The notes under the pieces: model-generated
Told to the model about the DNA's origin: nothing
Database searches by the model: none
Seen by the model: the letters and a program-made list of their open reading frames with translations, nothing else
Shown here: piece after piece, positions 1 through 51,167 of the stretch
Position numbering within the stretch: the first letter of the stretch is position 1
Layout: each line of letters starts with the position of its first letter
Source: an archaeon
GTDB taxonomy: Archaea; Iainarchaeota; Iainarchaeia; Iainarchaeales; 0-14-0-20-34-12
Reading direction: 5' to 3'
Assembly (NCBI GenBank): GCA_038046645.1
Contig: JBBSVU010000006.1
Location: 87,414-138,580 of the forward strand
DNA: 51,167 nucleotides
Position numbers and translations under genes: made by a program

Positions 1-59
1 ATTCAAAATACCACAAATACCGCAAAGAAGGGCCTTATATGGCAAAAAGCCTTATTTAG
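1..59 (+). CDS. 3' end of a gene entering the window, possibly an Elp3-family tRNA acetyltransferase
   Basis: Frame starting at nt 3 reads SKYHKYRKEGPYMAKSLI* (TAG 57-59). GPYMxKxL resembles the archaeal Elp3 C-terminus, but only 18 codons are visible. Confidence 0.3.
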   Translation, partial: SKYHKYRKEGPYMAKSLI

Positions 60-167
60 GCAAAATAAATCCAATCCCAATATATTTATATTAGAATATA
101 GCTCCTAATTTTATTATATATAAGATAAAAGGACAAAAATAAAGAAACAAAAAAGGGGGAACGAAAA

Positions 168-512
168 ATGGCAAGTTTTGTTGCGGTTCTTGGTAAAGGC
201 CGAGGAACATGGGGGCATATCGCCCGTTTAATACAAGAGGAATCTTTTGACAATGTCCTGCTTATAAGCAATGATTTTGGCAAAGAGCATTTTGCTCCAT
301 CAAAGCAGTGTGACTGGGTTTTGATAAATGCAAGAACTGGTTTTGAAGTTCTTAAGAATACGATAAAGGAAAAGTTGCCAAATGGAGAATTAGTTATTTC
401 ATTGATTTCCGGAACAGGTAAAGAGCATACAGCATTAATGGCTGCATTGAAAGAAAATGGAAGCGCTTACAAATTCGTAATCCTTACTGGTGACGGAACT
501 AAATATTATTAA
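168..512 (+). CDS. Small hypothetical protein with CARF-like Rossmann pattern
   Basis: 114 aa ORF with a GGGGGA SD-like motif upstream. Pattern FVAVLG...FDNVLLIS...LVISLISGTGKEHTALMAA. Confidence 0.7.
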   Translation: MASFVAVLGKGRGTWGHIARLIQEESFDNVLLISNDFGKEHFAPSKQCDWVLINARTGFEVLKNTIKEKLPNGELVISLISGTGKEHTALMAALKENGSAYKFVILTGDGTKYY

Positions 513-541
513 AGCTTCAATAAAGGTATCTTTTCTAAGGC

Positions 542-565
542 TAGAATATCTATTTAGATATTCTA
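542..565. repeat. Perfect 11-bp inverted repeat (TAGAATATCTA-TT-TAGATATTCTA)
   Basis: Read directly; lies between convergent genes. Possible terminator or protein-binding site. Confidence 0.7.
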
Positions 566-585
566 CCACTTTCTATCTTAACTGT

Positions 586-766
586 GTGACGCTCCATGGG
601 CTGAAGCCCATGGCGTCATTAGTTGAAAGGGCTTCAGGCGGAAGCCCAATACAGGAAAAAATGAAGTGGGTGCGCTCCTCCGCACTCCAAAGGGTGCGGC
701 TTCCGCGCACCCATGGAGCGTCAGTGAACGAGAAATCTACGGCCTTTAGGTTGTGGAGGATGTCAC
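586..766. mobile_element. Non-autonomous IS200/IS605-family-like palindromic element (PATE/MITE-like)
   Basis: GC-rich island with four hairpins: 587-618 (CCATGGGC-TGAA-GCCCATGG), 629-647, 667-713 (core CCGCACTC-CAAA-GGGTGCGG) and 737-756. Begins GTGAC and ends GGAGGATGTCAC, resembling IS605/tnpB-type ends. No transposase is present. Confidence 0.65.
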
Positions 767-771
767 TTAGT

Positions 772-2328
772 TTATTCGTAAGTTCTTGTTTTGCAGCCCC
801 TATCCTGAAGTGATTTCTTTACCAGTAGTTTTCCATACTCTGTAGGGTAATCGCCTGTCAGGCAAGCAGTGCATAAATCATTTTTTGGCTTTCCAATTGC
901 CTTTATCAAATCATCAACTGTTTGGTAAATTAAAGAATCAGCTTTCAATTCCTTCCTTATTGTTTCAACAGTTTTTTCATCATATCCTTTTAATGGCAAA
1001 TTTTCCATTATTTTAACTATCTCCTTTTCAGGCAGCAATCGGTTAGCGATTAATTCAGCCATTGTGCTCATATCAATTCCATAAAAACAAGGGAAGAATA
1101 TTGGCGGAGCTGATACCCTGATATGCACCTCTTTTGCCTTGCCTTTTTCTTTTAAGTATTCAATCAATGTTTTGCAGGTAGTGCCTCTTACTACACTATC
1201 TTCAATCAAAAAAACCTTTTTGCCTTCAAGCACAGTCCTGTTAAGTGTAAATTTATCCTTTACCCTTTCAGCCCTATTTGAACCTTCAATAAATGTCCTT
1301 CCAACATACCTGTTTCTTATCAAGCCTTCCTTGCTCGGCAACCCTAATTCAATTGCAAATCCGTCTGCTGCTGGTTTTGCAGTATCCGGCACAGGCACAA
1401 CAACACAATCTTTGTCTAATTTTTCTGTTTCCATTTTAGCCAGTAATCTTCCTAAATTATACCTTACATCATACACAGAAACATCATCTAAAATAGATGA
1501 AACATTTGCAAAGTAAACCCATTCAAACATGCAGTGTGCCTTTCTTTTGCTTTCTGCAAATTTTTCTTTTTCAACAATTCCGTTGCTTACCTTTAATATG
1601 TATCCGGGTTCTAATGATTTAAACTCATCAATATTTAGGTTAGATAATGCAGCGCTTTCGCTTGCAGCACAAAATAATCCATCTTTTTTTCCGTAAACCA
1701 ATGGCCTAAAACCCCAAGGATCTCTTACTAATGAAATTTCCCCTTCTGCATTTATGTAAGCAAGCGAATATGCCCCATCAAATTTCTCTGCTAACCCTGA
1801 AAATACCTCACGTATCTCAACCTTTTTGTCCCCGGCCAATCCTTTGGCAATATAATGCATTATAACTTCAGTATCTGAGTTAGTTACAAGGTGATAGCCA
1901 TTATCATTTAATTCCTTCTTTAATTCAGGAAAATTTGCAATATTCCCATTGAATCCAAGGGAAAACCATTTCCATTTTCTTCCATGGCGCCTTTCAAATG
2001 GCTGGGCATTTTTAATATCCTCAACCCCGCAAGTAGCATATCTCACATGGCCTATGCCCCTTACTCCATTGCATCTTCTCATTATATTTTCATACTTTGC
2101 CTTGTGGTGTGTCCTGAATACCTTATTTACAGAACCCAATTCTTTGTAAGTATAAAGAAGTTCATCTCTATTCCCATTATATGTGGTGATGCCTGCGCTT
2201 AATTGGCCCCGGTTTTGCTGCTGCAACAATAGCTTGTGCAAATAGTATGAAGCTCCGCCAAGTGGATGATTTTTTAATGAATCAGAAATATTTGTTGCTG
2301 CAATTCCGCATTTGTGTTCGGCATCCAT
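772..2328 (-). CDS. purF: Amidophosphoribosyltransferase
   Basis: Propeptide MDAEHK|CG (Ntn Cys1), GHVRYAT, NGNIAN, PRT motif LIEDSVVRGTT, PCFYGIDM and CTAC Fe-S ligands. Confidence 0.97.
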   Translation of the reverse strand: MDAEHKCGIAATNISDSLKNHPLGGASYYLHKLLLQQQNRGQLSAGITTYNGNRDELLYTYKELGSVNKVFRTHHKAKYENIMRRCNGVRGIGHVRYATCGVEDIKNAQPFERRHGRKWKWFSLGFNGNIANFPELKKELNDNGYHLVTNSDTEVIMHYIAKGLAGDKKVEIREVFSGLAEKFDGAYSLAYINAEGEISLVRDPWGFRPLVYGKKDGLFCAASESAALSNLNIDEFKSLEPGYILKVSNGIVEKEKFAESKRKAHCMFEWVYFANVSSILDDVSVYDVRYNLGRLLAKMETEKLDKDCVVVPVPDTAKPAADGFAIELGLPSKEGLIRNRYVGRTFIEGSNRAERVKDKFTLNRTVLEGKKVFLIEDSVVRGTTCKTLIEYLKEKGKAKEVHIRVSAPPIFFPCFYGIDMSTMAELIANRLLPEKEIVKIMENLPLKGYDEKTVETIRKELKADSLIYQTVDDLIKAIGKPKNDLCTACLTGDYPTEYGKLLVKKSLQDRGCKTRTYE

Positions 2329-2419
2329 AAAAATAGCACCAGATATCTATAATGTAACTAAACCTGAAAACTTATTTAAACATACTGCTTACTTAAGCAA
2401 AATAGCATTCTGCAAAATT

Positions 2420-3457
2420 TCAATATATTTTATATCTCAGTATGGCAATTATGCCGCCAAACCCCTCAAGCTTTTTCCCGGATTCATTTTCATTGCCAAA
2501 TATATTTATTTTTGCCCTTTGTTTCTCTGCCTGATTTAGGATATTTTCTGCAAATTCCCTTTTATCTGCCAATAACGAATCCAGCAGAAGTAGCTCTTCC
2601 ACTGCGCCAGCATTTAATACATTTAGTATCTCTTTTTCACCATAAACAACCAAGCCAGAATTTTTCCCCAATTCAAGCAAAACCCTTTCCATCAATTGTG
2701 CTTCCTTTATTATTTCATTTTCCTTTATTGCTTTTTGCAATTTGTTTGATTTTAACAACTCATTCAATCCTGCCATCCCTGCATTTCCACAGGATTCAAC
2801 AAAAACCTTTTGCTTTATTTTCTTGTCCTGCAGATATTTTTGCAAATCATCTTTGGTAAATCCAGGGCCAGCAATCAAAATTGTGTTAATCCCTATTTCA
2901 GCAATCTTTTTTTCTATTTCCCCAAAGTATTTCTTCTGCCATTCATTTTCCTCAAACTGTTTTCCGCTTTTGCCTGAATTTATTATTCCTCTCCTATCAA
3001 TCCCGAATTCCTTTATCACAAAAGTTTCTGCAAAATCATCATCCAGGCAGATAACTAATAACTTTTGCGCATGTGTTGCCTTCTGCGCTTTCTGCAACCT
3101 TTCAATTTGGTACCTTTTTATAGTTTTCTTTTGTATCTTCACTATATCGCCCAATGCAATAGCTATTGAATGGTGGCTTTTCAGCTCAACATATTCCTCT
3201 GGCTTGCCGCTAATTATTATGCCCTGGATTTTTAATGATTCATTAAATTTCTCAAAGCAGGATTTTTCTACCTCTAATTCCAAGTACATTGAAATTCGTT
3301 CAGCATCCTTCCCTTCCTCGCCCTTTATCTTCCTTGTGGTTTTTGCAAATATGTGGTCTTTGCCTTCTATTACCTTTTCCAGGTGCCATAAATCATCGAG
3401 TGTTTCAGGCATTACCTCAAGAAAGCCATGGAATTCATCAATTTTTAGTATTTTCAT
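2420..3457 (-). CDS. pelA: mRNA surveillance/ribosome rescue protein Pelota (Dom34)
   Basis: PETLDDLWHL, AGPGFTK, YGEKE, LEGFGGIIAILRY. Confidence 0.95.
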   Translation of the reverse strand: MKILKIDEFHGFLEVMPETLDDLWHLEKVIEGKDHIFAKTTRKIKGEEGKDAERISMYLELEVEKSCFEKFNESLKIQGIIISGKPEEYVELKSHHSIAIALGDIVKIQKKTIKRYQIERLQKAQKATHAQKLLVICLDDDFAETFVIKEFGIDRRGIINSGKSGKQFEENEWQKKYFGEIEKKIAEIGINTILIAGPGFTKDDLQKYLQDKKIKQKVFVESCGNAGMAGLNELLKSNKLQKAIKENEIIKEAQLMERVLLELGKNSGLVVYGEKEILNVLNAGAVEELLLLDSLLADKREFAENILNQAEKQRAKINIFGNENESGKKLEGFGGIIAILRYKIY

Positions 3458-3516
3458 ACAAATCCCTTGGTGTAATCTAAATAAATATATAAAGCATTCA
3501 ATACTTTTGTAATACT

Positions 3517-5310
3517 ATGGAACCTAAACAGATAAAGATTGCTGTTATTGACTACGAGTTGTGCCAGCCAGAGAAAAGCAATTATGCCTGCATTTCTGCT
3601 TGCCCAGTAAATAGGCAGAAAAAGGATTGCATAATCAAGGATAAAGACAACGGCAGGCCGATTATTTCAGAAACCTTGTGCATAGGCTGCAAAATCTGTT
3701 CCCATGTATGCCCGTTCAAGGCGATAACAATCATAAACCTCACTGCAAAACTTGAGGAGCCAATCCACGAATATGCAAGAAATTCCTTCCGCTTGTATGG
3801 TTTGCCAAATCCAAAGAAAGGCTCGGTTGTTGGCCTGATAGGGAGAAATGGCATCGGAAAAAGCACTGCGCTTTCAATACTTTCTGGAAAAATCTTGCCA
3901 AATTTTGCAAACTTTGATGAGAAAACTACCTGTGAATTGATAATAAAGCATTTTAGGGGAAAAGAGCTTCAAGGATTTTTTGAATTATTAAGTGAAGGAA
4001 AAATAAAATCAGCATTAAAGCCGCAGGCAATTGACAAAATTCCGGAAAAAGCAAAGGGAAAAGTCCTTGATTTATTAAAAAAAGCAGATGAGAAAAAAAT
4101 GTTAAAAGACGTGTCAGAAAAATTAGATATTTCAAATATACTTGAGAATGATATTTCCCAGGTATCTGGCGGTGAATTGCAAAGGATAGCGATTGCTGCT
4201 ACCTATCTGAAGAAAGCAGATTTTTATTTTTTCGATGAACCAACAAGCTATCTTGATGTAAAGCAAAGGCTGAAGGCAGCCTATTTGATTAGGGAGCTTG
4301 CAAAGGACTCTTCCGTAATGGTTGTTGAGCATGACTTGGCTGTTTTGGATTACTTGAGTGACTATATACACATACTCTTTGGTGAGCAAGCAGCATATGG
4401 TGTTGTTTCAGATACAAGAAGCGTGAGGAACGGAATAAATGAATATCTTGATGGATTTTTGAAAACAGAAAATATACGAATCAGGGATAAATCACTTTAT
4501 TTTAATATGAATGCAGCATACAGGGCTGTTTCAAAAGACATACTTTTGGAATATCCTGAGCTTGAAAAGAAATATTCGCAGTTCAGCCTTAAGGCCGAAA
4601 GTGGAATAATAAGAAAGCAGGAAATCTTAGGAATTTTAGGACCGAATGCAACAGGGAAAACAACATTTGTGAAGATGCTTGCCGGCTTATTAAAACCAGA
4701 TAATGCAAAATCAGAATTAAAATTTAGGTTCAAGATAGCATATAAACCACAGTACCTGAAACCAGAAAAAGGGATTGCTGTGCAAGACCTTTTGTCGGAT
4801 GAAATTATTGATATGGAATTATTCAGGAATGAAATAAACAGAAGATTTAACCTTGAGCGTTTGTTTGAAAAAAAATTGGATAAATTAAGCGGGGGGGAAT
4901 TGCAAAAAGTGGCAATATCCCTTGCATTATGCAGGGATTCAAACCTGATGCTTCTAGATGAACCTTCAGCATTCATTGATATTGAGGACAGGCTGCAGGT
5001 GGCAGATGCAATCCGCTCGATTGTCGCTTCCACAAAACGGTCATGCATTGTTGTAGACCATGATATTGTATTCATGGACTATCTCGCAGACCGCTTGATT
5101 ATATTCTCAGGCAAGCCTGCTGAGCGCTGTTTTGCTTCTTCCCCCAAAGATATGAAAGAAGGCATGAATCTATTCCTAAAAGATTTAGGCATTACCTATA
5201 GGAGAGATCCCCAATCAGGCAGGCCTAGGGTAAATAAATTCGACTCAGTAAAAGACCAGGAGCAGAAGAAAAAAGGGGAATTTTATTATGTTTCAGCAGA
5301 TTCAGATTAA
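3517..5310 (+). CDS. rli1: Ribosome recycling ATPase ABCE1/Rli1
   Basis: N-terminal Fe-S domain (CIGCKICSHVCP), two ABC domains (GRNGIGKS, GPNATGKT, SGGELQ), C-terminal RRDPQSGRPRVNK. Confidence 0.97.
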   Translation: MEPKQIKIAVIDYELCQPEKSNYACISACPVNRQKKDCIIKDKDNGRPIISETLCIGCKICSHVCPFKAITIINLTAKLEEPIHEYARNSFRLYGLPNPKKGSVVGLIGRNGIGKSTALSILSGKILPNFANFDEKTTCELIIKHFRGKELQGFFELLSEGKIKSALKPQAIDKIPEKAKGKVLDLLKKADEKKMLKDVSEKLDISNILENDISQVSGGELQRIAIAATYLKKADFYFFDEPTSYLDVKQRLKAAYLIRELAKDSSVMVVEHDLAVLDYLSDYIHILFGEQAAYGVVSDTRSVRNGINEYLDGFLKTENIRIRDKSLYFNMNAAYRAVSKDILLEYPELEKKYSQFSLKAESGIIRKQEILGILGPNATGKTTFVKMLAGLLKPDNAKSELKFRFKIAYKPQYLKPEKGIAVQDLLSDEIIDMELFRNEINRRFNLERLFEKKLDKLSGGELQKVAISLALCRDSNLMLLDEPSAFIDIEDRLQVADAIRSIVASTKRSCIVVDHDIVFMDYLADRLIIFSGKPAERCFASSPKDMKEGMNLFLKDLGITYRRDPQSGRPRVNKFDSVKDQEQKKKGEFYYVSADSD

Positions 5311-5376
5311 TTTCAAAAGCAGCCTAATTTGCTTTTTGGATTAATTGAAATAAAAAATAGAAAAAAAGATGTTGGA

Positions 5377-6816
5377 TTACCAACATCTCAATATTGCATA
5401 TGTTAATTTTTCTTCGATTCCTGCTTTAACTGGAACAGTAAATTTCAAGGTCTGTGAATCTTCCTGCTCGTATGGCTGGCTGGATTCTGTTACTTTTGAA
5501 TCGCCATAGATTAACTGTTTGGCGTAAACCGTAACGTCCTTATCTTTGCTGTTCAGAATCTTTGTCTCATAATAGTTTTTCTCACAACTTTCTCCGACCT
5601 TTTCAGTTTTGGTTTCTTTTCTGTCAGCAGTTATATCAAATACAATGCCAATAGATAATTCAACCTCTTTGTCTTTCGGCGTATGTTCAATGCTGTCTTC
5701 TCCAATGAATTGAATGCTTCCTTCGCTGTCTTCCTTGTAGAATTTTATTGTCCCTGCAGGCAGAGGAACGCCAAGATTGCTTTCTTCAGAATTCTTGAAT
5801 TTTATTATTGTCTCTATTTTCTTGTCTGAATAAATCCCCAAAATATATTCCCTTGTTATTGGAATGTCTTTGCTTACTAACATGCTGAATTCCTTTTCTT
5901 CCTTATTTTTTAATGTGACCAAATTTTTCAATGAATACATATGATATTCAAACAATTGCTGTTCACTTACTCCGCTGCTAATTGCTTTTGATTCAGCCAT
6001 CATTGAATCAGCATATGCTGGATAGGAGTATGCTGAAGCTTTTTTCACATCCCCCGCAATTAATTTTACCTTTGCATTTTCATATGCTTTGCCTGAATTA
6101 TTTGCCATTGAAATCCAGCCATCTAATGTTATTGCATCTTTCTCATCAGACAATTTGCTTACATATTTTGTTTCCCAATTCAAGCCTTTTGCCAGGTATG
6201 CAACAGTGGCATTAGCAGCCCTTTCTTCATCAGACCATATCTTCATTTTTATTGTTGGTTTTGTTTTAAGGCCAGTAAGCTGCCCGAAGTTTATGTTTTC
6301 AACCTGTTCATATAATACAGAAACAATCCCGTTTGCAGTATCCAACAAAAGTGTTGTTCCATAGGACAATAATTTACCTTCAAACCCTCGCCCTTCCTTT
6401 GTTTCTACCTTTATTGTCTTTCCAAGGCTTTTCTCAAGCAATGCGCTATTATTTGCAGTATCATAGTTATAAGTAAATTCCTCGAGTGTGCTTTTTCCCT
6501 CGGCATCCTCGTACATTAAAGTATCTGATTCTATAGTGTCTGCTACATCTTCATAATCTAAAAGATTCGCACCTTGTTTCAGGCTGAATGTTTTGGTTTC
6601 TTTTACAAGGCCAAAACCCTGATTATATAAAGTCAGGTGCATATTTGGGGTTTGTGCATCTTCGAGCAATGCAATTTTTTCATCCCCCTGAAAAGCATAG
6701 TACTGTACATTGCCTTTCCCTTCTTGGGCTTGGTTGATCCCGATAAATAAAAAAATACCGGCAAAGATAATCACAATAAGCCCAATAATCAAATATTGGT
6801 TTTTTGTAAATTTCAT
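5377..6816 (-). CDS. Membrane-anchored DUF4139-like protein
   Basis: Start reassigned to ATG 6816 (MKFTKNQY + TM helix) because the longer ORF overlaps the opposite-strand gene. Motifs LTLYNQGFGLVKE, LFEYHMY, LGVPLPAG, FIGEDSIEHTP. Confidence 0.8.
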   Translation of the reverse strand: MKFTKNQYLIIGLIVIIFAGIFLFIGINQAQEGKGNVQYYAFQGDEKIALLEDAQTPNMHLTLYNQGFGLVKETKTFSLKQGANLLDYEDVADTIESDTLMYEDAEGKSTLEEFTYNYDTANNSALLEKSLGKTIKVETKEGRGFEGKLLSYGTTLLLDTANGIVSVLYEQVENINFGQLTGLKTKPTIKMKIWSDEERAANATVAYLAKGLNWETKYVSKLSDEKDAITLDGWISMANNSGKAYENAKVKLIAGDVKKASAYSYPAYADSMMAESKAISSGVSEQQLFEYHMYSLKNLVTLKNKEEKEFSMLVSKDIPITREYILGIYSDKKIETIIKFKNSEESNLGVPLPAGTIKFYKEDSEGSIQFIGEDSIEHTPKDKEVELSIGIVFDITADRKETKTEKVGESCEKNYYETKILNSKDKDVTVYAKQLIYGDSKVTESSQPYEQEDSQTLKFTVPVKAGIEEKLTYAILRCW

Positions 6817-6874
6817 AATAATCACTATGATATAAGCCCAATTCTTTATTAATTGTTTAGTGCATTTTCCGGTT

Positions 6875-7699
6875 ATGCCAAAAGAAAATATTTTCAGAAA
6901 ATTCAATGTTTCAGATTTCAAAAATGAAATTCCAAAAAAGGCCTCGTTGAAAAACCTTAGGAATGCCCTTGTTAACGCAATAGCCACCCAGACAAAAGGC
7001 AGCAACAAAGCAGCAGTTTTATTTTCCGGTGGATTAGACTCAAGCTTAGTGTCTTTGCTTGTTTCCAAAAAAATAAAAATACGGCTTTTTGTTGTTGGCA
7101 CCAAGAATAGTTCTGCTTTGCCAAGGGCTAGAAAATATTCAAATGATTTGGGCTTGGACTTGCACGAGAAAATTGTTTCAGGTGACGAAGTAAAAAAAGA
7201 ATCTAATAGAATATCAAAAATTATTGGCACTAAAAATAAATTGCAGATAAGCATAGCACTTCCAATTTATTTTGCGCTAAGCGAAATAAAGAAATCAGGC
7301 CTTAACACTGTTTTTTGCGGGCAGGGCGCAGATGAGTTATTTTTTGGCTATGATGAATTCCGCAGATTGTTGAATTCAGGCAAGGATTATCCCCAATTAG
7401 AAGATTTGCGCTGGGCAAAACTCATAAATCTCTGGAAAGATAACCTAAAAAGGGATATTTCACTCGCAGATTATTTTGGCTTGGAATTAAAGGCGCCATA
7501 TCTAGAGAAGGAATTTATGCTTCAGGCTTTAGCTTTCAATGCTAAGCAAAACATTGCATCAAAAAATGATTTTTTGAGAAAGCGCATCCTGCGAAGGCTT
7601 GCCTTGGAGCTGAACCTGCCAAAGAAAATTGCTTTAGAAAGGAAAAAAGCAGTTCAATACGATTCAGGCATTTCAAAGATTCTAAAAAACAGTTATTGA
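6875..7699 (+). CDS. Asparagine-synthase-like adenylation domain lacking the glutaminase domain
   Basis: PP-loop FSGGLDSS, GQGADELFFGY, C-terminal KKAVQYDSG. No N-terminal Cys/Ntn domain. Confidence 0.85.
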   Translation: MPKENIFRKFNVSDFKNEIPKKASLKNLRNALVNAIATQTKGSNKAAVLFSGGLDSSLVSLLVSKKIKIRLFVVGTKNSSALPRARKYSNDLGLDLHEKIVSGDEVKKESNRISKIIGTKNKLQISIALPIYFALSEIKKSGLNTVFCGQGADELFFGYDEFRRLLNSGKDYPQLEDLRWAKLINLWKDNLKRDISLADYFGLELKAPYLEKEFMLQALAFNAKQNIASKNDFLRKRILRRLALELNLPKKIALERKKAVQYDSGISKILKNSY

Positions 7700-7703
7700 T
7701 TCT

Positions 7704-8180
7704 TCATGGTTGCATCTGTTTGCTGATTTTTAGTTCTGCATTCTTGTTATATCTTATTTCCATCACAGCTTTGCTGTCTTTTTGGTATGCCTGTGTGCAA
7801 TTAACTCTCAAGTTTATTGATAAGTTGCAGGCAGGGTTATTTTCAGTTATGGTTATGTTATCAAGCATATAGGTGCAAGAAATATTTGCCCCTGAAATTT
7901 TCCCAACTAATTGGTCAAACAAAATCTTCAGCGTATTTTTCAGTTGGTTTTCGTTCCCTGCAGGGCATATGTCTGTAACAATCTTCCCGAATTCATCCGA
8001 GCTTATTCTATCTGCAGTAATATAAAAATTCTGCCAGGCTTTTTTCACCTTTATTATGTTATCCCCTAAATTTATGCTCGGGTTGTTTTTTGTTGAAGAA
8101 TATGCAGTAGTAAGAAGCAGGCTTGCCGTAAATATTGCCATCAACCCGAATACTGCAACATACATCCCAGTTTTATTCAT
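7704..8180 (-). CDS. Membrane-anchored exported protein (pilin-like cluster)
   Basis: MNKTG followed by a hydrophobic helix; 4-nt overlap with the upstream gene; paired Cys. Confidence 0.65.
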   Translation of the reverse strand: MNKTGMYVAVFGLMAIFTASLLLTTAYSSTKNNPSINLGDNIIKVKKAWQNFYITADRISSDEFGKIVTDICPAGNENQLKNTLKILFDQLVGKISGANISCTYMLDNITITENNPACNLSINLRVNCTQAYQKDSKAVMEIRYNKNAELKISKQMQP

Positions 8181-8449
8181 CCTAACCCCCCGCAGAATTC
8201 TTTTGTTTCGAGGTTTCCAGTGGAATAGCTAACATAACTGTTGCAGGCAAATTCATCTGCATTTGAAGCATAACCATTTTCGCCCAAGTAAAGTCCGACA
8301 GTTGAAGCATCCAATGAATTCATGTCAGCAAATAGTAACGTATGCTTGTCATTTACGCTGCTTGCATAAGCCAAAGTGCTAAATAAAATTAAGATGGCCG
8401 AAACAGCAACAATAGCATCAAGGCTGAACATAAACCCTTTCATTTCCAT
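8177..8449 (-). CDS. Minor pilin-like protein (class III signal peptide)
   Basis: KG|FMFSLDA followed by a hydrophobic stretch. Confidence 0.7.
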   Translation of the reverse strand: MEMKGFMFSLDAIVAVSAILILFSTLAYASSVNDKHTLLFADMNSLDASTVGLYLGENGYASNADEFACNSYVSYSTGNLETKEFCGGLG

Positions 8450-8967
8450 ACACTTACCTCTGCCAAATTTTTTTCATTTTTTAATTTGCAGTTATTTGGG
8501 TCATTGCTACAATCTGAAATATCTTTTTTTTCTAGTGCCCCTTTATGCAATAAAATAATCCTTTTTTCTGAATAAATATTCTGTGCATGAGTATCATTAT
8601 CCTTGCACGCATTCATTTGGGCCCCTTGCAGCTTAATGCGGCATTTGTAATTTGGAGGTATGCCTAATTTGCCCTTTTCAATATTCTTTAATTTGTCTGC
8701 GTCAATGCAGTTATTAAGCAGGGTTAGCCCTGTCCCATCCTCTGAAATTAAATCGCAAGAAATATCTGGCAGTGAAACAAGAAGGTTAGCTGCATTATGC
8801 CCAACTGTCTTTAGTTCATTAAAAACCTGTTCTTGCTTTAGGTTATAACTCTGAGTTTCTATTATTTGTATGGTGAGGCCTAAAACAAGCGTGGCTATTA
8901 TCAATGCAACTAATGCATCAATGCTGAATATCTGCCCCTTTTCGTGTAATTTATTTTTTAATCTCAA
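8440..8967 (-). CDS. Minor pilin-like protein (class III signal peptide)
   Basis: KG|QIFSIDA followed by a hydrophobic stretch. Probable TTG start at 8967 after a GGTGA SD (ORF track start 8979). Confidence 0.7.
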   Translation of the reverse strand: MRLKNKLHEKGQIFSIDALVALIIATLVLGLTIQIIETQSYNLKQEQVFNELKTVGHNAANLLVSLPDISCDLISEDGTGLTLLNNCIDADKLKNIEKGKLGIPPNYKCRIKLQGAQMNACKDNDTHAQNIYSEKRIILLHKGALEKKDISDCSNDPNNCKLKNEKNLAEVSVWK

Positions 8968-9352
8968 GGTAGTCACCACATTTTAAAGCAGTCTTTTGCA
9001 GGTTTGCTATCCCGGCAGTATGCTTAACACTGCTTGCAATTTGATTTTCCTTAAAAACCGAAGTTATGGTTATTTCATCCGGAAGTATCCTTATTTCGCA
9101 GCCAGTTTCTATGTCTCCAAAAACAATTACATCAGGGATTGAATACTTTACCAGGAAGCTTTGCCCATCTTCCAAAGATTTGCCCATTGCTAGAATTTCA
9201 GCAATATTATTCCCGATTTCTTTCTGCTGGTTTATTACGCTAATTTTGCTCTGTGTTTCGTTCATCCCGGAGATAACTGATTGCATAGCGCCCGCAAATA
9301 CAAAAGTGATAATTATTGCAAGTATTAAATCAATGCTTATTTGCCCTTTCAT
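8951..9352 (-). CDS. Minor pilin-like protein (class III signal peptide)
   Basis: MKG|QISIDL followed by a hydrophobic stretch. Confidence 0.75.
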   Translation of the reverse strand: MKGQISIDLILAIIITFVFAGAMQSVISGMNETQSKISVINQQKEIGNNIAEILAMGKSLEDGQSFLVKYSIPDVIVFGDIETGCEIRILPDEITITSVFKENQIASSVKHTAGIANLQKTALKCGDYLEIKK

Positions 9353-9461
9353 GCTGTCTTATATATTAAAAATTAGTTCTATTTAAACATTGTGAGCATG
9401 GAATCTGCTTCTTTTAGGTGTAGCAGAAAGAGAATATCAAAACTATTTTTTTGCCTTTGTT

Positions 9462-10658
9462 TTAATCTTTTGCAATTTTCAGCAATTTAGGCATTAAATC
9501 TAGGCCAAGAATCATGCCAATGCTGCCATTTAGGCAATCCCTTTCTGAGAAATGATTTACTTTATCTTTTATTCCACCAAAAATTAGCAATGGGGTGGGG
9601 TCTGCAGAATGGTCCTTTAATGTGCAAGGCGTGCTGTGGTCTCCAGTAATCGCAATCACAGTATTTTTCAGGTTAATTATTTTTTTAAATGAATTATCTA
9701 TTTTTTCAATGAATTTCTTCTTCTCTATGCATTTTCCATCATGCCCCAAAATATCAGCCCCTTTTATATGGGCAAAAACAAAATCATATTTCTTTAATGC
9801 TTTAATTGCCGCATTTATTTTAGCACCAAGGTCTGTTTCTAATGTGCCGGTTGCACCCTTTACATTTAATACTTTCATGCCAACACTTTTTGCTACCCCT
9901 TTATACAATCCGCCGCCAGCAATGCAGCAGGCCCTTAACCCATATCGCTCTTTGAATGAAGGGATTTTTTTATAGGTTCCAGCACCCCTTAACAATAAAT
10001 AATTTGCTTTGGGCTTTCCTTCCTTCTCCCTTTTTTTGTTGAGGCTTGATTCATCCAAAATCTTGCTTGCCATAATTAAGAATTTGTTTAAAATAGTAGC
10101 AGTAAATATTGCTTCTTTATCTTTATTTTCTGCTTTTATCTCAAAAGGCTTTACCGCTGTTTTATGCGGGTCATTACTTGAAATATTGCTGCATAAACCC
10201 TTTCCTCTCATAATCAAACAAGCCCTGTGCGAGGTTCCAGCTTTCAATATGAATCTTATTCCATCAATTTCAATTCCGTTTAGTTTCTCAACAAATAATT
10301 TGACTGATTTGATTCTTCCTGCTCTCCTATCAGTTATTAATCCTGAGGAATCAACAGTTGCAAAGTTTACCCTGAATGCGACATCTTCGGGTTTCATTTT
10401 CATCTCAAGCCCAGCAGCCTCCAAAGGGCCTCTTCCTGTGTAATATTTATCGAGCGGATAGCCGAATATGCTTAGGTGTGCATTATCTGATTCTGGAATT
10501 ACTCCCTTTCCGACTGAATTCATCAATCCGCAAGCACTGTTTTTGGCTAGAATATCCATATTGGGAGTTTTTGCCGCTTCTAGTGGCGTTTTGTTTCCAA
10601 GCACAGGTGAGGGCCTATCACCTACCCCATCCAAGATTACCAAAAGTATTTTTTTCAT
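9462..10658 (-). CDS. apgM: 2,3-bisphosphoglycerate-independent phosphoglycerate mutase (archaeal type)
   Basis: ILDGVGDRP, TPLEAAKTPNMD, PESDNAHL, GRGPLEAAG, DRRAGRI, TGDHSTP. Confidence 0.95.
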   Translation of the reverse strand: MKKILLVILDGVGDRPSPVLGNKTPLEAAKTPNMDILAKNSACGLMNSVGKGVIPESDNAHLSIFGYPLDKYYTGRGPLEAAGLEMKMKPEDVAFRVNFATVDSSGLITDRRAGRIKSVKLFVEKLNGIEIDGIRFILKAGTSHRACLIMRGKGLCSNISSNDPHKTAVKPFEIKAENKDKEAIFTATILNKFLIMASKILDESSLNKKREKEGKPKANYLLLRGAGTYKKIPSFKERYGLRACCIAGGGLYKGVAKSVGMKVLNVKGATGTLETDLGAKINAAIKALKKYDFVFAHIKGADILGHDGKCIEKKKFIEKIDNSFKKIINLKNTVIAITGDHSTPCTLKDHSADPTPLLIFGGIKDKVNHFSERDCLNGSIGMILGLDLMPKLLKIAKD

Positions 10659-11023
10659 CCTAACACTTTGAAATCAATTTTTTTTCCTTTAGAATCAAAC
10701 ATTTTTATTGTATCCATATTAAAGGGGAAGGAGATTATTAAATGTATTTTTCCAAATTTTGGAAAACTATGGATATCCTCATCCGAAGGTTCATTTGAAT
10801 GCGAAGGATGGCTATGCACTGAGCCAATTATATTTCTGTCAATAGGTTTTGATTCCATATATATTGATGACATGCTATCACCATACACTGAATGCGTTAA
10901 TATTAATTCATCAATGCAATCATTTTCCATCCTGCTGCCTAATAGCCCTATAAATTCCTTAGGGTAGGCGTTCCTTGCTGCATGAATAATCATCTCAATT
11001 ACCTCTTTTTTTATGGAGTACAT
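10655..11023 (-). CDS. JAMM/MPN+ (Mov34) metalloprotease
   Basis: YPKEFIGLL and the HSHPS-x4-PSDED JAMM motif. Confidence 0.9.
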   Translation of the reverse strand: MYSIKKEVIEMIIHAARNAYPKEFIGLLGSRMENDCIDELILTHSVYGDSMSSIYMESKPIDRNIIGSVHSHPSHSNEPSDEDIHSFPKFGKIHLIISFPFNMDTIKMFDSKGKKIDFKVLG

Positions 11024-11065
11024 AAAGACAAAACATCAGAAAAGAATATTAATTCCTAATGCTTA

Positions 11066-11545
11066 GTGTTTATGAACAATATGATTTCTGAAACAGAAAT
11101 AGTAGTAAGGCTATCAGCAGCCTTGCTTGTTGGAGTATTCTTTGGCCTTGAACGGGAGTTAAGCAAAAGAGGGCAAGGCTATGCCGGTTTAAGGACTCAT
11201 GCATTAGTTGCATTAGGATCCGCAGTTTTTACCTTAGCCTCAATCTCCTTTGATAGTGGGGTAGTAGATCCATCAAGGATTGCGGCAGGGATTGTTACTG
11301 GAGTAGGTTTTCTTGGTGCTGGAGTAATCTACAAAGGCACTAACTATGTTAAAGGCCTTACAACAGCAGCAAACATCTGGACAGTTTCTGCAATAGGCAT
11401 GGTTGTCGGATTAGGATTATATTCGATTGCAGCTTATGCTACCGGCCTTTCAATTATTATCCTAATTTTGGGGAAATTTTTCGAGAAAAAAGTTCTGAAG
11501 GAAGATATTGAAGAAGATGGGGATAACTTCTCTTTCAACTCATAG
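11066..11545 (+). CDS. MgtC/SapB family membrane protein
   Basis: GLERE, AGLRTH, DPSRIAAGIVTGVGFLGAG, GLTTAA. Confidence 0.93.
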   Translation: MFMNNMISETEIVVRLSAALLVGVFFGLERELSKRGQGYAGLRTHALVALGSAVFTLASISFDSGVVDPSRIAAGIVTGVGFLGAGVIYKGTNYVKGLTTAANIWTVSAIGMVVGLGLYSIAAYATGLSIIILILGKFFEKKVLKEDIEEDGDNFSFNS

Positions 11546-12727
11546 CGTCAGATAATAAATTGCGATAGGCAATATCAGGAATGCCATGCATAGGCTTCTT
11601 TTAATTCCTGTTTTTATTGTAACCATGCCTATGGCTGTTGCAGTCCCAGCAATTAATAATCCTTTTCCGCCGGCCATAGCCATTATCACAACTATTACAA
11701 AAATTAGTATTGCAATATTCAATTTTTTGTAATTAATCTTATTTATCTTATTCAAAATTCTTTTTGCAATAAATATTGTTATGAAAACACCAAAGGAAGC
11801 AGCAATCAATATTGTAGCTATTATCAACAATATTTGGCTTTTTTCCAGAAAAATCAGATTTTGTATTGCAACAGCAGGTCCACTTCTTCCCTTACCTATG
11901 GAATAAAGTGCAAAAAATGAAAACATTAAATTTACGGTATTTATTCCGCCTATCATTATCAAATAGCTTTGTGTTCTCATCCTGCCATAAAATTGCCTTA
12001 CTAAAAATGCTGCTTGGTTAGGCCCTAACCCTGGAATAAGTGCGACAATTGAACCGCCAAAAACACTTAGGGCTGAGCCCTTAAATGCCTCTATTTTTTT
12101 AATGCAGATATCCTTCATTATCTGCTTTCTTGAAATAATATTCTCATTTATTGACTCAAGCAATGTGCTTATTCCAAAAAGCCCGGTTATGGCTGCAAAC
12201 AATCCATTCTCAACAGACGAGCTCCTTAATACTATCTGCCCAAGAAATCCTGATAAGAGTACAATAAGTACGGCCCACATTTTTTTATTTCCCTTTTCTG
12301 AAAGTATCATCATAAGCATTGTTGCAATTAAAATGTAACCAAAAAATTCCCGTATTTCATAAAAAAATTTTGTCCCTATGGTGAAAAAAATTGGCAGAAA
12401 TAAAAGCCCTAGCATTATCCCAAACAATCCGCCAATAACTGTCAGCATAATTGCCTTGTATGCCTGCCCCTTCATGAAATATCTGTGGCCTGGCAGCACA
12501 TTTATGAAATTGTCTTCATGCGGCGCACCAAAGCAGATGCTTGGGATAAAATCAACAAAAGAATGCACTATGCCCATTGCAATTATACATGCAGCAATCC
12601 TTATGTCTGCATTTGGCAGGTATGTTGCAAGCATAATTGAAAGCAGGTTTATGTGGATGCCTGGCAGTATGCCGCTTATTATGCCAAGAAAACAACCTGC
12701 TAAAATATATGCGAGTATTTCAAACAA
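11540..12727 (-). CDS. TctA-like (archaeal DUF112) membrane permease
   Basis: SGILPGIHIN, DFIPSICFGAP, VLPGHR; many TM helices. Confidence 0.85.
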   Translation of the reverse strand: MFEILAYILAGCFLGIISGILPGIHINLLSIMLATYLPNADIRIAACIIAMGIVHSFVDFIPSICFGAPHEDNFINVLPGHRYFMKGQAYKAIMLTVIGGLFGIMLGLLFLPIFFTIGTKFFYEIREFFGYILIATMLMMILSEKGNKKMWAVLIVLLSGFLGQIVLRSSSVENGLFAAITGLFGISTLLESINENIISRKQIMKDICIKKIEAFKGSALSVFGGSIVALIPGLGPNQAAFLVRQFYGRMRTQSYLIMIGGINTVNLMFSFFALYSIGKGRSGPAVAIQNLIFLEKSQILLIIATILIAASFGVFITIFIAKRILNKINKINYKKLNIAILIFVIVVIMAMAGGKGLLIAGTATAIGMVTIKTGIKRSLCMAFLILPIAIYYLTL

Positions 12728-13076
12728 TCTCCAATCCCTCTACAATTATTTCAATCTTTCCTTTATACTTTGAAACAACGCCACAGATATTTGCAAAATC
12801 GCCTTCCTGGATTATTGCAAAATATTCCTTTTTTGGATTGAACATTATTGCTTTTATGTAATTGCCATCAAATAATGTGAAATTGATTGAGCTTGCGCTT
12901 TGTTTTACCTCAGTTATCCTGCCAAACAGCAAAACTTTCTGTCCTATTAATTCATTAGTTATTTCCCCGTTATTTTTATGAATGCATCCTCCGGTTTCTG
13001 AATAAATTGAAAGTATGATTAATCCGCAAATTGCGCAGCCTAAAGCTATCCTGATAACCCAAACATCTCTTAGCAT
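12720..13076 (-). CDS. Membrane-anchored OB-fold protein
   Basis: N-terminal TM helix, then GQKVLLFGRI...GVVSKYKGKIEIIV OB pattern. Confidence 0.7.
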   Translation of the reverse strand: MLRDVWVIRIALGCAICGLIILSIYSETGGCIHKNNGEITNELIGQKVLLFGRITEVKQSASSINFTLFDGNYIKAIMFNPKKEYFAIIQEGDFANICGVVSKYKGKIEIIVEGLEIV

Positions 13077-13135
13077 TAAAAAATTCGATTCAAAAAGGTT
13101 TAATTGCTAACCTTTCCAAATAACAACTTCTAAGT

Positions 13136-13675
13136 TTATTTTATTGCTTTCAAATCCTTGGCAATATTTATTTCTGAAAATATTTCATTTTCTAAAATCA
13201 GTATTTTCTTTTCAATCTCAGAATATTTATCCATTAATTTTTCATTAATGTGGGCATATCGGTTTTTTATGTATTTCAATCGTTCTTCCAGGGAAACTAT
13301 TTTATCATCAACAACTCGCTTATCCGCATAAAATACAATCTTTTCCTCCCAAGTATTGAGACCGTAAAGTATTTGATCCAAAACATGCTTTCTCACTATT
13401 ACTGCAATTTTATGAAAGCCTTTTTCCTTTAGGATTCTTTCCCCAATAATTCCGTGGTTTCCTTTTTTCAGGCTTTCTATTTTATCAATATCATGCAATA
13501 GGCTTGCCCTGTCTACCAAATCCAAATCAATAATTTCGCCTTTTTTAACAAGTTTTTTTGCCAAATACATGGCAACAGAATTCACTTTCAAAGAATGCTT
13601 TACAATATTATCTGAATTATTTTTTCTTATTAAATCTATGCAATGCCTTCTGCTTGGCAGCACTTCTTTCTTCAT
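13136..13675 (-). CDS. HD-domain phosphohydrolase
   Basis: HSLKV...LLHDIDK...H...EKIVFYADKR. Confidence 0.9.
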   Translation of the reverse strand: MKKEVLPSRRHCIDLIRKNNSDNIVKHSLKVNSVAMYLAKKLVKKGEIIDLDLVDRASLLHDIDKIESLKKGNHGIIGERILKEKGFHKIAVIVRKHVLDQILYGLNTWEEKIVFYADKRVVDDKIVSLEERLKYIKNRYAHINEKLMDKYSEIEKKILILENEIFSEINIAKDLKAIK

Positions 13676-13816
13676 TTTTTCACCAGTTTATTATATGAAA
13701 GATTCCATAAATCAACGATTAGATTAATATTGAAGCTTACTTAATATTAGTAAAATAAATACAATTAAAATTAGATTTGTTTAGATTCAGTTAAAGCAAT
13801 ATGCTGGAGTGATTTT

Positions 13817-14617
13817 ATGAGCTGGGGATTAAAGAATAGGATATCTAAAATTATTAAGCCTAAAACAGGCAAAACAGTAATGCTTGCTGTCGACCACGGT
13901 TATTTTTTAGGGCCTACAACAGGCTTAAAAAACGCAAAAGAAACAATAAGCTCTTTAGTTCCTTATGCAGATACCTTAATGCTTAGCAGGGGGATTCTGC
14001 GTACCTGTGTTGATTCCAAAATTGAAACCCCAATTGTTTTGAGAGTTTCAGGAGGAACAAGCATCCTTACTGAATTATCTAATGAAGGCATTACCTGTGC
14101 AATGGATGATGCAATAAGGTTGAATGCAGTAGGCGTAGCCTTATCTATTTTTGTTGGAGCCCAGTATGAAAGGCAGACTTTGCTTAATCTTGCAAAATTG
14201 GTTGATGAAGGTGAGCAATTCGGCATGCCTGTATTGGCAGTAACTGCCGTTGGAAAAGATATGGCAAGGGATGCACGTTATTTGGGGTTGGCATGCAGGA
14301 TAGCTGCAGAGTTAGGCGCTAATATTGTTAAAACATATTATTGCAAGGATTTTTCACAGGTAGTTGAATCATGCCCTGTTCCAATTGTAGTGGCAGGCGG
14401 TACCAAGATAGCAGAAAAGGAAGCATTAGAACTCACTTATAATGCAATTTCCGAAGGCGCTGTTGGCGTTGATATGGGCCGTAACATATTCCAGTCTGAT
14501 TATCCAGTAGCAATGATAAAAGCAGTACGCTCAATTGTACATGAAGGTTTTACAGTAAAGGAAGCACTTGATCTGTTTGAAAAATGCAAGAAAGAAAAAC
14601 AGAAGAAATTTGATTAA
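13817..14617 (+). CDS. lsrF: LsrF-type 3-hydroxy-5-phosphonooxypentane-2,4-dione thiolase (class I aldolase fold)
   Basis: LsrF-typical MSWGLKNR, MLAVDHGYFLGPTTGL, AVTAVGKDMARDARY, Schiff-base VKTYY, GVDMGRNIFQS; GGAGTGA SD. Confidence 0.9.
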   Translation: MSWGLKNRISKIIKPKTGKTVMLAVDHGYFLGPTTGLKNAKETISSLVPYADTLMLSRGILRTCVDSKIETPIVLRVSGGTSILTELSNEGITCAMDDAIRLNAVGVALSIFVGAQYERQTLLNLAKLVDEGEQFGMPVLAVTAVGKDMARDARYLGLACRIAAELGANIVKTYYCKDFSQVVESCPVPIVVAGGTKIAEKEALELTYNAISEGAVGVDMGRNIFQSDYPVAMIKAVRSIVHEGFTVKEALDLFEKCKKEKQKKFD

Positions 14618-14647
14618 TTTATTGTACAGTAAACTCATTTGATTTTC

Positions 14648-15679
14648 ATGGAAAAAATGAAAGTAGCAATGTATTACCGCAATAATGATGTGCGAATTGA
14701 AGAAATGCCAATTCCTGTGATCTCAGAAGACGAAATTCTTGTTAAGGTAATTTCTTCAGGCATCTGTGGATCTGATGTTCTTGAATGGTACCGCATTAAA
14801 ACAGCTCCCAGAGTTTTAGGGCACGAAATTTCAGGAGAAATAACCCAAGTCGGAAAAAAAGTAAAAAAATTTAGTAAAGGGAATAGGGTTTTTGTTTCCC
14901 ACCATGTTCCTTGCGATGACTGCCATTACTGCAAGCAAGGGCATCATACTGCCTGCGAAACTTTACATAAAACAAATTTTCATCCTGGAGGATTTTCGCA
15001 ATTTTTAAAAGTACCTAAAATAAATGTTGAAAAAGGTACCTTCATTCTGCCAAAAAATGTTTCATTTGATGATGCAACTTTTATAGAACCTTTGGGCTGT
15101 GTTGCCAGAGGCCAAAGATTAATAGATATTAAATCTGCAGAATCAGTACTTATTTTAGGCTCAGGGATTTCAGGCTTGCTGCACATAAAGCTTGCAAAAG
15201 CAATTGGAATAAAAAAGATATTTGCGACAGATATTTCCGATTACAGATTAAATGCAGCGAAGCAAGCAGGTGCAATCCCCTTAAATGCTAAGGAGAATAT
15301 TCCTGAGAAATTAAAGGTTATTAACAAAGGACTTTTGGCTGATAGGGTCATTGTTTGCACTGGTGCAAGCGCAGCAATTGAGCAAGCATTGAATTCAGTT
15401 GAAAGAGGCGGAACGATTTTATTTTTTGCAGTTCCTAAGCCTGAGGAAAAAACTTGCTTGTCACTAAGCAACCTTTGGAGGAACGAAATCACTTTAAAAA
15501 CAAGCTATGCTGCTTCCCCCCAAGACCTTAAGGAAGCCATTGTTCTGATTGAAAAAAAGAAAATAACCCTAAACGACCTGATTACACATACGCTGCCTTT
15601 ATCTGATGCACAAAAAGGATTCCATTTAGTCGCAAAAGCTGATGAATCAATAAAAGTAGTTCTGCATCCGCAAGAATAG
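14648..15679 (+). CDS. Zn-dependent medium-chain (polyol/threonine dehydrogenase-like) dehydrogenase
   Basis: GICGSD, GHE, structural Zn CDDCHYC-x7-C, EPLGC, GSGISG, Asp (TDI) indicating NAD preference. Confidence 0.92.
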   Translation: MEKMKVAMYYRNNDVRIEEMPIPVISEDEILVKVISSGICGSDVLEWYRIKTAPRVLGHEISGEITQVGKKVKKFSKGNRVFVSHHVPCDDCHYCKQGHHTACETLHKTNFHPGGFSQFLKVPKINVEKGTFILPKNVSFDDATFIEPLGCVARGQRLIDIKSAESVLILGSGISGLLHIKLAKAIGIKKIFATDISDYRLNAAKQAGAIPLNAKENIPEKLKVINKGLLADRVIVCTGASAAIEQALNSVERGGTILFFAVPKPEEKTCLSLSNLWRNEITLKTSYAASPQDLKEAIVLIEKKKITLNDLITHTLPLSDAQKGFHLVAKADESIKVVLHPQE

Positions 15680-15689
15680 CAAATTATTT

Positions 15690-16274
15690 TTATAAATATT
15701 CAGCTTTTTTATGCATTTTTAATGCTAGTTCAAATGCTTTATCACTGTTCTTTCCAAGTGCTAGAATTCCATGGTTCTTTATTGCAATGCAATTCTCTTT
15801 CCCAAGAACTTTTTTGATTTCCTTTGCCAATTCAATTGTCCCATATGGCTTTTCAACTTTTGTTTCTTTAACCCTGAGCTCTTTTGAATGCTTTAAAACC
15901 AAATCATCATGCAGATGCAGCACAACATTAATGTCTTTTCTTAATTCATAAGCAGCAGCATGCATAAAGCATTCAGAGCTTGGTTCTTTTAGGCCAATGA
16001 CTTTTACACTTTTTTTCTTCCAATCAGCAGATTTTACAAAAACAAGTTTTTTTCCATTTAGCTTTCCGATGCTTTCCTTTGTTGCATTTATCACAAAGCC
16101 GTTTTCTTTTCTGTAGCTTATATTTCCCCAGCCCATATCCCCATTAAGCTTATGCTCTGCGATTTTTTCCCCAATCTCAATTAGTTTTTTATTCAATTTT
16201 CCTTTATGGGCTTCTTTCTTTAAAAAAATAGTGTGAAATTTCACCCCAACATAGATTTCAGGCATTTTAATCAT
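15690..16274 (-). CDS. Class II aldolase/adducin family protein
   Basis: GNISYR, PSSE, HLH and NHG Zn ligands; abuts mtnA. Confidence 0.88.
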   Translation of the reverse strand: MIKMPEIYVGVKFHTIFLKKEAHKGKLNKKLIEIGEKIAEHKLNGDMGWGNISYRKENGFVINATKESIGKLNGKKLVFVKSADWKKKSVKVIGLKEPSSECFMHAAAYELRKDINVVLHLHDDLVLKHSKELRVKETKVEKPYGTIELAKEIKKVLGKENCIAIKNHGILALGKNSDKAFELALKMHKKAEYL

Positions 16275-17345
16275 TTATTTTTTAAGAATCTTTTCCAATT
16301 CTTTTATTTCATTTGGTTTGAATATCCCTTTTTCGGTTATGAAAGCAGTAATATATTTGCTCAACGTAGTATCAAATGCAGGATTTTTCGCTTTTGCATT
16401 TTTATGGGATATTGCAACCTTTTCCATTCTTCCCTTATGCATTCCCTCAACATAGAGTACTTCATCTTGGCTTCTTTCTTCTATTGGAATTTCCTTTGAT
16501 TTCAAATCAAATGTTGATGTCGGGGCTGCAACATAGAAAGGAATGCCATTCTCTTTTGCAAGAACAGCTTTTTCATATGTGCCTATTTTGTTTGCAGTCA
16601 GGCCGTTATGCGTTAATATTCTATCAGCCCCAACAATGCACATATCAATCTCGCCCTTTTGCATATAATATCCGGCAGCATTGTCTGCAATAATTGCGTG
16701 CGGGATTCCTTCATTTTCAAGTTCCCAAGCAGTCAATCTAGCACCCTGCAATCTTGGCCTTGTTTCGTCCACAAATACAAACATTTTCTTGCCATTTCTT
16801 TTTGCTGCATATATTGGTGCAATTGCAGAACCCCAATCCACAAACCCTAGCCAGCCAGCATTGCAATGTGTCAGTATCCTAAAATTATTTTTAATTAACC
16901 TTTCACCATATTGCCCAATTTTTTTTCCAGAGTTTGCGTTTGCTTCAGCAAGCATTTCTGAATCTTCCAAAGCAGCCTTTTTTGCTTCCTCAAAATTATC
17001 TGCTTTTTTTATTGCTTCAAGTACATGGTCTACGCTATAAAACAAATCATATGCTGTCGGCCTTGTTGATTTCAAGGAATCAGCAGCATTTTTCACATAT
17101 TGCAAATAATTTTTCTCATTGGCTTCACAAACTGCTTGATAAACGCCATATGCTCCGCTTATTCCAATAGCACCAGCGCCCCTTACTGTCATATTCCTTA
17201 TTGCTTCCGCAGTTTCTTTGTAATTTTTCAGGGTTACAATTTCAAACTTATGGGGAATTCTCAATTGGTTTATCATTTTTACATTTCTGCCTTCAAGCCA
17301 CAATGTTTTGTAGTGTTTTAACCCTGAATTTGTTTTAACTAGCAT
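16275..17345 (-). CDS. mtnA: S-methyl-5-thioribose-1-phosphate / 5-deoxyribose-1-phosphate isomerase
   Basis: MTVRGAGAIG, RPTA, THCNAG (catalytic Cys), DETRPRLQGARLTAWEL, GADR, NKIGT, NPAFD. Confidence 0.93.
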   Translation of the reverse strand: MLVKTNSGLKHYKTLWLEGRNVKMINQLRIPHKFEIVTLKNYKETAEAIRNMTVRGAGAIGISGAYGVYQAVCEANEKNYLQYVKNAADSLKSTRPTAYDLFYSVDHVLEAIKKADNFEEAKKAALEDSEMLAEANANSGKKIGQYGERLIKNNFRILTHCNAGWLGFVDWGSAIAPIYAAKRNGKKMFVFVDETRPRLQGARLTAWELENEGIPHAIIADNAAGYYMQKGEIDMCIVGADRILTHNGLTANKIGTYEKAVLAKENGIPFYVAAPTSTFDLKSKEIPIEERSQDEVLYVEGMHKGRMEKVAISHKNAKAKNPAFDTTLSKYITAFITEKGIFKPNEIKELEKILKK

Positions 17346-17359
17346 TTTTTCACCATTTT

Positions 17360-18418
17360 TTATTGAGAAGGATGAAGTGTTCTATATGTAATGGTATCCA
17401 AGATATCATTCGAATTTAATAAAAATCCAACATATCTCTCAAATCCAATTCCATACCCTCCCCTTAAAAGTGGTTTTTCCTGTTCAAATAATCTAAAATA
17501 TTCCTTAAAAGGGGTTAAAACATCCTGCCCTTTCTTTTGTAGAAATTCAGCAATTTTTGAGTTTCTCAATTGCTGTTTTATTCTATTACCATTCTCTTCC
17601 CTTATGGCCCCACCTATAGTTTCCCCTAACTTTGGCATTAGTAAATCAACACTATAAACTCTTTTACCATCAGCTGTTCTTTTCATATTGAAGAATTTAA
17701 GTTCAGTAGGGAAGTAAGTAACAAAAGTAGGCACATTGTTAAATTCGTTTAGAATTTGTCTTTCCTCTGCTACACCAAAATCATCCCCAAAAGCATACTT
17801 TGTTTTAGTTCTGTTTAATAGTTTAATAGCATCATCATAGCCAATTTTCACAAATCGAGTCTTGGTTATTTTCTTTAAATAATTAATATTTCCTCCAAGT
17901 AATTTTAATTGTTTAGGGCATTTATTCAGAACTTTTTTAGTTACCTGTTTGATCACTTCTTCTTCCTCTTTAATTATTTTATCTAGTGCTTTTTCAGGAG
18001 ATATGCCTTCATAGGGCCTTTCTGGTTCAATAAGTGTAAATTCAGATAATCGTCTTCCTTTGGCTTCTGGATCATCATAATTTTCTTCCCTGAAGCTGTT
18101 ATTTACTGTAAAAACCCCACGCTTTAATCTTATTACCAATGCTTCTAATTGAAGTTGTGCGCTTTGTGATAAATGTGCTTCTCGTCCATAATAATTTAGT
18201 GTGAATGAAGCATAGGGGTTTTCACAGGAACCAGCAATGTTTACCAAAGATGAAGTTGTTACTTGAGTATATCCTTTATTTGCTAAACTGTTACAAAATT
18301 CACCTAATGCAATTCCCCTAATATCTAATAGGGCATTAAATTTCTCTTTACTGAATTTTCCCAAACCCGTGGCAATCATATCAGAGTCAGTCATTATTTT
18401 TCCCATTAATATATTCAT
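17360..18418 (-). CDS. AsnRS/AspRS-like catalytic core without anticodon-binding domain (asparagine synthetase A-like paralog)
   Basis: LSQSAQL, motif 2 FREE...RRLSEFTLIE, YFP-x3-KFFNM, GETIGGAIRE, motif 3 GYGIGFER. No N-terminal OB domain. Confidence 0.8.
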   Translation of the reverse strand: MNILMGKIMTDSDMIATGLGKFSKEKFNALLDIRGIALGEFCNSLANKGYTQVTTSSLVNIAGSCENPYASFTLNYYGREAHLSQSAQLQLEALVIRLKRGVFTVNNSFREENYDDPEAKGRRLSEFTLIEPERPYEGISPEKALDKIIKEEEEVIKQVTKKVLNKCPKQLKLLGGNINYLKKITKTRFVKIGYDDAIKLLNRTKTKYAFGDDFGVAEERQILNEFNNVPTFVTYFPTELKFFNMKRTADGKRVYSVDLLMPKLGETIGGAIREENGNRIKQQLRNSKIAEFLQKKGQDVLTPFKEYFRLFEQEKPLLRGGYGIGFERYVGFLLNSNDILDTITYRTLHPSQ

Positions 18419-18990
18419 TTTTCCTTAAATAATGTTTTTGTTCCATCCAAATCTTCCTTATTCCTCATTTCTTCCTTGCAGTTAGCACCACTTACAATAC
18501 TATATTCACAACCTAATTTTTCACAAATTTTTATTATTGCAGCATATTTTTGCATTATTGCTGCCTTGTTGTATGCATTTGAATTGAGTATTGCGGAAAT
18601 AGGCAATAAAATTTGAATCCCATTTATTTTGGCATTCATTATTGTTTCTTTATCTATTATCATCTGCGGATTTTTGTCAAATTGCAGCAGAATAAAATCA
18701 AATTTTTTGTTGCTTGCGGCAAAGCTGACATTTTTTAATGAATCACCAAGCATGCAAACAAAATCAGCAGCATTCCTGTAGCTTTCAAGTTCTTTGCCCT
18801 CTGTTTTTTCCATCAAATGGCAGATTTTTATTTCAAAATCAGGTTTCAATGAATTAATTTTCTCTCTTAATCTCTTGATATCATCTTTCGAAGAAAAAGA
18901 TTTTGCAATTATTATGTGTTTTAATTCTAATCTATTTGCTTGCCCAGAAATCTCTTGCAGATTGTCAAATAGAATTAAATCTGATTCCAT
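18415..18990 (-). CDS. RNase P protein subunit Rpp30-like
   Basis: Divergent PHP/TIM-like protein with C-terminal IVSGA-x4-EMR typical of Rpp30. Confidence 0.65.
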   Translation of the reverse strand: MESDLILFDNLQEISGQANRLELKHIIIAKSFSSKDDIKRLREKINSLKPDFEIKICHLMEKTEGKELESYRNAADFVCMLGDSLKNVSFAASNKKFDFILLQFDKNPQMIIDKETIMNAKINGIQILLPISAILNSNAYNKAAIMQKYAAIIKICEKLGCEYSIVSGANCKEEMRNKEDLDGTKTLFKEK

Positions 18991-19042
18991 ATTGCAAATA
19001 GCTAGCTAGGCTATTAAAAATGTTATAAATGCTGCTTTTTTA

Positions 19043-19510
19043 TTATTTGCCTTTTTTCTTAGCCCTTCCTTCTAAATCTGTTGCCTTAATCTTAAAACTA
19101 ATCGCCGCAACACCACCTAAATTAACCCTTTCAAATAATTGTGGTTTTTCTAACCTTGCATATACTGCATTTGCCCTATTCATTGGATTTGCTTTTCTGT
19201 AGTGAGTCACCAGTATGTTTGCTTTATTGCCAGAAATATTTGTAACTCTGCCCAAATCATCTCCGACAAGGACTATGCTGCCTTTTACTGCTATGTCCCA
19301 TTTTCCAATTTCAATCTCATTGAGTTGTATCATTTCTCTTTTAAGAATTTCAGCTAAAGCCCCTTTCCGTAATGGCTTTTCTTTTGTAACTTTTTTATCT
19401 ATAGCACCAAATCTACCATATGCCCTATCCCATCTTTTTAGTAATCCTGTTCCTTTAGGAGTAATAAATGTTCTAACCGTACTTTTCATTGGCCTATGCC
19501 TTAGTCTCAT
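19043..19510 (-). CDS. Highly basic hypothetical protein
   Basis: Start moved to ATG 19510 (GGAGATGG SD) because the longer ORF overlaps tRNA-Val. 155 aa, K/R-rich ends. Confidence 0.65.
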   Translation of the reverse strand: MRLRHRPMKSTVRTFITPKGTGLLKRWDRAYGRFGAIDKKVTKEKPLRKGALAEILKREMIQLNEIEIGKWDIAVKGSIVLVGDDLGRVTNISGNKANILVTHYRKANPMNRANAVYARLEKPQLFERVNLGGVAAISFKIKATDLEGRAKKKGK

Positions 19511-19528
19511 ATATCCATCTCCAATGTT

Positions 19529-19599
19529 TGGGCCCACCCGGAGTCGAACCGAGCTCATCGCTACGTCAAAGCGATATCGTGCCGATGGACCATGAGCCC
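19529..19599 (-). tRNA. tRNA-Val(GAC)
   Basis: GGGCTCA/TGGGCCC acceptor stem, TCGCT-TTGACGT-AGCGA anticodon arm, TTCGACT T-loop; CCA not encoded. Confidence 0.93.
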
Positions 19600-19603
19600 C
19601 GCC

Positions 19604-19656
19604 TTCTCTTTCTTTTAGAAAAAGAAAGAGAATCTAGGTTGCCAAGAGAAAGAAAA
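19604..19656 (+). repeat. Inverted+mirror purine/pyrimidine (potential intrastrand triplex) element, copy A
   Basis: TTCTCTTTCTTTT / AAAAGAAAGAGAA / linker TCTAGGTTGCC / AAGAGAAAGAAAA. Confidence 0.8.
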
Positions 19657-19718
19657 CTAACTTTGGCAATATGATATTATTTTAGGCATCAGATTTAAAT
19701 AGGAAATTGTGTCAGAGT

Positions 19719-20687
19719 TTACTTCTTTATTCTAGCCAATTTCTCACAAACCTTGCAAATGTTCGTGCTTGCGGGTTCTCCGCATTGTTTGCATTGTTTC
19801 AATTTGAATTCAGAATAAACATCTTTTTGCAACATTCCCTTAATCCTTTCAAAAAAATTTATTGTGGAATATTTTGTTCCAGGATATGCTTTTTCCAACC
19901 TGTTTACTGTTTCCCTGTATTCATTCCTTTTTGCCTCATGGCTCAAAGGGCAGCATTCCCCCCCATAATATTTTATCCCAGCAAAGTTAGCAAATGCAAA
20001 CACTTCATTTTCAGGAATCTCATATAATGGCTTTACCCTAGGGATAAATTTTTCTGATTTGATAAATCCTGATTTTGCCCCTAACCTGATAAATAATTCT
20101 GGCTTATTATCACAAACATTCATCAATATGCTTTGGCATTCATCATCAAGGTTATGCCCAGTAACTAATTTGTCTGCCTTAATAGTTCTGGCATATTTGT
20201 TCATCAATTGCCTTCGCATAATTCCGCAGAAAGAGCAGGGATTTCCAATTGAAGAATCTTTCATTATTTTCTTTTGGATTTTTCCCATTGAAATGCCATA
20301 TTCCTCTTCAAATTTAATTACCTTATAATCAATGTTCCATACTTTGCAATTCTTTTTTGCAAATTCAATTGATTTATTCCTGTATCCTTTTATCCCCTCA
20401 TCAATCAACAGTGCTTTAATTTCACAGCTGTTTGAGAATATTTTATTTATCAAATATGCAGCTACTGAAGAATCCTTGCCGCCAGACATTGCCAATAAAA
20501 TCTTTTCTTTTGGCTTGATAAGTGAATATTTCCTTATGGTTTTCTTTACCCTTTTTTCAATAAGGTAAATAAAATGCATTTTGCAATAATGCTGCGGGCC
20601 GTAAAGAAGGCTTATTTCTGCCTTTTTTCCGCAGATTTCGCATTTTTTGCCTTCAATTACATTCCAATCTGTGGGTTTACAGCGCAT
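19719..20687 (-). CDS. tRNA 2-thiolation protein NcsA/TtuA (TIGR00269-like)
   Basis: N-terminal CxxC...CxxH, PP-loop SGGKDS, CSFC, TGHNLDD, C-terminal CxxC-x8-CxxC. Probable start ATG 20687. Confidence 0.9.
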   Translation of the reverse strand: MRCKPTDWNVIEGKKCEICGKKAEISLLYGPQHYCKMHFIYLIEKRVKKTIRKYSLIKPKEKILLAMSGGKDSSVAAYLINKIFSNSCEIKALLIDEGIKGYRNKSIEFAKKNCKVWNIDYKVIKFEEEYGISMGKIQKKIMKDSSIGNPCSFCGIMRRQLMNKYARTIKADKLVTGHNLDDECQSILMNVCDNKPELFIRLGAKSGFIKSEKFIPRVKPLYEIPENEVFAFANFAGIKYYGGECCPLSHEAKRNEYRETVNRLEKAYPGTKYSTINFFERIKGMLQKDVYSEFKLKQCKQCGEPASTNICKVCEKLARIKK

Positions 20688-20873
20688 AAAGAAACCTTTT
20701 AAAATACTGCACATGAGTATTTACTATTATAATAAAGGATATAAATATAAAAACAAAATGTAGTCCTTTACTATTTAGCAGAAGATAATAAAGTTTCAAA
20801 CTCAAAGTCTTTTGCTATAATATAAAGGTTAATTAAACACTATTTTGTTTATGTTTTTAATTGAGGGATTATT

Positions 20874-21473
20874 ATGAACGGATATAAGCACATCCAGGAG
20901 ACCTTGCAAAAGGAATATAGTGGGGCAAAAGAAGCTGGAATAGATTACAAAAAAATTATGAGGGATAAGTTATTCCAGTTTAGAAATCAGGAAGAATCTA
21001 TTACCAAAGTTGATAAACCAAGCAATATTCCAAGGGCAAGATCCTTGGGGTATAAGGCAAAGAATGGAGTAGTAGTTGTTAGGGCAAAGGTAAGAAAAGG
21101 TTCAGGAAAAATGCCTAGGCCAAGGGCTGCAAGAAGGCCCAAAAGAATGGGTACTAAAAAAAGAACAAGGGGAAAAAGCATACAAAGGATTGCAGAAGAA
21201 AGGGCAGCTAGAAAATACCCTAATTGTGAAGTTTTGAATAGTTATTTTGTTGGGCAGGATGGCAAGTGCAAATACTTTGAAATTATTTTAATTGATAGGG
21301 ATAATCCTGAGATGAGAGCAGATAAGGATTTAAGTTGGATTTGCGATAAAAGAGGTCGGGCTTTTAGAGGATTAACCTCTGCGGGAAAGAAAGGCCGGGG
21401 ATTAATGTACAAAGGAAAAGGCACAGAACAAGTAAGGCCTTCAGTAAATGCAAGTCACGGACACAGCAAATAA
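20874..21473 (+). CDS. rpl15e: 50S ribosomal protein L15e
   Basis: RARSLGYKAK, RRPKRMG, AEERAARKYPNCEVLNSY, RAFRGLTSAGKKGRGL. Confidence 0.97.
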   Translation: MNGYKHIQETLQKEYSGAKEAGIDYKKIMRDKLFQFRNQEESITKVDKPSNIPRARSLGYKAKNGVVVVRAKVRKGSGKMPRPRAARRPKRMGTKKRTRGKSIQRIAEERAARKYPNCEVLNSYFVGQDGKCKYFEIILIDRDNPEMRADKDLSWICDKRGRAFRGLTSAGKKGRGLMYKGKGTEQVRPSVNASHGHSK

Positions 21474-21535
21474 TTGCTGCTGTCTTTTTCTATTTTTAAT
21501 TATTTCATAATCAATTAGCTAATTGTTATTTCTTT

Positions 21536-22012
21536 TTATTTGCCCCTAGGTCTATTAATTCTAGGTTTTTTGGGTTTTGGTTTTGAAGCAAATTGCACAA
21601 AAGTCCCAAAAGGCAGTTCTTCAGTACGGGTTCTTTTTTTAATTTTTCTCATAACCGCCCTTAAAACTGGTTCAGCCCCATACGTAATGATCTGGTGATA
21701 TCCTAATTTAGCTGCGTGTTTTGTTAATTCTTTAATCAGCCCAAACATTATGCCGCGTTTTCTATGCTCTTCCCTTGTAAAATATCTTTTGCCCCTGAGT
21801 TCTTTCAAACCTTCATTTCTTTCAAATTCAATATACCCAATTGCTTTCCCCTTTTCAATAGCCAGCAAAAAAGATACCTGTGAAAGCCAGGGCTTTAATC
21901 TTTCTTCAGTTAACTCATACCAATGGTCTTCTTTCAGAATGTCCACAGCCATTTTTAATGCTTCCGGATTTTTTCCGGCAGAATTAGCATCAAGCACAAA
22001 ATATTTTGCCAT
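21536..22012 (-). CDS. GNAT-family acetyltransferase with basic C-terminal tail
   Basis: IGYIEF...FTREEHRKRGIMFGLI (motif A); tail KPKPKKPRINRPRGK. Confidence 0.7.
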   Translation of the reverse strand: MAKYFVLDANSAGKNPEALKMAVDILKEDHWYELTEERLKPWLSQVSFLLAIEKGKAIGYIEFERNEGLKELRGKRYFTREEHRKRGIMFGLIKELTKHAAKLGYHQIITYGAEPVLRAVMRKIKKRTRTEELPFGTFVQFASKPKPKKPRINRPRGK

Positions 22013-22063
22013 ATTTATTATTCCCCCAGTTTGTTTAAAATATCCTTCCTTCTAATTCTCATT

Positions 22064-22456
22064 ATGCGTTATATTTTTTCCCAAGATTTTACTTCAAGGG
22101 CAAGGGATTTGGCAAAGGAATTGGGTTTCAACCATATTGATTTAGAAAGAATTTCCTGCATTGTGAGCAGGGGCTCAAAAACAAGGAGAACAATTGCAAG
22201 AATCCATTCCTTAGGAAAGGCATTGCAAGAAGGGATGCAGACCCAGCCATATTATGTAATTGAGCTAATCTCAGAAAAATTCAATTCCCTGCCAGAAGAT
22301 GAAAAAACCAAAATCCTTATTCACGAATTGATGCATATTCCGCATTCTTTTGGCGGTGGCTTTAGGCACCATAAGCCCTATGTCACAAGAATAGCAGTTG
22401 ATGAAGTTTATCGGAATTACACTAATAATAAAACAAATAAAATCAGCTTATTTTGA
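22064..22456 (+). CDS. Putative zinc metallopeptidase (HExxH)
   Basis: SRGSKT, ARIH, YVIELISEKF, IHELMHIP...GGFRHH. Probable start ATG 22064. Confidence 0.85.
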   Translation: MRYIFSQDFTSRARDLAKELGFNHIDLERISCIVSRGSKTRRTIARIHSLGKALQEGMQTQPYYVIELISEKFNSLPEDEKTKILIHELMHIPHSFGGGFRHHKPYVTRIAVDEVYRNYTNNKTNKISLF

Positions 22457-22492
22457 ATTTATTTTATCCATATGGCGTTTAATATGCAAATT

Positions 22493-23866
22493 CTAATTAG
22501 ATTCTTTCTTGCCCTTCTTTTCAACAAGCAAATCAACAGCAATTCCCATTTCTTTGGCAAAGTTTTTCTCAAATCTGCTTAATTCATCAATCTTATTGTC
22601 AATTAGTTTTCTTCTTGCACCATATTCCTTCAATATGCCCCCAGTTTTCTTGTTCAAATCCTCAATACTTTTGTTGAACTTCTCTACATTTCGGTCAATC
22701 GTGCTCACAAATTGCTTTTGGAATACTGAAAGGTTCTCCTGTGCATTCTTTATCTCTTCAATCCTTGCTTCTTTCCTTATGTCTGCGACAAATTTCTTTT
22801 TGTAATTTTCCAAGTTATCAAGTATTGCCTGCTCGATAGTTTCTTCCAAAACCATTTTGTATGTCTCAAGTTCCTGTTTATCGCCTTCAAGCTGCTTTAT
22901 CTTAGCAGTTATCTTATCCACATCAATCTTTGCCCTTACCTCTTCAATCCTTTTAATTTCAAGTGAAACAGCATCAGTCAATTCCTGCCGTTTTTCATTC
23001 TGTATCTCAACAATTTTCTTTTCAGTGCTGTTAACCAAGCCTTCAACTACCTCACTTTCCAAGGAGAGCGTTCTTTCTACTCTTTGGTCTAGTTCCTGCA
23101 GATGTGATTCTATTTTTCCAACAGCCTCTTCTACCTCGCTTTTTGATTTAATTAATTCAGTATTCATATCCGCTAATATCCTATCCTTTACCTGCATTAG
23201 TTCTATTTTTTTTCGTTCTACATCATCTAAAATTTCTTTATGTTCCTGTTGCTTTAATTTAAGTTCCTCAATATTCCTTTTGATTTCAGTATTAAGATTG
23301 CCCATTTCAGTTATTTTGGAATTTATGATATCTTCGATTTCCTCAGATTTCATCGATAACTGTGAATTTACCTTTTCAATGAGCAGTGTTTTCTGTGATT
23401 CTGATACAACTGCCATCTTTTTCCTTTCTGATTCCACTGCTGCACTTACCTTTTCATCAAGTGTCTTTTCAATATCCTTCTTCAGTTTTTTCATTTCCTC
23501 TAATTTATCAGTAACAGTTACCAAAACACCCTTTTCCCATAGCCCTGAAATAGCCGGTTCAACATCCTTTGCATATTTTTCAAAAGAAAAAGCAGGTTTT
23601 GCCTGAATTGGCTGCTCTATCTTAGGTTCAATTGCACTTAATTCCTTTTCAATTACCTTGCTTAGGTTTACATTTGTTTTAACAGGTTCTTTTTCAGCAA
23701 TCTCTTCTAATGCTGTTTTTTTGAAACCACCGGCTTTTTTTATTAATTCCTTGGCTTCTTCATTACTCACGCCAATATCCTTTAGGTTAAGGATTATTTC
23801 GTCCTCTGAAACATTTAAGTCAATCAGCTTCTTTATTGAAGTTAGCATCAATTTTTCTCTGTCCAT
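22493..23866 (-). CDS. Long coiled-coil protein of unknown function
   Basis: 457 aa, E/K/L-rich heptads after a small helical N-domain and a Pro-containing linker. Confidence 0.75.
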   Translation of the reverse strand: MDREKLMLTSIKKLIDLNVSEDEIILNLKDIGVSNEEAKELIKKAGGFKKTALEEIAEKEPVKTNVNLSKVIEKELSAIEPKIEQPIQAKPAFSFEKYAKDVEPAISGLWEKGVLVTVTDKLEEMKKLKKDIEKTLDEKVSAAVESERKKMAVVSESQKTLLIEKVNSQLSMKSEEIEDIINSKITEMGNLNTEIKRNIEELKLKQQEHKEILDDVERKKIELMQVKDRILADMNTELIKSKSEVEEAVGKIESHLQELDQRVERTLSLESEVVEGLVNSTEKKIVEIQNEKRQELTDAVSLEIKRIEEVRAKIDVDKITAKIKQLEGDKQELETYKMVLEETIEQAILDNLENYKKKFVADIRKEARIEEIKNAQENLSVFQKQFVSTIDRNVEKFNKSIEDLNKKTGGILKEYGARRKLIDNKIDELSRFEKNFAKEMGIAVDLLVEKKGKKESN

Positions 23867-23992
23867 TTCAATCAGCCAATATTATATTTAACCTAATTTA
23901 ATTTTAATAGTATTCTTCCCACGTCTGCTATTTGCAATAATATAAATTGGAGCTTCTAATAAATGTTTGTTTTTGCCAGAAATAGTATTATA

Positions 23993-24050
23993 TTCTTTTT
24001 CTTTTGATGCCTAGGAACTTTTATTTTTCTTCTTAAGAAAAAGAAAAGTT
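23993..24050 (-). repeat. Potential intrastrand triplex element, copy B
   Basis: Minus strand: AACTTTTCTTTTTCTT / AAGAAAAATAAAAGTT / CCTAGGCATC / AAAAGAAAAAGAA; 5 nt downstream of tRNA-Ala. Confidence 0.75.
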
Positions 24051-24055
24051 GCTAT

Positions 24056-24150
24056 TGGACTGGTCGGGATTCGAACCCGAGGCCTCCACAATCGTGTTGA
24101 AGTTAAACCCCATTGCCAATGTGGCGATCTACCAACTGATCTACCAGCCC
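24056..24150 (-). tRNA. tRNA-Ala(GGC) with 22-nt intron at position 37/38 (24092-24113)
   Basis: GGGCTGG/CCAGTCC acceptor stem with G3:U70, CCACA-TTGGCA^T-TGTGG anticodon arm, TTCGAAT T-loop; 73 nt after splicing. Confidence 0.92.
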
Positions 24151-24156
24151 TTTACC

Positions 24157-24176
24157 GTAAGCTAAGTATAGCTTAC
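24157..24176. promoter_or_regulatory. Palindrome GTAAGCTA-AGTA-TAGCTTAC just upstream of tRNA-Ala
   Basis: Perfect 8-bp inverted repeat; function inferred (operator, or terminator of the lsm transcript). Confidence 0.4.
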
Positions 24177-24214
24177 AATAATATTTGCAGAAAATAAAGG
24201 ATGTTTAATTTTCA

Positions 24215-24433
24215 TTAAACATTAATGAATACGATTGAATCTCCTCTTATGAGCATCTCGCTGTTCTTGCTCTTTACCTGTCCTTCCTCTAATTCTTCAG
24301 CTTCTCCTAAAACAATATTAAGATGCACATCAAATCCTTTTAATACACCTCTTACCTGTTTTCCTCCTTTTAGCTGAAGAAGGACATTCTGCCCTATCCT
24401 CTTTGTTAATACATCGAATGGTTTTACTGTCAT
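24215..24433 (-). CDS. Sm-like archaeal protein (Lsm/SmAP)
   Basis: KPFDVL, GVLKGFDVHLNIVL, LIRGDSIVFI. ATG 24433 follows a GTGAGG SD. Confidence 0.93.
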   Translation of the reverse strand: MTVKPFDVLTKRIGQNVLLQLKGGKQVRGVLKGFDVHLNIVLGEAEELEEGQVKSKNSEMLIRGDSIVFINV

Positions 24434-24462
24434 TTCCCTCACCCTTAAAAAATAAAAACAGT

Positions 24463-25242
24463 TTATTTTCTAAATATCACTCTTAGGATTCTCTTAATAA
24501 AGCTTTCTTTGTGCGTTTCAACACTAACTTCCCCACCTAGCAGTTTTATTGCAATGGTTTCAATTGCTTTTGATGCAGGGCAGTTAGGGCATCTTATTAC
24601 AACAGGAACGCCTTTTTTATCATAGAATGACCTTCGCACTTCTTGGTCATAGGGGATTACGCCATAACAGGGCAATTCCAAAGTTTGCATTATCTCTTCT
24701 TTTTCTAATTCCCCCTTTTCATTCCTTAGCATATTTATTATTACACCAATTGCATGCCCGCCCAATTTTTCCGTAATTATTTTTGTTTTCAAGCCATCAG
24801 CCAAGCTTGCTGGAGTAGCTTCTGTTATTAAAAGTACGGCATCAGAACTGGTTAAGGCTGATAATACTGCACGTTCAATCCCTGCAGCTGCATCAATCAG
24901 GATAAAATCATAATTTTCTTTTATTGTGGAAATTACAGATCTCAATCGTTCAGAATCTATCTTCCTGTAACTCTCCAAGCTTAAACCTGAAGGCAATATT
25001 TCAATGCCATTCGGCCCTTCATACAATGCATCCTGTATCGAGGTTTCACCCAATAAAACATCATGTAAGGTAATTGGGGATGTTTGCATCCCAAGAAGTA
25101 AGGATAGATTAGCCATCGCAATGTCTGCATCCACAAGCAGCACTTTCTTGCCCTGCCTTGCCAGGCAAATTCCTAAGTTAGCTGTAAGCGTAGTTTTCCC
25201 AGTTCCGCCTTTTCCAGAAGCAATTGTAATTACTTTACCCAT
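24463..25242 (-). CDS. minD: MinD/ParA-family ATPase (archaeal MinD)
   Basis: IASGKGGTGKTT, VDADIAMANL, IDAAAG, GVIPYD. Confidence 0.9.
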   Translation of the reverse strand: MGKVITIASGKGGTGKTTLTANLGICLARQGKKVLLVDADIAMANLSLLLGMQTSPITLHDVLLGETSIQDALYEGPNGIEILPSGLSLESYRKIDSERLRSVISTIKENYDFILIDAAAGIERAVLSALTSSDAVLLITEATPASLADGLKTKIITEKLGGHAIGVIINMLRNEKGELEKEEIMQTLELPCYGVIPYDQEVRRSFYDKKGVPVVIRCPNCPASKAIETIAIKLLGGEVSVETHKESFIKRILRVIFRK

Positions 25243-25294
25243 ATCCTTCAGTATCTATTATAAAACAAGATAATATAAATTTTAGTTTTTTTAA

Positions 25295-25783
25295 TTAACC
25301 CTTATCTATGCCTAATAGCCCCATTTTTTTCATTATATCATAACGTGATTTCTCATCTGATTCCTTTATCCCTTTTTCTGAATATTGGGTTGAATATGCC
25401 TTGGGGATTAATTTTGCTAAATCTTTTAATTGATATCCCTTTACTTTCATCACATCCTTAAAAGTAATAGTTAGTTCAACCTGCTGTTTTGAAAGTGAAT
25501 TTATATCAAGAACGCCGTATTTTGCCTTGAATGCATTTAATATTCGTACAAGAGCTTCCTCACCTTCAATGCTATGGTTTGAAGTATCATAAGAGAACAA
25601 GGCTCCAACAATAATTCCCTTTTGGAATAATAATAAGCCTTCTTCTATTCCAGCATAGCCGTAAATAGTAAGTACAATATACCCTGAAAATTCACTATCC
25701 ATAAAACTTTTGAATAATTCTTCAGGATTCACCTTATTTATATTAAGCCCTTCCTCAATCTTTTCTCCTGCTGGAAATTCCAT
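25295..25783 (-). CDS. DUF2226-like protein
   Basis: MEFPAG, FSGYIVLTI...EEGLLLF..G.IVGA, C-terminal SRYDIMKKMGL; upstream of minD. Confidence 0.7.
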   Translation of the reverse strand: MEFPAGEKIEEGLNINKVNPEELFKSFMDSEFSGYIVLTIYGYAGIEEGLLLFQKGIIVGALFSYDTSNHSIEGEEALVRILNAFKAKYGVLDINSLSKQQVELTITFKDVMKVKGYQLKDLAKLIPKAYSTQYSEKGIKESDEKSRYDIMKKMGLLGIDKG

Positions 25784-25852
25784 ATTATTATTAAACACCC
25801 CATCTATTTAAATTTGCTTTTTGGCAGCATAAGATAATAAAAGCGTGATTAA

Positions 25853-26131
25853 TTGCAATTAGATAATTTTATCTCAAAGCTATGCAGGGGAGGGGACAGT
25901 TTTGAATTCCTACCAAAAACTAAAGTATCATTAAACCTTGCAGAACTTTCAAAAAAACTTTCTGAAAACGGCTTTGGCATAAAGGCAGAAACTAAATTAG
26001 TAATATTAGTAAATTATTCGGGCACAAACATAAGCATCTTCCAGGATGGCAAAATCCTTGTTAAAGAAGTAAAGGAAGAATCCAAAGCAAGGGAATTAGC
26101 CTTGCTTATCCTTGCTAGAATTAATGCCTGA
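25853..26131 (+). CDS. Small protein resembling the C-terminal accessory domain of some ThiF/MoeB proteins
   Basis: LCRGG, LNLAELSKKL, ISIFQDGKILVK, A-x-ELA; TTG start. Confidence 0.55.
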   Translation: MQLDNFISKLCRGGDSFEFLPKTKVSLNLAELSKKLSENGFGIKAETKLVILVNYSGTNISIFQDGKILVKEVKEESKARELALLILARINA

Positions 26132-26202
26132 ACCCTCTTCAAAAGGTTTAAATAGTTTGAAAGCCTATTTTTCTCAACAAACAACCGTTTGGAGGTGTTG
26201 GT

Positions 26203-26874
26203 TTGGTAGATTTTGTTTTAGGGCTAAAAAAGCCGTTTCAAGATATTAAAACACTAGTTATCGGAATTATTTTAGGTATGATTCCTTTCATAAGTTCACT
26301 TACAATTCCGGGATTTGGGTTAAAGGTAGCTGAAAAAACCCTTAAGGGCGACAATAAGCTTCCTGATTTCCTTGAGAATATTGGGGATTTAATCATTAAA
26401 TCCGTTTTATCGATAATTATAGGCCTGATTTATTTGATTCCGGCATTGCTCGTGCTTGTTGTCTCAATTGTGCTTTTTGCTTCAAGCCTATTAGGAAGCT
26501 TTACCGGATTATTAACTGGAGGCAATGTTGACTTTACTGCACTCATGGCAGCTTTAGGACCTTTTTTAGGTTATATGCTTGTAGTGATACTTTTGTTCTT
26601 AATTGCAGTATTCCTGCTGCCCTCAGCATTAGTTAATTACGTTGCATCAAATAAATTTTCTGCAGCATTCTCTTTTGGCACGGTAATTAAGAAAGCATTA
26701 ACCTTGAAGTATTTCATAGCCTGGATCTTTACAGTAATCCTTTACTTTGTTTTAGCATTCATTGTAGGGTTGCTTTCACTCATTCCGGTTGCAGGAACTC
26801 TACTAGGCACAGGGTTAATGATGTATTCATTGAATGTAATGGAATACACTTGGTTTGCAGAAGCCTGCAAATAA
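26203..26874 (+). CDS. DUF4013-like membrane protein
   Basis: KKPF, GF..KV...LPDF, IYLIP, AAFSF; GGAGGTG SD before TTG. Confidence 0.8.
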   Translation: MVDFVLGLKKPFQDIKTLVIGIILGMIPFISSLTIPGFGLKVAEKTLKGDNKLPDFLENIGDLIIKSVLSIIIGLIYLIPALLVLVVSIVLFASSLLGSFTGLLTGGNVDFTALMAALGPFLGYMLVVILLFLIAVFLLPSALVNYVASNKFSAAFSFGTVIKKALTLKYFIAWIFTVILYFVLAFIVGLLSLIPVAGTLLGTGLMMYSLNVMEYTWFAEACK

Positions 26875-26891
26875 AGTGATGCATAAAATAG

Positions 26892-26928
26892 CAGCGTGTT
26901 ATTAACACGCTGTTTCTTATTCTTTTTT
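26892..26928 (+). terminator. Hairpin plus T-rich tract
   Basis: CAGCGTGTT-ATT-AACACGCTG followed by TTTCTTATTCTTTTTT. Confidence 0.55.
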
Positions 26929-26952
26929 AATTACATATTCACTGATTGAATT

Positions 26953-28047
26953 ATGAAATCACTTTTTTTAGGCAAGATTTTTGGCATTGAATTGGAATTG
27001 CACTGGACATTCCTTTTAGTAATGGCATTTGTAATAATTTCACAGGCATTATTTTATCCGCAGACATTCCTTCCTGTTGTTTTTATTTTCTTTATACTTT
27101 TCCTTTCAGTATTCCTGCATGAATTATGCCATTCTGTTGTTTCCCTAAGCAAGCACATAAAAGTGAAGAAGATTATGCTATTGCCAATTGGAGGCGTAGC
27201 CTTAAGTGAACGGATGCCTGAGAAGCCAAAGGATGAATTCCTTATTGCGATTGCCGGGCCCTTATTTAATTTCTTGGTTGTTTCTGTGCTATTTGCTTTA
27301 ATAATTATTTTCAATCTGCCATTCCCATGGGAACTTTTCAATGACCCAAAAAATATGGTGAATTTTGAATCCTACCTTATTCAATTTCCCCTGTTTGCAG
27401 TTCTTTGGGTGAATTTTATGCTGGGTGCATTTAACTTATTCCTTCCAGCTTTGCCTCTTGATGGCGGCCGTGTTTTTAGGTCATTGTTAGCTTTAAAATT
27501 TGATTATGTTAAAGCTACGCGTTTAGCTACAAAAGTAAGTACCATATTTGCGTTTTTGCTTTTCTTCCTTGGATTTTTCAGTGGAAGCATTATGCTTACA
27601 ATAATTGCAGCATTGATTTATTTAGGGTCAAACCAGGAATATCAGTTAGTATCCTTGAAACATGCATTTAGCCACATAAATCTTTCTCATTTAATAAAGA
27701 AAAAGCCTTTTGTGATTGGTGAAACAAAAACCTTGAAAGAGGCAAAGGAATTTATGCTAAAAAAGAATGTCACTTCTTTGTTAGTAAAAAGAAAACTTGG
27801 TTTTGGCTTGATTTCATCAGAGGATATTGTAAAACAAAATGCAAATATGGGATTGCCAATTTCAAATTATCTGACTGAACTCCCAATTATTTCTGCAACA
27901 TCTACCAGCTCTGAATTAATGGAGAAATTTTATACAACCGGGCTTCCATTCCTGCCAATTGTGCATAATTCAAAACTGCTCGGGGTAATCGAAGCATCGT
28001 CGCTTGAAAAATTGCAGAAATTGCATGCACTTGAGCGCCTGAAATAA
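26953..28047 (+). CDS. Site-2 protease (M50) with CBS-like C-terminal domains
   Basis: LHELCH, LPIGGVA, AIAGP, FNLFLPALPLDGGR. Confidence 0.93.
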   Translation: MKSLFLGKIFGIELELHWTFLLVMAFVIISQALFYPQTFLPVVFIFFILFLSVFLHELCHSVVSLSKHIKVKKIMLLPIGGVALSERMPEKPKDEFLIAIAGPLFNFLVVSVLFALIIIFNLPFPWELFNDPKNMVNFESYLIQFPLFAVLWVNFMLGAFNLFLPALPLDGGRVFRSLLALKFDYVKATRLATKVSTIFAFLLFFLGFFSGSIMLTIIAALIYLGSNQEYQLVSLKHAFSHINLSHLIKKKPFVIGETKTLKEAKEFMLKKNVTSLLVKRKLGFGLISSEDIVKQNANMGLPISNYLTELPIISATSTSSELMEKFYTTGLPFLPIVHNSKLLGVIEASSLEKLQKLHALERLK

Positions 28048-28088
28048 GCCAAAATCTATTTTTAATACCTCTTTGTTAAACTTTTATT

Positions 28089-28176
28089 GCTGGGATCGGA
28101 TAATCCGGTATTCCGCCAGTTTCGAAAACTGGTGTGCTTCTCGCACATGTGGGTTCAAATCCCACTCCCAGCGCCA
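28089..28176 (+). tRNA. tRNA-Ser(CGA)
   Basis: GCTGGGA/TCCCAGC acceptor stem, CCAGT-TTCGAAA-ACTGG anticodon arm, long variable arm, G73, encoded CCA. Confidence 0.95.
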
Positions 28177-28179
28177 ATC

Positions 28180-28239
28180 CTTTCTTTTCTTTTCCTAAAC
28201 GAAAAGAAAGCCTTAGGCATATTCCAAAGAAAAGAAAAA
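28180..28239 (+). repeat. Potential intrastrand triplex element, copy C
   Basis: CTTTCTTTTCTTTT / GAAAAGAAAG / CCTTAGGCATATTCC / AAAGAAAAGAAAA; 3 nt after the tRNA-Ser CCA. Confidence 0.7.
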
Positions 28240-28291
28240 CTACTATTGTAACAAAAACATATTTAATCCCATTTCCTTATTTCTCTATATT

Positions 28292-28900
28292 ATGATCCCA
28301 ATTGTGCAGATGTTTTCGGATTTTTTAATCTCATTAATTTCAAGCTGGGGTTATTTATCCATTATTGTTCTGATGGCAATGGAATCAGCAAATCTGCCAA
28401 TCCCTAGTGAAATAGTAATGCCATTTGCTGGTTACTTGGTTTATTTGGGGAAATTGGATTTCGTAATGGTTGCCTTGGCAGGAACTTTAGGAAATTTAAT
28501 CGGCTCAATCCTTTCATATTGGGGCGGAGCCTATGTTGGTAGGGCAGTACTTCTAAAATATGGAAAATATGCCCTAATTTCTGAAAAGAAACTGAATTGG
28601 GCAGATTCATGGTTTGCGAAATATGGGCATAAAGCAGTTTTTATTTCAAGGATGCTGCCTGTAATAAGAACCTTTATTTCAACGCCTGCTGGAGTAACAA
28701 GAATGGATTTCAAGAAATTTGTCCTTTACACAACGTTAGGCTCTTTACCTTGGAATTTTGCTTTAGCTTATTTGGGCATTTATTTGGGCCCAAACTGGAA
28801 CTCAATGATAAATTTCTTCCATATGTTTGATGTAATTATCGTATTCTTGATAGTAGCATTCACAATTTGGTACTGGAAGAAAATAAATTCGCACAATTAG
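28292..28900 (+). CDS. DedA family membrane protein
   Basis: MESANLPIPSEIVMPFAG, SRMLPVIRTFISTPAG. Confidence 0.93.
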   Translation: MIPIVQMFSDFLISLISSWGYLSIIVLMAMESANLPIPSEIVMPFAGYLVYLGKLDFVMVALAGTLGNLIGSILSYWGGAYVGRAVLLKYGKYALISEKKLNWADSWFAKYGHKAVFISRMLPVIRTFISTPAGVTRMDFKKFVLYTTLGSLPWNFALAYLGIYLGPNWNSMINFFHMFDVIIVFLIVAFTIWYWKKINSHN

Positions 28901-28960
28901 TTTCTGTGTGCTTAATGATAAAGAGCAAATCAATTATCCTTAGTGGTGATGCCCTATTTG

Positions 28961-30181
28961 CTAAGATCCATTAAAGGACAATAACCATTTCCAAACAGGT
29001 TTTATGAGTATTTTTTTGTTTTGTATTTCAATCATGTCTTCTTGATCATATGTTAAAATTAATCCTTGTTTCAATTTAAATTTAGCCAGCACTTCCACTA
29101 ATCCATTAATTTCTCGTTCATTATTGTCTTCATTGAGTTCATAACAAACCTGAATTGCTTGGGTTATTTTTCCTTTCTCTTTTATTATAAAGTCACATTC
29201 GTTTTTTTCTTTGAAATAAAATAGTTCTTTATATTTTCTTCTTAAATGCAAAAAAACTTGGTTTTCCAACATCCTTCCTCGGTCTTTTGAAAAAGAAATT
29301 GAATTTGCTAACGATAAACCATTGTCAATTGAATAAATCTTTTTTGGGTTAACCTGCTGTTCTTTATAGGAATAACTAAATTTTGGAATAGTAAATAATA
29401 AGTAAGAGTCCTCAAAAAATGAAATATAGTCAATAATGCTTTGGACAGAGGCAACTGAAAACATTTTCTTTAAGGAATTAAATGAAAATTCCTTTCCGAC
29501 ATTACTAATCAAATAAACTGCCAATTTCTTTAATAGGTCTGAATTCCTAATGCTAAACCTGACAGCAACATCCCTTATTACGACATCTTTTAATAATTCC
29601 TGTAAAACAAAATTTTGTTTTCTTTCAAGATATTCCGGAAAACCCCCCAATCTAAAATATTTTTCGAAAGAATCAATTGAGGGGGCAAAATTAAAGTAAT
29701 CCAAAAATTCTTTAAAAGAAAAAGGAAATAATTCGTAACTCAAATGCCTGCCAGTCAAAAGTGTTCCGAGTTCTTTGCTTAAAAGAGAAGCATTAGAACC
29801 GGTTAAAACTACCTTCTTTTTTTTATCCACAAGAGAACGCACAAATTTTTCCCATTTAGGGACAACTTGAATTTCATCAAAAAAATAAATGCCATTCCCC
29901 CCATATAATGCATTAAAAATTTCATCTAATTTAACAAAATCAGATAATTCAAAATCATCCAAACGGACATCTTCTAGGTTAATATAATAAAAATTTTTCT
30001 CTTTCTTCAAAAGCTGCCTCAAAAGAGTGCTTTTACCGCAACGCCTTATGCCGGAGATGACCTTGACAAAAGAAGGAACAGGCTTAACTAAAGGAAGATC
30101 TTCCCTAATGACTGTCTTTTCATTCAAAGCCAATTCTTTTTTTTGGGTAACAATTATTTTTTCTAATTTTTCTTTAAGCAT
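28961..30181 (-). CDS. AAA_14 / DUF4143-type ATPase
   Basis: GIRRCGKS, FFDEIQ, TGSNASLLS, LTGR, GGFPE, KIYSIDNG, ENQV...ECDF...IQV nuclease-like tail. Confidence 0.9.
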   Translation of the reverse strand: MLKEKLEKIIVTQKKELALNEKTVIREDLPLVKPVPSFVKVISGIRRCGKSTLLRQLLKKEKNFYYINLEDVRLDDFELSDFVKLDEIFNALYGGNGIYFFDEIQVVPKWEKFVRSLVDKKKKVVLTGSNASLLSKELGTLLTGRHLSYELFPFSFKEFLDYFNFAPSIDSFEKYFRLGGFPEYLERKQNFVLQELLKDVVIRDVAVRFSIRNSDLLKKLAVYLISNVGKEFSFNSLKKMFSVASVQSIIDYISFFEDSYLLFTIPKFSYSYKEQQVNPKKIYSIDNGLSLANSISFSKDRGRMLENQVFLHLRRKYKELFYFKEKNECDFIIKEKGKITQAIQVCYELNEDNNEREINGLVEVLAKFKLKQGLILTYDQEDMIEIQNKKILIKPVWKWLLSFNGS

Positions 30182-30214
30182 ATAAATACAAACAAGCTAA
30201 GCATTTTTAAATCA

Positions 30215-30254
30215 TTCTATTAGTAATAGAAAGAAGCTTCTATTAGTAGTAGAA
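30215..30254. promoter_or_regulatory. Tandem palindromic operator-like sites
   Basis: TTCTATTAGTAATAGAA (30215-30231) and TTCTATTAGTAGTAGAA (30238-30254), just upstream of the TTTAAAAA box of the ATPase gene. Confidence 0.55.
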
Positions 30255-30266
30255 ACAATGCTTAAC

Positions 30267-30685
30267 CTAAAGCTTCTTTACCTTGTTATGGTATCGTAAC
30301 AAATCCCAAAAATCGTATCCAACACAAGCAACATACAGTAAGAGGAGTAAGATATCTAGAATTAAAAAAGGTCCAATAATCATACTAATCAGTACTTGTG
30401 AGACCATAATGGAAAAACCAATAATCAGCAGCAGTAAGCCAGTTGTAATATGTCCCAAAATTCTTTCTAAGGGATTGGCAAAGTTTGTTTTTTCATAAGT
30501 AAATGCAAAACAGCCAAAGCAGGCAATTACTGAAATTAAAGAAGAAAAAGTTAACATTGCAGAGATGCTGGAAATATCAGTAATTTCGCTGTTTATTAAT
30601 TGGCTTTTGAGGGGGAGTATAACATTACTAAAATAATTAGTATAAGACTGTTTTTCAAAATGTTTTCCTTTATTAGCTTGTTCAT
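30267..30685 (-). pseudogene. Membrane protein gene with a 1-nt frameshift in a C5 tract
   Basis: ATG 30685 frame (MNKLIKENILKNSLILIILVMLYSP) stops shortly after the tract at 30611-30615. One extra C joins it to the 30267-30557 ORF, giving 139 aa. Confidence 0.65.
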
Positions 30686-30722
30686 AATATACCTATAGAT
30701 AACTGCTTAATAAAGATTTCTT

Positions 30723-32867
30723 CTAGAAAATCTTATATCTTCCACCGCAATATTTCACAATCAGTTCGCAAGCTTCCTTCAATTTCTCTTCAAGTAGCTT
30801 ATCGTTTGTTTTCAAATTTCCCTGAACTTCCAAGACAGCATTTTTAGTATTCTTTGTTATTTTGGATTCATCATCCTGCCGTACATCCATCCGGCACAAA
30901 ACATTTCCTAAAGAATCAGTGATTGCATATTCCCCTTTTTTAGCAATAGCTTTTTCCTTTGCACCCATTGGAATAAATTCCTTGTCATCTTTCAAAATAA
31001 CAAATTCCAAATCTCCTTTTAATTTGTCCAAATCATGCGCCCCGATTGTCAAGCCTGAATCAACGCTCACCACATTGTAAGCGTCAACAAAGGTATTTAT
31101 TGTAGGCAATTTCCCTGCTCTTTTAATCATGCCGAGCAAACGTTCAGCAGGGGTTAATTCATTTTTGAATTCAGCAGTTCTCTGTGCCTTATAAGCATTG
31201 ACAATTTCATTATTTTCAAATGTTTTTTCCTTTGCTTTCTTCTCAAATTCTTCTTTAAATTTTTCAAGCTGATTATTTTTGCTTTTTATCTCTAAATTTG
31301 TGAGAATAGCATGCTTGCTTTTTATTCCAAGCTTTTTTGCCTCTTCACTTATTGAAAAGTTAATCTCTTTTTTGGTCTCCTCTGCTTTATATTCAACTTT
31401 TTTAAACAAAATTTCTGTTTTCCTGATTAAAGTTCCTGATTTTAAAAGCCCAAACTTGCAATCATTTAAATTTCCAGCAGTAATCCCTAATTGTTTATTT
31501 ATTCTTTCAGAGGTTTCTGGCATAAATGAGGAAAGCAGTATTGAAATTATCCTCAAGGAATCCGCTAATACATATAAAACATTTTCCAATTCCTTGCCTT
31601 TTAATTTCCAGGGCTCTTTTTCATTTACATATGCATTGGCTGAATTAACAATGCCCATAATTTGCTGCAAAGCCAAATGCAGTTCATATTTTTCCATATA
31701 TTTTTTTATTTTTTCAATCTCTATTTCATTCTTTTCTGCAAACTGCAGGTCAATATTCGCATTTGGGATTTTTCCATTGCAGTATCTTTCAACCATTGTT
31801 AACGTTCTTTGCAGCAAATTGCCCAAATCATTGGCTAATTCATCATTCACATGCTTGCAGAGCAATTTCTCAGAAAAATAACCGTCTTCGCCAAAAGGAA
31901 TCTCCCTAGTCAAGTAATATCTTAAATTATCTGCCCCATACTTATCAGCCAATTTAAGGGGATCAATTACATTGCCTAGTGATTTGCTCATTTTTTCGCC
32001 AGAATCTGTTTTTATAAATCCATGGACAAAAACAGTTTTTGGCAGTTCAATATTAGCTGCCATTAAAATGCTCCACCATATTACTGTATGGTGCCACAAA
32101 ATATCCTTTCCTATCAAGTGAACATCAGCAGGCCAGAATTTCTTGAATCTTGCAGAAGGATAATCAATTCCTGAAATATAATTCAGCAAGGCATCATACC
32201 AAACATAGATTGAATGTTTTGAATTAATTGGCAAGGGAATGCCCCATTCTAAATTAGCCCTTGATACTGATAAATCTAATAATCCTTCCTGCATCCTGTT
32301 AAGAATCTCTTTTTTCCTGTGTTCTGGCAGGACAGTTGCCTCCGTTGCAAAATATTCCCTCAATTTCTTTTCATATTTGCCCATTTTAAAGAAATAGCTT
32401 TCTTCCTTCAATACTTCACATTTTTTTCCGTGTGTAGGGCAGTTCCCATTTGCCAATTCTTTTTCAGTATAAAATGTTTCGCAATCAGTGCAATAATGCC
32501 CTTCATATTTTCCCAAATAAATGTCGCCTTTATCATATACCTTCTTGAATATTTCTTGGCACATTTGCATATGCTCTTTTTCAGTTGTCCTTATGAAGCG
32601 GTCATTTGAGATATTCAATTTTTTGCATAATTCTAAGAATGCCTTGCTTTGGTAATCCACAAATTCCTTTGGTTTCATCCCTTTTTTTTCTGCAGCTTTT
32701 TGTATCTTCCTTCCGTGTTCATCTGTACCGGTAAGGAAGAATACATCTTTACCAAGCAGGCGATGCCATCTTGCGATAACATCTGCGCATATTTTCTCAT
32801 ATGCATGCCCAAGATGCGGGTCTGAACTGGGATAATCTATTGCAGTTGTAATGTAAAATTTATTCAT
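30723..32867 (-). CDS. metG: Methionyl-tRNA synthetase with C-terminal B3/4-like domain
   Basis: HLGH, DEHG, single Zn knuckle, YVWYDAL, KMSKS, anticodon domain LANDLGNL. C-terminal ~210 aa carry PTINTFVDAYN...GAHDLD. Confidence 0.95.
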   Translation of the reverse strand: MNKFYITTAIDYPSSDPHLGHAYEKICADVIARWHRLLGKDVFFLTGTDEHGRKIQKAAEKKGMKPKEFVDYQSKAFLELCKKLNISNDRFIRTTEKEHMQMCQEIFKKVYDKGDIYLGKYEGHYCTDCETFYTEKELANGNCPTHGKKCEVLKEESYFFKMGKYEKKLREYFATEATVLPEHRKKEILNRMQEGLLDLSVSRANLEWGIPLPINSKHSIYVWYDALLNYISGIDYPSARFKKFWPADVHLIGKDILWHHTVIWWSILMAANIELPKTVFVHGFIKTDSGEKMSKSLGNVIDPLKLADKYGADNLRYYLTREIPFGEDGYFSEKLLCKHVNDELANDLGNLLQRTLTMVERYCNGKIPNANIDLQFAEKNEIEIEKIKKYMEKYELHLALQQIMGIVNSANAYVNEKEPWKLKGKELENVLYVLADSLRIISILLSSFMPETSERINKQLGITAGNLNDCKFGLLKSGTLIRKTEILFKKVEYKAEETKKEINFSISEEAKKLGIKSKHAILTNLEIKSKNNQLEKFKEEFEKKAKEKTFENNEIVNAYKAQRTAEFKNELTPAERLLGMIKRAGKLPTINTFVDAYNVVSVDSGLTIGAHDLDKLKGDLEFVILKDDKEFIPMGAKEKAIAKKGEYAITDSLGNVLCRMDVRQDDESKITKNTKNAVLEVQGNLKTNDKLLEEKLKEACELIVKYCGGRYKIF

Positions 32868-32954
32868 ACTCCTATTACTTCAGTTTAAGAACTACTTTTA
32901 ATATTTGCCTTTGCTCTCTATTCAATTTTTAAACATTTTAATGCAAGGTTAAGT

Positions 32955-33854
32955 ATGCCAAAACCAAGGAGATCTGCAAGGCAGGGGCGCGTTAGTTATG
33001 TAGGCAGAGAGGTAACTGTTGGAGGAAAGCCACTTAGTTTATCTGATTATAGAAAGCGTTTAATTGCACAAAGCAAATGGCTTGGGAATGCAAGAAAAAC
33101 AAGGGAAGTGCTTGAAGAGCAATTAAGGCAGTTTGAAAAGCTTGAAGAAGTGCTTGGTTTATTGAGAACTGGGTTATCCCCTGGGGAAGTAGCTAGGGAA
33201 ACTGGTTTAGCGCCGAATACCGTGAGAAGATGGCATAGGGGAGAAAATCTTCCACAATACCTGTCAGAAAGGTTTTTTGCCCAAAAAAAGAAGGAGCGCA
33301 AGCCAATATTTATTCCAAAACCCTCTGCCAATGATACAGACTTTGCTTATGTTTTAGGGGCAATGTGCGGCAATGCATCAGTAAAAAGGGAAACCCCCTT
33401 AATATTTCTAAGAGCTAAAGATAGGGCATTTGTTGAAGCATTTAAGGATAAATTATCTAAATTTGTGCCAATCAAGGGAACAATAACCAAAAAAACAGAT
33501 TTGTGGGAATTTTCCGTTAAATCAGCATCTGCAGCACAAGAGTTTAACAGATTGACTGCCTATGGTAAGAAACCTCCTTTGGCCTATCTTAGGGTTTCTG
33601 GCACAAAAAGAGCATTTGCAAGAGCATTATTTGATAGCCATGGATATATGAGTAGAAAAGCAGGCACAGATAGGGCAAGGGTGCTGTTTTCAAAATCAAA
33701 CCCTAGGATTTTAAATTTTATAAAAGAAGTTTTAACGCAAGAAGGCATACATTTTTCGAATTTTAGCTCTAAGGGGGTTGCAGGGATTGCAATTGACAAC
33801 CAAAGAGCTATCCTTAAATTCTTTGAGCGAATAGGCTTTACAAAAGAATTATGA
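32955..33854 (+). CDS. Free-standing HTH + degenerate LAGLIDADG-like protein
   Basis: HTH LSPGEVARETGLAPNTVRRW; motifs FAYVLGAMCGNAS and FARALFDSHG; C-terminal FFERIGF. Confidence 0.8.
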   Translation: MPKPRRSARQGRVSYVGREVTVGGKPLSLSDYRKRLIAQSKWLGNARKTREVLEEQLRQFEKLEEVLGLLRTGLSPGEVARETGLAPNTVRRWHRGENLPQYLSERFFAQKKKERKPIFIPKPSANDTDFAYVLGAMCGNASVKRETPLIFLRAKDRAFVEAFKDKLSKFVPIKGTITKKTDLWEFSVKSASAAQEFNRLTAYGKKPPLAYLRVSGTKRAFARALFDSHGYMSRKAGTDRARVLFSKSNPRILNFIKEVLTQEGIHFSNFSSKGVAGIAIDNQRAILKFFERIGFTKEL

Positions 33855-34038
33855 TTCAGTTTCCTAATCCACATAGCTATTGCTTAGTTTGGAAACTGAA
33901 TTGATTATTAATAATAAATTAAGTGCTCTATTATATCTACAATATTTTTTTAGAGCCCAACACTCTTTCTCCCGACACACACTTTTAACATACACAACTA
34001 AGCGGGTGAATAGGTTAGTTTTTTTATAAATTAGAGTA

Positions 34039-34097
34039 TTTCTCTTTTCTTTCGGCAACTTACACTTTCTTTTCTCTTTAAGAAAGAGAAAAGAAAG
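34039..34097 (-). repeat. Potential intrastrand triplex element, copy D (perfect 15-mer)
   Basis: Minus strand: CTTTCTTTTCTCTTT / AAAGAGAAAAGAAAG / TGTAAGTTGCC / GAAAGAAAAGAGAAA. Confidence 0.85.
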
Positions 34098-34167
34098 GGC
34101 AGTTCAGGGGAAATCTACTCTCCCAATCCGCTTTTAAACCAAAGAAAACAGTATTTAGGAGATATAT

Positions 34168-37100
34168 ATGGCTGAACAAACCCTTCCAGAAAGGAATCCC
34201 CAATTAGGCAAATTCCTCTCATTCTACGAACAAGAGTATAAGAAGCAGATAGAGCACCTTGTAAAGAAATATCCCGAAGAGCGTTCATTAAATGTTGATT
34301 TTAAGGAATTGGAACGCTTTGATTTTGAATTGGCAGATGAACTCCTTGAAAGCCCTGATGATTTGATAAAAAGTGCAGAATCTGCAATTGAAAGCGTTGA
34401 AGTCCCTTCTTTGCAGGTTGAAAAATTTGCACCGCACATAAGGTTCTTTAATCTGCCTGATGATAGAAAAATACTTTTAAGGAATTTGGGTTCAGCACAT
34501 TTAAATAAATTAATCTGTGTTGAAGGTGTAATAAAACAAATTACTGATGTGCTGCCAAAATTAAAAAAAGCAGCATGGCAATGCCGGAGATGTGGAAATG
34601 TTTACAAAGTGGATCAGGATTCCCCGGAATTAAAAAAGCCAGCATTTTGCGATTGCAGGCACCGTGATTTTTCCCTTGTTGAGGCTGAAAGTGAATTTGT
34701 TGATTATCAAAAAATACTTATTCAAGAATCCTTGGAATCCTTAAAAGGGAATGAACAGCCAACAGATATTCAGGTTTATATGTCTGATGACATTGTCAAT
34801 AAGGTTTCTGCAGGTGACAAAATAAAAATTGTAGGTATTTTAAGGTTAGGTCCATTGAATAAAGAAAAAGCAGCGTTTACCAGGTATTTAGAAGTGAGGC
34901 ATTTAGATAGGGTTGAACGGGAATTTGAAGATATTGTGATTAGTGAAGAGGAAGAAGCAGGGATAAAGCAATTAGCAAAAGATCCGCAAGTATTTGATAA
35001 ATTGATTAAAAGTTTAGCCCCTGGAATCTATGGCCATGAAATGGTAAAGGAAGCAATTATGTTGCAATTATTTGGCGGAGTAAAAAAAGTAATGCCTAAT
35101 GAACAAAAGATAAGGGGCAATATCCATGTTTTGCTTGTTGGTGAGCCTGGTGTTGCAAAATCACAAATGCTTCTTGCTGCGAATGCACTTTCGCCAAAAG
35201 GAATTTATATTGCAGGAAAGACATCTACAGGTGCAGGCATATCAGCAACTGCAGTAAAAGATGAATTTGGCGAAGGCGGTTGGACAATTAAGGCAGGAGC
35301 ATTGGTGTTAGCATCAGGAGGAGTAGCATTTATTGATGAGCTTGATAAAATGGATGCTGAAGACAGAAGTGCTATGCATGAAAGCCTGGAACAGCAATCT
35401 TATCACAAGGATTTTGAGATAATGCTTGCTGATGGTTCAAAACATAAAATAGGCAAATTAGTAGATTCCTTAATTGAAAATAATTTGCAAAGAGTAATTC
35501 AAGGCAAAAACTGTGAAATTTTAGAAGTAGATGATTTACAAGTGCTTACTGCTGATTTTAATAATTTGAGTCCAATTACTGTTAGCAGGGTTAGCAGGCA
35601 TAGAGCGCCAGACCATTTTGTAAAAATAACCTATTCAACCGGCAGAAGCATAATTGTTACACCAGAGCATCCAATTTTTGTTTTTGAAAACAATAACTTT
35701 GTTGAAAAAAGTGCAAGTTTATTGACAAAAGGGATGTTTTGCCCAGCAGCTAAAAAGATTGAAATTATCCCAAGAAATCAATCACTATTAACAGATGTTT
35801 CAGTTAATGGCAGAAAGGAATTGTTTTTGCCAGAGCAAATGAATCCAAACATAGGGGCATTTTTAGGATATGTTGCTAGTGAAGGGCACAGCTATTTTGA
35901 TGAATCGAATTCATATGCTGAAATAGGAATTAGCAATACCGACCCAATTATTATAAATCACATGACTGCTGTTTTTAAGGATAGTTTCAAATCATATTTG
36001 AATATAAATTCAATAAAAGCAGGCAATAGGGCAAAAGCAACAAAAGATATTACTACTGTAAGATGTTGTTCTTTGCCGCTTTATAATTATTTCAAAAATA
36101 ATTTTAATGAATTAATTGCAAAAGCACCTTTTAAGAGAATCCCAGCAAGAATACTTTCTGCAAACCAAGAAATTCAGGCAGAATTCCTTAAAGCAGCATT
36201 CAGCGGTGACGGTTTTATAGATAGCGAACGATTTGGTTTTTCCACAGCATCTTTATCTATGGCTGAAGATTATGCTGATTTGTTATTGCAATTTAGTATA
36301 ATATCGCGAATTCAAACAGAAGAAAGAAAGGAACACAAATATTATAAAGTTGTCATTAGTGGAACGAATTCCCTGAAGAAATTCCTTCAATTTGTTCCAG
36401 AAACAGACAAACGATTGGGAAGGCTTAATTATTTTATCAAACGGAGTTCCGCTAGATTAAATGAAGAGGATTTTATTCCAAATTGCATCCTGTGTGAGCT
36501 TAATGCTTTATTGAAATCATTAAAATTAAGTGATGGTTCTTTTGTCTTGTCAATTAACAAAAATTATTCTGCAGAAAGGAAAAGAGTTATTAAACATTTA
36601 GATAAGGTTTATGCTAAAATCAAATTTTTAAAAAGTTTGGATTGTGAGTCTCCCAGAAAAATACGCAAATTATTTAATCTTCCTTTGGGGGAAGTTGCCA
36701 ATTCTTTGGGCATAAGCAAGAGTATGGTAACTTATATTGAGAGAAACCTAAGAACCAAACAGGTTAGCAGATTGTTACTAACTGTCAAAAAATTAGCTTC
36801 AGATAAATTGTTAGATTTGGATGTTAAGTGTTCAAAAATTAAGTCAGTTGTAGATTCTGATTTGCGATTTGTCACTATTGCAAAAACAGAGATAATCCCA
36901 AATGTTGGTTCAGAATGGGTTTATGATGTTACAGTAGAACCAACAAGGAATTTTATTTCATCAGGGCTTGTTTTGCATAATTCTATCAGTGTTGCGAAGG
37001 CAGGCATTACCACAAGATTTAAGACAGAAACAAGTGTTTTGGCAGCATCAAATCCAAAATATTCGAGGTTTGACCCTTATTCCCCTTACTTGGAGCAAAT

Positions 37101-37845
37101 AGATTTGCCCCCCACATTAATCTCAAGGTTTGATTTATTCTTCTTAATTAAAGACGTGCTTGATAAAAAGAAAGATTTGGAAATTGCAACCCATATCCTA
37201 AAAACACACCAAGGTGGGGAGAAAATCCAGCAGCAAAAAATCCTCGGGAAAAAAATCTCAAAAGAGGACTGGAAGGAAATCGAAGAAAGGATTACACCGC
37301 CAATTCCAACTGAATTAGTGAAAAAATATATTTCTTATGGGAGGCAGAATATTTTTCCAGTTCTTTCAAAACAGGCAATCGCCCTAATTTCAGATTTCTA
37401 TGTTGGATTGCGTGAGAAAGGAAAGCAGGATGGAAATTACGCCGCCACCCACAGGCAATTGGAAGGTTTAATCAGGTTAAGCGAAGCATCAGCAAGGGTA
37501 AGGCTAGCTGATGCTGTTGAGATAGAAGATGCCCAGAGAGCCATTCGCTTGTTTGAATATTGCCTTGAAGGCACAGTAAAAGATCCGGAAACCGGAAAGA
37601 TTGACATTGATATTTTAACAAGCGGAAAGTCACATTCACAAACAGAATCCATAAAAAAGATTCTTAGGATAATAAAAGAGAAATCTGCTGAATTGGATGA
37701 AATTACTATTGAGGACATAATGAAAGAGGCGGAAGCACAGGGCATTGACAGAGATAGGGCAAAGGATTACATGGAAGATTTGCACAAGAAAGGGGATATC
37801 TATTATCCTAGGCATAATATTGTAAAGCCTGCCTCAAGGCAGTAA
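34168..37845 (+). CDS. mcm: Replicative helicase MCM (697 aa extein + 528 aa intein)
   Basis: Zn finger CRRC...CDC, Walker A GEPGVAKS, Walker B IDELDKM, SRFD arginine finger, RQLEGLIRLSEA, C-terminal winged helix. Confidence 0.97.
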   Translation: MAEQTLPERNPQLGKFLSFYEQEYKKQIEHLVKKYPEERSLNVDFKELERFDFELADELLESPDDLIKSAESAIESVEVPSLQVEKFAPHIRFFNLPDDRKILLRNLGSAHLNKLICVEGVIKQITDVLPKLKKAAWQCRRCGNVYKVDQDSPELKKPAFCDCRHRDFSLVEAESEFVDYQKILIQESLESLKGNEQPTDIQVYMSDDIVNKVSAGDKIKIVGILRLGPLNKEKAAFTRYLEVRHLDRVEREFEDIVISEEEEAGIKQLAKDPQVFDKLIKSLAPGIYGHEMVKEAIMLQLFGGVKKVMPNEQKIRGNIHVLLVGEPGVAKSQMLLAANALSPKGIYIAGKTSTGAGISATAVKDEFGEGGWTIKAGALVLASGGVAFIDELDKMDAEDRSAMHESLEQQSYHKDFEIMLADGSKHKIGKLVDSLIENNLQRVIQGKNCEILEVDDLQVLTADFNNLSPITVSRVSRHRAPDHFVKITYSTGRSIIVTPEHPIFVFENNNFVEKSASLLTKGMFCPAAKKIEIIPRNQSLLTDVSVNGRKELFLPEQMNPNIGAFLGYVASEGHSYFDESNSYAEIGISNTDPIIINHMTAVFKDSFKSYLNINSIKAGNRAKATKDITTVRCCSLPLYNYFKNNFNELIAKAPFKRIPARILSANQEIQAEFLKAAFSGDGFIDSERFGFSTASLSMAEDYADLLLQFSIISRIQTEERKEHKYYKVVISGTNSLKKFLQFVPETDKRLGRLNYFIKRSSARLNEEDFIPNCILCELNALLKSLKLSDGSFVLSINKNYSAERKRVIKHLDKVYAKIKFLKSLDCESPRKIRKLFNLPLGEVANSLGISKSMVTYIERNLRTKQVSRLLLTVKKLASDKLLDLDVKCSKIKSVVDSDLRFVTIAKTEIIPNVGSEWVYDVTVEPTRNFISSGLVLHNSISVAKAGITTRFKTETSVLAASNPKYSRFDPYSPYLEQIDLPPTLISRFDLFFLIKDVLDKKKDLEIATHILKTHQGGEKIQQQKILGKKISKEDWKEIEERITPPIPTELVKKYISYGRQNIFPVLSKQAIALISDFYVGLREKGKQDGNYAATHRQLEGLIRLSEASARVRLADAVEIEDAQRAIRLFEYCLEGTVKDPETGKIDIDILTSGKSHSQTESIKKILRIIKEKSAELDEITIEDIMKEAEAQGIDRDRAKDYMEDLHKKGDIYYPRHNIVKPASRQ
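35398..36981 (+). mobile_element. Intein with LAGLIDADG homing endonuclease in MCM
   Basis: Inserted at EQQ|SISVAKAG. Starts SYHKDFEIMLADG; block B TPEHP; FLGYVASEG and FLKAAFSGDG motifs; ends VYDVTV...LVLHN followed by Ser+1. Confidence 0.95.
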
Positions 37846-37857
37846 TTTGGAAGAATG

Positions 37858-38214
37858 TTATTGAATATTTATTGTTACTGTGTCCTTAAACAGATTTACA
37901 TCATTTACCGTTTTTTCAATATTCGTGGCAATGTTGTCAATTGGCAGGTTTGGCAAGCCGCTTTTTGGCTCGATTAAAATATTAAAAATTACTGAATCAT
38001 TCTGGTGGATAGGGCCCTCAATTTTTTGTATGTAATAAAAATCATCTTCGCCTGCCAGCTCCTTAATCACTAATTCTTTTATCAAAGCTAGGGCAGCGGT
38101 TTCCTTTTCTGCAGCAAAAGAATTAGCAATTATCAATGAAGAGGCAACCAGCACAATAACCGTAATCAGCATCATCTCTACTGAGGTCTGGCCTTTTTTA
38201 TTTATTGTTAACAT
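37858..38214 (-). CDS. Pilin-like protein (class III signal peptide)
   Basis: KKG|QTSVE followed by a hydrophobic stretch. Confidence 0.8.
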   Translation of the reverse strand: MLTINKKGQTSVEMMLITVIVLVASSLIIANSFAAEKETAALALIKELVIKELAGEDDFYYIQKIEGPIHQNDSVIFNILIEPKSGLPNLPIDNIATNIEKTVNDVNLFKDTVTINIQ

Positions 38215-38680
38215 TTATTTCACACTGTGCTGCACATTTTTTTTCGAAAATTAAGGAATATGCCTGTGTTTTTTCATTTTGGTTGCTGATTTGCTGCAAT
38301 CCCTTCAGCTGCAAACCTGCTTTGTAATAAGGGACATTAAAATTGCATTCCAGTTTGTTGCAATTTAAATTTGTCCAGTTTTTTGAAAATGATTGTGTAA
38401 GCCCTAAAATCTTGACCTTTATATTAAGGGGATCAGTAAGGCTTATTTCTGTTTTTTTGGGGATTAAGAGCATTACCTCTTTTTTTGCGCTTCCGCTTAT
38501 CAATGATATTTCTTCAATTGCATTCGCTATCTTTTGCGCTTCAATCTTTGCCTGGGTTATCCTTTGCACATCCTCAAGGCTCCCAGTGCTTTGCAGTATT
38601 CCTGGCTGCACGACAGCTTGCAGATATACCAAAGCAATAAGCGTTACAAGCAAGAATTCAATAGTTGTCTGCCCTTTCAT
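38198..38680 (-). CDS. Pilin-like protein (class III signal peptide)
   Basis: MKG|QTTIEF; ATG 38680 overlaps the peptidase stop (ATGA). Confidence 0.8.
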   Translation of the reverse strand: MKGQTTIEFLLVTLIALVYLQAVVQPGILQSTGSLEDVQRITQAKIEAQKIANAIEEISLISGSAKKEVMLLIPKKTEISLTDPLNIKVKILGLTQSFSKNWTNLNCNKLECNFNVPYYKAGLQLKGLQQISNQNEKTQAYSLIFEKKCAAQCEINVNNK

Positions 38681-39792
38681 CTTATTATTATATTCCACAA
38701 CAAATCACCGACAATATTCAAAAGCAAGTAAGCAATAAGCATTGCAGGCACCATAGGGGCGCTTTCTTTTATTCCAATAATTGTTTCTTTGCCCACTATC
38801 TTTTTGATTTCATTTACCTGTTCCTGTGTAAACCCGCAGGCTTTATTTGCGCTCGCAAATATTTCCTTGCCTTCAATCTTTTTCTTTAACTCATCCAATT
38901 GATTATGTTTTAGGTAATTTATAATCCTTTTTATGCTTAAAGGTTCCTCAAACCTTAGCTGATTGTTCTCAATAAGTATATTTTCCGCAGGTATCATGCC
39001 TTCTTCTAGCTCATTGGCAGAAATCCTTTTTCTCAAAACCTTTCCGCTGAGCGATAAAAGGTAAATCAATTGCGTTAAAGCAAATAAGGATAAAAAGATT
39101 GCAAAACTATCAAAAATACTTTTTAGTGCATCTTGCGCATAATTTATTGAAATTAAAAAAAGCAATACTGCCATGATTCCTGCAATTATTTTCATCTTTT
39201 TTTCAATAAACCCGAAAATTATTACTGCAATAAGCGCAGTTACCACATCCAAGTTAAGCAATGCCGAAATCTGCGCAATAGCGGAAAGGAATATCGCATA
39301 AGATATTAAGCCTTTACTTTTCAATATGCCGCTTTTTATGAATCCCATTTTATTTATCCTTGAGAAAACCAAAAATGCCCCATAAGGCAGCATTGAAAAT
39401 ATGCTGAATATAAAAAATGTTATCGGGAATATTGGCAGGTTTAAGGTACTGAATGCTACAATACTTAGCCCAAACTGTTGTGCAATGTTCAGGTTTACAG
39501 GATTTAGTGCGGAAATGCCAGTAAGCAGCTTTACATCGCCGCCAGCCCATAAACCCATTTTATATAAGATGAGGGCAAAGATAAATCCGTAAATAGCAGC
39601 AAATGCCGCATATATAAAATAAATCCAGTCATTAAGAATAAAAGATTCCAAAATCCCAATAATTAATCCTGTAAGGATAAGCCCATAGCTTAAGAAATCA
39701 GGCACAATTCTCTCTTTTAAATCAGTGTAGCTTGCATATGCTAATGCAGAAAATGAGATAAAAAAAGAAATAAGGGAAAGGAACAATAGCAT
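38677..39792 (-). CDS. Prepilin peptidase (A24; long EppA-like form)
   Basis: SYTDLKERIVPD, WAGGDVKLL, ELEEGMI insertion domain, PMVPAM. Confidence 0.9.
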   Translation of the reverse strand: MLLFLSLISFFISFSALAYASYTDLKERIVPDFLSYGLILTGLIIGILESFILNDWIYFIYAAFAAIYGFIFALILYKMGLWAGGDVKLLTGISALNPVNLNIAQQFGLSIVAFSTLNLPIFPITFFIFSIFSMLPYGAFLVFSRINKMGFIKSGILKSKGLISYAIFLSAIAQISALLNLDVVTALIAVIIFGFIEKKMKIIAGIMAVLLFLISINYAQDALKSIFDSFAIFLSLFALTQLIYLLSLSGKVLRKRISANELEEGMIPAENILIENNQLRFEEPLSIKRIINYLKHNQLDELKKKIEGKEIFASANKACGFTQEQVNEIKKIVGKETIIGIKESAPMVPAMLIAYLLLNIVGDLLWNIIIR

Positions 39793-39836
39793 ACTATACT
39801 TAGTTGATATTTTGTTTTATAATCCTTTCCAAATTT

Positions 39837-40007
39837 TTATTGAATTACACTTGCAATAGTATTTTCCCTGAGTTCTGCGATCTTAGCCAAAGCACCCATG
39901 GTTATATTTGTCAAAACAGCGACAACCGCAATAATTGCCATTGTAAATATAATTGCGAATGCCACTGTTATCAGATAATCAAATGATACTTGTGCCTTGT
40001 TGTTCAT
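39837..40007 (-). CDS. Small pilin (56 aa), absent from the ORF track
   Basis: MNNKA|QVSFDYLITVAFAIIFTMAIIAVVAVLTNITMGALAKIAELRENTIASVIQ*; in line with the operon. Confidence 0.8.
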   Translation of the reverse strand: MNNKAQVSFDYLITVAFAIIFTMAIIAVVAVLTNITMGALAKIAELRENTIASVIQ

Positions 40008-40015
40008 AAAAGATC

Positions 40016-40342
40016 TTAGCTACAAGTTGCTGTTGCCGCATCCCAAGTACACTTTTCACTGTCACAAATTGATTTTTGAGTTATTACTGCACAGTCTGCA
40101 TCACATAAAGTGACAGCATCCCAAACACAATGTGCTTTTGCAGAGCATATCTCCTCAGTTGTGTTATCTGAGCATTTTACTATGCCAACTATTGAGCCTA
40201 TTGCCTGGTTGCCTGCGTCAGTAACAGCCCCTTTTCCTGAGCTTGCCAAATTTGGCAGTACTGTCAATACAACAGCAACAACAATTAATGCTCCACCAAT
40301 TAGTAATAGGTACTCTAAAGCACCTTGTCCTTTCATATTCAT
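40016..40342 (-). CDS. Pilin with Cys-rich C-terminal repeats
   Basis: MKG|QGALEYLLLIGG; strong GGAGG SD; 8 Cys in two CxWDA-containing repeats. Confidence 0.85.
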   Translation of the reverse strand: MNMKGQGALEYLLLIGGALIVVAVVLTVLPNLASSGKGAVTDAGNQAIGSIVGIVKCSDNTTEEICSAKAHCVWDAVTLCDADCAVITQKSICDSEKCTWDAATATCS

Positions 40343-40424
40343 TTACACAACCTCCTTTTTTAGATATTTACTCTAATTTAGTCTTTCTTGTTTATTAAGC
40401 TTTTTGATGCCTTATAAACGTCAT

Positions 40425-40607
40425 TTACTTGCTCCCTGCGGCATAATTTATGTCGGTTCCGACATCAGTTGCAGCTTTTTGTGTGCTGCCAACCTGTTTT
40501 TTGACAACAAGTGCAGCTATTACCGCAAAGAACACAATTGCAGCTACTAATAATAATAATTCAATCCCTACCTGTGCCTTATTTTCCAATTTCAATTTTT
40601 TAAACAT
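40425..40607 (-). CDS. Small pilin (class III signal peptide)
   Basis: NKA|QVGIELLLL followed by a hydrophobic stretch. Confidence 0.8.
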   Translation of the reverse strand: MFKKLKLENKAQVGIELLLLVAAIVFFAVIAALVVKKQVGSTQKAATDVGTDINYAAGSK

Positions 40608-41521
40608 CAGATTCCACCCAGCATAGCATTTACAATATACACAGCTAAATAATATATTACATAGGCAATTAATAAAAGTATTGGGATGTAGATTAAAGCA
40701 CGGGTTGCTTTTCCCTCTCTCATCATCGTTATCATTGCAGCGCTTGCCACTACCTCAACAAAGATATATACCTGCATTAATGTTACAATTAGGTCTTTTG
40801 TAGCTATTGCCTCAGTAAGCTGTTTTTTAGTTAAATCAGCACCGGTTGCCACTGCTACTATTAAAAATGCAAGTATGGATGATACCATCCCTAAGATAAG
40901 CGGAGCAACAAAAGAGGAAGCAGACACTAAAAATAATACCTGCATTATTGTTCCGGCTTTTCTTTCCTGGTCTATCCTGTGCAATGCGCGGATATCATCA
41001 GATATTTTATCAAGGACATCTGCCAGACCAGCGCCGCTTTTTACAGAGTCTATTATGATATTTACAGACCGTTTTACTAATTTGCTGTCAACATCCTGCG
41101 AAAATCCTTTCAATGAATTTTCTAGATTTTCGCCTTCCTGCAATCTTCTTAATATATTGTCAATCTCTTCAGACAATGCACCATATTCTGCTGTGCTTAT
41201 CCCCCTTAATGCATATTCAAAGGTTCCGCCCGCCTTTAATGTATCTCCTATCTGTTTGAATGCATCAGGGAGATTTTCTTCAATTGATGAAATTCTTTTT
41301 AGTGCAAGTAAATAAGGGTAGGCAATTACTATGTCCAAAACAACAAATGCCAATACTAAACTCAAACCTGGTGAAACATTTAATGCGCTTAGCGTAATTG
41401 TTGAATATGCTATAATTCCTGTGCCTATGCTTAAACCTAAAGCTATAAGTATCCAAAGCATTGCCGGAAATTTCCAGTTTATTGAAAACAAATATTCTTT
41501 GTATTGTTTTAATATAGACAT
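40607..41521 (-). CDS. Type IV pilus membrane platform (T2SS-F/TadC-like)
   Basis: IEENLPDAF...LKAG, YGALSEE, GAGLADVL; TM helices. Confidence 0.9.
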   Translation of the reverse strand: MSILKQYKEYLFSINWKFPAMLWILIALGLSIGTGIIAYSTITLSALNVSPGLSLVLAFVVLDIVIAYPYLLALKRISSIEENLPDAFKQIGDTLKAGGTFEYALRGISTAEYGALSEEIDNILRRLQEGENLENSLKGFSQDVDSKLVKRSVNIIIDSVKSGAGLADVLDKISDDIRALHRIDQERKAGTIMQVLFLVSASSFVAPLILGMVSSILAFLIVAVATGADLTKKQLTEAIATKDLIVTLMQVYIFVEVVASAAMITMMREGKATRALIYIPILLLIAYVIYYLAVYIVNAMLGGI

Positions 41522-41523
41522 AA

Positions 41524-42615
41524 TTATACCTTGGGTTGCATAGCCCTTACATAAATAAATAACATAATCAATATGAGTGGCATTAGTACGAGATAAGTAA
41601 AAGCAATCATTTCAGTCGTCAAAGGAATTGAACTTAATGATGCTGATGGCAATGGCGTATTCCTTATTCCCCCTAAAATTCCTATAAATACCGGCAAAAT
41701 TATTGCAAGGAAAATAAATATTACCCCAAAGAAATTCATTTTTTGGGAAAAATCCCTTATTTTCATCTGTATTTCAAAAGAAACATCATTCGCAATTTCT
41801 TCCATTATATTTGAAAGGTTTCCTCCGGTTTTCAAAGCGCGAATCATGTGCATTATTGCGTTCCTCAGTGCCTTGCTTTGTGTCCTTAATGCAAGATGCC
41901 TTAACGCTTCCTTTGTGTCTGTCCCTTCTTCTATTTCTGTTCTTGCCCTTGCAAATTCCTCAGATAATATTCCATAATCCGCAGTTGCAATTGTTTCTAT
42001 TGTACGGTAAAAACTTATCCCTGCCCTTAATTCTGTTGACATATGCCTTAATGCAAAAGGCAGTTCAGCACTTATTTTTTGGGACCTTGTTTGTGCTGCC
42101 TGTTTAGGAATAATTAACATCACAATCATGCTTATGGCTAATGAACCCAGCAGTACCAAAGGCAATAACATAAAATTAGGAGTTTTCATCGAAGCAATTA
42201 AAACTAATGAAAGCAATCCCATTATGCCTGTGCTTATCAATGAAACAATAGCAGTTAGTGCAATCCATTGCTGCGCTGAATAAGGCATGTTTGCAGAGTA
42301 AAGATAAAACCCAACGGAATTTGAGAATTTTAATTTCTCAATAAGCTTTCCTAAAGGCTTTGTCAATGCACTTAATGAAAGGTATAATGAACCAAGCTTG
42401 TTAATTATGGGTGATTTAAAATTTTTTAATTCCTCAGCTGTTTGGACTTTAATGCTGCTTTTTGTTCCAGTAATTATCCCCTTAAGTTCACCATATTCAG
42501 TAGGTTCCTCAACAAGCGTCCCTTCTGCTTTATATTTCTTTTTGATTCTGTCAACTATGCTTGTCACTTTTTTCATGTCAAAAGTGTCATTTTCATCCTT
42601 TATCTTTATAGCCAT
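41524..42615 (-). CDS. Type IV pilus membrane platform (T2SS-F/TadB-like)
   Basis: ELPFALRHMSTELRAG, YGILSEEF, TGGNLS. Confidence 0.9.
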   Translation of the reverse strand: MAIKIKDENDTFDMKKVTSIVDRIKKKYKAEGTLVEEPTEYGELKGIITGTKSSIKVQTAEELKNFKSPIINKLGSLYLSLSALTKPLGKLIEKLKFSNSVGFYLYSANMPYSAQQWIALTAIVSLISTGIMGLLSLVLIASMKTPNFMLLPLVLLGSLAISMIVMLIIPKQAAQTRSQKISAELPFALRHMSTELRAGISFYRTIETIATADYGILSEEFARARTEIEEGTDTKEALRHLALRTQSKALRNAIMHMIRALKTGGNLSNIMEEIANDVSFEIQMKIRDFSQKMNFFGVIFIFLAIILPVFIGILGGIRNTPLPSASLSSIPLTTEMIAFTYLVLMPLILIMLFIYVRAMQPKV

Positions 42616-42619
42616 TGTC

Positions 42620-44374
42620 TCAGTCCTTATTCAAAAATAATTCCATCTCTGCCTTAACCTGATTAATATCATGTGTGTCCTTTTTGATGAGCATTTCAAT
42701 AAACCTTTTCCTTTCTTCAATTTTGTCAAGCAATTGTTTCTGGTTTAATCCGGAATATTTTTCAAGTTCTTTCATGAAATTGCTTGGCATTGAGGTTCTT
42801 TCCAAATTATCTGTTTTGGCATTCCACTCAAACAAAGGCATGGTATCTGACCTGCCTTCTAAAACGCCAGAAACCTCAGATATTTCAATTACTCTTCTGA
42901 TTGTCCCTAATTTTTTATCGTGTATCCTATGCTCTACTATAATTAAATCTAATCCTGAAAGCATCATGTTAGGAACATTCATTGGAGGGCTTGTTACCCT
43001 AACCAATGTTTCCTTTGCGCTGTTCGCATGCACTGTTCCTAAAGAACCCGCATGCCCGGTATTCATTGCGGTGAATAGGCTAAATGCTTCATCATGCCTT
43101 ATTTCCCCCACAATAATTCTGTCAGGCCTCATTCTTAATGAATTTTTAGTCAAAATATCTAATGTTAATTCTCCTCGGCCTTCTAATCCTGGCGGTCTTG
43201 CCTCTAACCTAACCCAATGGTCTAATGGAAGGTTGAGCTCGGCAGTGTCTTCTATGGTGACTATTCTTTCATTGTTTGGCACTACTGATGCCAAAACATT
43301 TAGCAGAGTTGTTTTGCCTGAACCTGTTCCGCCCGAAATTAATATATTCGCAGGCTTTACTTTTAATCCTTCAGTGCAAACCCAAAGGAAAGCAGCAGCC
43401 TCGCTTGATAACGTATTAAATTTAACAAGGTCAATAAGCGAATAAGGATCTTTCCTGAATTTCCTGATTGTTATTGTTGAGCCAGAAACCGATGCAGGCG
43501 CAATAGTTGCATTTACCCTGCTCCCATCTGGCAGCCTTGCATCCAGCAATGGATTTGAAAAATCAACCCTTCTCCCAATCTCTCGCCCAATTCTATTTAT
43601 TAGGTCATTTATTTCTTCATCTGAAATGAATTCTACGTTTGTTTTCATCATTTCATATTTTCTATGGAAAACATAGACAGGCCTATGTGCCCCAATAACC
43701 ATTATTTCTTCTAAGCCGTCATCCCTTACTAATTGGTCAATCAAACCATAGCCAACCATTTCCCTTACAACAGCATTTGCATAAAAATCAAACCTTGCTT
43801 TAGGGATTTTTAATTCTGGTGCACTACTTAAAATTTCCAAAATCTTCTCTTTGTAAACTACCCTTCTTTGTTCTGGGTCTCGGATAAAATAGGGGTTAAT
43901 TGAGATTACCCTCGTGGCTACTTCTTTTATGGTATTTATGACAGTTTTTTCTGTTTCTGTCGGCCTTGGGCTAGGGACAACATAGTAAGGCATCTCCTTT
44001 CCTTCTATTTTGTAAATAGTTATTTCACCGTACTGTTCCAATATTTTTTTCTTTTTGGCTTCCTTAGCTTCTTTATCGGCCTGGGTTTCTGGAACTTTGT
44101 CCCCAAGTGTTTCTTCTTTTACGAATGTTTTTTCAGAAACTTCCCTTTTTGGCTCATTCAGGTAATATGTTTTTTTTTCATATATTTGTTCAGTGCCCTT
44201 TCTTAAAGGCCCGGATTCCTTTTGAATAACATTCCCTTCTAACAATTCTAGGGCTTTATCAATATCCTCTTTTTTAACCTCGATATCCTGCCCAAGTTTT
44301 TCTTGTTTATCGGATTTTTCATCCTTTGCCTGCTTGGCTTTTTTCATTAATTCCTTTAGGTAATCTTGCGGCAT
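42620..44374 (-). CDS. Type IV pilus assembly ATPase (CpaF/TadA family)
   Basis: DARLPDGSRVNA, GGTGSGKTT, IEDTAEL, LRMRPDRIIVGEIR, MNTGH...TVHANS. Confidence 0.95.
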   Translation of the reverse strand: MPQDYLKELMKKAKQAKDEKSDKQEKLGQDIEVKKEDIDKALELLEGNVIQKESGPLRKGTEQIYEKKTYYLNEPKREVSEKTFVKEETLGDKVPETQADKEAKEAKKKKILEQYGEITIYKIEGKEMPYYVVPSPRPTETEKTVINTIKEVATRVISINPYFIRDPEQRRVVYKEKILEILSSAPELKIPKARFDFYANAVVREMVGYGLIDQLVRDDGLEEIMVIGAHRPVYVFHRKYEMMKTNVEFISDEEINDLINRIGREIGRRVDFSNPLLDARLPDGSRVNATIAPASVSGSTITIRKFRKDPYSLIDLVKFNTLSSEAAAFLWVCTEGLKVKPANILISGGTGSGKTTLLNVLASVVPNNERIVTIEDTAELNLPLDHWVRLEARPPGLEGRGELTLDILTKNSLRMRPDRIIVGEIRHDEAFSLFTAMNTGHAGSLGTVHANSAKETLVRVTSPPMNVPNMMLSGLDLIIVEHRIHDKKLGTIRRVIEISEVSGVLEGRSDTMPLFEWNAKTDNLERTSMPSNFMKELEKYSGLNQKQLLDKIEERKRFIEMLIKKDTHDINQVKAEMELFLNKD

Positions 44375-44479
44375 TTATAAATCACACATCTACTAATCTA
44401 CTATTATATTGTACTGAATAGGGTTTCTCTTTATTTAAATTTTATCTTTTATAAGGTATTGAACATCTATTACTATATG

Positions 44480-44513
44480 ACTTCAATTTTTGAATTACTT
44501 CAATTTTTGAATT
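44480..44513. repeat. 17-bp tandem duplication of a palindromic unit
   Basis: ACTTCAATTTTTGAATT x2, each unit containing TTCAA-TTT-TTGAA; in the divergent pilus/glycosyltransferase spacer. Confidence 0.7.
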
Positions 44514-44602
44514 ATTAGCTTATTAGTACTTATTCAACACCCTGTTTGCATAAAACATAATTTTATAATCTTAAATTGATATGATAAAATAACGGCGAGC
44601 AT

Positions 44603-45598
44603 ATGAAGGTCCTTTTTATTGTAAATATAGCTGGTTTGGAAAGCGGCATTTTAACCTATGCAAAAGAGCTTAAGGAATTTTTGTCAGGGCAAGGAGTTAA
44701 AGTTGATGTTGATTGTTTAGACTCAAAGCAGTATGACCTTATCCATTTGCACAACCCCTTTCCATCAATGTTTCTTTTGGAAACCATGCTCCGCTTTTAC
44801 GGCACACCAATAATTTATTCTGCAAACATGACCGAAAATCAGGTAAGAGGATTAGCGCCGGAAACCCTGAAGGTGCCAATCAGGCATTACCTCAATTTTT
44901 TTTATTCGCGCTGCAACAAAATTGTTTGCCCCTCAGAAAAAGTGATGTGCGACTTGCTTGCCTGCAAAAATAAAACTATTTTGCTGCCATACCCTGTTGA
45001 TTTGCAAAAATTCAAAAAGGATGAAAAATTAGGCGATGATTTCAGGAAAAAATATGGGATTGCAAAGTCTGTTGTCATGTGTGTTGCATCTATACAGGAA
45101 AGAAAAGGCATTTTTGATTTTATTGAAGCAGCAAAATCCCTGCCTGATTACCAATTTGTTTGGGTTGGCGAAATCCCATCAGCCCATACCTTGAAATACC
45201 GGCGAAGAATCCAAAAGATTGTGAAAAATCCCCCGAAGAATGTTTTGTTTGTAGGCCATGTTGAAAAGAATGATTTAGCAAATGCATATAATGCAGCAAA
45301 TCTCTTTGTCCTTCCAAGCTATTCTGAAACGTTTGGGTTGGTGATAGCAGAAGCAGCCTCCTGTGGAATTCCAGTTCTTGTGAGAAATCTCCCCGAGTTT
45401 TCATATTTCGGGGATTTTGCGCAAATGTTTTCGAATCAAGCGGAGTTTAAGCACAAAATAAGGCAAATAATGGATAGCCCAGAGAAGCAAAAACAATTGT
45501 CACAACTCTCCCTAAATTCAAGAGACAAATTTGATGCAAAGATGCATGCAAAAAAAATGAAAGAAATTTATGAATCTGTTTTAAGCAAGAAAAGCTGA
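44603..45598 (+). CDS. GT4 (group 1) glycosyltransferase
   Basis: RKGIFDF, FVLPSYSETFGLVIAEAASCGIP (E-x7-E). Confidence 0.92.
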   Translation: MKVLFIVNIAGLESGILTYAKELKEFLSGQGVKVDVDCLDSKQYDLIHLHNPFPSMFLLETMLRFYGTPIIYSANMTENQVRGLAPETLKVPIRHYLNFFYSRCNKIVCPSEKVMCDLLACKNKTILLPYPVDLQKFKKDEKLGDDFRKKYGIAKSVVMCVASIQERKGIFDFIEAAKSLPDYQFVWVGEIPSAHTLKYRRRIQKIVKNPPKNVLFVGHVEKNDLANAYNAANLFVLPSYSETFGLVIAEAASCGIPVLVRNLPEFSYFGDFAQMFSNQAEFKHKIRQIMDSPEKQKQLSQLSLNSRDKFDAKMHAKKMKEIYESVLSKKS

Positions 45599-45600
45599 TT

Positions 45601-47508
45601 TTATTTTTTTTCTTCAATTTCTTTTTGCAATTTCCCCGAAAATTCTTCGAATGACAACAGATTTATTTTTTGTTCCCTGTCCCTGACAGCCAATTTTCCG
45701 CTTTCAATTTCCTTCTTTCCAATTGTGATAGTATATGGGATTTTCTCAAGTTCAGCATCCCTGACCTTTCTCCCGATGGTTTCCTTTCTGTTGTCAAAAT
45801 CTGCCCTTATCTTGTGTTCTCTTAGTTTTTGGCAGATTTTTTCAGCTTCCCCATTAAAATCATCATTTACCGTAATGATGCGTACCTGGATAGGGCTTAG
45901 CCATAAGGGGAATTTCCCTGCATAATGTTCGATTAATATTCCCAAAAATCTTTCAACACTGCCAAATAAGACTCTGTGCAACATTACCGGCCTGTGCTTT
46001 TTGTCATCTTCCCCGATATAATACAAATCAAATCGTTCAGGCATTGAAAAATCTACCTGAATTGTCGCACATTGCCAGGTTCTTCCCAATGCATCTTTAA
46101 CATGGAAATCAATCTTAGGGCCATAAAAAGCACCGTCTCCTGCATTTATTTTATATTGCATATCTCTCCTTTTCAGTGCATTTTCCAACGCATTTGTTGC
46201 CTTTTCCCAAATATCATCACTTCCTATTGAATTCTCAGGCCTTGTGCTTAATTCAACATGATATTCCTTAAATCCAACAGTTTTGTATACTAAATCAGCC
46301 AATTCAATTATCTTAAGTATCTCATTCTCAATCTGTCCTTCAGTGCAGAAAATATGTGCATCATCTTGCGTAAATTTTCTTACCCTGAACAATCCGTGCA
46401 ATACGCCTGATCTTTCATGCCTATGCACTGTCCCTAATTCACCCAATCTCAAAGGCAATTCTTTGTAGGAATGCCTTTTTTCTTTGTAAACAAGAATTCC
46501 ACCAGGGCAATTCATTGGCTTTACTGCATAATCCTCATCATCTATTTTTGTAAAATACATATCTTCCTTATAATGGTCCCAATGGCCCGAAGTAACCCAT
46601 AAATGTTTTCTCATTATCAAAGGTGTGCTAATTAAATCATAATTTGCCCTGAAATGCAAATCATGCCAGAAATTCATCAGTTCATTCCAGATTACCATTC
46701 CTTTAGGGTGCATAAATACAAAACCAGGCGCTTCCGGATGCAATGAAAATAAATCTAATTCTTTTCCTAATTTTACATGGTCCCTTTTAGAAGCTTCTTC
46801 CTTTAAGGTTAGCCAATCTTCAAGCTCTTTTTTTTCAAAAAAGCTTATTCCATAAATTCTCTGCATTGATGCATTCTTTTCATTGCCTTTCCAATATGCG
46901 CTGCTTGATTTCAATATTTTAAAACCGCCAATTAATGAGGTATTTGGAATGTGCGGGCCTCTGCATAAATCTGTAAATTTTCCATTTGAATAAATAGAAA
47001 TAGTTTCATCAGGTAATTCTTCAATTAGCTCTTTTTTGTAAGGATTGCCTTTAAGCAATTGAATTGCTTCCTTTTTCTTTAATTCCTTTCTTTCAAATGT
47101 TTCATTTTTCTTTATTATTTCAATTACTTTCTGTTCAATCCTTTCCAAATCTTCAGGTTCAAATGGTTTTTTAACATCAAAATCATAATAAAATCCTTCT
47201 TCAATTGCTGGCCCAATTCCTAATTTAGCATCAGGAAATAATTCCAAAACAGCCTCGGCCATCACATGTGAAGAAGAATGCCTTAAAACATCTAAGCCTT
47301 CCTTGGAATTTTTTGTAATAATTTTCAAGTCACAATCTGTTTCAATTTTATGGCTTAAATCAACAACTTTATCATTTACCTGTGCAGCAACAGAATCCTT
47401 TGCCAGCTTTGCACCTATGCTTTTTGCTACATCAAGCGGAGTAACGCCTTTTTCAAACTCCTTTTTCGAACCATCTGGCAATTTTACATTAATTATATTT
47501 TTGGGCAT
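45601..47508 (-). CDS. thrS: Threonyl-tRNA synthetase (bacterial type)
   Basis: TGS domain, editing HSSSH and DLCRGPH, KPMNCP, RVRKFTQDDAH, GAFYGPKID, HRVLFGSVERF. Confidence 0.97.
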   Translation of the reverse strand: MPKNIINVKLPDGSKKEFEKGVTPLDVAKSIGAKLAKDSVAAQVNDKVVDLSHKIETDCDLKIITKNSKEGLDVLRHSSSHVMAEAVLELFPDAKLGIGPAIEEGFYYDFDVKKPFEPEDLERIEQKVIEIIKKNETFERKELKKKEAIQLLKGNPYKKELIEELPDETISIYSNGKFTDLCRGPHIPNTSLIGGFKILKSSSAYWKGNEKNASMQRIYGISFFEKKELEDWLTLKEEASKRDHVKLGKELDLFSLHPEAPGFVFMHPKGMVIWNELMNFWHDLHFRANYDLISTPLIMRKHLWVTSGHWDHYKEDMYFTKIDDEDYAVKPMNCPGGILVYKEKRHSYKELPLRLGELGTVHRHERSGVLHGLFRVRKFTQDDAHIFCTEGQIENEILKIIELADLVYKTVGFKEYHVELSTRPENSIGSDDIWEKATNALENALKRRDMQYKINAGDGAFYGPKIDFHVKDALGRTWQCATIQVDFSMPERFDLYYIGEDDKKHRPVMLHRVLFGSVERFLGILIEHYAGKFPLWLSPIQVRIITVNDDFNGEAEKICQKLREHKIRADFDNRKETIGRKVRDAELEKIPYTITIGKKEIESGKLAVRDREQKINLLSFEEFSGKLQKEIEEKK

Positions 47509-47609
47509 AATATCACAGGACTATAGAATTAATTTAAATTTACCGATTATGCAATTCAAGGGAAATCTGCCCCCAAATACTATTTAAACCATAAATCTCC
47601 AGTTAATTT

Positions 47610-48779
47610 ATGATACCCGAAGCCCTAAAGCAGAATTATTACCGAGCATTGGCAGTCAGCAAAATTAAGGGCAAGGAATTTACAGGAAGTTCCCCTCCGG
47701 GAATTTTTGTTTCCCACTTTAATTATCCAAAAATACCCGTAAGCATTGTTTCGCTGGCTGAGCAGAATGAAAATGCAAATTATTATGACACACCAGAACT
47801 TTGGTTTAACAAACCGCAGGAAGAAATTTTGGCAATGCGCCATGAATTAATACATGCCTCAAAAACCCACGATAAAAGCGAGCCTCAAAATCCGGGCAAG
47901 GAGCTTTTAGATATGCAAGAATTAGCATTAAGCAGGAATTTCCAGGATTTGGATGTTTCGCTTAAAAAAATGCCTGAAGCAGATGTTTCATTTTGTGATG
48001 TTTTGGCACCGATAGGCCCTAAAGCCCAGTTAGAAAAATTTTCATTTATTGATAACCCAAAAGTATTCCAGAAAGCAGAAAGAATATTTTATGACACAGA
48101 TGCAAAATCAAGCATTGCGATAAAAGAACTTTATTCTGACACAATTCCTATTTCCTCAATCTACAAATTATTGTCAATCGGTGCTTTGGGCCAGCAGAAA
48201 AAAAGAATCCTTGTGCCGACAAAATGGGCAATTACTGCAATCGATGATACTGTTTCAAAACAGTTGGTTGAGGAAATCAAAATGCATCAGCAGATTAATG
48301 ATTATCAGTTATTCCAATCTTCTTACCTCGATAATTATTTCTACATTTTATTAATCCCAAATTGCTGGTCCTTTGAAATGTTAGAATCCTGGCTAGGTTA
48401 TACTGAAAAAGGAGGATTGCCAAGCATTGCAGTTGATTTTGAATTATACTTAGGAAGAAAGAAATATGCAGACCAGATTACTGGGGCATATTATTCTGCG
48501 AGATTGGCTGTTGCTGAGCATCTGAAAAGAATCAGGAGGCAGGCATCAGCAATTGTTTTTAGGGAAATAACTCCTGAATATAAAATCCCTATGGGGGTTT
48601 GGCAAATAAGGGAAAATGTCCGCTTTGCCTTGTCCCAAAAACCAATTTCTTTTTCTTCTTTGGATTTAGCCATAGATTTTATTTCAACCAAGCTGAAAAA
48701 TCCGATGAAATATTACAAAGACAAATCTTTTTTGCTAAATGAACTTAAAACGCAGAAAAGAATTTTTGACTTTTTCTGA
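47610..48779 (+). CDS. nreA: Nre-family PCNA-interacting DNA repair protein
   Basis: GSSPPGIFV, LVPTKWAITAIDD, GAYYSARLAVAE, GVWQIRENVR, C-terminal PIP box QKRIFDFF. Confidence 0.9.
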   Translation: MIPEALKQNYYRALAVSKIKGKEFTGSSPPGIFVSHFNYPKIPVSIVSLAEQNENANYYDTPELWFNKPQEEILAMRHELIHASKTHDKSEPQNPGKELLDMQELALSRNFQDLDVSLKKMPEADVSFCDVLAPIGPKAQLEKFSFIDNPKVFQKAERIFYDTDAKSSIAIKELYSDTIPISSIYKLLSIGALGQQKKRILVPTKWAITAIDDTVSKQLVEEIKMHQQINDYQLFQSSYLDNYFYILLIPNCWSFEMLESWLGYTEKGGLPSIAVDFELYLGRKKYADQITGAYYSARLAVAEHLKRIRRQASAIVFREITPEYKIPMGVWQIRENVRFALSQKPISFSSLDLAIDFISTKLKNPMKYYKDKSFLLNELKTQKRIFDFF

Positions 48780-50316
48780 TATAGATTGTGCTGATTACAA
48801 AACAAATTAATATTATTAATAAAGATTCAATAATCCCGAAATCCGGCATGCTTATCAAACCACCCGATAAAGATTTTGCACTTATGGTATATTGCCTTTT
48901 TCCATTTAAAGGATCCCCATTTACCCATACAGACCCTGCTTTGTAGGTTAATATCTCAGTAGGTTTTGCAAAAACAACTAGGTTTTCATCATTTGAAAAT
49001 TCCTTCTGCTTGAAATTAAATTCAACCCAGATAAGGCCGCTTTTTTTTACAATGCAGTCATAATTTCTCTTCTTGTCCTTTTCATAATATTTGCATTCTA
49101 CATCCTTGGTTTTGTAATCCGAACTTTTATTTATGTCAGCAGTGATATCTGGCACAAACAGATTTATGATATAATTAGCAGGCCAATGTTTTGCCACTTG
49201 TTTGCCAGTATCATCATACATCCGCATGCTTATTTTATAATTCCTGACTAAATGGTCAATATTCTTAAATTTCAGTTTTATCTCTTTATACTGGCTAGCA
49301 GCAATATCCTCGCCAAGCAGATAATTCTTGTCAGAAATTACTCCAATAATTTTTGTAGTTTGGGCCAATTCCTCAACCAGCATATTTACAGTAAAATTCT
49401 TTTTTAATGGGCCATTTATTATATTACCCACCATTATCCTTACTTCCACATCGCTTTTAGCAGTTATAGGTTCTCCCTTGTTGTTAACATAAATATATTT
49501 CCAGTAAACAATTGGCTCTTTTGGATAAAAATTAAATTGAATGTTTCGTATAAATTGGCTTTTTGAGCCGTAAACGCTTACTCCCGGATAATTTATTCCA
49601 GCATAGCTGGTGCAATTAGTAAGTTTTACCTTTGTTTTCCCTCCTGCTGGTATTGTTAACACTATTTTTTTGCCATAATTGTCGCAAGGATTTGACCAAT
49701 AAGGCACATAATAGCCGTTAAATTCACTGATTTTATTGCCGTTAAAAATATTAAATTCAAGGTCATATTTCTCACCTTGGCCTGTTGGCTTTTTTGGGGT
49801 ATATACTTCAACGCCATAATCCTGATAAACCGCTTCCCAATCCTTGTTTAAATTGTTATAAAAAACAGATATTGTTGGATAAGCCCCCTGTTTTAGAATA
49901 TACATTGCTTGGCTTGTTGCATCTATGTATGCATAAATGCTGTGATTGCCTAAAGGAGATAAATCACTAAATTTTCCAGAGGCAATAATAGTTACTTTCT
50001 CCCCTTTAGCCATGGTAAGTTTTTTAGTCCCCAAAGTTCCTGCATAAGGATTATTCTCAGGACCGCATGCCTGAACATACCACCCTACTTTAGGGTCTGA
50101 ATAGCAATATAGGCTTATTTGTCCGGTTTTTATTTCATCCCCGATATTCTTAAGTGTCATCTTTATGTAAAATACCTCTCCATTTTCAAATATTGTTTTC
50201 TTGTTGCCGTTTGCATCTATTGAATAATACTCAAGTATATTCACATCAAATGCCGCATAAGAAAAATTCACCAAAAAAAGCAGGCAGATTAAAACCAAAA
50301 TATTTTTATTTATCAT
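48745..50316 (-). CDS. Secreted surface protein with C-terminal sorting signal (PDF-TM-basic)
   Basis: Signal peptide ending SYA|AF; beta-rich Ig-like segments; tail SMPDF + hydrophobic helix + RKSQK. Confidence 0.75.
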   Translation of the reverse strand: MINKNILVLICLLFLVNFSYAAFDVNILEYYSIDANGNKKTIFENGEVFYIKMTLKNIGDEIKTGQISLYCYSDPKVGWYVQACGPENNPYAGTLGTKKLTMAKGEKVTIIASGKFSDLSPLGNHSIYAYIDATSQAMYILKQGAYPTISVFYNNLNKDWEAVYQDYGVEVYTPKKPTGQGEKYDLEFNIFNGNKISEFNGYYVPYWSNPCDNYGKKIVLTIPAGGKTKVKLTNCTSYAGINYPGVSVYGSKSQFIRNIQFNFYPKEPIVYWKYIYVNNKGEPITAKSDVEVRIMVGNIINGPLKKNFTVNMLVEELAQTTKIIGVISDKNYLLGEDIAASQYKEIKLKFKNIDHLVRNYKISMRMYDDTGKQVAKHWPANYIINLFVPDITADINKSSDYKTKDVECKYYEKDKKRNYDCIVKKSGLIWVEFNFKQKEFSNDENLVVFAKPTEILTYKAGSVWVNGDPLNGKRQYTISAKSLSGGLISMPDFGIIESLLIILICFVISTIYIRKSQKFFSAF

Positions 50317-50708
50317 TTTGGCATCACATCCAAAATATTTACTTGGCTTATTGAGAAAGAATCAGCATAATATTCAGAACCTTTTTTCTCTGCATTAATT
50401 GTTAGTGGCAGCTTGTCATTCAATTCAAGGAATTGGTTTGTTTTTATTGTCACGCTTTTTTCATTTAATGATTCATCAATAGATCCTGTAACATATATTT
50501 TAAAGCAGAAATATTCTCCGCATTCCTTTGCTTGCTCTTCCAAAAAACCAGTAATAGAAATCATTATCGGATTGTACACTTGAAAACCTTCATCATCGCC
50601 TATTACTTGTTCTTCCTGCCCAGCAGGTTTTTGCAAGTATAAATAAACTCCATAAATAAGCATTATTGCAATCAATACAAGTACCAAGTGATTTTTAGTG
50701 AAATTCAT
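50313..50708 (-). CDS. Membrane-anchored hypothetical protein
   Basis: N-terminal TM helix, CGEYFC; 4-nt overlap with the downstream gene. Confidence 0.7.
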   Translation of the reverse strand: MNFTKNHLVLVLIAIMLIYGVYLYLQKPAGQEEQVIGDDEGFQVYNPIMISITGFLEEQAKECGEYFCFKIYVTGSIDESLNEKSVTIKTNQFLELNDKLPLTINAEKKGSEYYADSFSISQVNILDVMPK

Positions 50709-50732
50709 ATACTACTATTATTTCCATATTTT

Positions 50733-51167
50733 TTATACCTTAGCTTTTGGCACACTATGGCTACTATGCAATAACTTTATGAAATCAAGCAAAAACAATA
50801 AAATCACAAGCAGCATTAAATCATATTTTAGCACAACCAAATGGTAAAAATCAAATAGGCTGCTCCCAAAGGTTATTCCAATCCAGATTGCAAAAACAAT
50901 TCTTAGTATATTTACAATAAAAATTATGCAAACGCCCTTTATAATCGATTTTATTTTTTTATCAATGCCTATTTGCGGCAATGCAAGCATTAATGTTAGA
51001 TACGTGATTATTGGAATAATCCCCAAACAAATTAATTCTATTGCTAGACTTATCGTGTTTCCATCTCCCAAAGTAATATTTGCCAAAATATTGCTCTCAA
51101 GCAAAGCAGAAGAATAGAAGAATTTCAAAAAGAAGAAAATAATGTTAGCTTCAATTATTTCCAAAAA
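50733..51167 (-). CDS. Exosortase/archaeosortase family protein (5' end outside the window)
   Basis: IELICLG (Cys), VNILRI (Arg), FDFYH (His) in a multi-TM context. Confidence 0.8.
   Translation of the reverse strand, partial: FLEIIEANIIFFFLKFFYSSALLESNILANITLGDGNTISLAIELICLGIIPIITYLTLMLALPQIGIDKKIKSIIKGVCIIFIVNILRIVFAIWIGITFGSSLFDFYHLVVLKYDLMLLVILLFLLDFIKLLHSSHSVPKAKV

Follow-up and report, generated by a model that had tools for sequence, protein, structure and literature searches.

The window analysed here, a stretch of 51,167 nucleotides (GCA_038046645.1, JBBSVU010000006.1:87414-138580), comes from a small groundwater archaeon whose 1.17-Mb genome is 89% complete. The ORF listing and coordinates give the following features.

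13817-14617, plus strand: LsrF-type enzyme, 266 aa
14639-15679, plus strand: Zn dehydrogenase, 346 aa, TTG start
15680-15689, no strand: gap of exactly 10 bp separating the convergent gene pairs
15690-16274, minus strand: class II aldolase, 194 aa
16275-17345, minus strand: MtnA, 356 aa

The lsrF and dehydrogenase genes are separated by 21 bp and the aldolase and mtnA ORFs abut. These coordinates agree with the four-gene arrangement described in the first-pass annotation, ie lsrF and the dehydrogenase gene on the plus strand converging over 10 bp on the aldolase and mtnA genes on the minus strand.

A Pfam domain search placed the LsrF-type protein in the DeoC/LacD fold. It scores 424.7 bits against the LsrF thiolase equivalog NF006081 of NCBIfam, above the cut-off of 297 (E. 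coli LsrF itself scores 559.9 bits), is 56% identical to E. coli LsrF, and matches PDB 3gkf with an E-value of 3.3e-95. For E. coli LsrF, the available text of PMC2728841 singles out eight residues of the active site and phosphate loop: D57, K203, Y205, G226, G227, D251, M252 and G253 (E. coli numbering). None of them varies across the 64 orthologues aligned, and D26, K172 and D219 are among their counterparts in the window protein. The window protein keeps the Schiff-base Lys203, Asp57, Gly226/227/253 of the phosphate loop and the LsrF-specific Asp251, a position at which, according to the same text, the nearest paralogues have Ala. The nearest paralogue family found in a PDB search was the ADH synthase MJ0400 (139.7 bits), and ADH synthase was rejected as an identity since its models were not passed (190 against 299). 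By its RefSeq product name E. coli LsrF is a CoA-dependent thiolase rather than an aldolase, and a 2014 report by Marques is said, from its title, to describe the enzyme in the same way. We propose that the window protein is a class I (Schiff-base) enzyme and a candidate 3-hydroxy-2,4-pentanedione-5-phosphate thiolase, generating DHAP and acetyl-CoA; the thiolase chemistry would have been retained.

The window protein is a short form, without the first 31 or so residues of E. coli LsrF. The alignment starts at about E. coli residue 32, the NF006081 match begins at model position 26, and the N-terminal domain-swap segment of the E. coli LsrF decamer is absent. A long form with the N-terminal segment is present in other genomes, and in a quick tree it makes up a single clade with E. 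coli LsrF (SH-aLRT 99), nested within the short forms.

The dehydrogenase has ADH_N and ADH_zinc_N domains, ligands for a catalytic Zn (C43, H62, E63, E150) and a structural Zn (C92, C95, C98, C106), a Rossmann GxGxxG motif at 174-179 (G174/G176/G179) and an acidic D198. Nine residues (Y12, Y13, R19, W50, Y51, H88, H89, C154 and R157) are invariant and specific to its clade; Arg52, a candidate phosphate site, occurs in sorbitol dehydrogenase too. None of 23 NCBIfam matches reached its own cut-off, the best being Tdh (173.3 against 380), and by these cut-offs the protein falls in no characterised equivalog (Tdh, GatD, IolM, idonate dehydrogenase and others). Scores for Tdh, inosose dehydrogenase and GatD (173, 144 and 134 bits) were higher than those for AdhP and Ahr (104 and 80 bits). 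Among solved structures, ketose reductase 1e3j, sorbitol dehydrogenases, Tdh and GatD lie closest, the first two outscoring the others. On these features the protein is a Zn-dependent medium-chain dehydrogenase of the polyol/threonine-dehydrogenase type, and we regard it as a candidate 5-deoxyribulose-1-phosphate 4-dehydrogenase.

The window MtnA passes two MtnA models (TIGR00512, 359.1 against 279; NF004326, 390.8 against 271), and its nearest structures are those from T. maritima (1t9k), P. horikoshii (6a34) and B. subtilis (2yrf). Ribose-1,5-bisphosphate isomerase was rejected as an alternative identity, that model not being passed (204.9 against 314.1). The same genome encodes another e2b2 paralogue (contig C2) that has the ribose-1,5-bisphosphate isomerase model as its best match, and for that reason the window protein is not taken to be the RuBisCO-pathway isomerase. 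By these model scores it is a 5-methylthioribose-1-phosphate / 5-deoxyribose-1-phosphate isomerase. Its neighbour matches Aldolase_II (PF00596, 84.4 bits), although none of 19 NCBIfam matches passed the cut-off and no equivalog could be assigned. The metal-binding His triad and catalytic Glu of E. coli FucA (E73, H92, H94, H155) are conserved, FucA is the best PDB match (39.5 bits; DrdA 6btd, 25.3 bits), and class II aldolases often adjoin MtnA in the window's phylum. This member of the fuculose-phosphate aldolase superfamily is probably the DHAP-shunt aldolase for 5-deoxyribulose-1-phosphate or methylthioribulose-1-phosphate. The MTA/5'-dA phosphorylase whose presence the first-pass annotation left to be confirmed is encoded on another contig, C3 (TIGR01694, 297.4-297.5 bits against 274.85). 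The genome also contains 11 radical-SAM ORFs and an ORF of the ADP-forming acetyl-CoA synthetase type, a possible fate for an acetyl-CoA product.

The reading which we favour, with a probability of roughly 0.55, is that LsrF and the dehydrogenase together turn the sugar of SAM waste into DHAP and acetyl-CoA: C4 of 5-deoxyribulose-1-phosphate would be oxidised and the product then cleaved with CoA. The window would then encode two exits for this one intermediate. The 5'-deoxyadenosine released by radical-SAM enzymes would be cleaved by the phosphorylase of contig C3, methylthioadenosine probably entering likewise, and MtnA would isomerise the sugar-1-phosphate to 5-deoxyribulose-1-phosphate. 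The first exit would be the known DHAP shunt, in which the class II aldolase forms DHAP and acetaldehyde. At the second, new exit, the NAD-dependent Zn dehydrogenase would oxidise the C4 hydroxyl beside the terminal methyl, giving 3-hydroxy-2,4-pentanedione-5-phosphate, the known LsrF substrate; LsrF would form its Schiff base at the phosphate-side carbonyl and move the acetyl group to CoA, for a yield of DHAP, acetyl-CoA and NADH. The two sugar phosphates are a single secondary-alcohol oxidation apart, and Tdh and GatD, which are among the nearer characterised relatives of the dehydrogenase, both oxidise a penultimate carbon. The chemistry, which we infer, fits all of the tests made here, and the methylthio analogue might also be accepted at the second exit. 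The genomic checks proposed in the first-pass annotation (a phosphorylase gene, lsrK and lsrG, linkage of the pair to mtnA elsewhere) all favoured its interpretation, which we regard as supported in part. The window genus retains the class II aldolase, and the second exit is not needed there for closure of the pathway. Our literature search found no paper linking the LsrF-dehydrogenase pair to MtnA or to SAM-waste sugar, and the four possible other disposal strategies given in the available text of PMC6079011 do not include oxidation followed by LsrF cleavage.

The likeness of the window protein to E. coli/Salmonella LsrF (PDB 3gkf, 4p2v) extends from the 56% identity, Schiff-base Lys, Asp57, Asp251 and phosphate-binding glycines to the proposed reaction and its products, which are identical; the differences are that the host is archaeal, that lsrK, lsrG, lsrR and lsrACDB do not accompany the gene, and that a Zn dehydrogenase takes the place of the LsrG isomerase as partner. 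GatD (PDB 4a2c) is likewise a Zn medium-chain dehydrogenase and acts on the penultimate carbon of a sugar phosphate whose phosphate is at the far end. It is both a PDB and an NCBIfam match of the dehydrogenase (29% identity; model not passed, 133.7 against 550), although the substrate of GatD is a six-carbon polyol phosphate. Threonine dehydrogenase and 2-amino-3-ketobutyrate CoA ligase (Tdh-Kbl), adjacent in E. coli, follow the same logic, ie a Zn medium-chain dehydrogenase oxidises a CHOH next to a terminal methyl and CoA-dependent cleavage then gives acetyl-CoA. Tdh, the best NCBIfam match although below cut-off (173 against 380), nevertheless acts on an amino acid and not a sugar phosphate, and Kbl, which uses PLP, has no relationship to LsrF. 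The DHAP shunt, or 5-deoxyribose salvage (MtnP or MtnK, MtnA, Ald2; DrdK, DrdI, DrdA), as set out in the available text of PMC6079011, has entry steps, intermediate and DHAP in common with the window, where its class II aldolase is also found, but it ends in an aldol cleavage rather than in oxidation and CoA-dependent cleavage. The same text cites the route proposed for M. jannaschii from 5'-deoxyadenosine to 6-deoxy-5-ketofructose-1-phosphate, to which ADH synthase MJ0400 belongs and where a deoxy-keto sugar phosphate derived from 5-deoxyribulose-1-phosphate likewise feeds a DhnA-type Schiff-base enzyme; that route is biosynthetic, transaldolase-like and without CoA.

The association of LsrF with the dehydrogenase extends well beyond this locus. 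Counting only loci where the sequence extends 1.3 kb or more in both directions from LsrF, the dehydrogenase lay within 2.5 kb at 57/60 genome and 29/31 metagenome loci. It was next to LsrF and on the same strand at 74/80 genome and 62/80 metagenome loci, and strand agreement within the paired loci was complete (74/74 and 62/62). Beyond the pair, the commonest neighbouring gene cluster reached at most 14 of 81 loci and there was no other conserved neighbour, the typical surroundings being housekeeping genes for ribosomal proteins, PRPP synthetase and similar. In a bacterial class of 201 genomes, dehydrogenase orthologues (at least 48% identity) were present in 23 of the 26 short-LsrF genomes, always adjoining LsrF, in none of the 13 long-LsrF genomes and in two of the 162 genomes without LsrF (Fisher p = 8e-25). 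The pair is spread over many bacterial and archaeal phyla, the archaea including Nitrososphaerota, Thermoplasmatota, Asgard and DPANN. In G046, which carries LsrF-MTAP-MtnA (L049), no dehydrogenase orthologue was found at E <= 1e-30. The adjacency is far beyond chance and we call the pairing obligate: LsrF and the dehydrogenase form a conserved, very widespread, self-contained same-strand module, and this pairing is the new fact.

The first-pass annotation had treated lsrF, the dehydrogenase gene and mtnA as one cluster. The link to mtnA recurs, with the pair or LsrF adjoining mtnA, MTAP or ThiC in five lineages: the window genus, with the pair beside mtnA (G058, L107, L108); G067, where LsrF and the dehydrogenase are followed by convergent ThiC-MtnA; L067 and, as a separate lineage, L056/L147/L161, both with mtnA adjacency; and L049, with a radical-SAM gene and LsrF-MTAP-phosphoribosyltransferase-MtnA. 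Seven mtnA-adjacent loci were observed among 160, against about 0.3-0.7 expected by chance. The pair itself is self-contained across phyla and usually away from mtnA, with no mtnA nearby at 150 or more of the 160 loci. At L007 and L028 SAH hydrolase and a PNP-family phosphorylase flank the pair. Co-occurrence within the window's phylum also bears out the link, MtnA being present in 5 of 6 LsrF genomes against 36 of 209 others (p = 0.001). Among LsrF genomes generally MtnA was found in 48 of 50, a figure that owes part to its near-universal presence in the bacterial class; it was not found in G071 (67% complete) or G020, and G005 has fragments only. In the bacterial class all 26 short-LsrF genomes have MtnA (p = 0.22), which says nothing because 187 of the 201 genomes have it. 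A class II aldolase-fold protein occurs in 23 of the 50 LsrF genomes and is absent from 27, and a RuBisCO-family protein occurs in three. The families known to us to consume the MtnA product are MtnB, Ald2/DrdA and RLP, and 24 of the 50 have MtnA with none of these. In the window's phylum 32 of 41 MtnA genomes have a class II aldolase, and LsrF is found in 3 of the 9 without it and 2 of the 32 with it, a weak complementarity (p = 0.06) among related genomes that are not independent, the latter two being of one genus.

The main rival to oxidation and thiolysis, likewise compatible with most of the genomic evidence, is that LsrF serves as the class I aldolase of a DHAP shunt. It would replace the class II enzyme and cleave 5-deoxyribulose-1-phosphate or methylthioribulose-1-phosphate directly to DHAP and acetaldehyde or methylthioacetaldehyde, and the dehydrogenase would reduce the aldehyde to ethanol or methylthioethanol. 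Counted from the phosphate, both chemistries would break the same bond, and the rival equally predicts the link to MtnA, the lack of a class II aldolase in 27 of 50 LsrF genomes and the phylum-level complementarity. A precedent for a dehydrogenase acting at the aldehyde level is the RhaEW-type aldolase-SDR fusion found beside long LsrF, which we take to combine an aldolase with a lactaldehyde dehydrogenase. We nevertheless think this use of the pair unlikely. The window protein is an LsrF orthologue with all active-site residues including Asp251, the annotation of E. coli LsrF is that of a CoA-dependent thiolase, and the dehydrogenase scores higher with secondary-alcohol and polyol enzymes than with aldehyde/alcohol enzymes. 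Strict same-strand pairing is not needed for an aldehyde reductase, and the pair would be redundant in the window genus because the class II aldolase is also present there.

The housekeeping surroundings, the absence of nearby mtnA at most loci and the uninformative co-occurrence in the bacterial class would all suit a module acting on another phosphorylated deoxy-ketose, with the proximity to mtnA incidental here. A damaged sugar phosphate is one candidate and, in bacteria, 1-deoxy-D-xylulose-5-phosphate (DXP) is another, as its oxidation at C4 would give the same diketone, the LsrF substrate. We consider this more doubtful still. Archaea are not, to our knowledge, known to make DXP, and the pair occurs in Nitrososphaerota, Thermoplasmatota, Asgard and DPANN; the five lineages beside mtnA, MTAP or ThiC stand against 0.3-0.7 loci expected, and in the window's phylum the pair is almost confined to genomes with MtnA.

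It is very improbable that the pair runs in reverse, LsrF condensing acetyl-CoA with DHAP and the dehydrogenase reducing the diketone to a 5-deoxy or 1-deoxy pentulose phosphate as precursor or signal. One point in its favour is that ADH synthase MJ0400, the nearest family of paralogues, does use a deoxy-diketo sugar phosphate biosynthetically; another is the route from 5-deoxyribulose-1-phosphate to 6-deoxy-5-ketofructose-1-phosphate proposed for M. jannaschii and cited in the available text of PMC6079011. However, no consumer of the product is conserved around the pair, and within the phylum its dependence on MtnA points to supply of the sugar, not to a need for it. Thiolytic cleavage is moreover the favoured direction of such reactions.

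The absence of lsrK, lsrG, lsrR and lsrACDB, noted originally for the window, holds for its genome. The 1.17 Mb (89% complete) gave no match to the E. coli K-12 LsrK or LsrG proteins or to Pfam FGGY_N and ABM, and tblastn with all eight Lsr proteins returned only LsrF and generic ABC ATPases. LsrK and LsrG were over cut-off in none of 50 other LsrF genomes, control genomes likewise giving no such match, and LsrK in none of the 201 genomes of the bacterial class; an hmmscan of the K-12 proteins served as the positive control (LsrK, 1000.9 bits; LsrG, 191.8 bits). None of lsrK, lsrR, lsrB, lsrC, lsrD and lsrG lay within 10 kb of LsrF at 80 loci. Processing or quenching of the AI-2 quorum signal, as the database name says, is hardly credible despite the orthology to E. 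coli LsrF and the available text of PMC11442133, which calls the lsrF candidates in nearly all genomes of ammonia-oxidising archaea (AOA) AI-2 processing genes, because with the kinase and isomerase missing AI-2 cannot reach the LsrF substrate by the known route.

If the route of C4 oxidation and CoA-dependent cleavage is correct, the sugar of SAM waste would give acetyl-CoA and NADH instead of acetaldehyde.

The genes for LsrF and the zinc dehydrogenase converge on those for a class II aldolase and MtnA, and the layout described in the first-pass annotation, two convergent pairs with a 10-bp gap, is borne out by the ORFs, the gap lying at 15680-15689. In the ORF listing the LsrF and dehydrogenase genes are 21 bp apart, and the aldolase and MtnA ORFs abut. 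The four genes are as follows.

13817-14617, + strand: LsrF-type enzyme of the DhnA/DeoC fold, 266 aa; 424.7 bits with NF006081, the NCBIfam LsrF thiolase equivalog, cut-off 297 (Pfam, NCBIfam)
14639-15679, + strand: zinc medium-chain dehydrogenase, 346 aa, TTG start (Pfam, NCBIfam)
15690-16274, - strand: class II aldolase, 194 aa (Pfam, NCBIfam)
16275-17345, - strand: MtnA, 356 aa; TIGR00512 score 359, cut-off 279

The window MtnA falls below the cut-off of the ribose-1,5-bisphosphate isomerase model. A second e2b2 paralogue in the same genome (G000, C2:65295-66242) has that model as its best match, and the window gene is therefore a separate one of the MtnA type. The aldolase keeps Glu73 and His92/94/155 of FucA and passed none of 19 NCBIfam families. 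The dehydrogenase passed none of 23 curated NCBIfam families (the best was threonine dehydrogenase, 173 against 380), and no model in NCBIfam release 20 claims it. The neighbours of the cluster in the window are archaeal (RNase P p30, L15e, NcsA and an archaeal phosphoglycerate mutase), and there is no small cysteine-rich ORF upstream of LsrF in the window. A promoter/terminator scan, which does not cover archaeal promoters, showed no excess over shuffles (23 sites against 20.8, and 3 against 3.7). Two ORFs on the minus strand, 4.3 kb apart, lie on either side of the cluster: a 118-aa stand-alone OB-fold anticodon-binding domain (12720-13076) and a 352-aa class II aaRS catalytic core (17360-18418), which is AsnRS-like (177 bits against 414) and also has weak matches to asparagine synthetase A. 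Together they may be the parts of a split AsnRS/AspRS; alternatively, the core may be an AsnA-type synthetase and the OB domain an orphan. For two other ORFs, 22493-23866 (-, 457 aa) and 19043-19558 (-, 171 aa), neither Pfam nor NCBIfam gave a family that reached the thresholds applied.

The window LsrF shares 56% identity with the E. coli protein and lacks approximately the first 31 residues of the latter. The residues named in PMC2728841 are Lys203 (Schiff base), Asp57, Asp251, Tyr205, Gly226, Gly227 and Gly253, of which the three glycines bind phosphate and Asp251 is replaced by Ala in the closest paralogues. All of these, together with Met252 beside Asp251, are invariant in 64/64 aligned orthologues. 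The dehydrogenase has a catalytic zinc site of the Cys-His-Glu/Glu kind and a structural one with four Cys. Its GxGxxG motif is combined with Asp198, a pattern that would favour NAD as cofactor rather than NADP. Across its 53 orthologues, taken at 42% identity or more, Y12, Y13, R19, W50, Y51, H88, H89, C154 and R157 are invariant, a set absent from E. coli Tdh and GatD; His88 may correspond to a residue of the substrate pocket in horse liver ADH. Among solved structures the closest are those of ketose reductase, sorbitol dehydrogenases, Tdh, xylitol/arabinitol dehydrogenases and GatD. Most of these enzymes oxidise secondary alcohols, and in Tdh and GatD it is the penultimate carbon that is oxidised. 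The idea that Arg52 is a phosphate ligand was dropped because sorbitol dehydrogenase and ketose reductase also have Arg there.

Close relatives of the window LsrF number in the thousands (at least 8000, since 8000/8000 scored candidates had E <= 0.001). The 120 matches listed are 67-100% identical to it, and come from Diapherotrites, Odinarchaeia, Nitrososphaerales, Thermoplasmata, Deltaproteobacteria, Elusimicrobia and others. Loci around LsrF were sampled from species genomes (80, including one, L032, from the genome G029, which is flagged unpublished) and from metagenomes (80). A dehydrogenase homologue lies within 2.5 kb of LsrF in 74/80 and 62/80 of these, respectively, and on the same strand in every case (74/74 and 62/62). 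Where at least 1.3 kb was present on both sides the figures become 57/60 and 29/31, and two of the three genomes whose roomy loci lacked the gene have a 50-53% identical orthologue elsewhere, the third being G046. Clustering of the ORFs from the 80 genome loci and the window placed the dehydrogenase in 68 loci, LsrF in 64 and the next cluster in 14, using a crude ORF caller that lost some LsrF and dehydrogenase ORFs in GC-rich DNA. Apart from these two, no gene is conserved around the pair in this set; the usual neighbours are ribosomal proteins, PRPP synthetase, peptidyl-tRNA hydrolase, SecA and similar. In Nitrososphaerota the partner is upstream of LsrF and is a divergent medium-chain dehydrogenase, 26-37% identical to that of the window, in which H88, H89, C154 and R157 are kept; at L006, L013, L030, L041, L045, L046, L060, L072, L075 and L080 the identity is 32-37% by alignment and 28-37% by tblastn. 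A sample of 201 genomes from the bacterial class of the genome G036 served as a control. LsrF is over cut-off in 39 of them, 26 with the short form, which like the window protein has no N-terminal segment, and 13 with the long form. Dehydrogenase orthologues (48-58% identity, clearly apart from paralogues at 35-40%) occur in 23/26 short-form genomes, always on the LsrF contig and within about 0.7 kb, in 0/13 long-form genomes, and in 2/162 genomes without LsrF. The pairing of LsrF with the dehydrogenase is obligate.

Linkage of the pair to mtnA in other genomes, which the first-pass annotation had asked for, was found as adjacency in five lineages.

G058, L107 and L108: the window genus, with the same four-gene layout
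G067 (L101, G067:C37 3542-7710): LsrF-dehydrogenase pair converging on a ThiC-MtnA operon
L067: a genome of Aenigmatarchaeota
L056, the same as L147 (99% identical DNA), and the related L161: MtnA, two small ORFs, LsrF, dehydrogenase
L049 (8504-13382), a Sterolibacterium MAG: radical-SAM gene, LsrF, MTAP, phosphoribosyltransferase and MtnA on one strand

ThiC is a radical-SAM enzyme and releases 5'-deoxyadenosine. The genome of L049 (G046) has no orthologue of the zinc dehydrogenase at E <= 1e-30; a different oxidoreductase may take its place in that genome, or the route may not be the same. In total, mtnA is within 2.5 kb of LsrF in 3/80 genome loci, 4/80 metagenome loci and two further genomes of the window's phylum; the chance expectation for any single-copy gene so close is roughly 0.3-0.7 loci in 160. 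In L007 and L028, both from Actinomycetota, the pair has SAH hydrolase as a neighbour along with a PNP-family phosphorylase.

Co-occurrence with mtnA, also sought at first pass, held in the window's phylum and was uninformative in the G036 class. Among 215 genomes of the phylum LsrF is over cut-off in 6, with the dehydrogenase adjoining it in all 6, and MtnA in 41. MtnA is present in 5/6 LsrF genomes versus 36/209 others (Fisher p 0.001, related genomes not being independent in this or the other counts), and the sixth LsrF genome is 67% complete. In two (G066, G215) MtnA is beside MTAP on another contig than the pair. In the G036 class MtnA is over cut-off in 187/201 genomes (185/199 without G349 and G443, which are flagged unpublished and are MtnA-positive and LsrF-negative), so its presence in 26/26 short-form genomes (p 0.22) carries no information and was not used as support. 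The 50 genomes behind L004-L053, the first 50 of the 80 genome loci, gave MtnA in 48 (47/49 without G029), a figure which is to some extent a product of near-universal MtnA, as in the G036 class. To our knowledge three enzyme families consume the MtnA product, namely MtnB, Ald2/DrdA and RLP, and the class II aldolase fold includes MtnB, Ald2 and DrdA. A class II aldolase-fold protein of any kind was found in only 23 of the 50 and a RuBisCO-family protein in only 3; 24, G029 not among them, have MtnA, LsrF and the dehydrogenase and none of the three families, absences here meaning 'not found' as most of the genomes are MAGs. Large Binatia/delta-type genomes (G009, G014, G015, G017, G018, G024, G028, G029, G036, G037, G044 and G048) show an unusual expansion of the fold, with 11-24 matches per genome. 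In the window's phylum a class II aldolase is present in 32/41 MtnA genomes, often adjoining mtnA. LsrF occurs in 3/9 MtnA genomes without the aldolase versus 2/32 with it (p 0.06), and both of the latter are of the window genus. The pair is tied to MtnA in these genomes.

The genome of the window (1.17 Mb, 25 contigs, 89% complete) contains the MTA/5'-deoxyadenosine phosphorylase that the proposed salvage needed, on contig C3 (297 bits against 275), and 11 radical-SAM ORFs. A RuBisCO-family ORF (C17:33596-34429), the second e2b2 paralogue and an ADP-forming acetyl-CoA synthetase-type ORF (C11:26632-27291), which could turn acetyl-CoA into ATP, are compatible with a nucleoside-scavenging fermenter.

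These facts fit together best under the route suggested at first pass. MtnA would supply 5-deoxyribulose-1-phosphate, the dehydrogenase would oxidise its C4 to give 3-hydroxy-2,4-pentanedione-5-phosphate, and LsrF, with CoA, would cleave this to DHAP and acetyl-CoA. The window class II aldolase would provide the ordinary DHAP-shunt exit in parallel, perhaps for the methylthio analogue. The sugar phosphate is the probable substrate of the dehydrogenase, the LsrF orthologue has probably kept thiolase chemistry, and methylthioribulose-1-phosphate may be accepted too. The logic of dehydrogenase plus LsrF has a parallel in Tdh-Kbl, and the dehydrogenase step a precedent in GatD. In the strongest competing explanation the LsrF-like enzyme acts on the same sugar simply as a class I aldolase, and the dehydrogenase reduces the resulting aldehyde. 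This would explain the link to MtnA and the complementarity with class II aldolases equally well. Against it stand the complete LsrF active site, the polyol/Tdh type of the dehydrogenase, how strictly the two genes are paired, and the presence in the window of a class II aldolase alongside the pair.

Processing of AI-2 is rejected as the role of the pair: LsrK and LsrG were not found in G000 and were not over cut-off in the 50-genome set, nor was LsrK in the 201-genome set. The first-pass annotation had asked about lsrK and lsrG in G000: E. coli K-12 LsrK and LsrG queries found no match there, nor did Pfam FGGY_N and ABM, and tblastn with all eight Lsr proteins gave LsrF and generic ABC ATPases only. 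At the 80 genome loci, the 10 kb around LsrF contain none of lsrK, lsrR, lsrB, lsrC, lsrD and lsrG. The LsrK and LsrG models were each over cut-off in 0/50 genomes; they had no match over cut-off in the control genomes of that search, and the positive control was an hmmscan of K-12 proteins (LsrK 1000.9 bits, LsrG 191.8, LsrF 559.9). Genes for AI-2 handling are lacking in what was searched. PMC11442133, which reports lsrF candidates from almost every AOA genome, interprets them as AI-2 processing.

Twelve loci with the long form (L192-L203) were fetched from the G036 class. In 10/12 the long LsrF (NF006081 478 bits) is beside a fusion of about 700 aa, class II aldolase-like plus short-chain dehydrogenase (NF006194, 848.9 bits against 686), for example at L201:3964-6069 and L201:6170-7072, and this makes a third kind of dehydrogenase accompanying LsrF. 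A ribulose-phosphate 3-epimerase homologue is between the two at two loci, and mtnA was not found within about 6 kb of the long LsrF at any of the 12. The long form was considered as an AI-2 type and rejected, since LsrK would be expected alongside and is over cut-off in 0/201 genomes of the class. In a quick maximum-likelihood tree of 78 rows, with SH-aLRT support only, all LsrF rows are apart from five sub-cut-off paralogues (100), and E. coli LsrF and the long form make one clade (99). This group lies within the short forms, of which the Nitrososphaerota rows fall closest to the outgroup; with several nodes at 82-97 and a long outgroup branch, the nesting is a lead and not a result.

5'-deoxyadenosine is a product of every radical-SAM enzyme and inhibits these enzymes. 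According to PMC6079011, the gene clusters known to dispose of it are far from ubiquitous, and there must be other strategies; the LsrF-dehydrogenase route is not among the four other possibilities given there. In the literature searched, outside which most subscription journals lie, none of the papers listed tied LsrF to 5-deoxyribose, 5'-deoxyadenosine or MtnA salvage, and among those listed for names of the diketone, or for deoxyribulose and acetyl-CoA, none gave this route. There is a bolder reading, to which we give a probability of roughly 0.4. Quorum sensing would be neither the chief nor the older function of the LsrF family; with its dehydrogenase it would be a third, oxidative exit of 5'-deoxyadenosine (perhaps also methylthioadenosine) salvage, giving DHAP, acetyl-CoA and NADH. 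The partner would be the dedicated zinc medium-chain clade, the divergent Nitrososphaerota one or the aldolase-SDR fusion, the system would be spread over many bacterial and archaeal phyla, and the enterobacterial AI-2 role would be a later recruitment. With a class II aldolase, as in the window, the trio could in addition join acetaldehyde to DHAP again and turn it into acetyl-CoA.

If this is true, the pair would fill the disposal gap for many anaerobic and uncultured lineages, adding a route that keeps the two-carbon fragment as a thioester, and the uncharacterised dehydrogenase clade would gain a function. It would also correct a widespread annotation, that of 'AI-2 thiolase/aldolase' genes taken as quorum sensing, as for the ammonia-oxidising archaea in PMC11442133, and would suggest an origin for the AI-2 degrading enzyme of enteric bacteria.

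Follow-up and report, generated by a model that had tools for sequence, protein, structure and literature searches.

The genome of a tiny groundwater archaeon of the Iainarchaeota (G000, 89% complete) carries a dispersed non-coding repeat that we explain best as a single-stranded-DNA triplex element copied between gene edges by host recombination, a reading to which we give an even chance of being right. A strict scan of the genome identifies 44 copies, four of which (A–D) lie in the 51,167-nucleotide stretch analysed here, the window; the family of four described in the original prediction exists, but as a part of this larger one. Read along one strand, the element, about 60 nt in size with long forms to about 200 nt, comprises a spacer, a pyrimidine tract, a 3-nt loop, the complementary purine tract, a linker and a mirror purine tract, which is the tract order of a class II intrastrand triplex (pyrimidine, complementary purine and reverse-Hoogsteen third tract on one strand). 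The working form would be folded single-stranded DNA, in which the pyrimidine tract pairs with its complementary purine tract as a hairpin extended by the spacer and the first half of the linker, and the last tract runs back antiparallel into the major groove to give a purine-motif triplex.

All four window copies were located where the original prediction had placed them, with the hairpin and mirror geometry it had described. Copy A (19599..19656, + strand; spacer 19599–19603, pyrimidine tract 19604–19616, purine tract 19620–19632 after the loop, linker 19633–19643, mirror tract 19644–19656) lies in the leader of tRNA-Val(GAC) (19529..19599, −), on the strand opposite to the tRNA, with 4 nt between the head of the copy and the tRNA 5′ end; the copy's 13-nt tracts are perfect in both hairpin and mirror, as claimed. 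Copy B (23993..24055, −; spacer 24055–24048, pyrimidine tract 24047–24035, purine tract 24031–24019, linker 24018–24006, mirror tract 24005–23993) is found 3′ of tRNA-Ala(GGC) (24056..24150, −) and on the same strand; its 13-nt tracts have one hairpin mismatch and a perfect mirror, and the copy is decayed in the congener L001. The same tRNA gene holds a 22-nt insert (24113–24092) 3′ of the anticodon, i.e., at the canonical intron position, which is absent from L001. Copy C (28177..28238, +; spacer first, then pyrimidine tract 28181–28193, purine tract 28197–28209, linker 28210–28225 and mirror tract 28226–28238) follows tRNA-Ser(CGA) (28089..28176, +), with the last bases of which its linker is predicted to pair; the 13-nt tracts again show one hairpin mismatch and a perfect mirror, and the site in L001 is occupied by a differently patterned copy.

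Copy D (34039..34102, −; spacer 34102–34098, pyrimidine tract 34097–34083, purine tract 34079–34065, linker 34064–34054, mirror tract 34053–34039) has perfect tracts of 15 nt, also as claimed, and its head adjoins a conserved 18-nt promoter motif (34103..34120, +) positioned 11 nt 5′ of the TATA-like box (34132–34138) of the intein-containing mcm helicase gene (34168..37845, +), the start of which is 70 nt from the copy, the distance originally given. The 18-nt motif, present in 21 copies in the genome, several of them 5′ of repair genes, is distinct from the triplex repeat, yet is a docking edge for it. The copy D site is also occupied in a congener, with a long A-type copy there in G001. Linker lengths in A, B, C and D are 11, 13, 16 and 11 nt, so the predicted range of 10–15 nt is right except for C, which is one over, and the linkers of A and D agree at 9 of 11 positions, as had been noted. 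The assignment of two copies downstream (Ala and Ser) and one upstream (Val) of tRNAs is correct, while the gaps of 3–5 nt apply to Val and Ser (4 nt each) but not to Ala (8 nt), a difference that arises because the gap depends on the chosen start of the pyrimidine tract. Contigs from public runs are identical across copies A, B and C, with one (X5) spanning A and B and another (X10) spanning A and C; none of the public-run pieces listed spans copy D.

The genome-wide comparison supports, at the level of sequence, the earlier proposal that selection acts on the three-stranded geometry and not on sequence: the third tract tracks its own hairpin, and the lower stem described below covaries. The window has four matches, whereas 60 block shuffles averaged 0 and another 60 shuffles, in which the purine/pyrimidine pattern was preserved, averaged 0.07 (maximum 1), so that shuffled controls are exceeded as anticipated, and the reversed geometry yields 0 copies in the same genome compared with 44 in the true one. 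When hairpins were picked first and the third tract was then scored against the mirror, the identity was 0.865 for a copy's own third tract and 0.746 for permuted partners, and 0 of 20,000 permutations reached the observed value; the tracts are low in complexity, and a swapped partner tract alone reaches 0.74–0.87. A direct repeat in place of the mirror gave an identity of 0.78 versus 0.865 in the unbiased set and was rejected. The stems are A/T-rich, and 30 distinct third tracts occur among the 44 copies. In the copy at tRNA-Gln(CTG), all three bases of one triad have changed in concert (T>C, A>G, A>G). In the long forms the mirror is perfect over 14–16 nt across 2–4 inserted hairpins, as expected of a single strand. 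Identical copies occur at distant sites of the genome, and a TAG/TAA core, variable in sequence, is frequent in the linker 3′ of the hairpin. Follow-up geometry tests drew on 12 rows from this genome for which the mirror had been a requirement of the scan, and are partly circular; comparisons beyond the scan, the shuffles, the tRNA distances and the permutation test were read by eye, unscripted. Rfam returned only tRNA matches above the gathering score for the window and 14 element-bearing loci.

The lower stem, in which the 5′ spacer pairs with the linker, played no part in the selection of copies. In 18 rows one of its pairs is C-G in 15, T-A in 2 and G-C in 1, and the next pair is G-T in 14, A-T in 3 and G-C in 1, with none broken, counts that overstate independent events because the copies are related; a second linker family shows lower-stem covariation likewise. 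The G-T pair is present in four of six leader copies, where the pairing strand is not the transcript. G-T is a pair on that strand alone, and the wobble points to a single strand that folds irrespective of the direction of transcription, though the pair may simply be inherited. Self-folding of the linker is weaker than spacer–linker pairing and is reached by 21 of 500 shuffles.

The enrichment at tRNA genes that had been expected is pronounced, with 31 of the 44 copies located 2–13 nt from a tRNA exon edge (12 in introns, 11 downstream and 8 upstream). Heads point toward the exon in all 29 copies that are ≤15 nt away, 20 on the tRNA strand and 9 on the opposite one, and two further copies in the tRNA-Arg intron are arranged tail-to-tail with their heads toward the exons; neither this orientation rule nor the intron copies nor the lower stem figured in the original prediction. 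Copies fill long canonical tRNA introns and differ along with intron presence between congeners. Pairing of two copies within one intron was considered and rejected, their patterns being different in the tRNA-Arg and tRNA-Trp introns. The 3′ end of tRNA-Leu is duplicated two more times, and the copy follows the final repeat; 18 of the 43 predicted tRNA genes lack a strict-scan copy. Most copies away from tRNAs adjoin start codons, stop codons or the promoter motif; in three cases 7 nt separate a copy from the stop codon before it, and a copy also adjoins a C/D-box RNA-like sequence. At the 3′ end of RNase P RNA in four genomes, a head-facing copy is found in two, a tail-facing one in G001, which is a case against the head-first rule, and none in the fourth; the flanks of 5S rRNA carry no copy in five of five genomes.

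Between congeners, a site is often retained although its copy is swapped, gained or lost. Twenty orthologous sites are occupied in at least one of two congeneric genomes: seven sites hold a different copy, five are occupied in one genome only, one has a new copy between the exon and the old copy, and one is decayed, while four keep the same tracts and two change in step within one linker family. At the Val, Glu and Arg sites the tracts are identical while loop and flanks diverge. The kept and in-step sites show selection in place, which may mean host function rather than selfish copying. A looser pattern finds matches in 75 of 121 genomes of the phylum and none in 46, with widely varying counts; a further sample from the phylum duplicated rows of G002 and G003 and does not count as independent. 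Linker conservation extends over different families and into a second phylum, which could mean recognition by a protein.

The mechanism we favour assumes that the fold arises when DNA is unwound and stalls polymerases, whereupon host repair would copy or swap copies between sites, and would trim or duplicate sequence at the head until constrained sequence halts the process. This would explain heads adjoining edges as unrelated as tRNA exon ends, intron junctions, start and stop codons and the promoter motif. That tRNA loci gather the majority of copies would follow from their being targets of recombination and from the removal of intron copies by splicing, through which the repeat would build and lengthen tRNA introns; selection on the fold would later keep some copies where they are. 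Within this scheme, sequence comparison demonstrates the geometry, the copy-by-copy covariation, the lower stem, the polarity at edges and the turnover between congeners. Bacterial analogues have been described to block DNA polymerase in vitro and to mark unstable loci; for the E. coli analogue, however, in-vivo footprinting is reported to lend no support to a stable triplex, and no in-vivo effect was found (PMC4666352). A further-reaching version, in which a protein-less, self-propagating micro-element is selected as a single-stranded-DNA triple helix, copied by repair to gene edges and anticodon loops, and gives rise to tRNA introns in DPANN archaea, making it the first prokaryotic triplex with triads shown by natural covariation, is less likely.

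The alternative that fares best, an element acting at the RNA level, is nonetheless unlikely. Leader copies would then cap the upstream RNA by a pyrimidine-motif triplex after RNase P cleavage, and downstream copies would serve as U-tract terminators and nuclease blocks. The copies at stable-RNA ends, including RNase P RNA and the C/D-box RNA-like sequence, and the three behind stop codons are in agreement with such a role. Leader-type copies, e.g., A, transcribe a U-rich tract, a stem-loop, a U-rich tract, an A-rich tract and the tRNA, and the topology of copy A fits the MALAT1 triple helix, which is followed by a tRNA-like domain (PMC6379651); furthermore, the exclusion of RNA from purine-motif triplexes is said not to be generally valid (PMC7515735). 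However, only the 10 of 31 tRNA copies on the strand opposite to the tRNA place the pyrimidine motif in the transcript, and the U-rich, U-rich, A-rich order 5′ of the RNase P site is shown by eight leader copies, A included, and is not seen in the 21 same-strand copies. Subfamilies are shared between the two orientations and their mirrors are equally good in either, the lower-stem G-T would become A-C in leader transcripts, U-tracts in introns and leaders would risk premature termination, paired intron copies mismatch each other, and copy D sits 5′ of a promoter. Because of the leader and intron copies, the opposite-strand copies and the G-T wobble, a plain role in termination or RNA-end protection, as first suggested, fits poorly as a general explanation.

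A host-selected DNA landmark is improbable. In one form of this idea the fold or the linker would be bound by a protein and work as a polar barrier or insulator; in another, the copies would protect tRNA genes against integrases and homing nucleases. The strict polarity, which holds for either strand, the unchanged tracts at the Val, Glu and Arg sites and the conserved linker would suit this role, and tRNA introns have been proposed as a block to viral integration (PMC4090602). Its weight is reduced by the 46 genomes without a match and the variable counts in the others, by single sites that gain and lose copies, and by flank copies, which leave the attachment site uninterrupted.

We see only a slim chance for a non-autonomous mobile element of the REP/MITE kind, for which a transposase or reverse transcriptase acting in trans would carry out insertion into structured single-stranded targets. 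Such an element could account for copies that are gained, swapped or stacked at orthologous sites, for the identical copies far apart in the genome and for modular hairpin arrays resembling REP mosaics. REP/BIME elements with a RAYT transposase are short extragenic palindromes with module mosaics and rapid turnover, and REP/RAYT or IS200/IS605 elements have an invariant tetranucleotide beside a conserved hairpin. Unlike REP/BIME elements, the archaeal repeat has a mirror third tract, variable stem sequences and no co-occurring Y1 transposase: of 22 genomes, 6 have a Y1 (HUH) transposase, whose presence does not follow copy number, and 3 a reverse transcriptase, with 0 of either in G000, and both are absent from most element-rich genomes, a single-contig one included. 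The sites revealed neither a common target sequence nor a regular target duplication, and two exact, narrow element patterns gave 0 matches in viral contigs. The tiny mobile repeat envisaged earlier is thus borne out in its swapping, gain and loss between congeners, but not in a tracking enzyme, and some copies are conserved in place. Hardly credible, finally, is the view that the repeat is a by-product, in which spacers of low complexity form A/T-rich hairpins and the mirror results from chance or slippage: the low-complexity tracts and swapped-partner identities would allow it and template switching can homogenise hairpin arms, but the shuffles (~0.07 matches per window), the reversed geometry and the permutations largely refute it, the triad change in the tRNA-Gln(CTG) copy argues against it, and to our knowledge a mirror repeat cannot arise by template copying.

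The repeat belongs to a kind of element already known from bacteria as PIT/BoxC/TM; the archaeal variant is new. Whether triplexes have any function in prokaryotes is called unresolved in a 2026 review (PMC13463272), and a third tract that follows its own hairpin through dozens of variants and inserted hairpins is comparative evidence for selection on triads, with the copies supplying naturally occurring wild-type, mismatched and compensated sequences that can be tested directly as oligos. The repeat in long canonical introns, varying with intron presence, offers a concrete route for the origin or growth of archaeal tRNA introns, whose route of arrival is stated as open (PMC4090602; bioRxiv 10.64898/2026.10.13.758758).

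In the literature on archaeal intrastrand triplexes, triplexes at tRNA genes and archaeal/DPANN tRNA introns no description of the repeat family was found, subscription papers being mostly uncovered, and the supplementary tables of PMC4666352 might list such motifs. PIT, BoxC and TM(ECO) share the tract order of pyrimidine, purine and reverse-Hoogsteen purine (Holder et al. 2015, PMC4666352), confirming the likeness to bacterial intrastrand triplex elements seen in the original prediction, and are likewise intergenic and multi-copy, have no strand bias, and form tail-to-tail or inverted pairs with local rearrangement (PMC4666352). TM(ECO), however, is G/C-rich, a 37-mer of almost invariant sequence in which the stems are conserved and the loops vary (PMC4666352), whereas the archaeal stems are A/T-rich and vary by copy, the conserved part being the linker. 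This second loop, 11–16 nt in the window and >60 nt in long forms, compares with 1–6 nt for both loops in the ITxF search (PMC4666352). The lower stem and the fixed head distance from tRNA exons or other gene edges are found only in the archaeal repeat; for TM(ECO) the paper notes no trend in gene distance, and it does not contain the word 'tRNA' (PMC4666352). The repeat lacks the G/C-rich 37-nt consensus of the TM(ECO)/PIT/BoxC family and differs from it in strongly preferring tRNA exons.

A G-quadruplex/triplex motif of Methanomicrobiaceae is also archaeal, intergenic and repetitive, and combines a hairpin with an antiparallel purine third strand, with folding observed in vitro for that motif (PMC8044849); however, it is G/C-rich, its third strand is 5′, a quadruplex competes, and the paper does not contain the word 'tRNA' (PMC8044849). 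The MALAT1 ENE resembles the leader copies in its order of U-rich tract, stem-loop, U-rich tract and A-rich tract before an RNase P-cut tRNA, but is eukaryotic, single-copy and RNA-strand specific (PMC6379651), and two thirds of the tRNA copies are oriented opposite to the MALAT1 order. Transposed tRNA introns of Thermoproteales (Fujishima et al. 2010, summarised in PMC4090602) and the repeatedly gained ones of Asgard archaea (bioRxiv 10.64898/2026.10.13.758758) are similar in that related sequences occupy introns of unrelated tRNA genes, with gain and loss between close relatives; the mechanism is stated as unknown, and the preprint does not use 'triplex', 'hairpin' or 'DPANN'. Compared with these introns, the unit shared among the archaeal copies is a triplex module, which occurs in both orientations and also outside tRNA genes.

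A scan of the window for a pyrimidine tract, its reverse complement and a mirror tract returns exactly four matches, the very motifs of the original prediction, which had described each as an inverted repeat followed by a mirror-image purine tract: A (19604-19656, + strand), B (23993-24047, - strand), C (28181-28238, + strand) and D (34039-34097, - strand). Block shuffles of the window (n = 60) gave no match, and shuffles preserving the purine/pyrimidine pattern (n = 60) gave a mean of 0.07. A, B and C are each covered without differences by contigs from public runs, and ribosomal protein L15e of the host, an archaeon, is 93% identical to a Candidatus Diapherotrites (Iainarchaeota) record, L001, of a congener.

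Across the 1.17-Mb genome, a strict scan detects 44 copies with 30 distinct third tracts between them; the mirror is perfect in 34. With the tract order reversed, the same scan finds none. Since the strict scan itself requires the mirror, the mirror test was redone on hairpins chosen alone, 53 of which yielded 47 strand views with a separate purine tract downstream. Identity with the own mirror is 0.865, compared with 0.746 for permuted partners (maximum 0.786), and was reached in none of 20,000 permutations, the 47 views not being 47 independent events because copies are akin to each other. A direct-repeat reading of the third tract scores 0.78 on this set and was rejected.

Folding predictions point to a stem between the 5' spacer and the linker's first half. 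In 18 hand-picked copies of the A/D linker family, from two genomes, the first pair of this lower stem is invariably C-G (18) and the second C-G (15), T-A (2) or G-C (1); an invariant bulged A follows, then G-T (14), A-T (3) or G-C (1), then C-G (11), T-A (5) or a broken pair (2), the outermost pair being broken in 9. In a second linker family, 12 copies show three more covarying pairs. At 8 variable triad positions 144 of 144 cells match with 31 double changes, a partly circular count. Long forms carry 2-4 additional hairpins in the linker and still have a perfect 14-16-nt mirror, and linker-plus-tail units occur in tandem. G-T can form a pair only on the strand reading pyrimidine, purine, mirror, and is kept in 4 of 6 leader copies, though that strand is untranscribed there. 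We infer that the fold of one unwound strand fits the G-T pair, the long forms and the tandem units better than duplex H-DNA does. Inserted in the linkers of long copies at three loci (L060, L061, L063) are A/T-rich hairpin modules of a second set, with 3-nt junctions and of variable number and order.

The placement of the copies is polar. Twenty-nine of the 44 lie 2-13 nt (median 6) off a tRNA exon edge called by ARAGORN, every one with its pyrimidine end (the head) towards the exon; 11 are downstream, 8 upstream and 10 within introns, some intron calls possibly being misassigned. Of these copies, 20 share the strand of the tRNA and 9 are on the opposite one; 25 of the 43 predicted tRNA genes have such a neighbour. 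A tRNA-Arg(CCT) gene whose long intron holds two further copies, tail to tail (L057:330-555, on host contig C14), was overlooked by ARAGORN and Rfam, so tRNA annotation in these archaea is probably incomplete. Among the 13 other copies, two come after repeated or remnant tRNA 3' ends, three follow a stop codon at a distance of 7 nt, two precede a start codon on the opposite strand by 6-7 nt (the start of the second read by eye), and four, including D, adjoin an 18-nt promoter motif. Overall, 42 of 44 copies point away from an edge of constrained sequence, the remaining two having no assigned edge, and no sequence is common to the docking edges of the 42 copies in this one genome.

The 18-nt motif beside D (34103-34120; also in L031, L033, L037 and L049) is followed some 10 nt downstream by TATA-like boxes and has 21 copies in the host genome, 14 in the congener G001 and none in three more distant genomes. 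Downstream of it are mcm, radA, a LAGLIDADG-like gene and the genes of a HerA-type ATPase and of an 87-aa protein without assignment; it likely marks a DNA repair and replication regulon, and it may resemble archaeal origin-recognition boxes. A free-standing LAGLIDADG-like ORF (32955-33854, + strand) ends 185 nt ahead of D.

Twenty orthologous sites with a copy in the host or a congener were compared by eye, against L001 for A-C and G001 loci for the others, unmatched edges being left out. Tracts are identical at three (Val, Glu, Arg), one retains the stem with a new linker, and two have changed in step within a linker family, one of them being the tRNA-Gln(CTG) copy, in which a single triad shows T>C, A>G and A>G together. 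Seven sites, C and D among them, hold a different copy; five have a copy in just one of the two genomes; at one, a new copy stands between exon and older copy; and one, B, is decayed in L001. The tRNA-Pro(CGG) gene has a 107-nt intron with an element in the host and is intronless in G001, which has a leader copy instead. The pattern is one of turnover at fixed sites plus selection in place. Separately, tRNA-Ala(GGC) contains a 22-nt intron-like insert (24092-24113, - strand), absent from L001 and unlike the triplex repeat. At L058:130-240 (host contig C1), tRNA-Arg(GCG) has apparently been replaced by a different copy, the old gene being retained in G001; 41 nt downstream, part of the former 3' end survives with its triplex copy. 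At L058:342-690 the 3' end of tRNA-Leu(TAG) recurs twice more amid hairpins, likewise in G001.

A looser class pattern, which leaves complementarity unchecked and admits some spurious matches, has hits in 75 of the phylum's 121 genomes; its reversed control has 11, spread over 8 genomes. Outside the order, none of 7 genomes matched. In a second phylum 5 of 24 did, and one of these has the linker of D. Twenty regions were fetched near matches in two genomes of other families, one spurious-looking match in G003 being omitted and the G032 list partly sampled. By Rfam matches and by eye, 19 of the 20 sites lie head first against an RNA gene edge (17 tRNA exons, one RNase P RNA, one C/D-box RNA-like sequence). 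Within a 1.7-kb cluster in G003, three tRNA introns and two trailers contain copies, as does one unassigned place. In the same genome, 5S rRNA is followed immediately by at least three 42-nt repeats in tandem, which contain hairpins and are unlike the triplex repeat (L098:1617-1740).

Structure, polarity and turnover are shown at the sequence level. We favour, at even odds, a triplex repeat of single-stranded DNA that host repair and recombination would move: the DNA strand would fold as a triplex, the folded strand would cause stalling, and trimming would occur at the head side. In PMC4666352, the bacterial analogues stop DNA polymerase in vitro and are markers of unstable loci, but in vivo they had no effect and left no stable footprint. 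A triplex element acting at the RNA level is unlikely: this reading is attractive for leader copies such as A, which are ordered like the MALAT1 triple helix ahead of a tRNA (PMC6379651), but it accounts for one in three of the tRNA copies. RNA was ruled out of purine-motif triplexes in early work, which according to PMC7515735 is not generally true. A landmark bound by a protein is less probable still. A Y1 transposase occurs in 6 of 22 genomes and a reverse transcriptase in 3 of 22, neither tracking the element nor found in the host genome (89% complete), which favours host repair or recombination, and mobilisation by a protein seems the least probable of these readings.

Literature searches on intrastrand triplexes and on tRNA introns of archaea and DPANN brought up no description of the family, and the structured repeat is real, widespread and apparently unpublished. 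PMC8044849 describes a G/C-rich archaeal analogue and makes no connection to tRNA. By its tract arrangement, the triplex repeat would act as class II intrastrand triplex motifs do; it does not, however, belong to the TM/PIT/BoxC sequence family, from which it differs in composition, linker, lower stem and placement.
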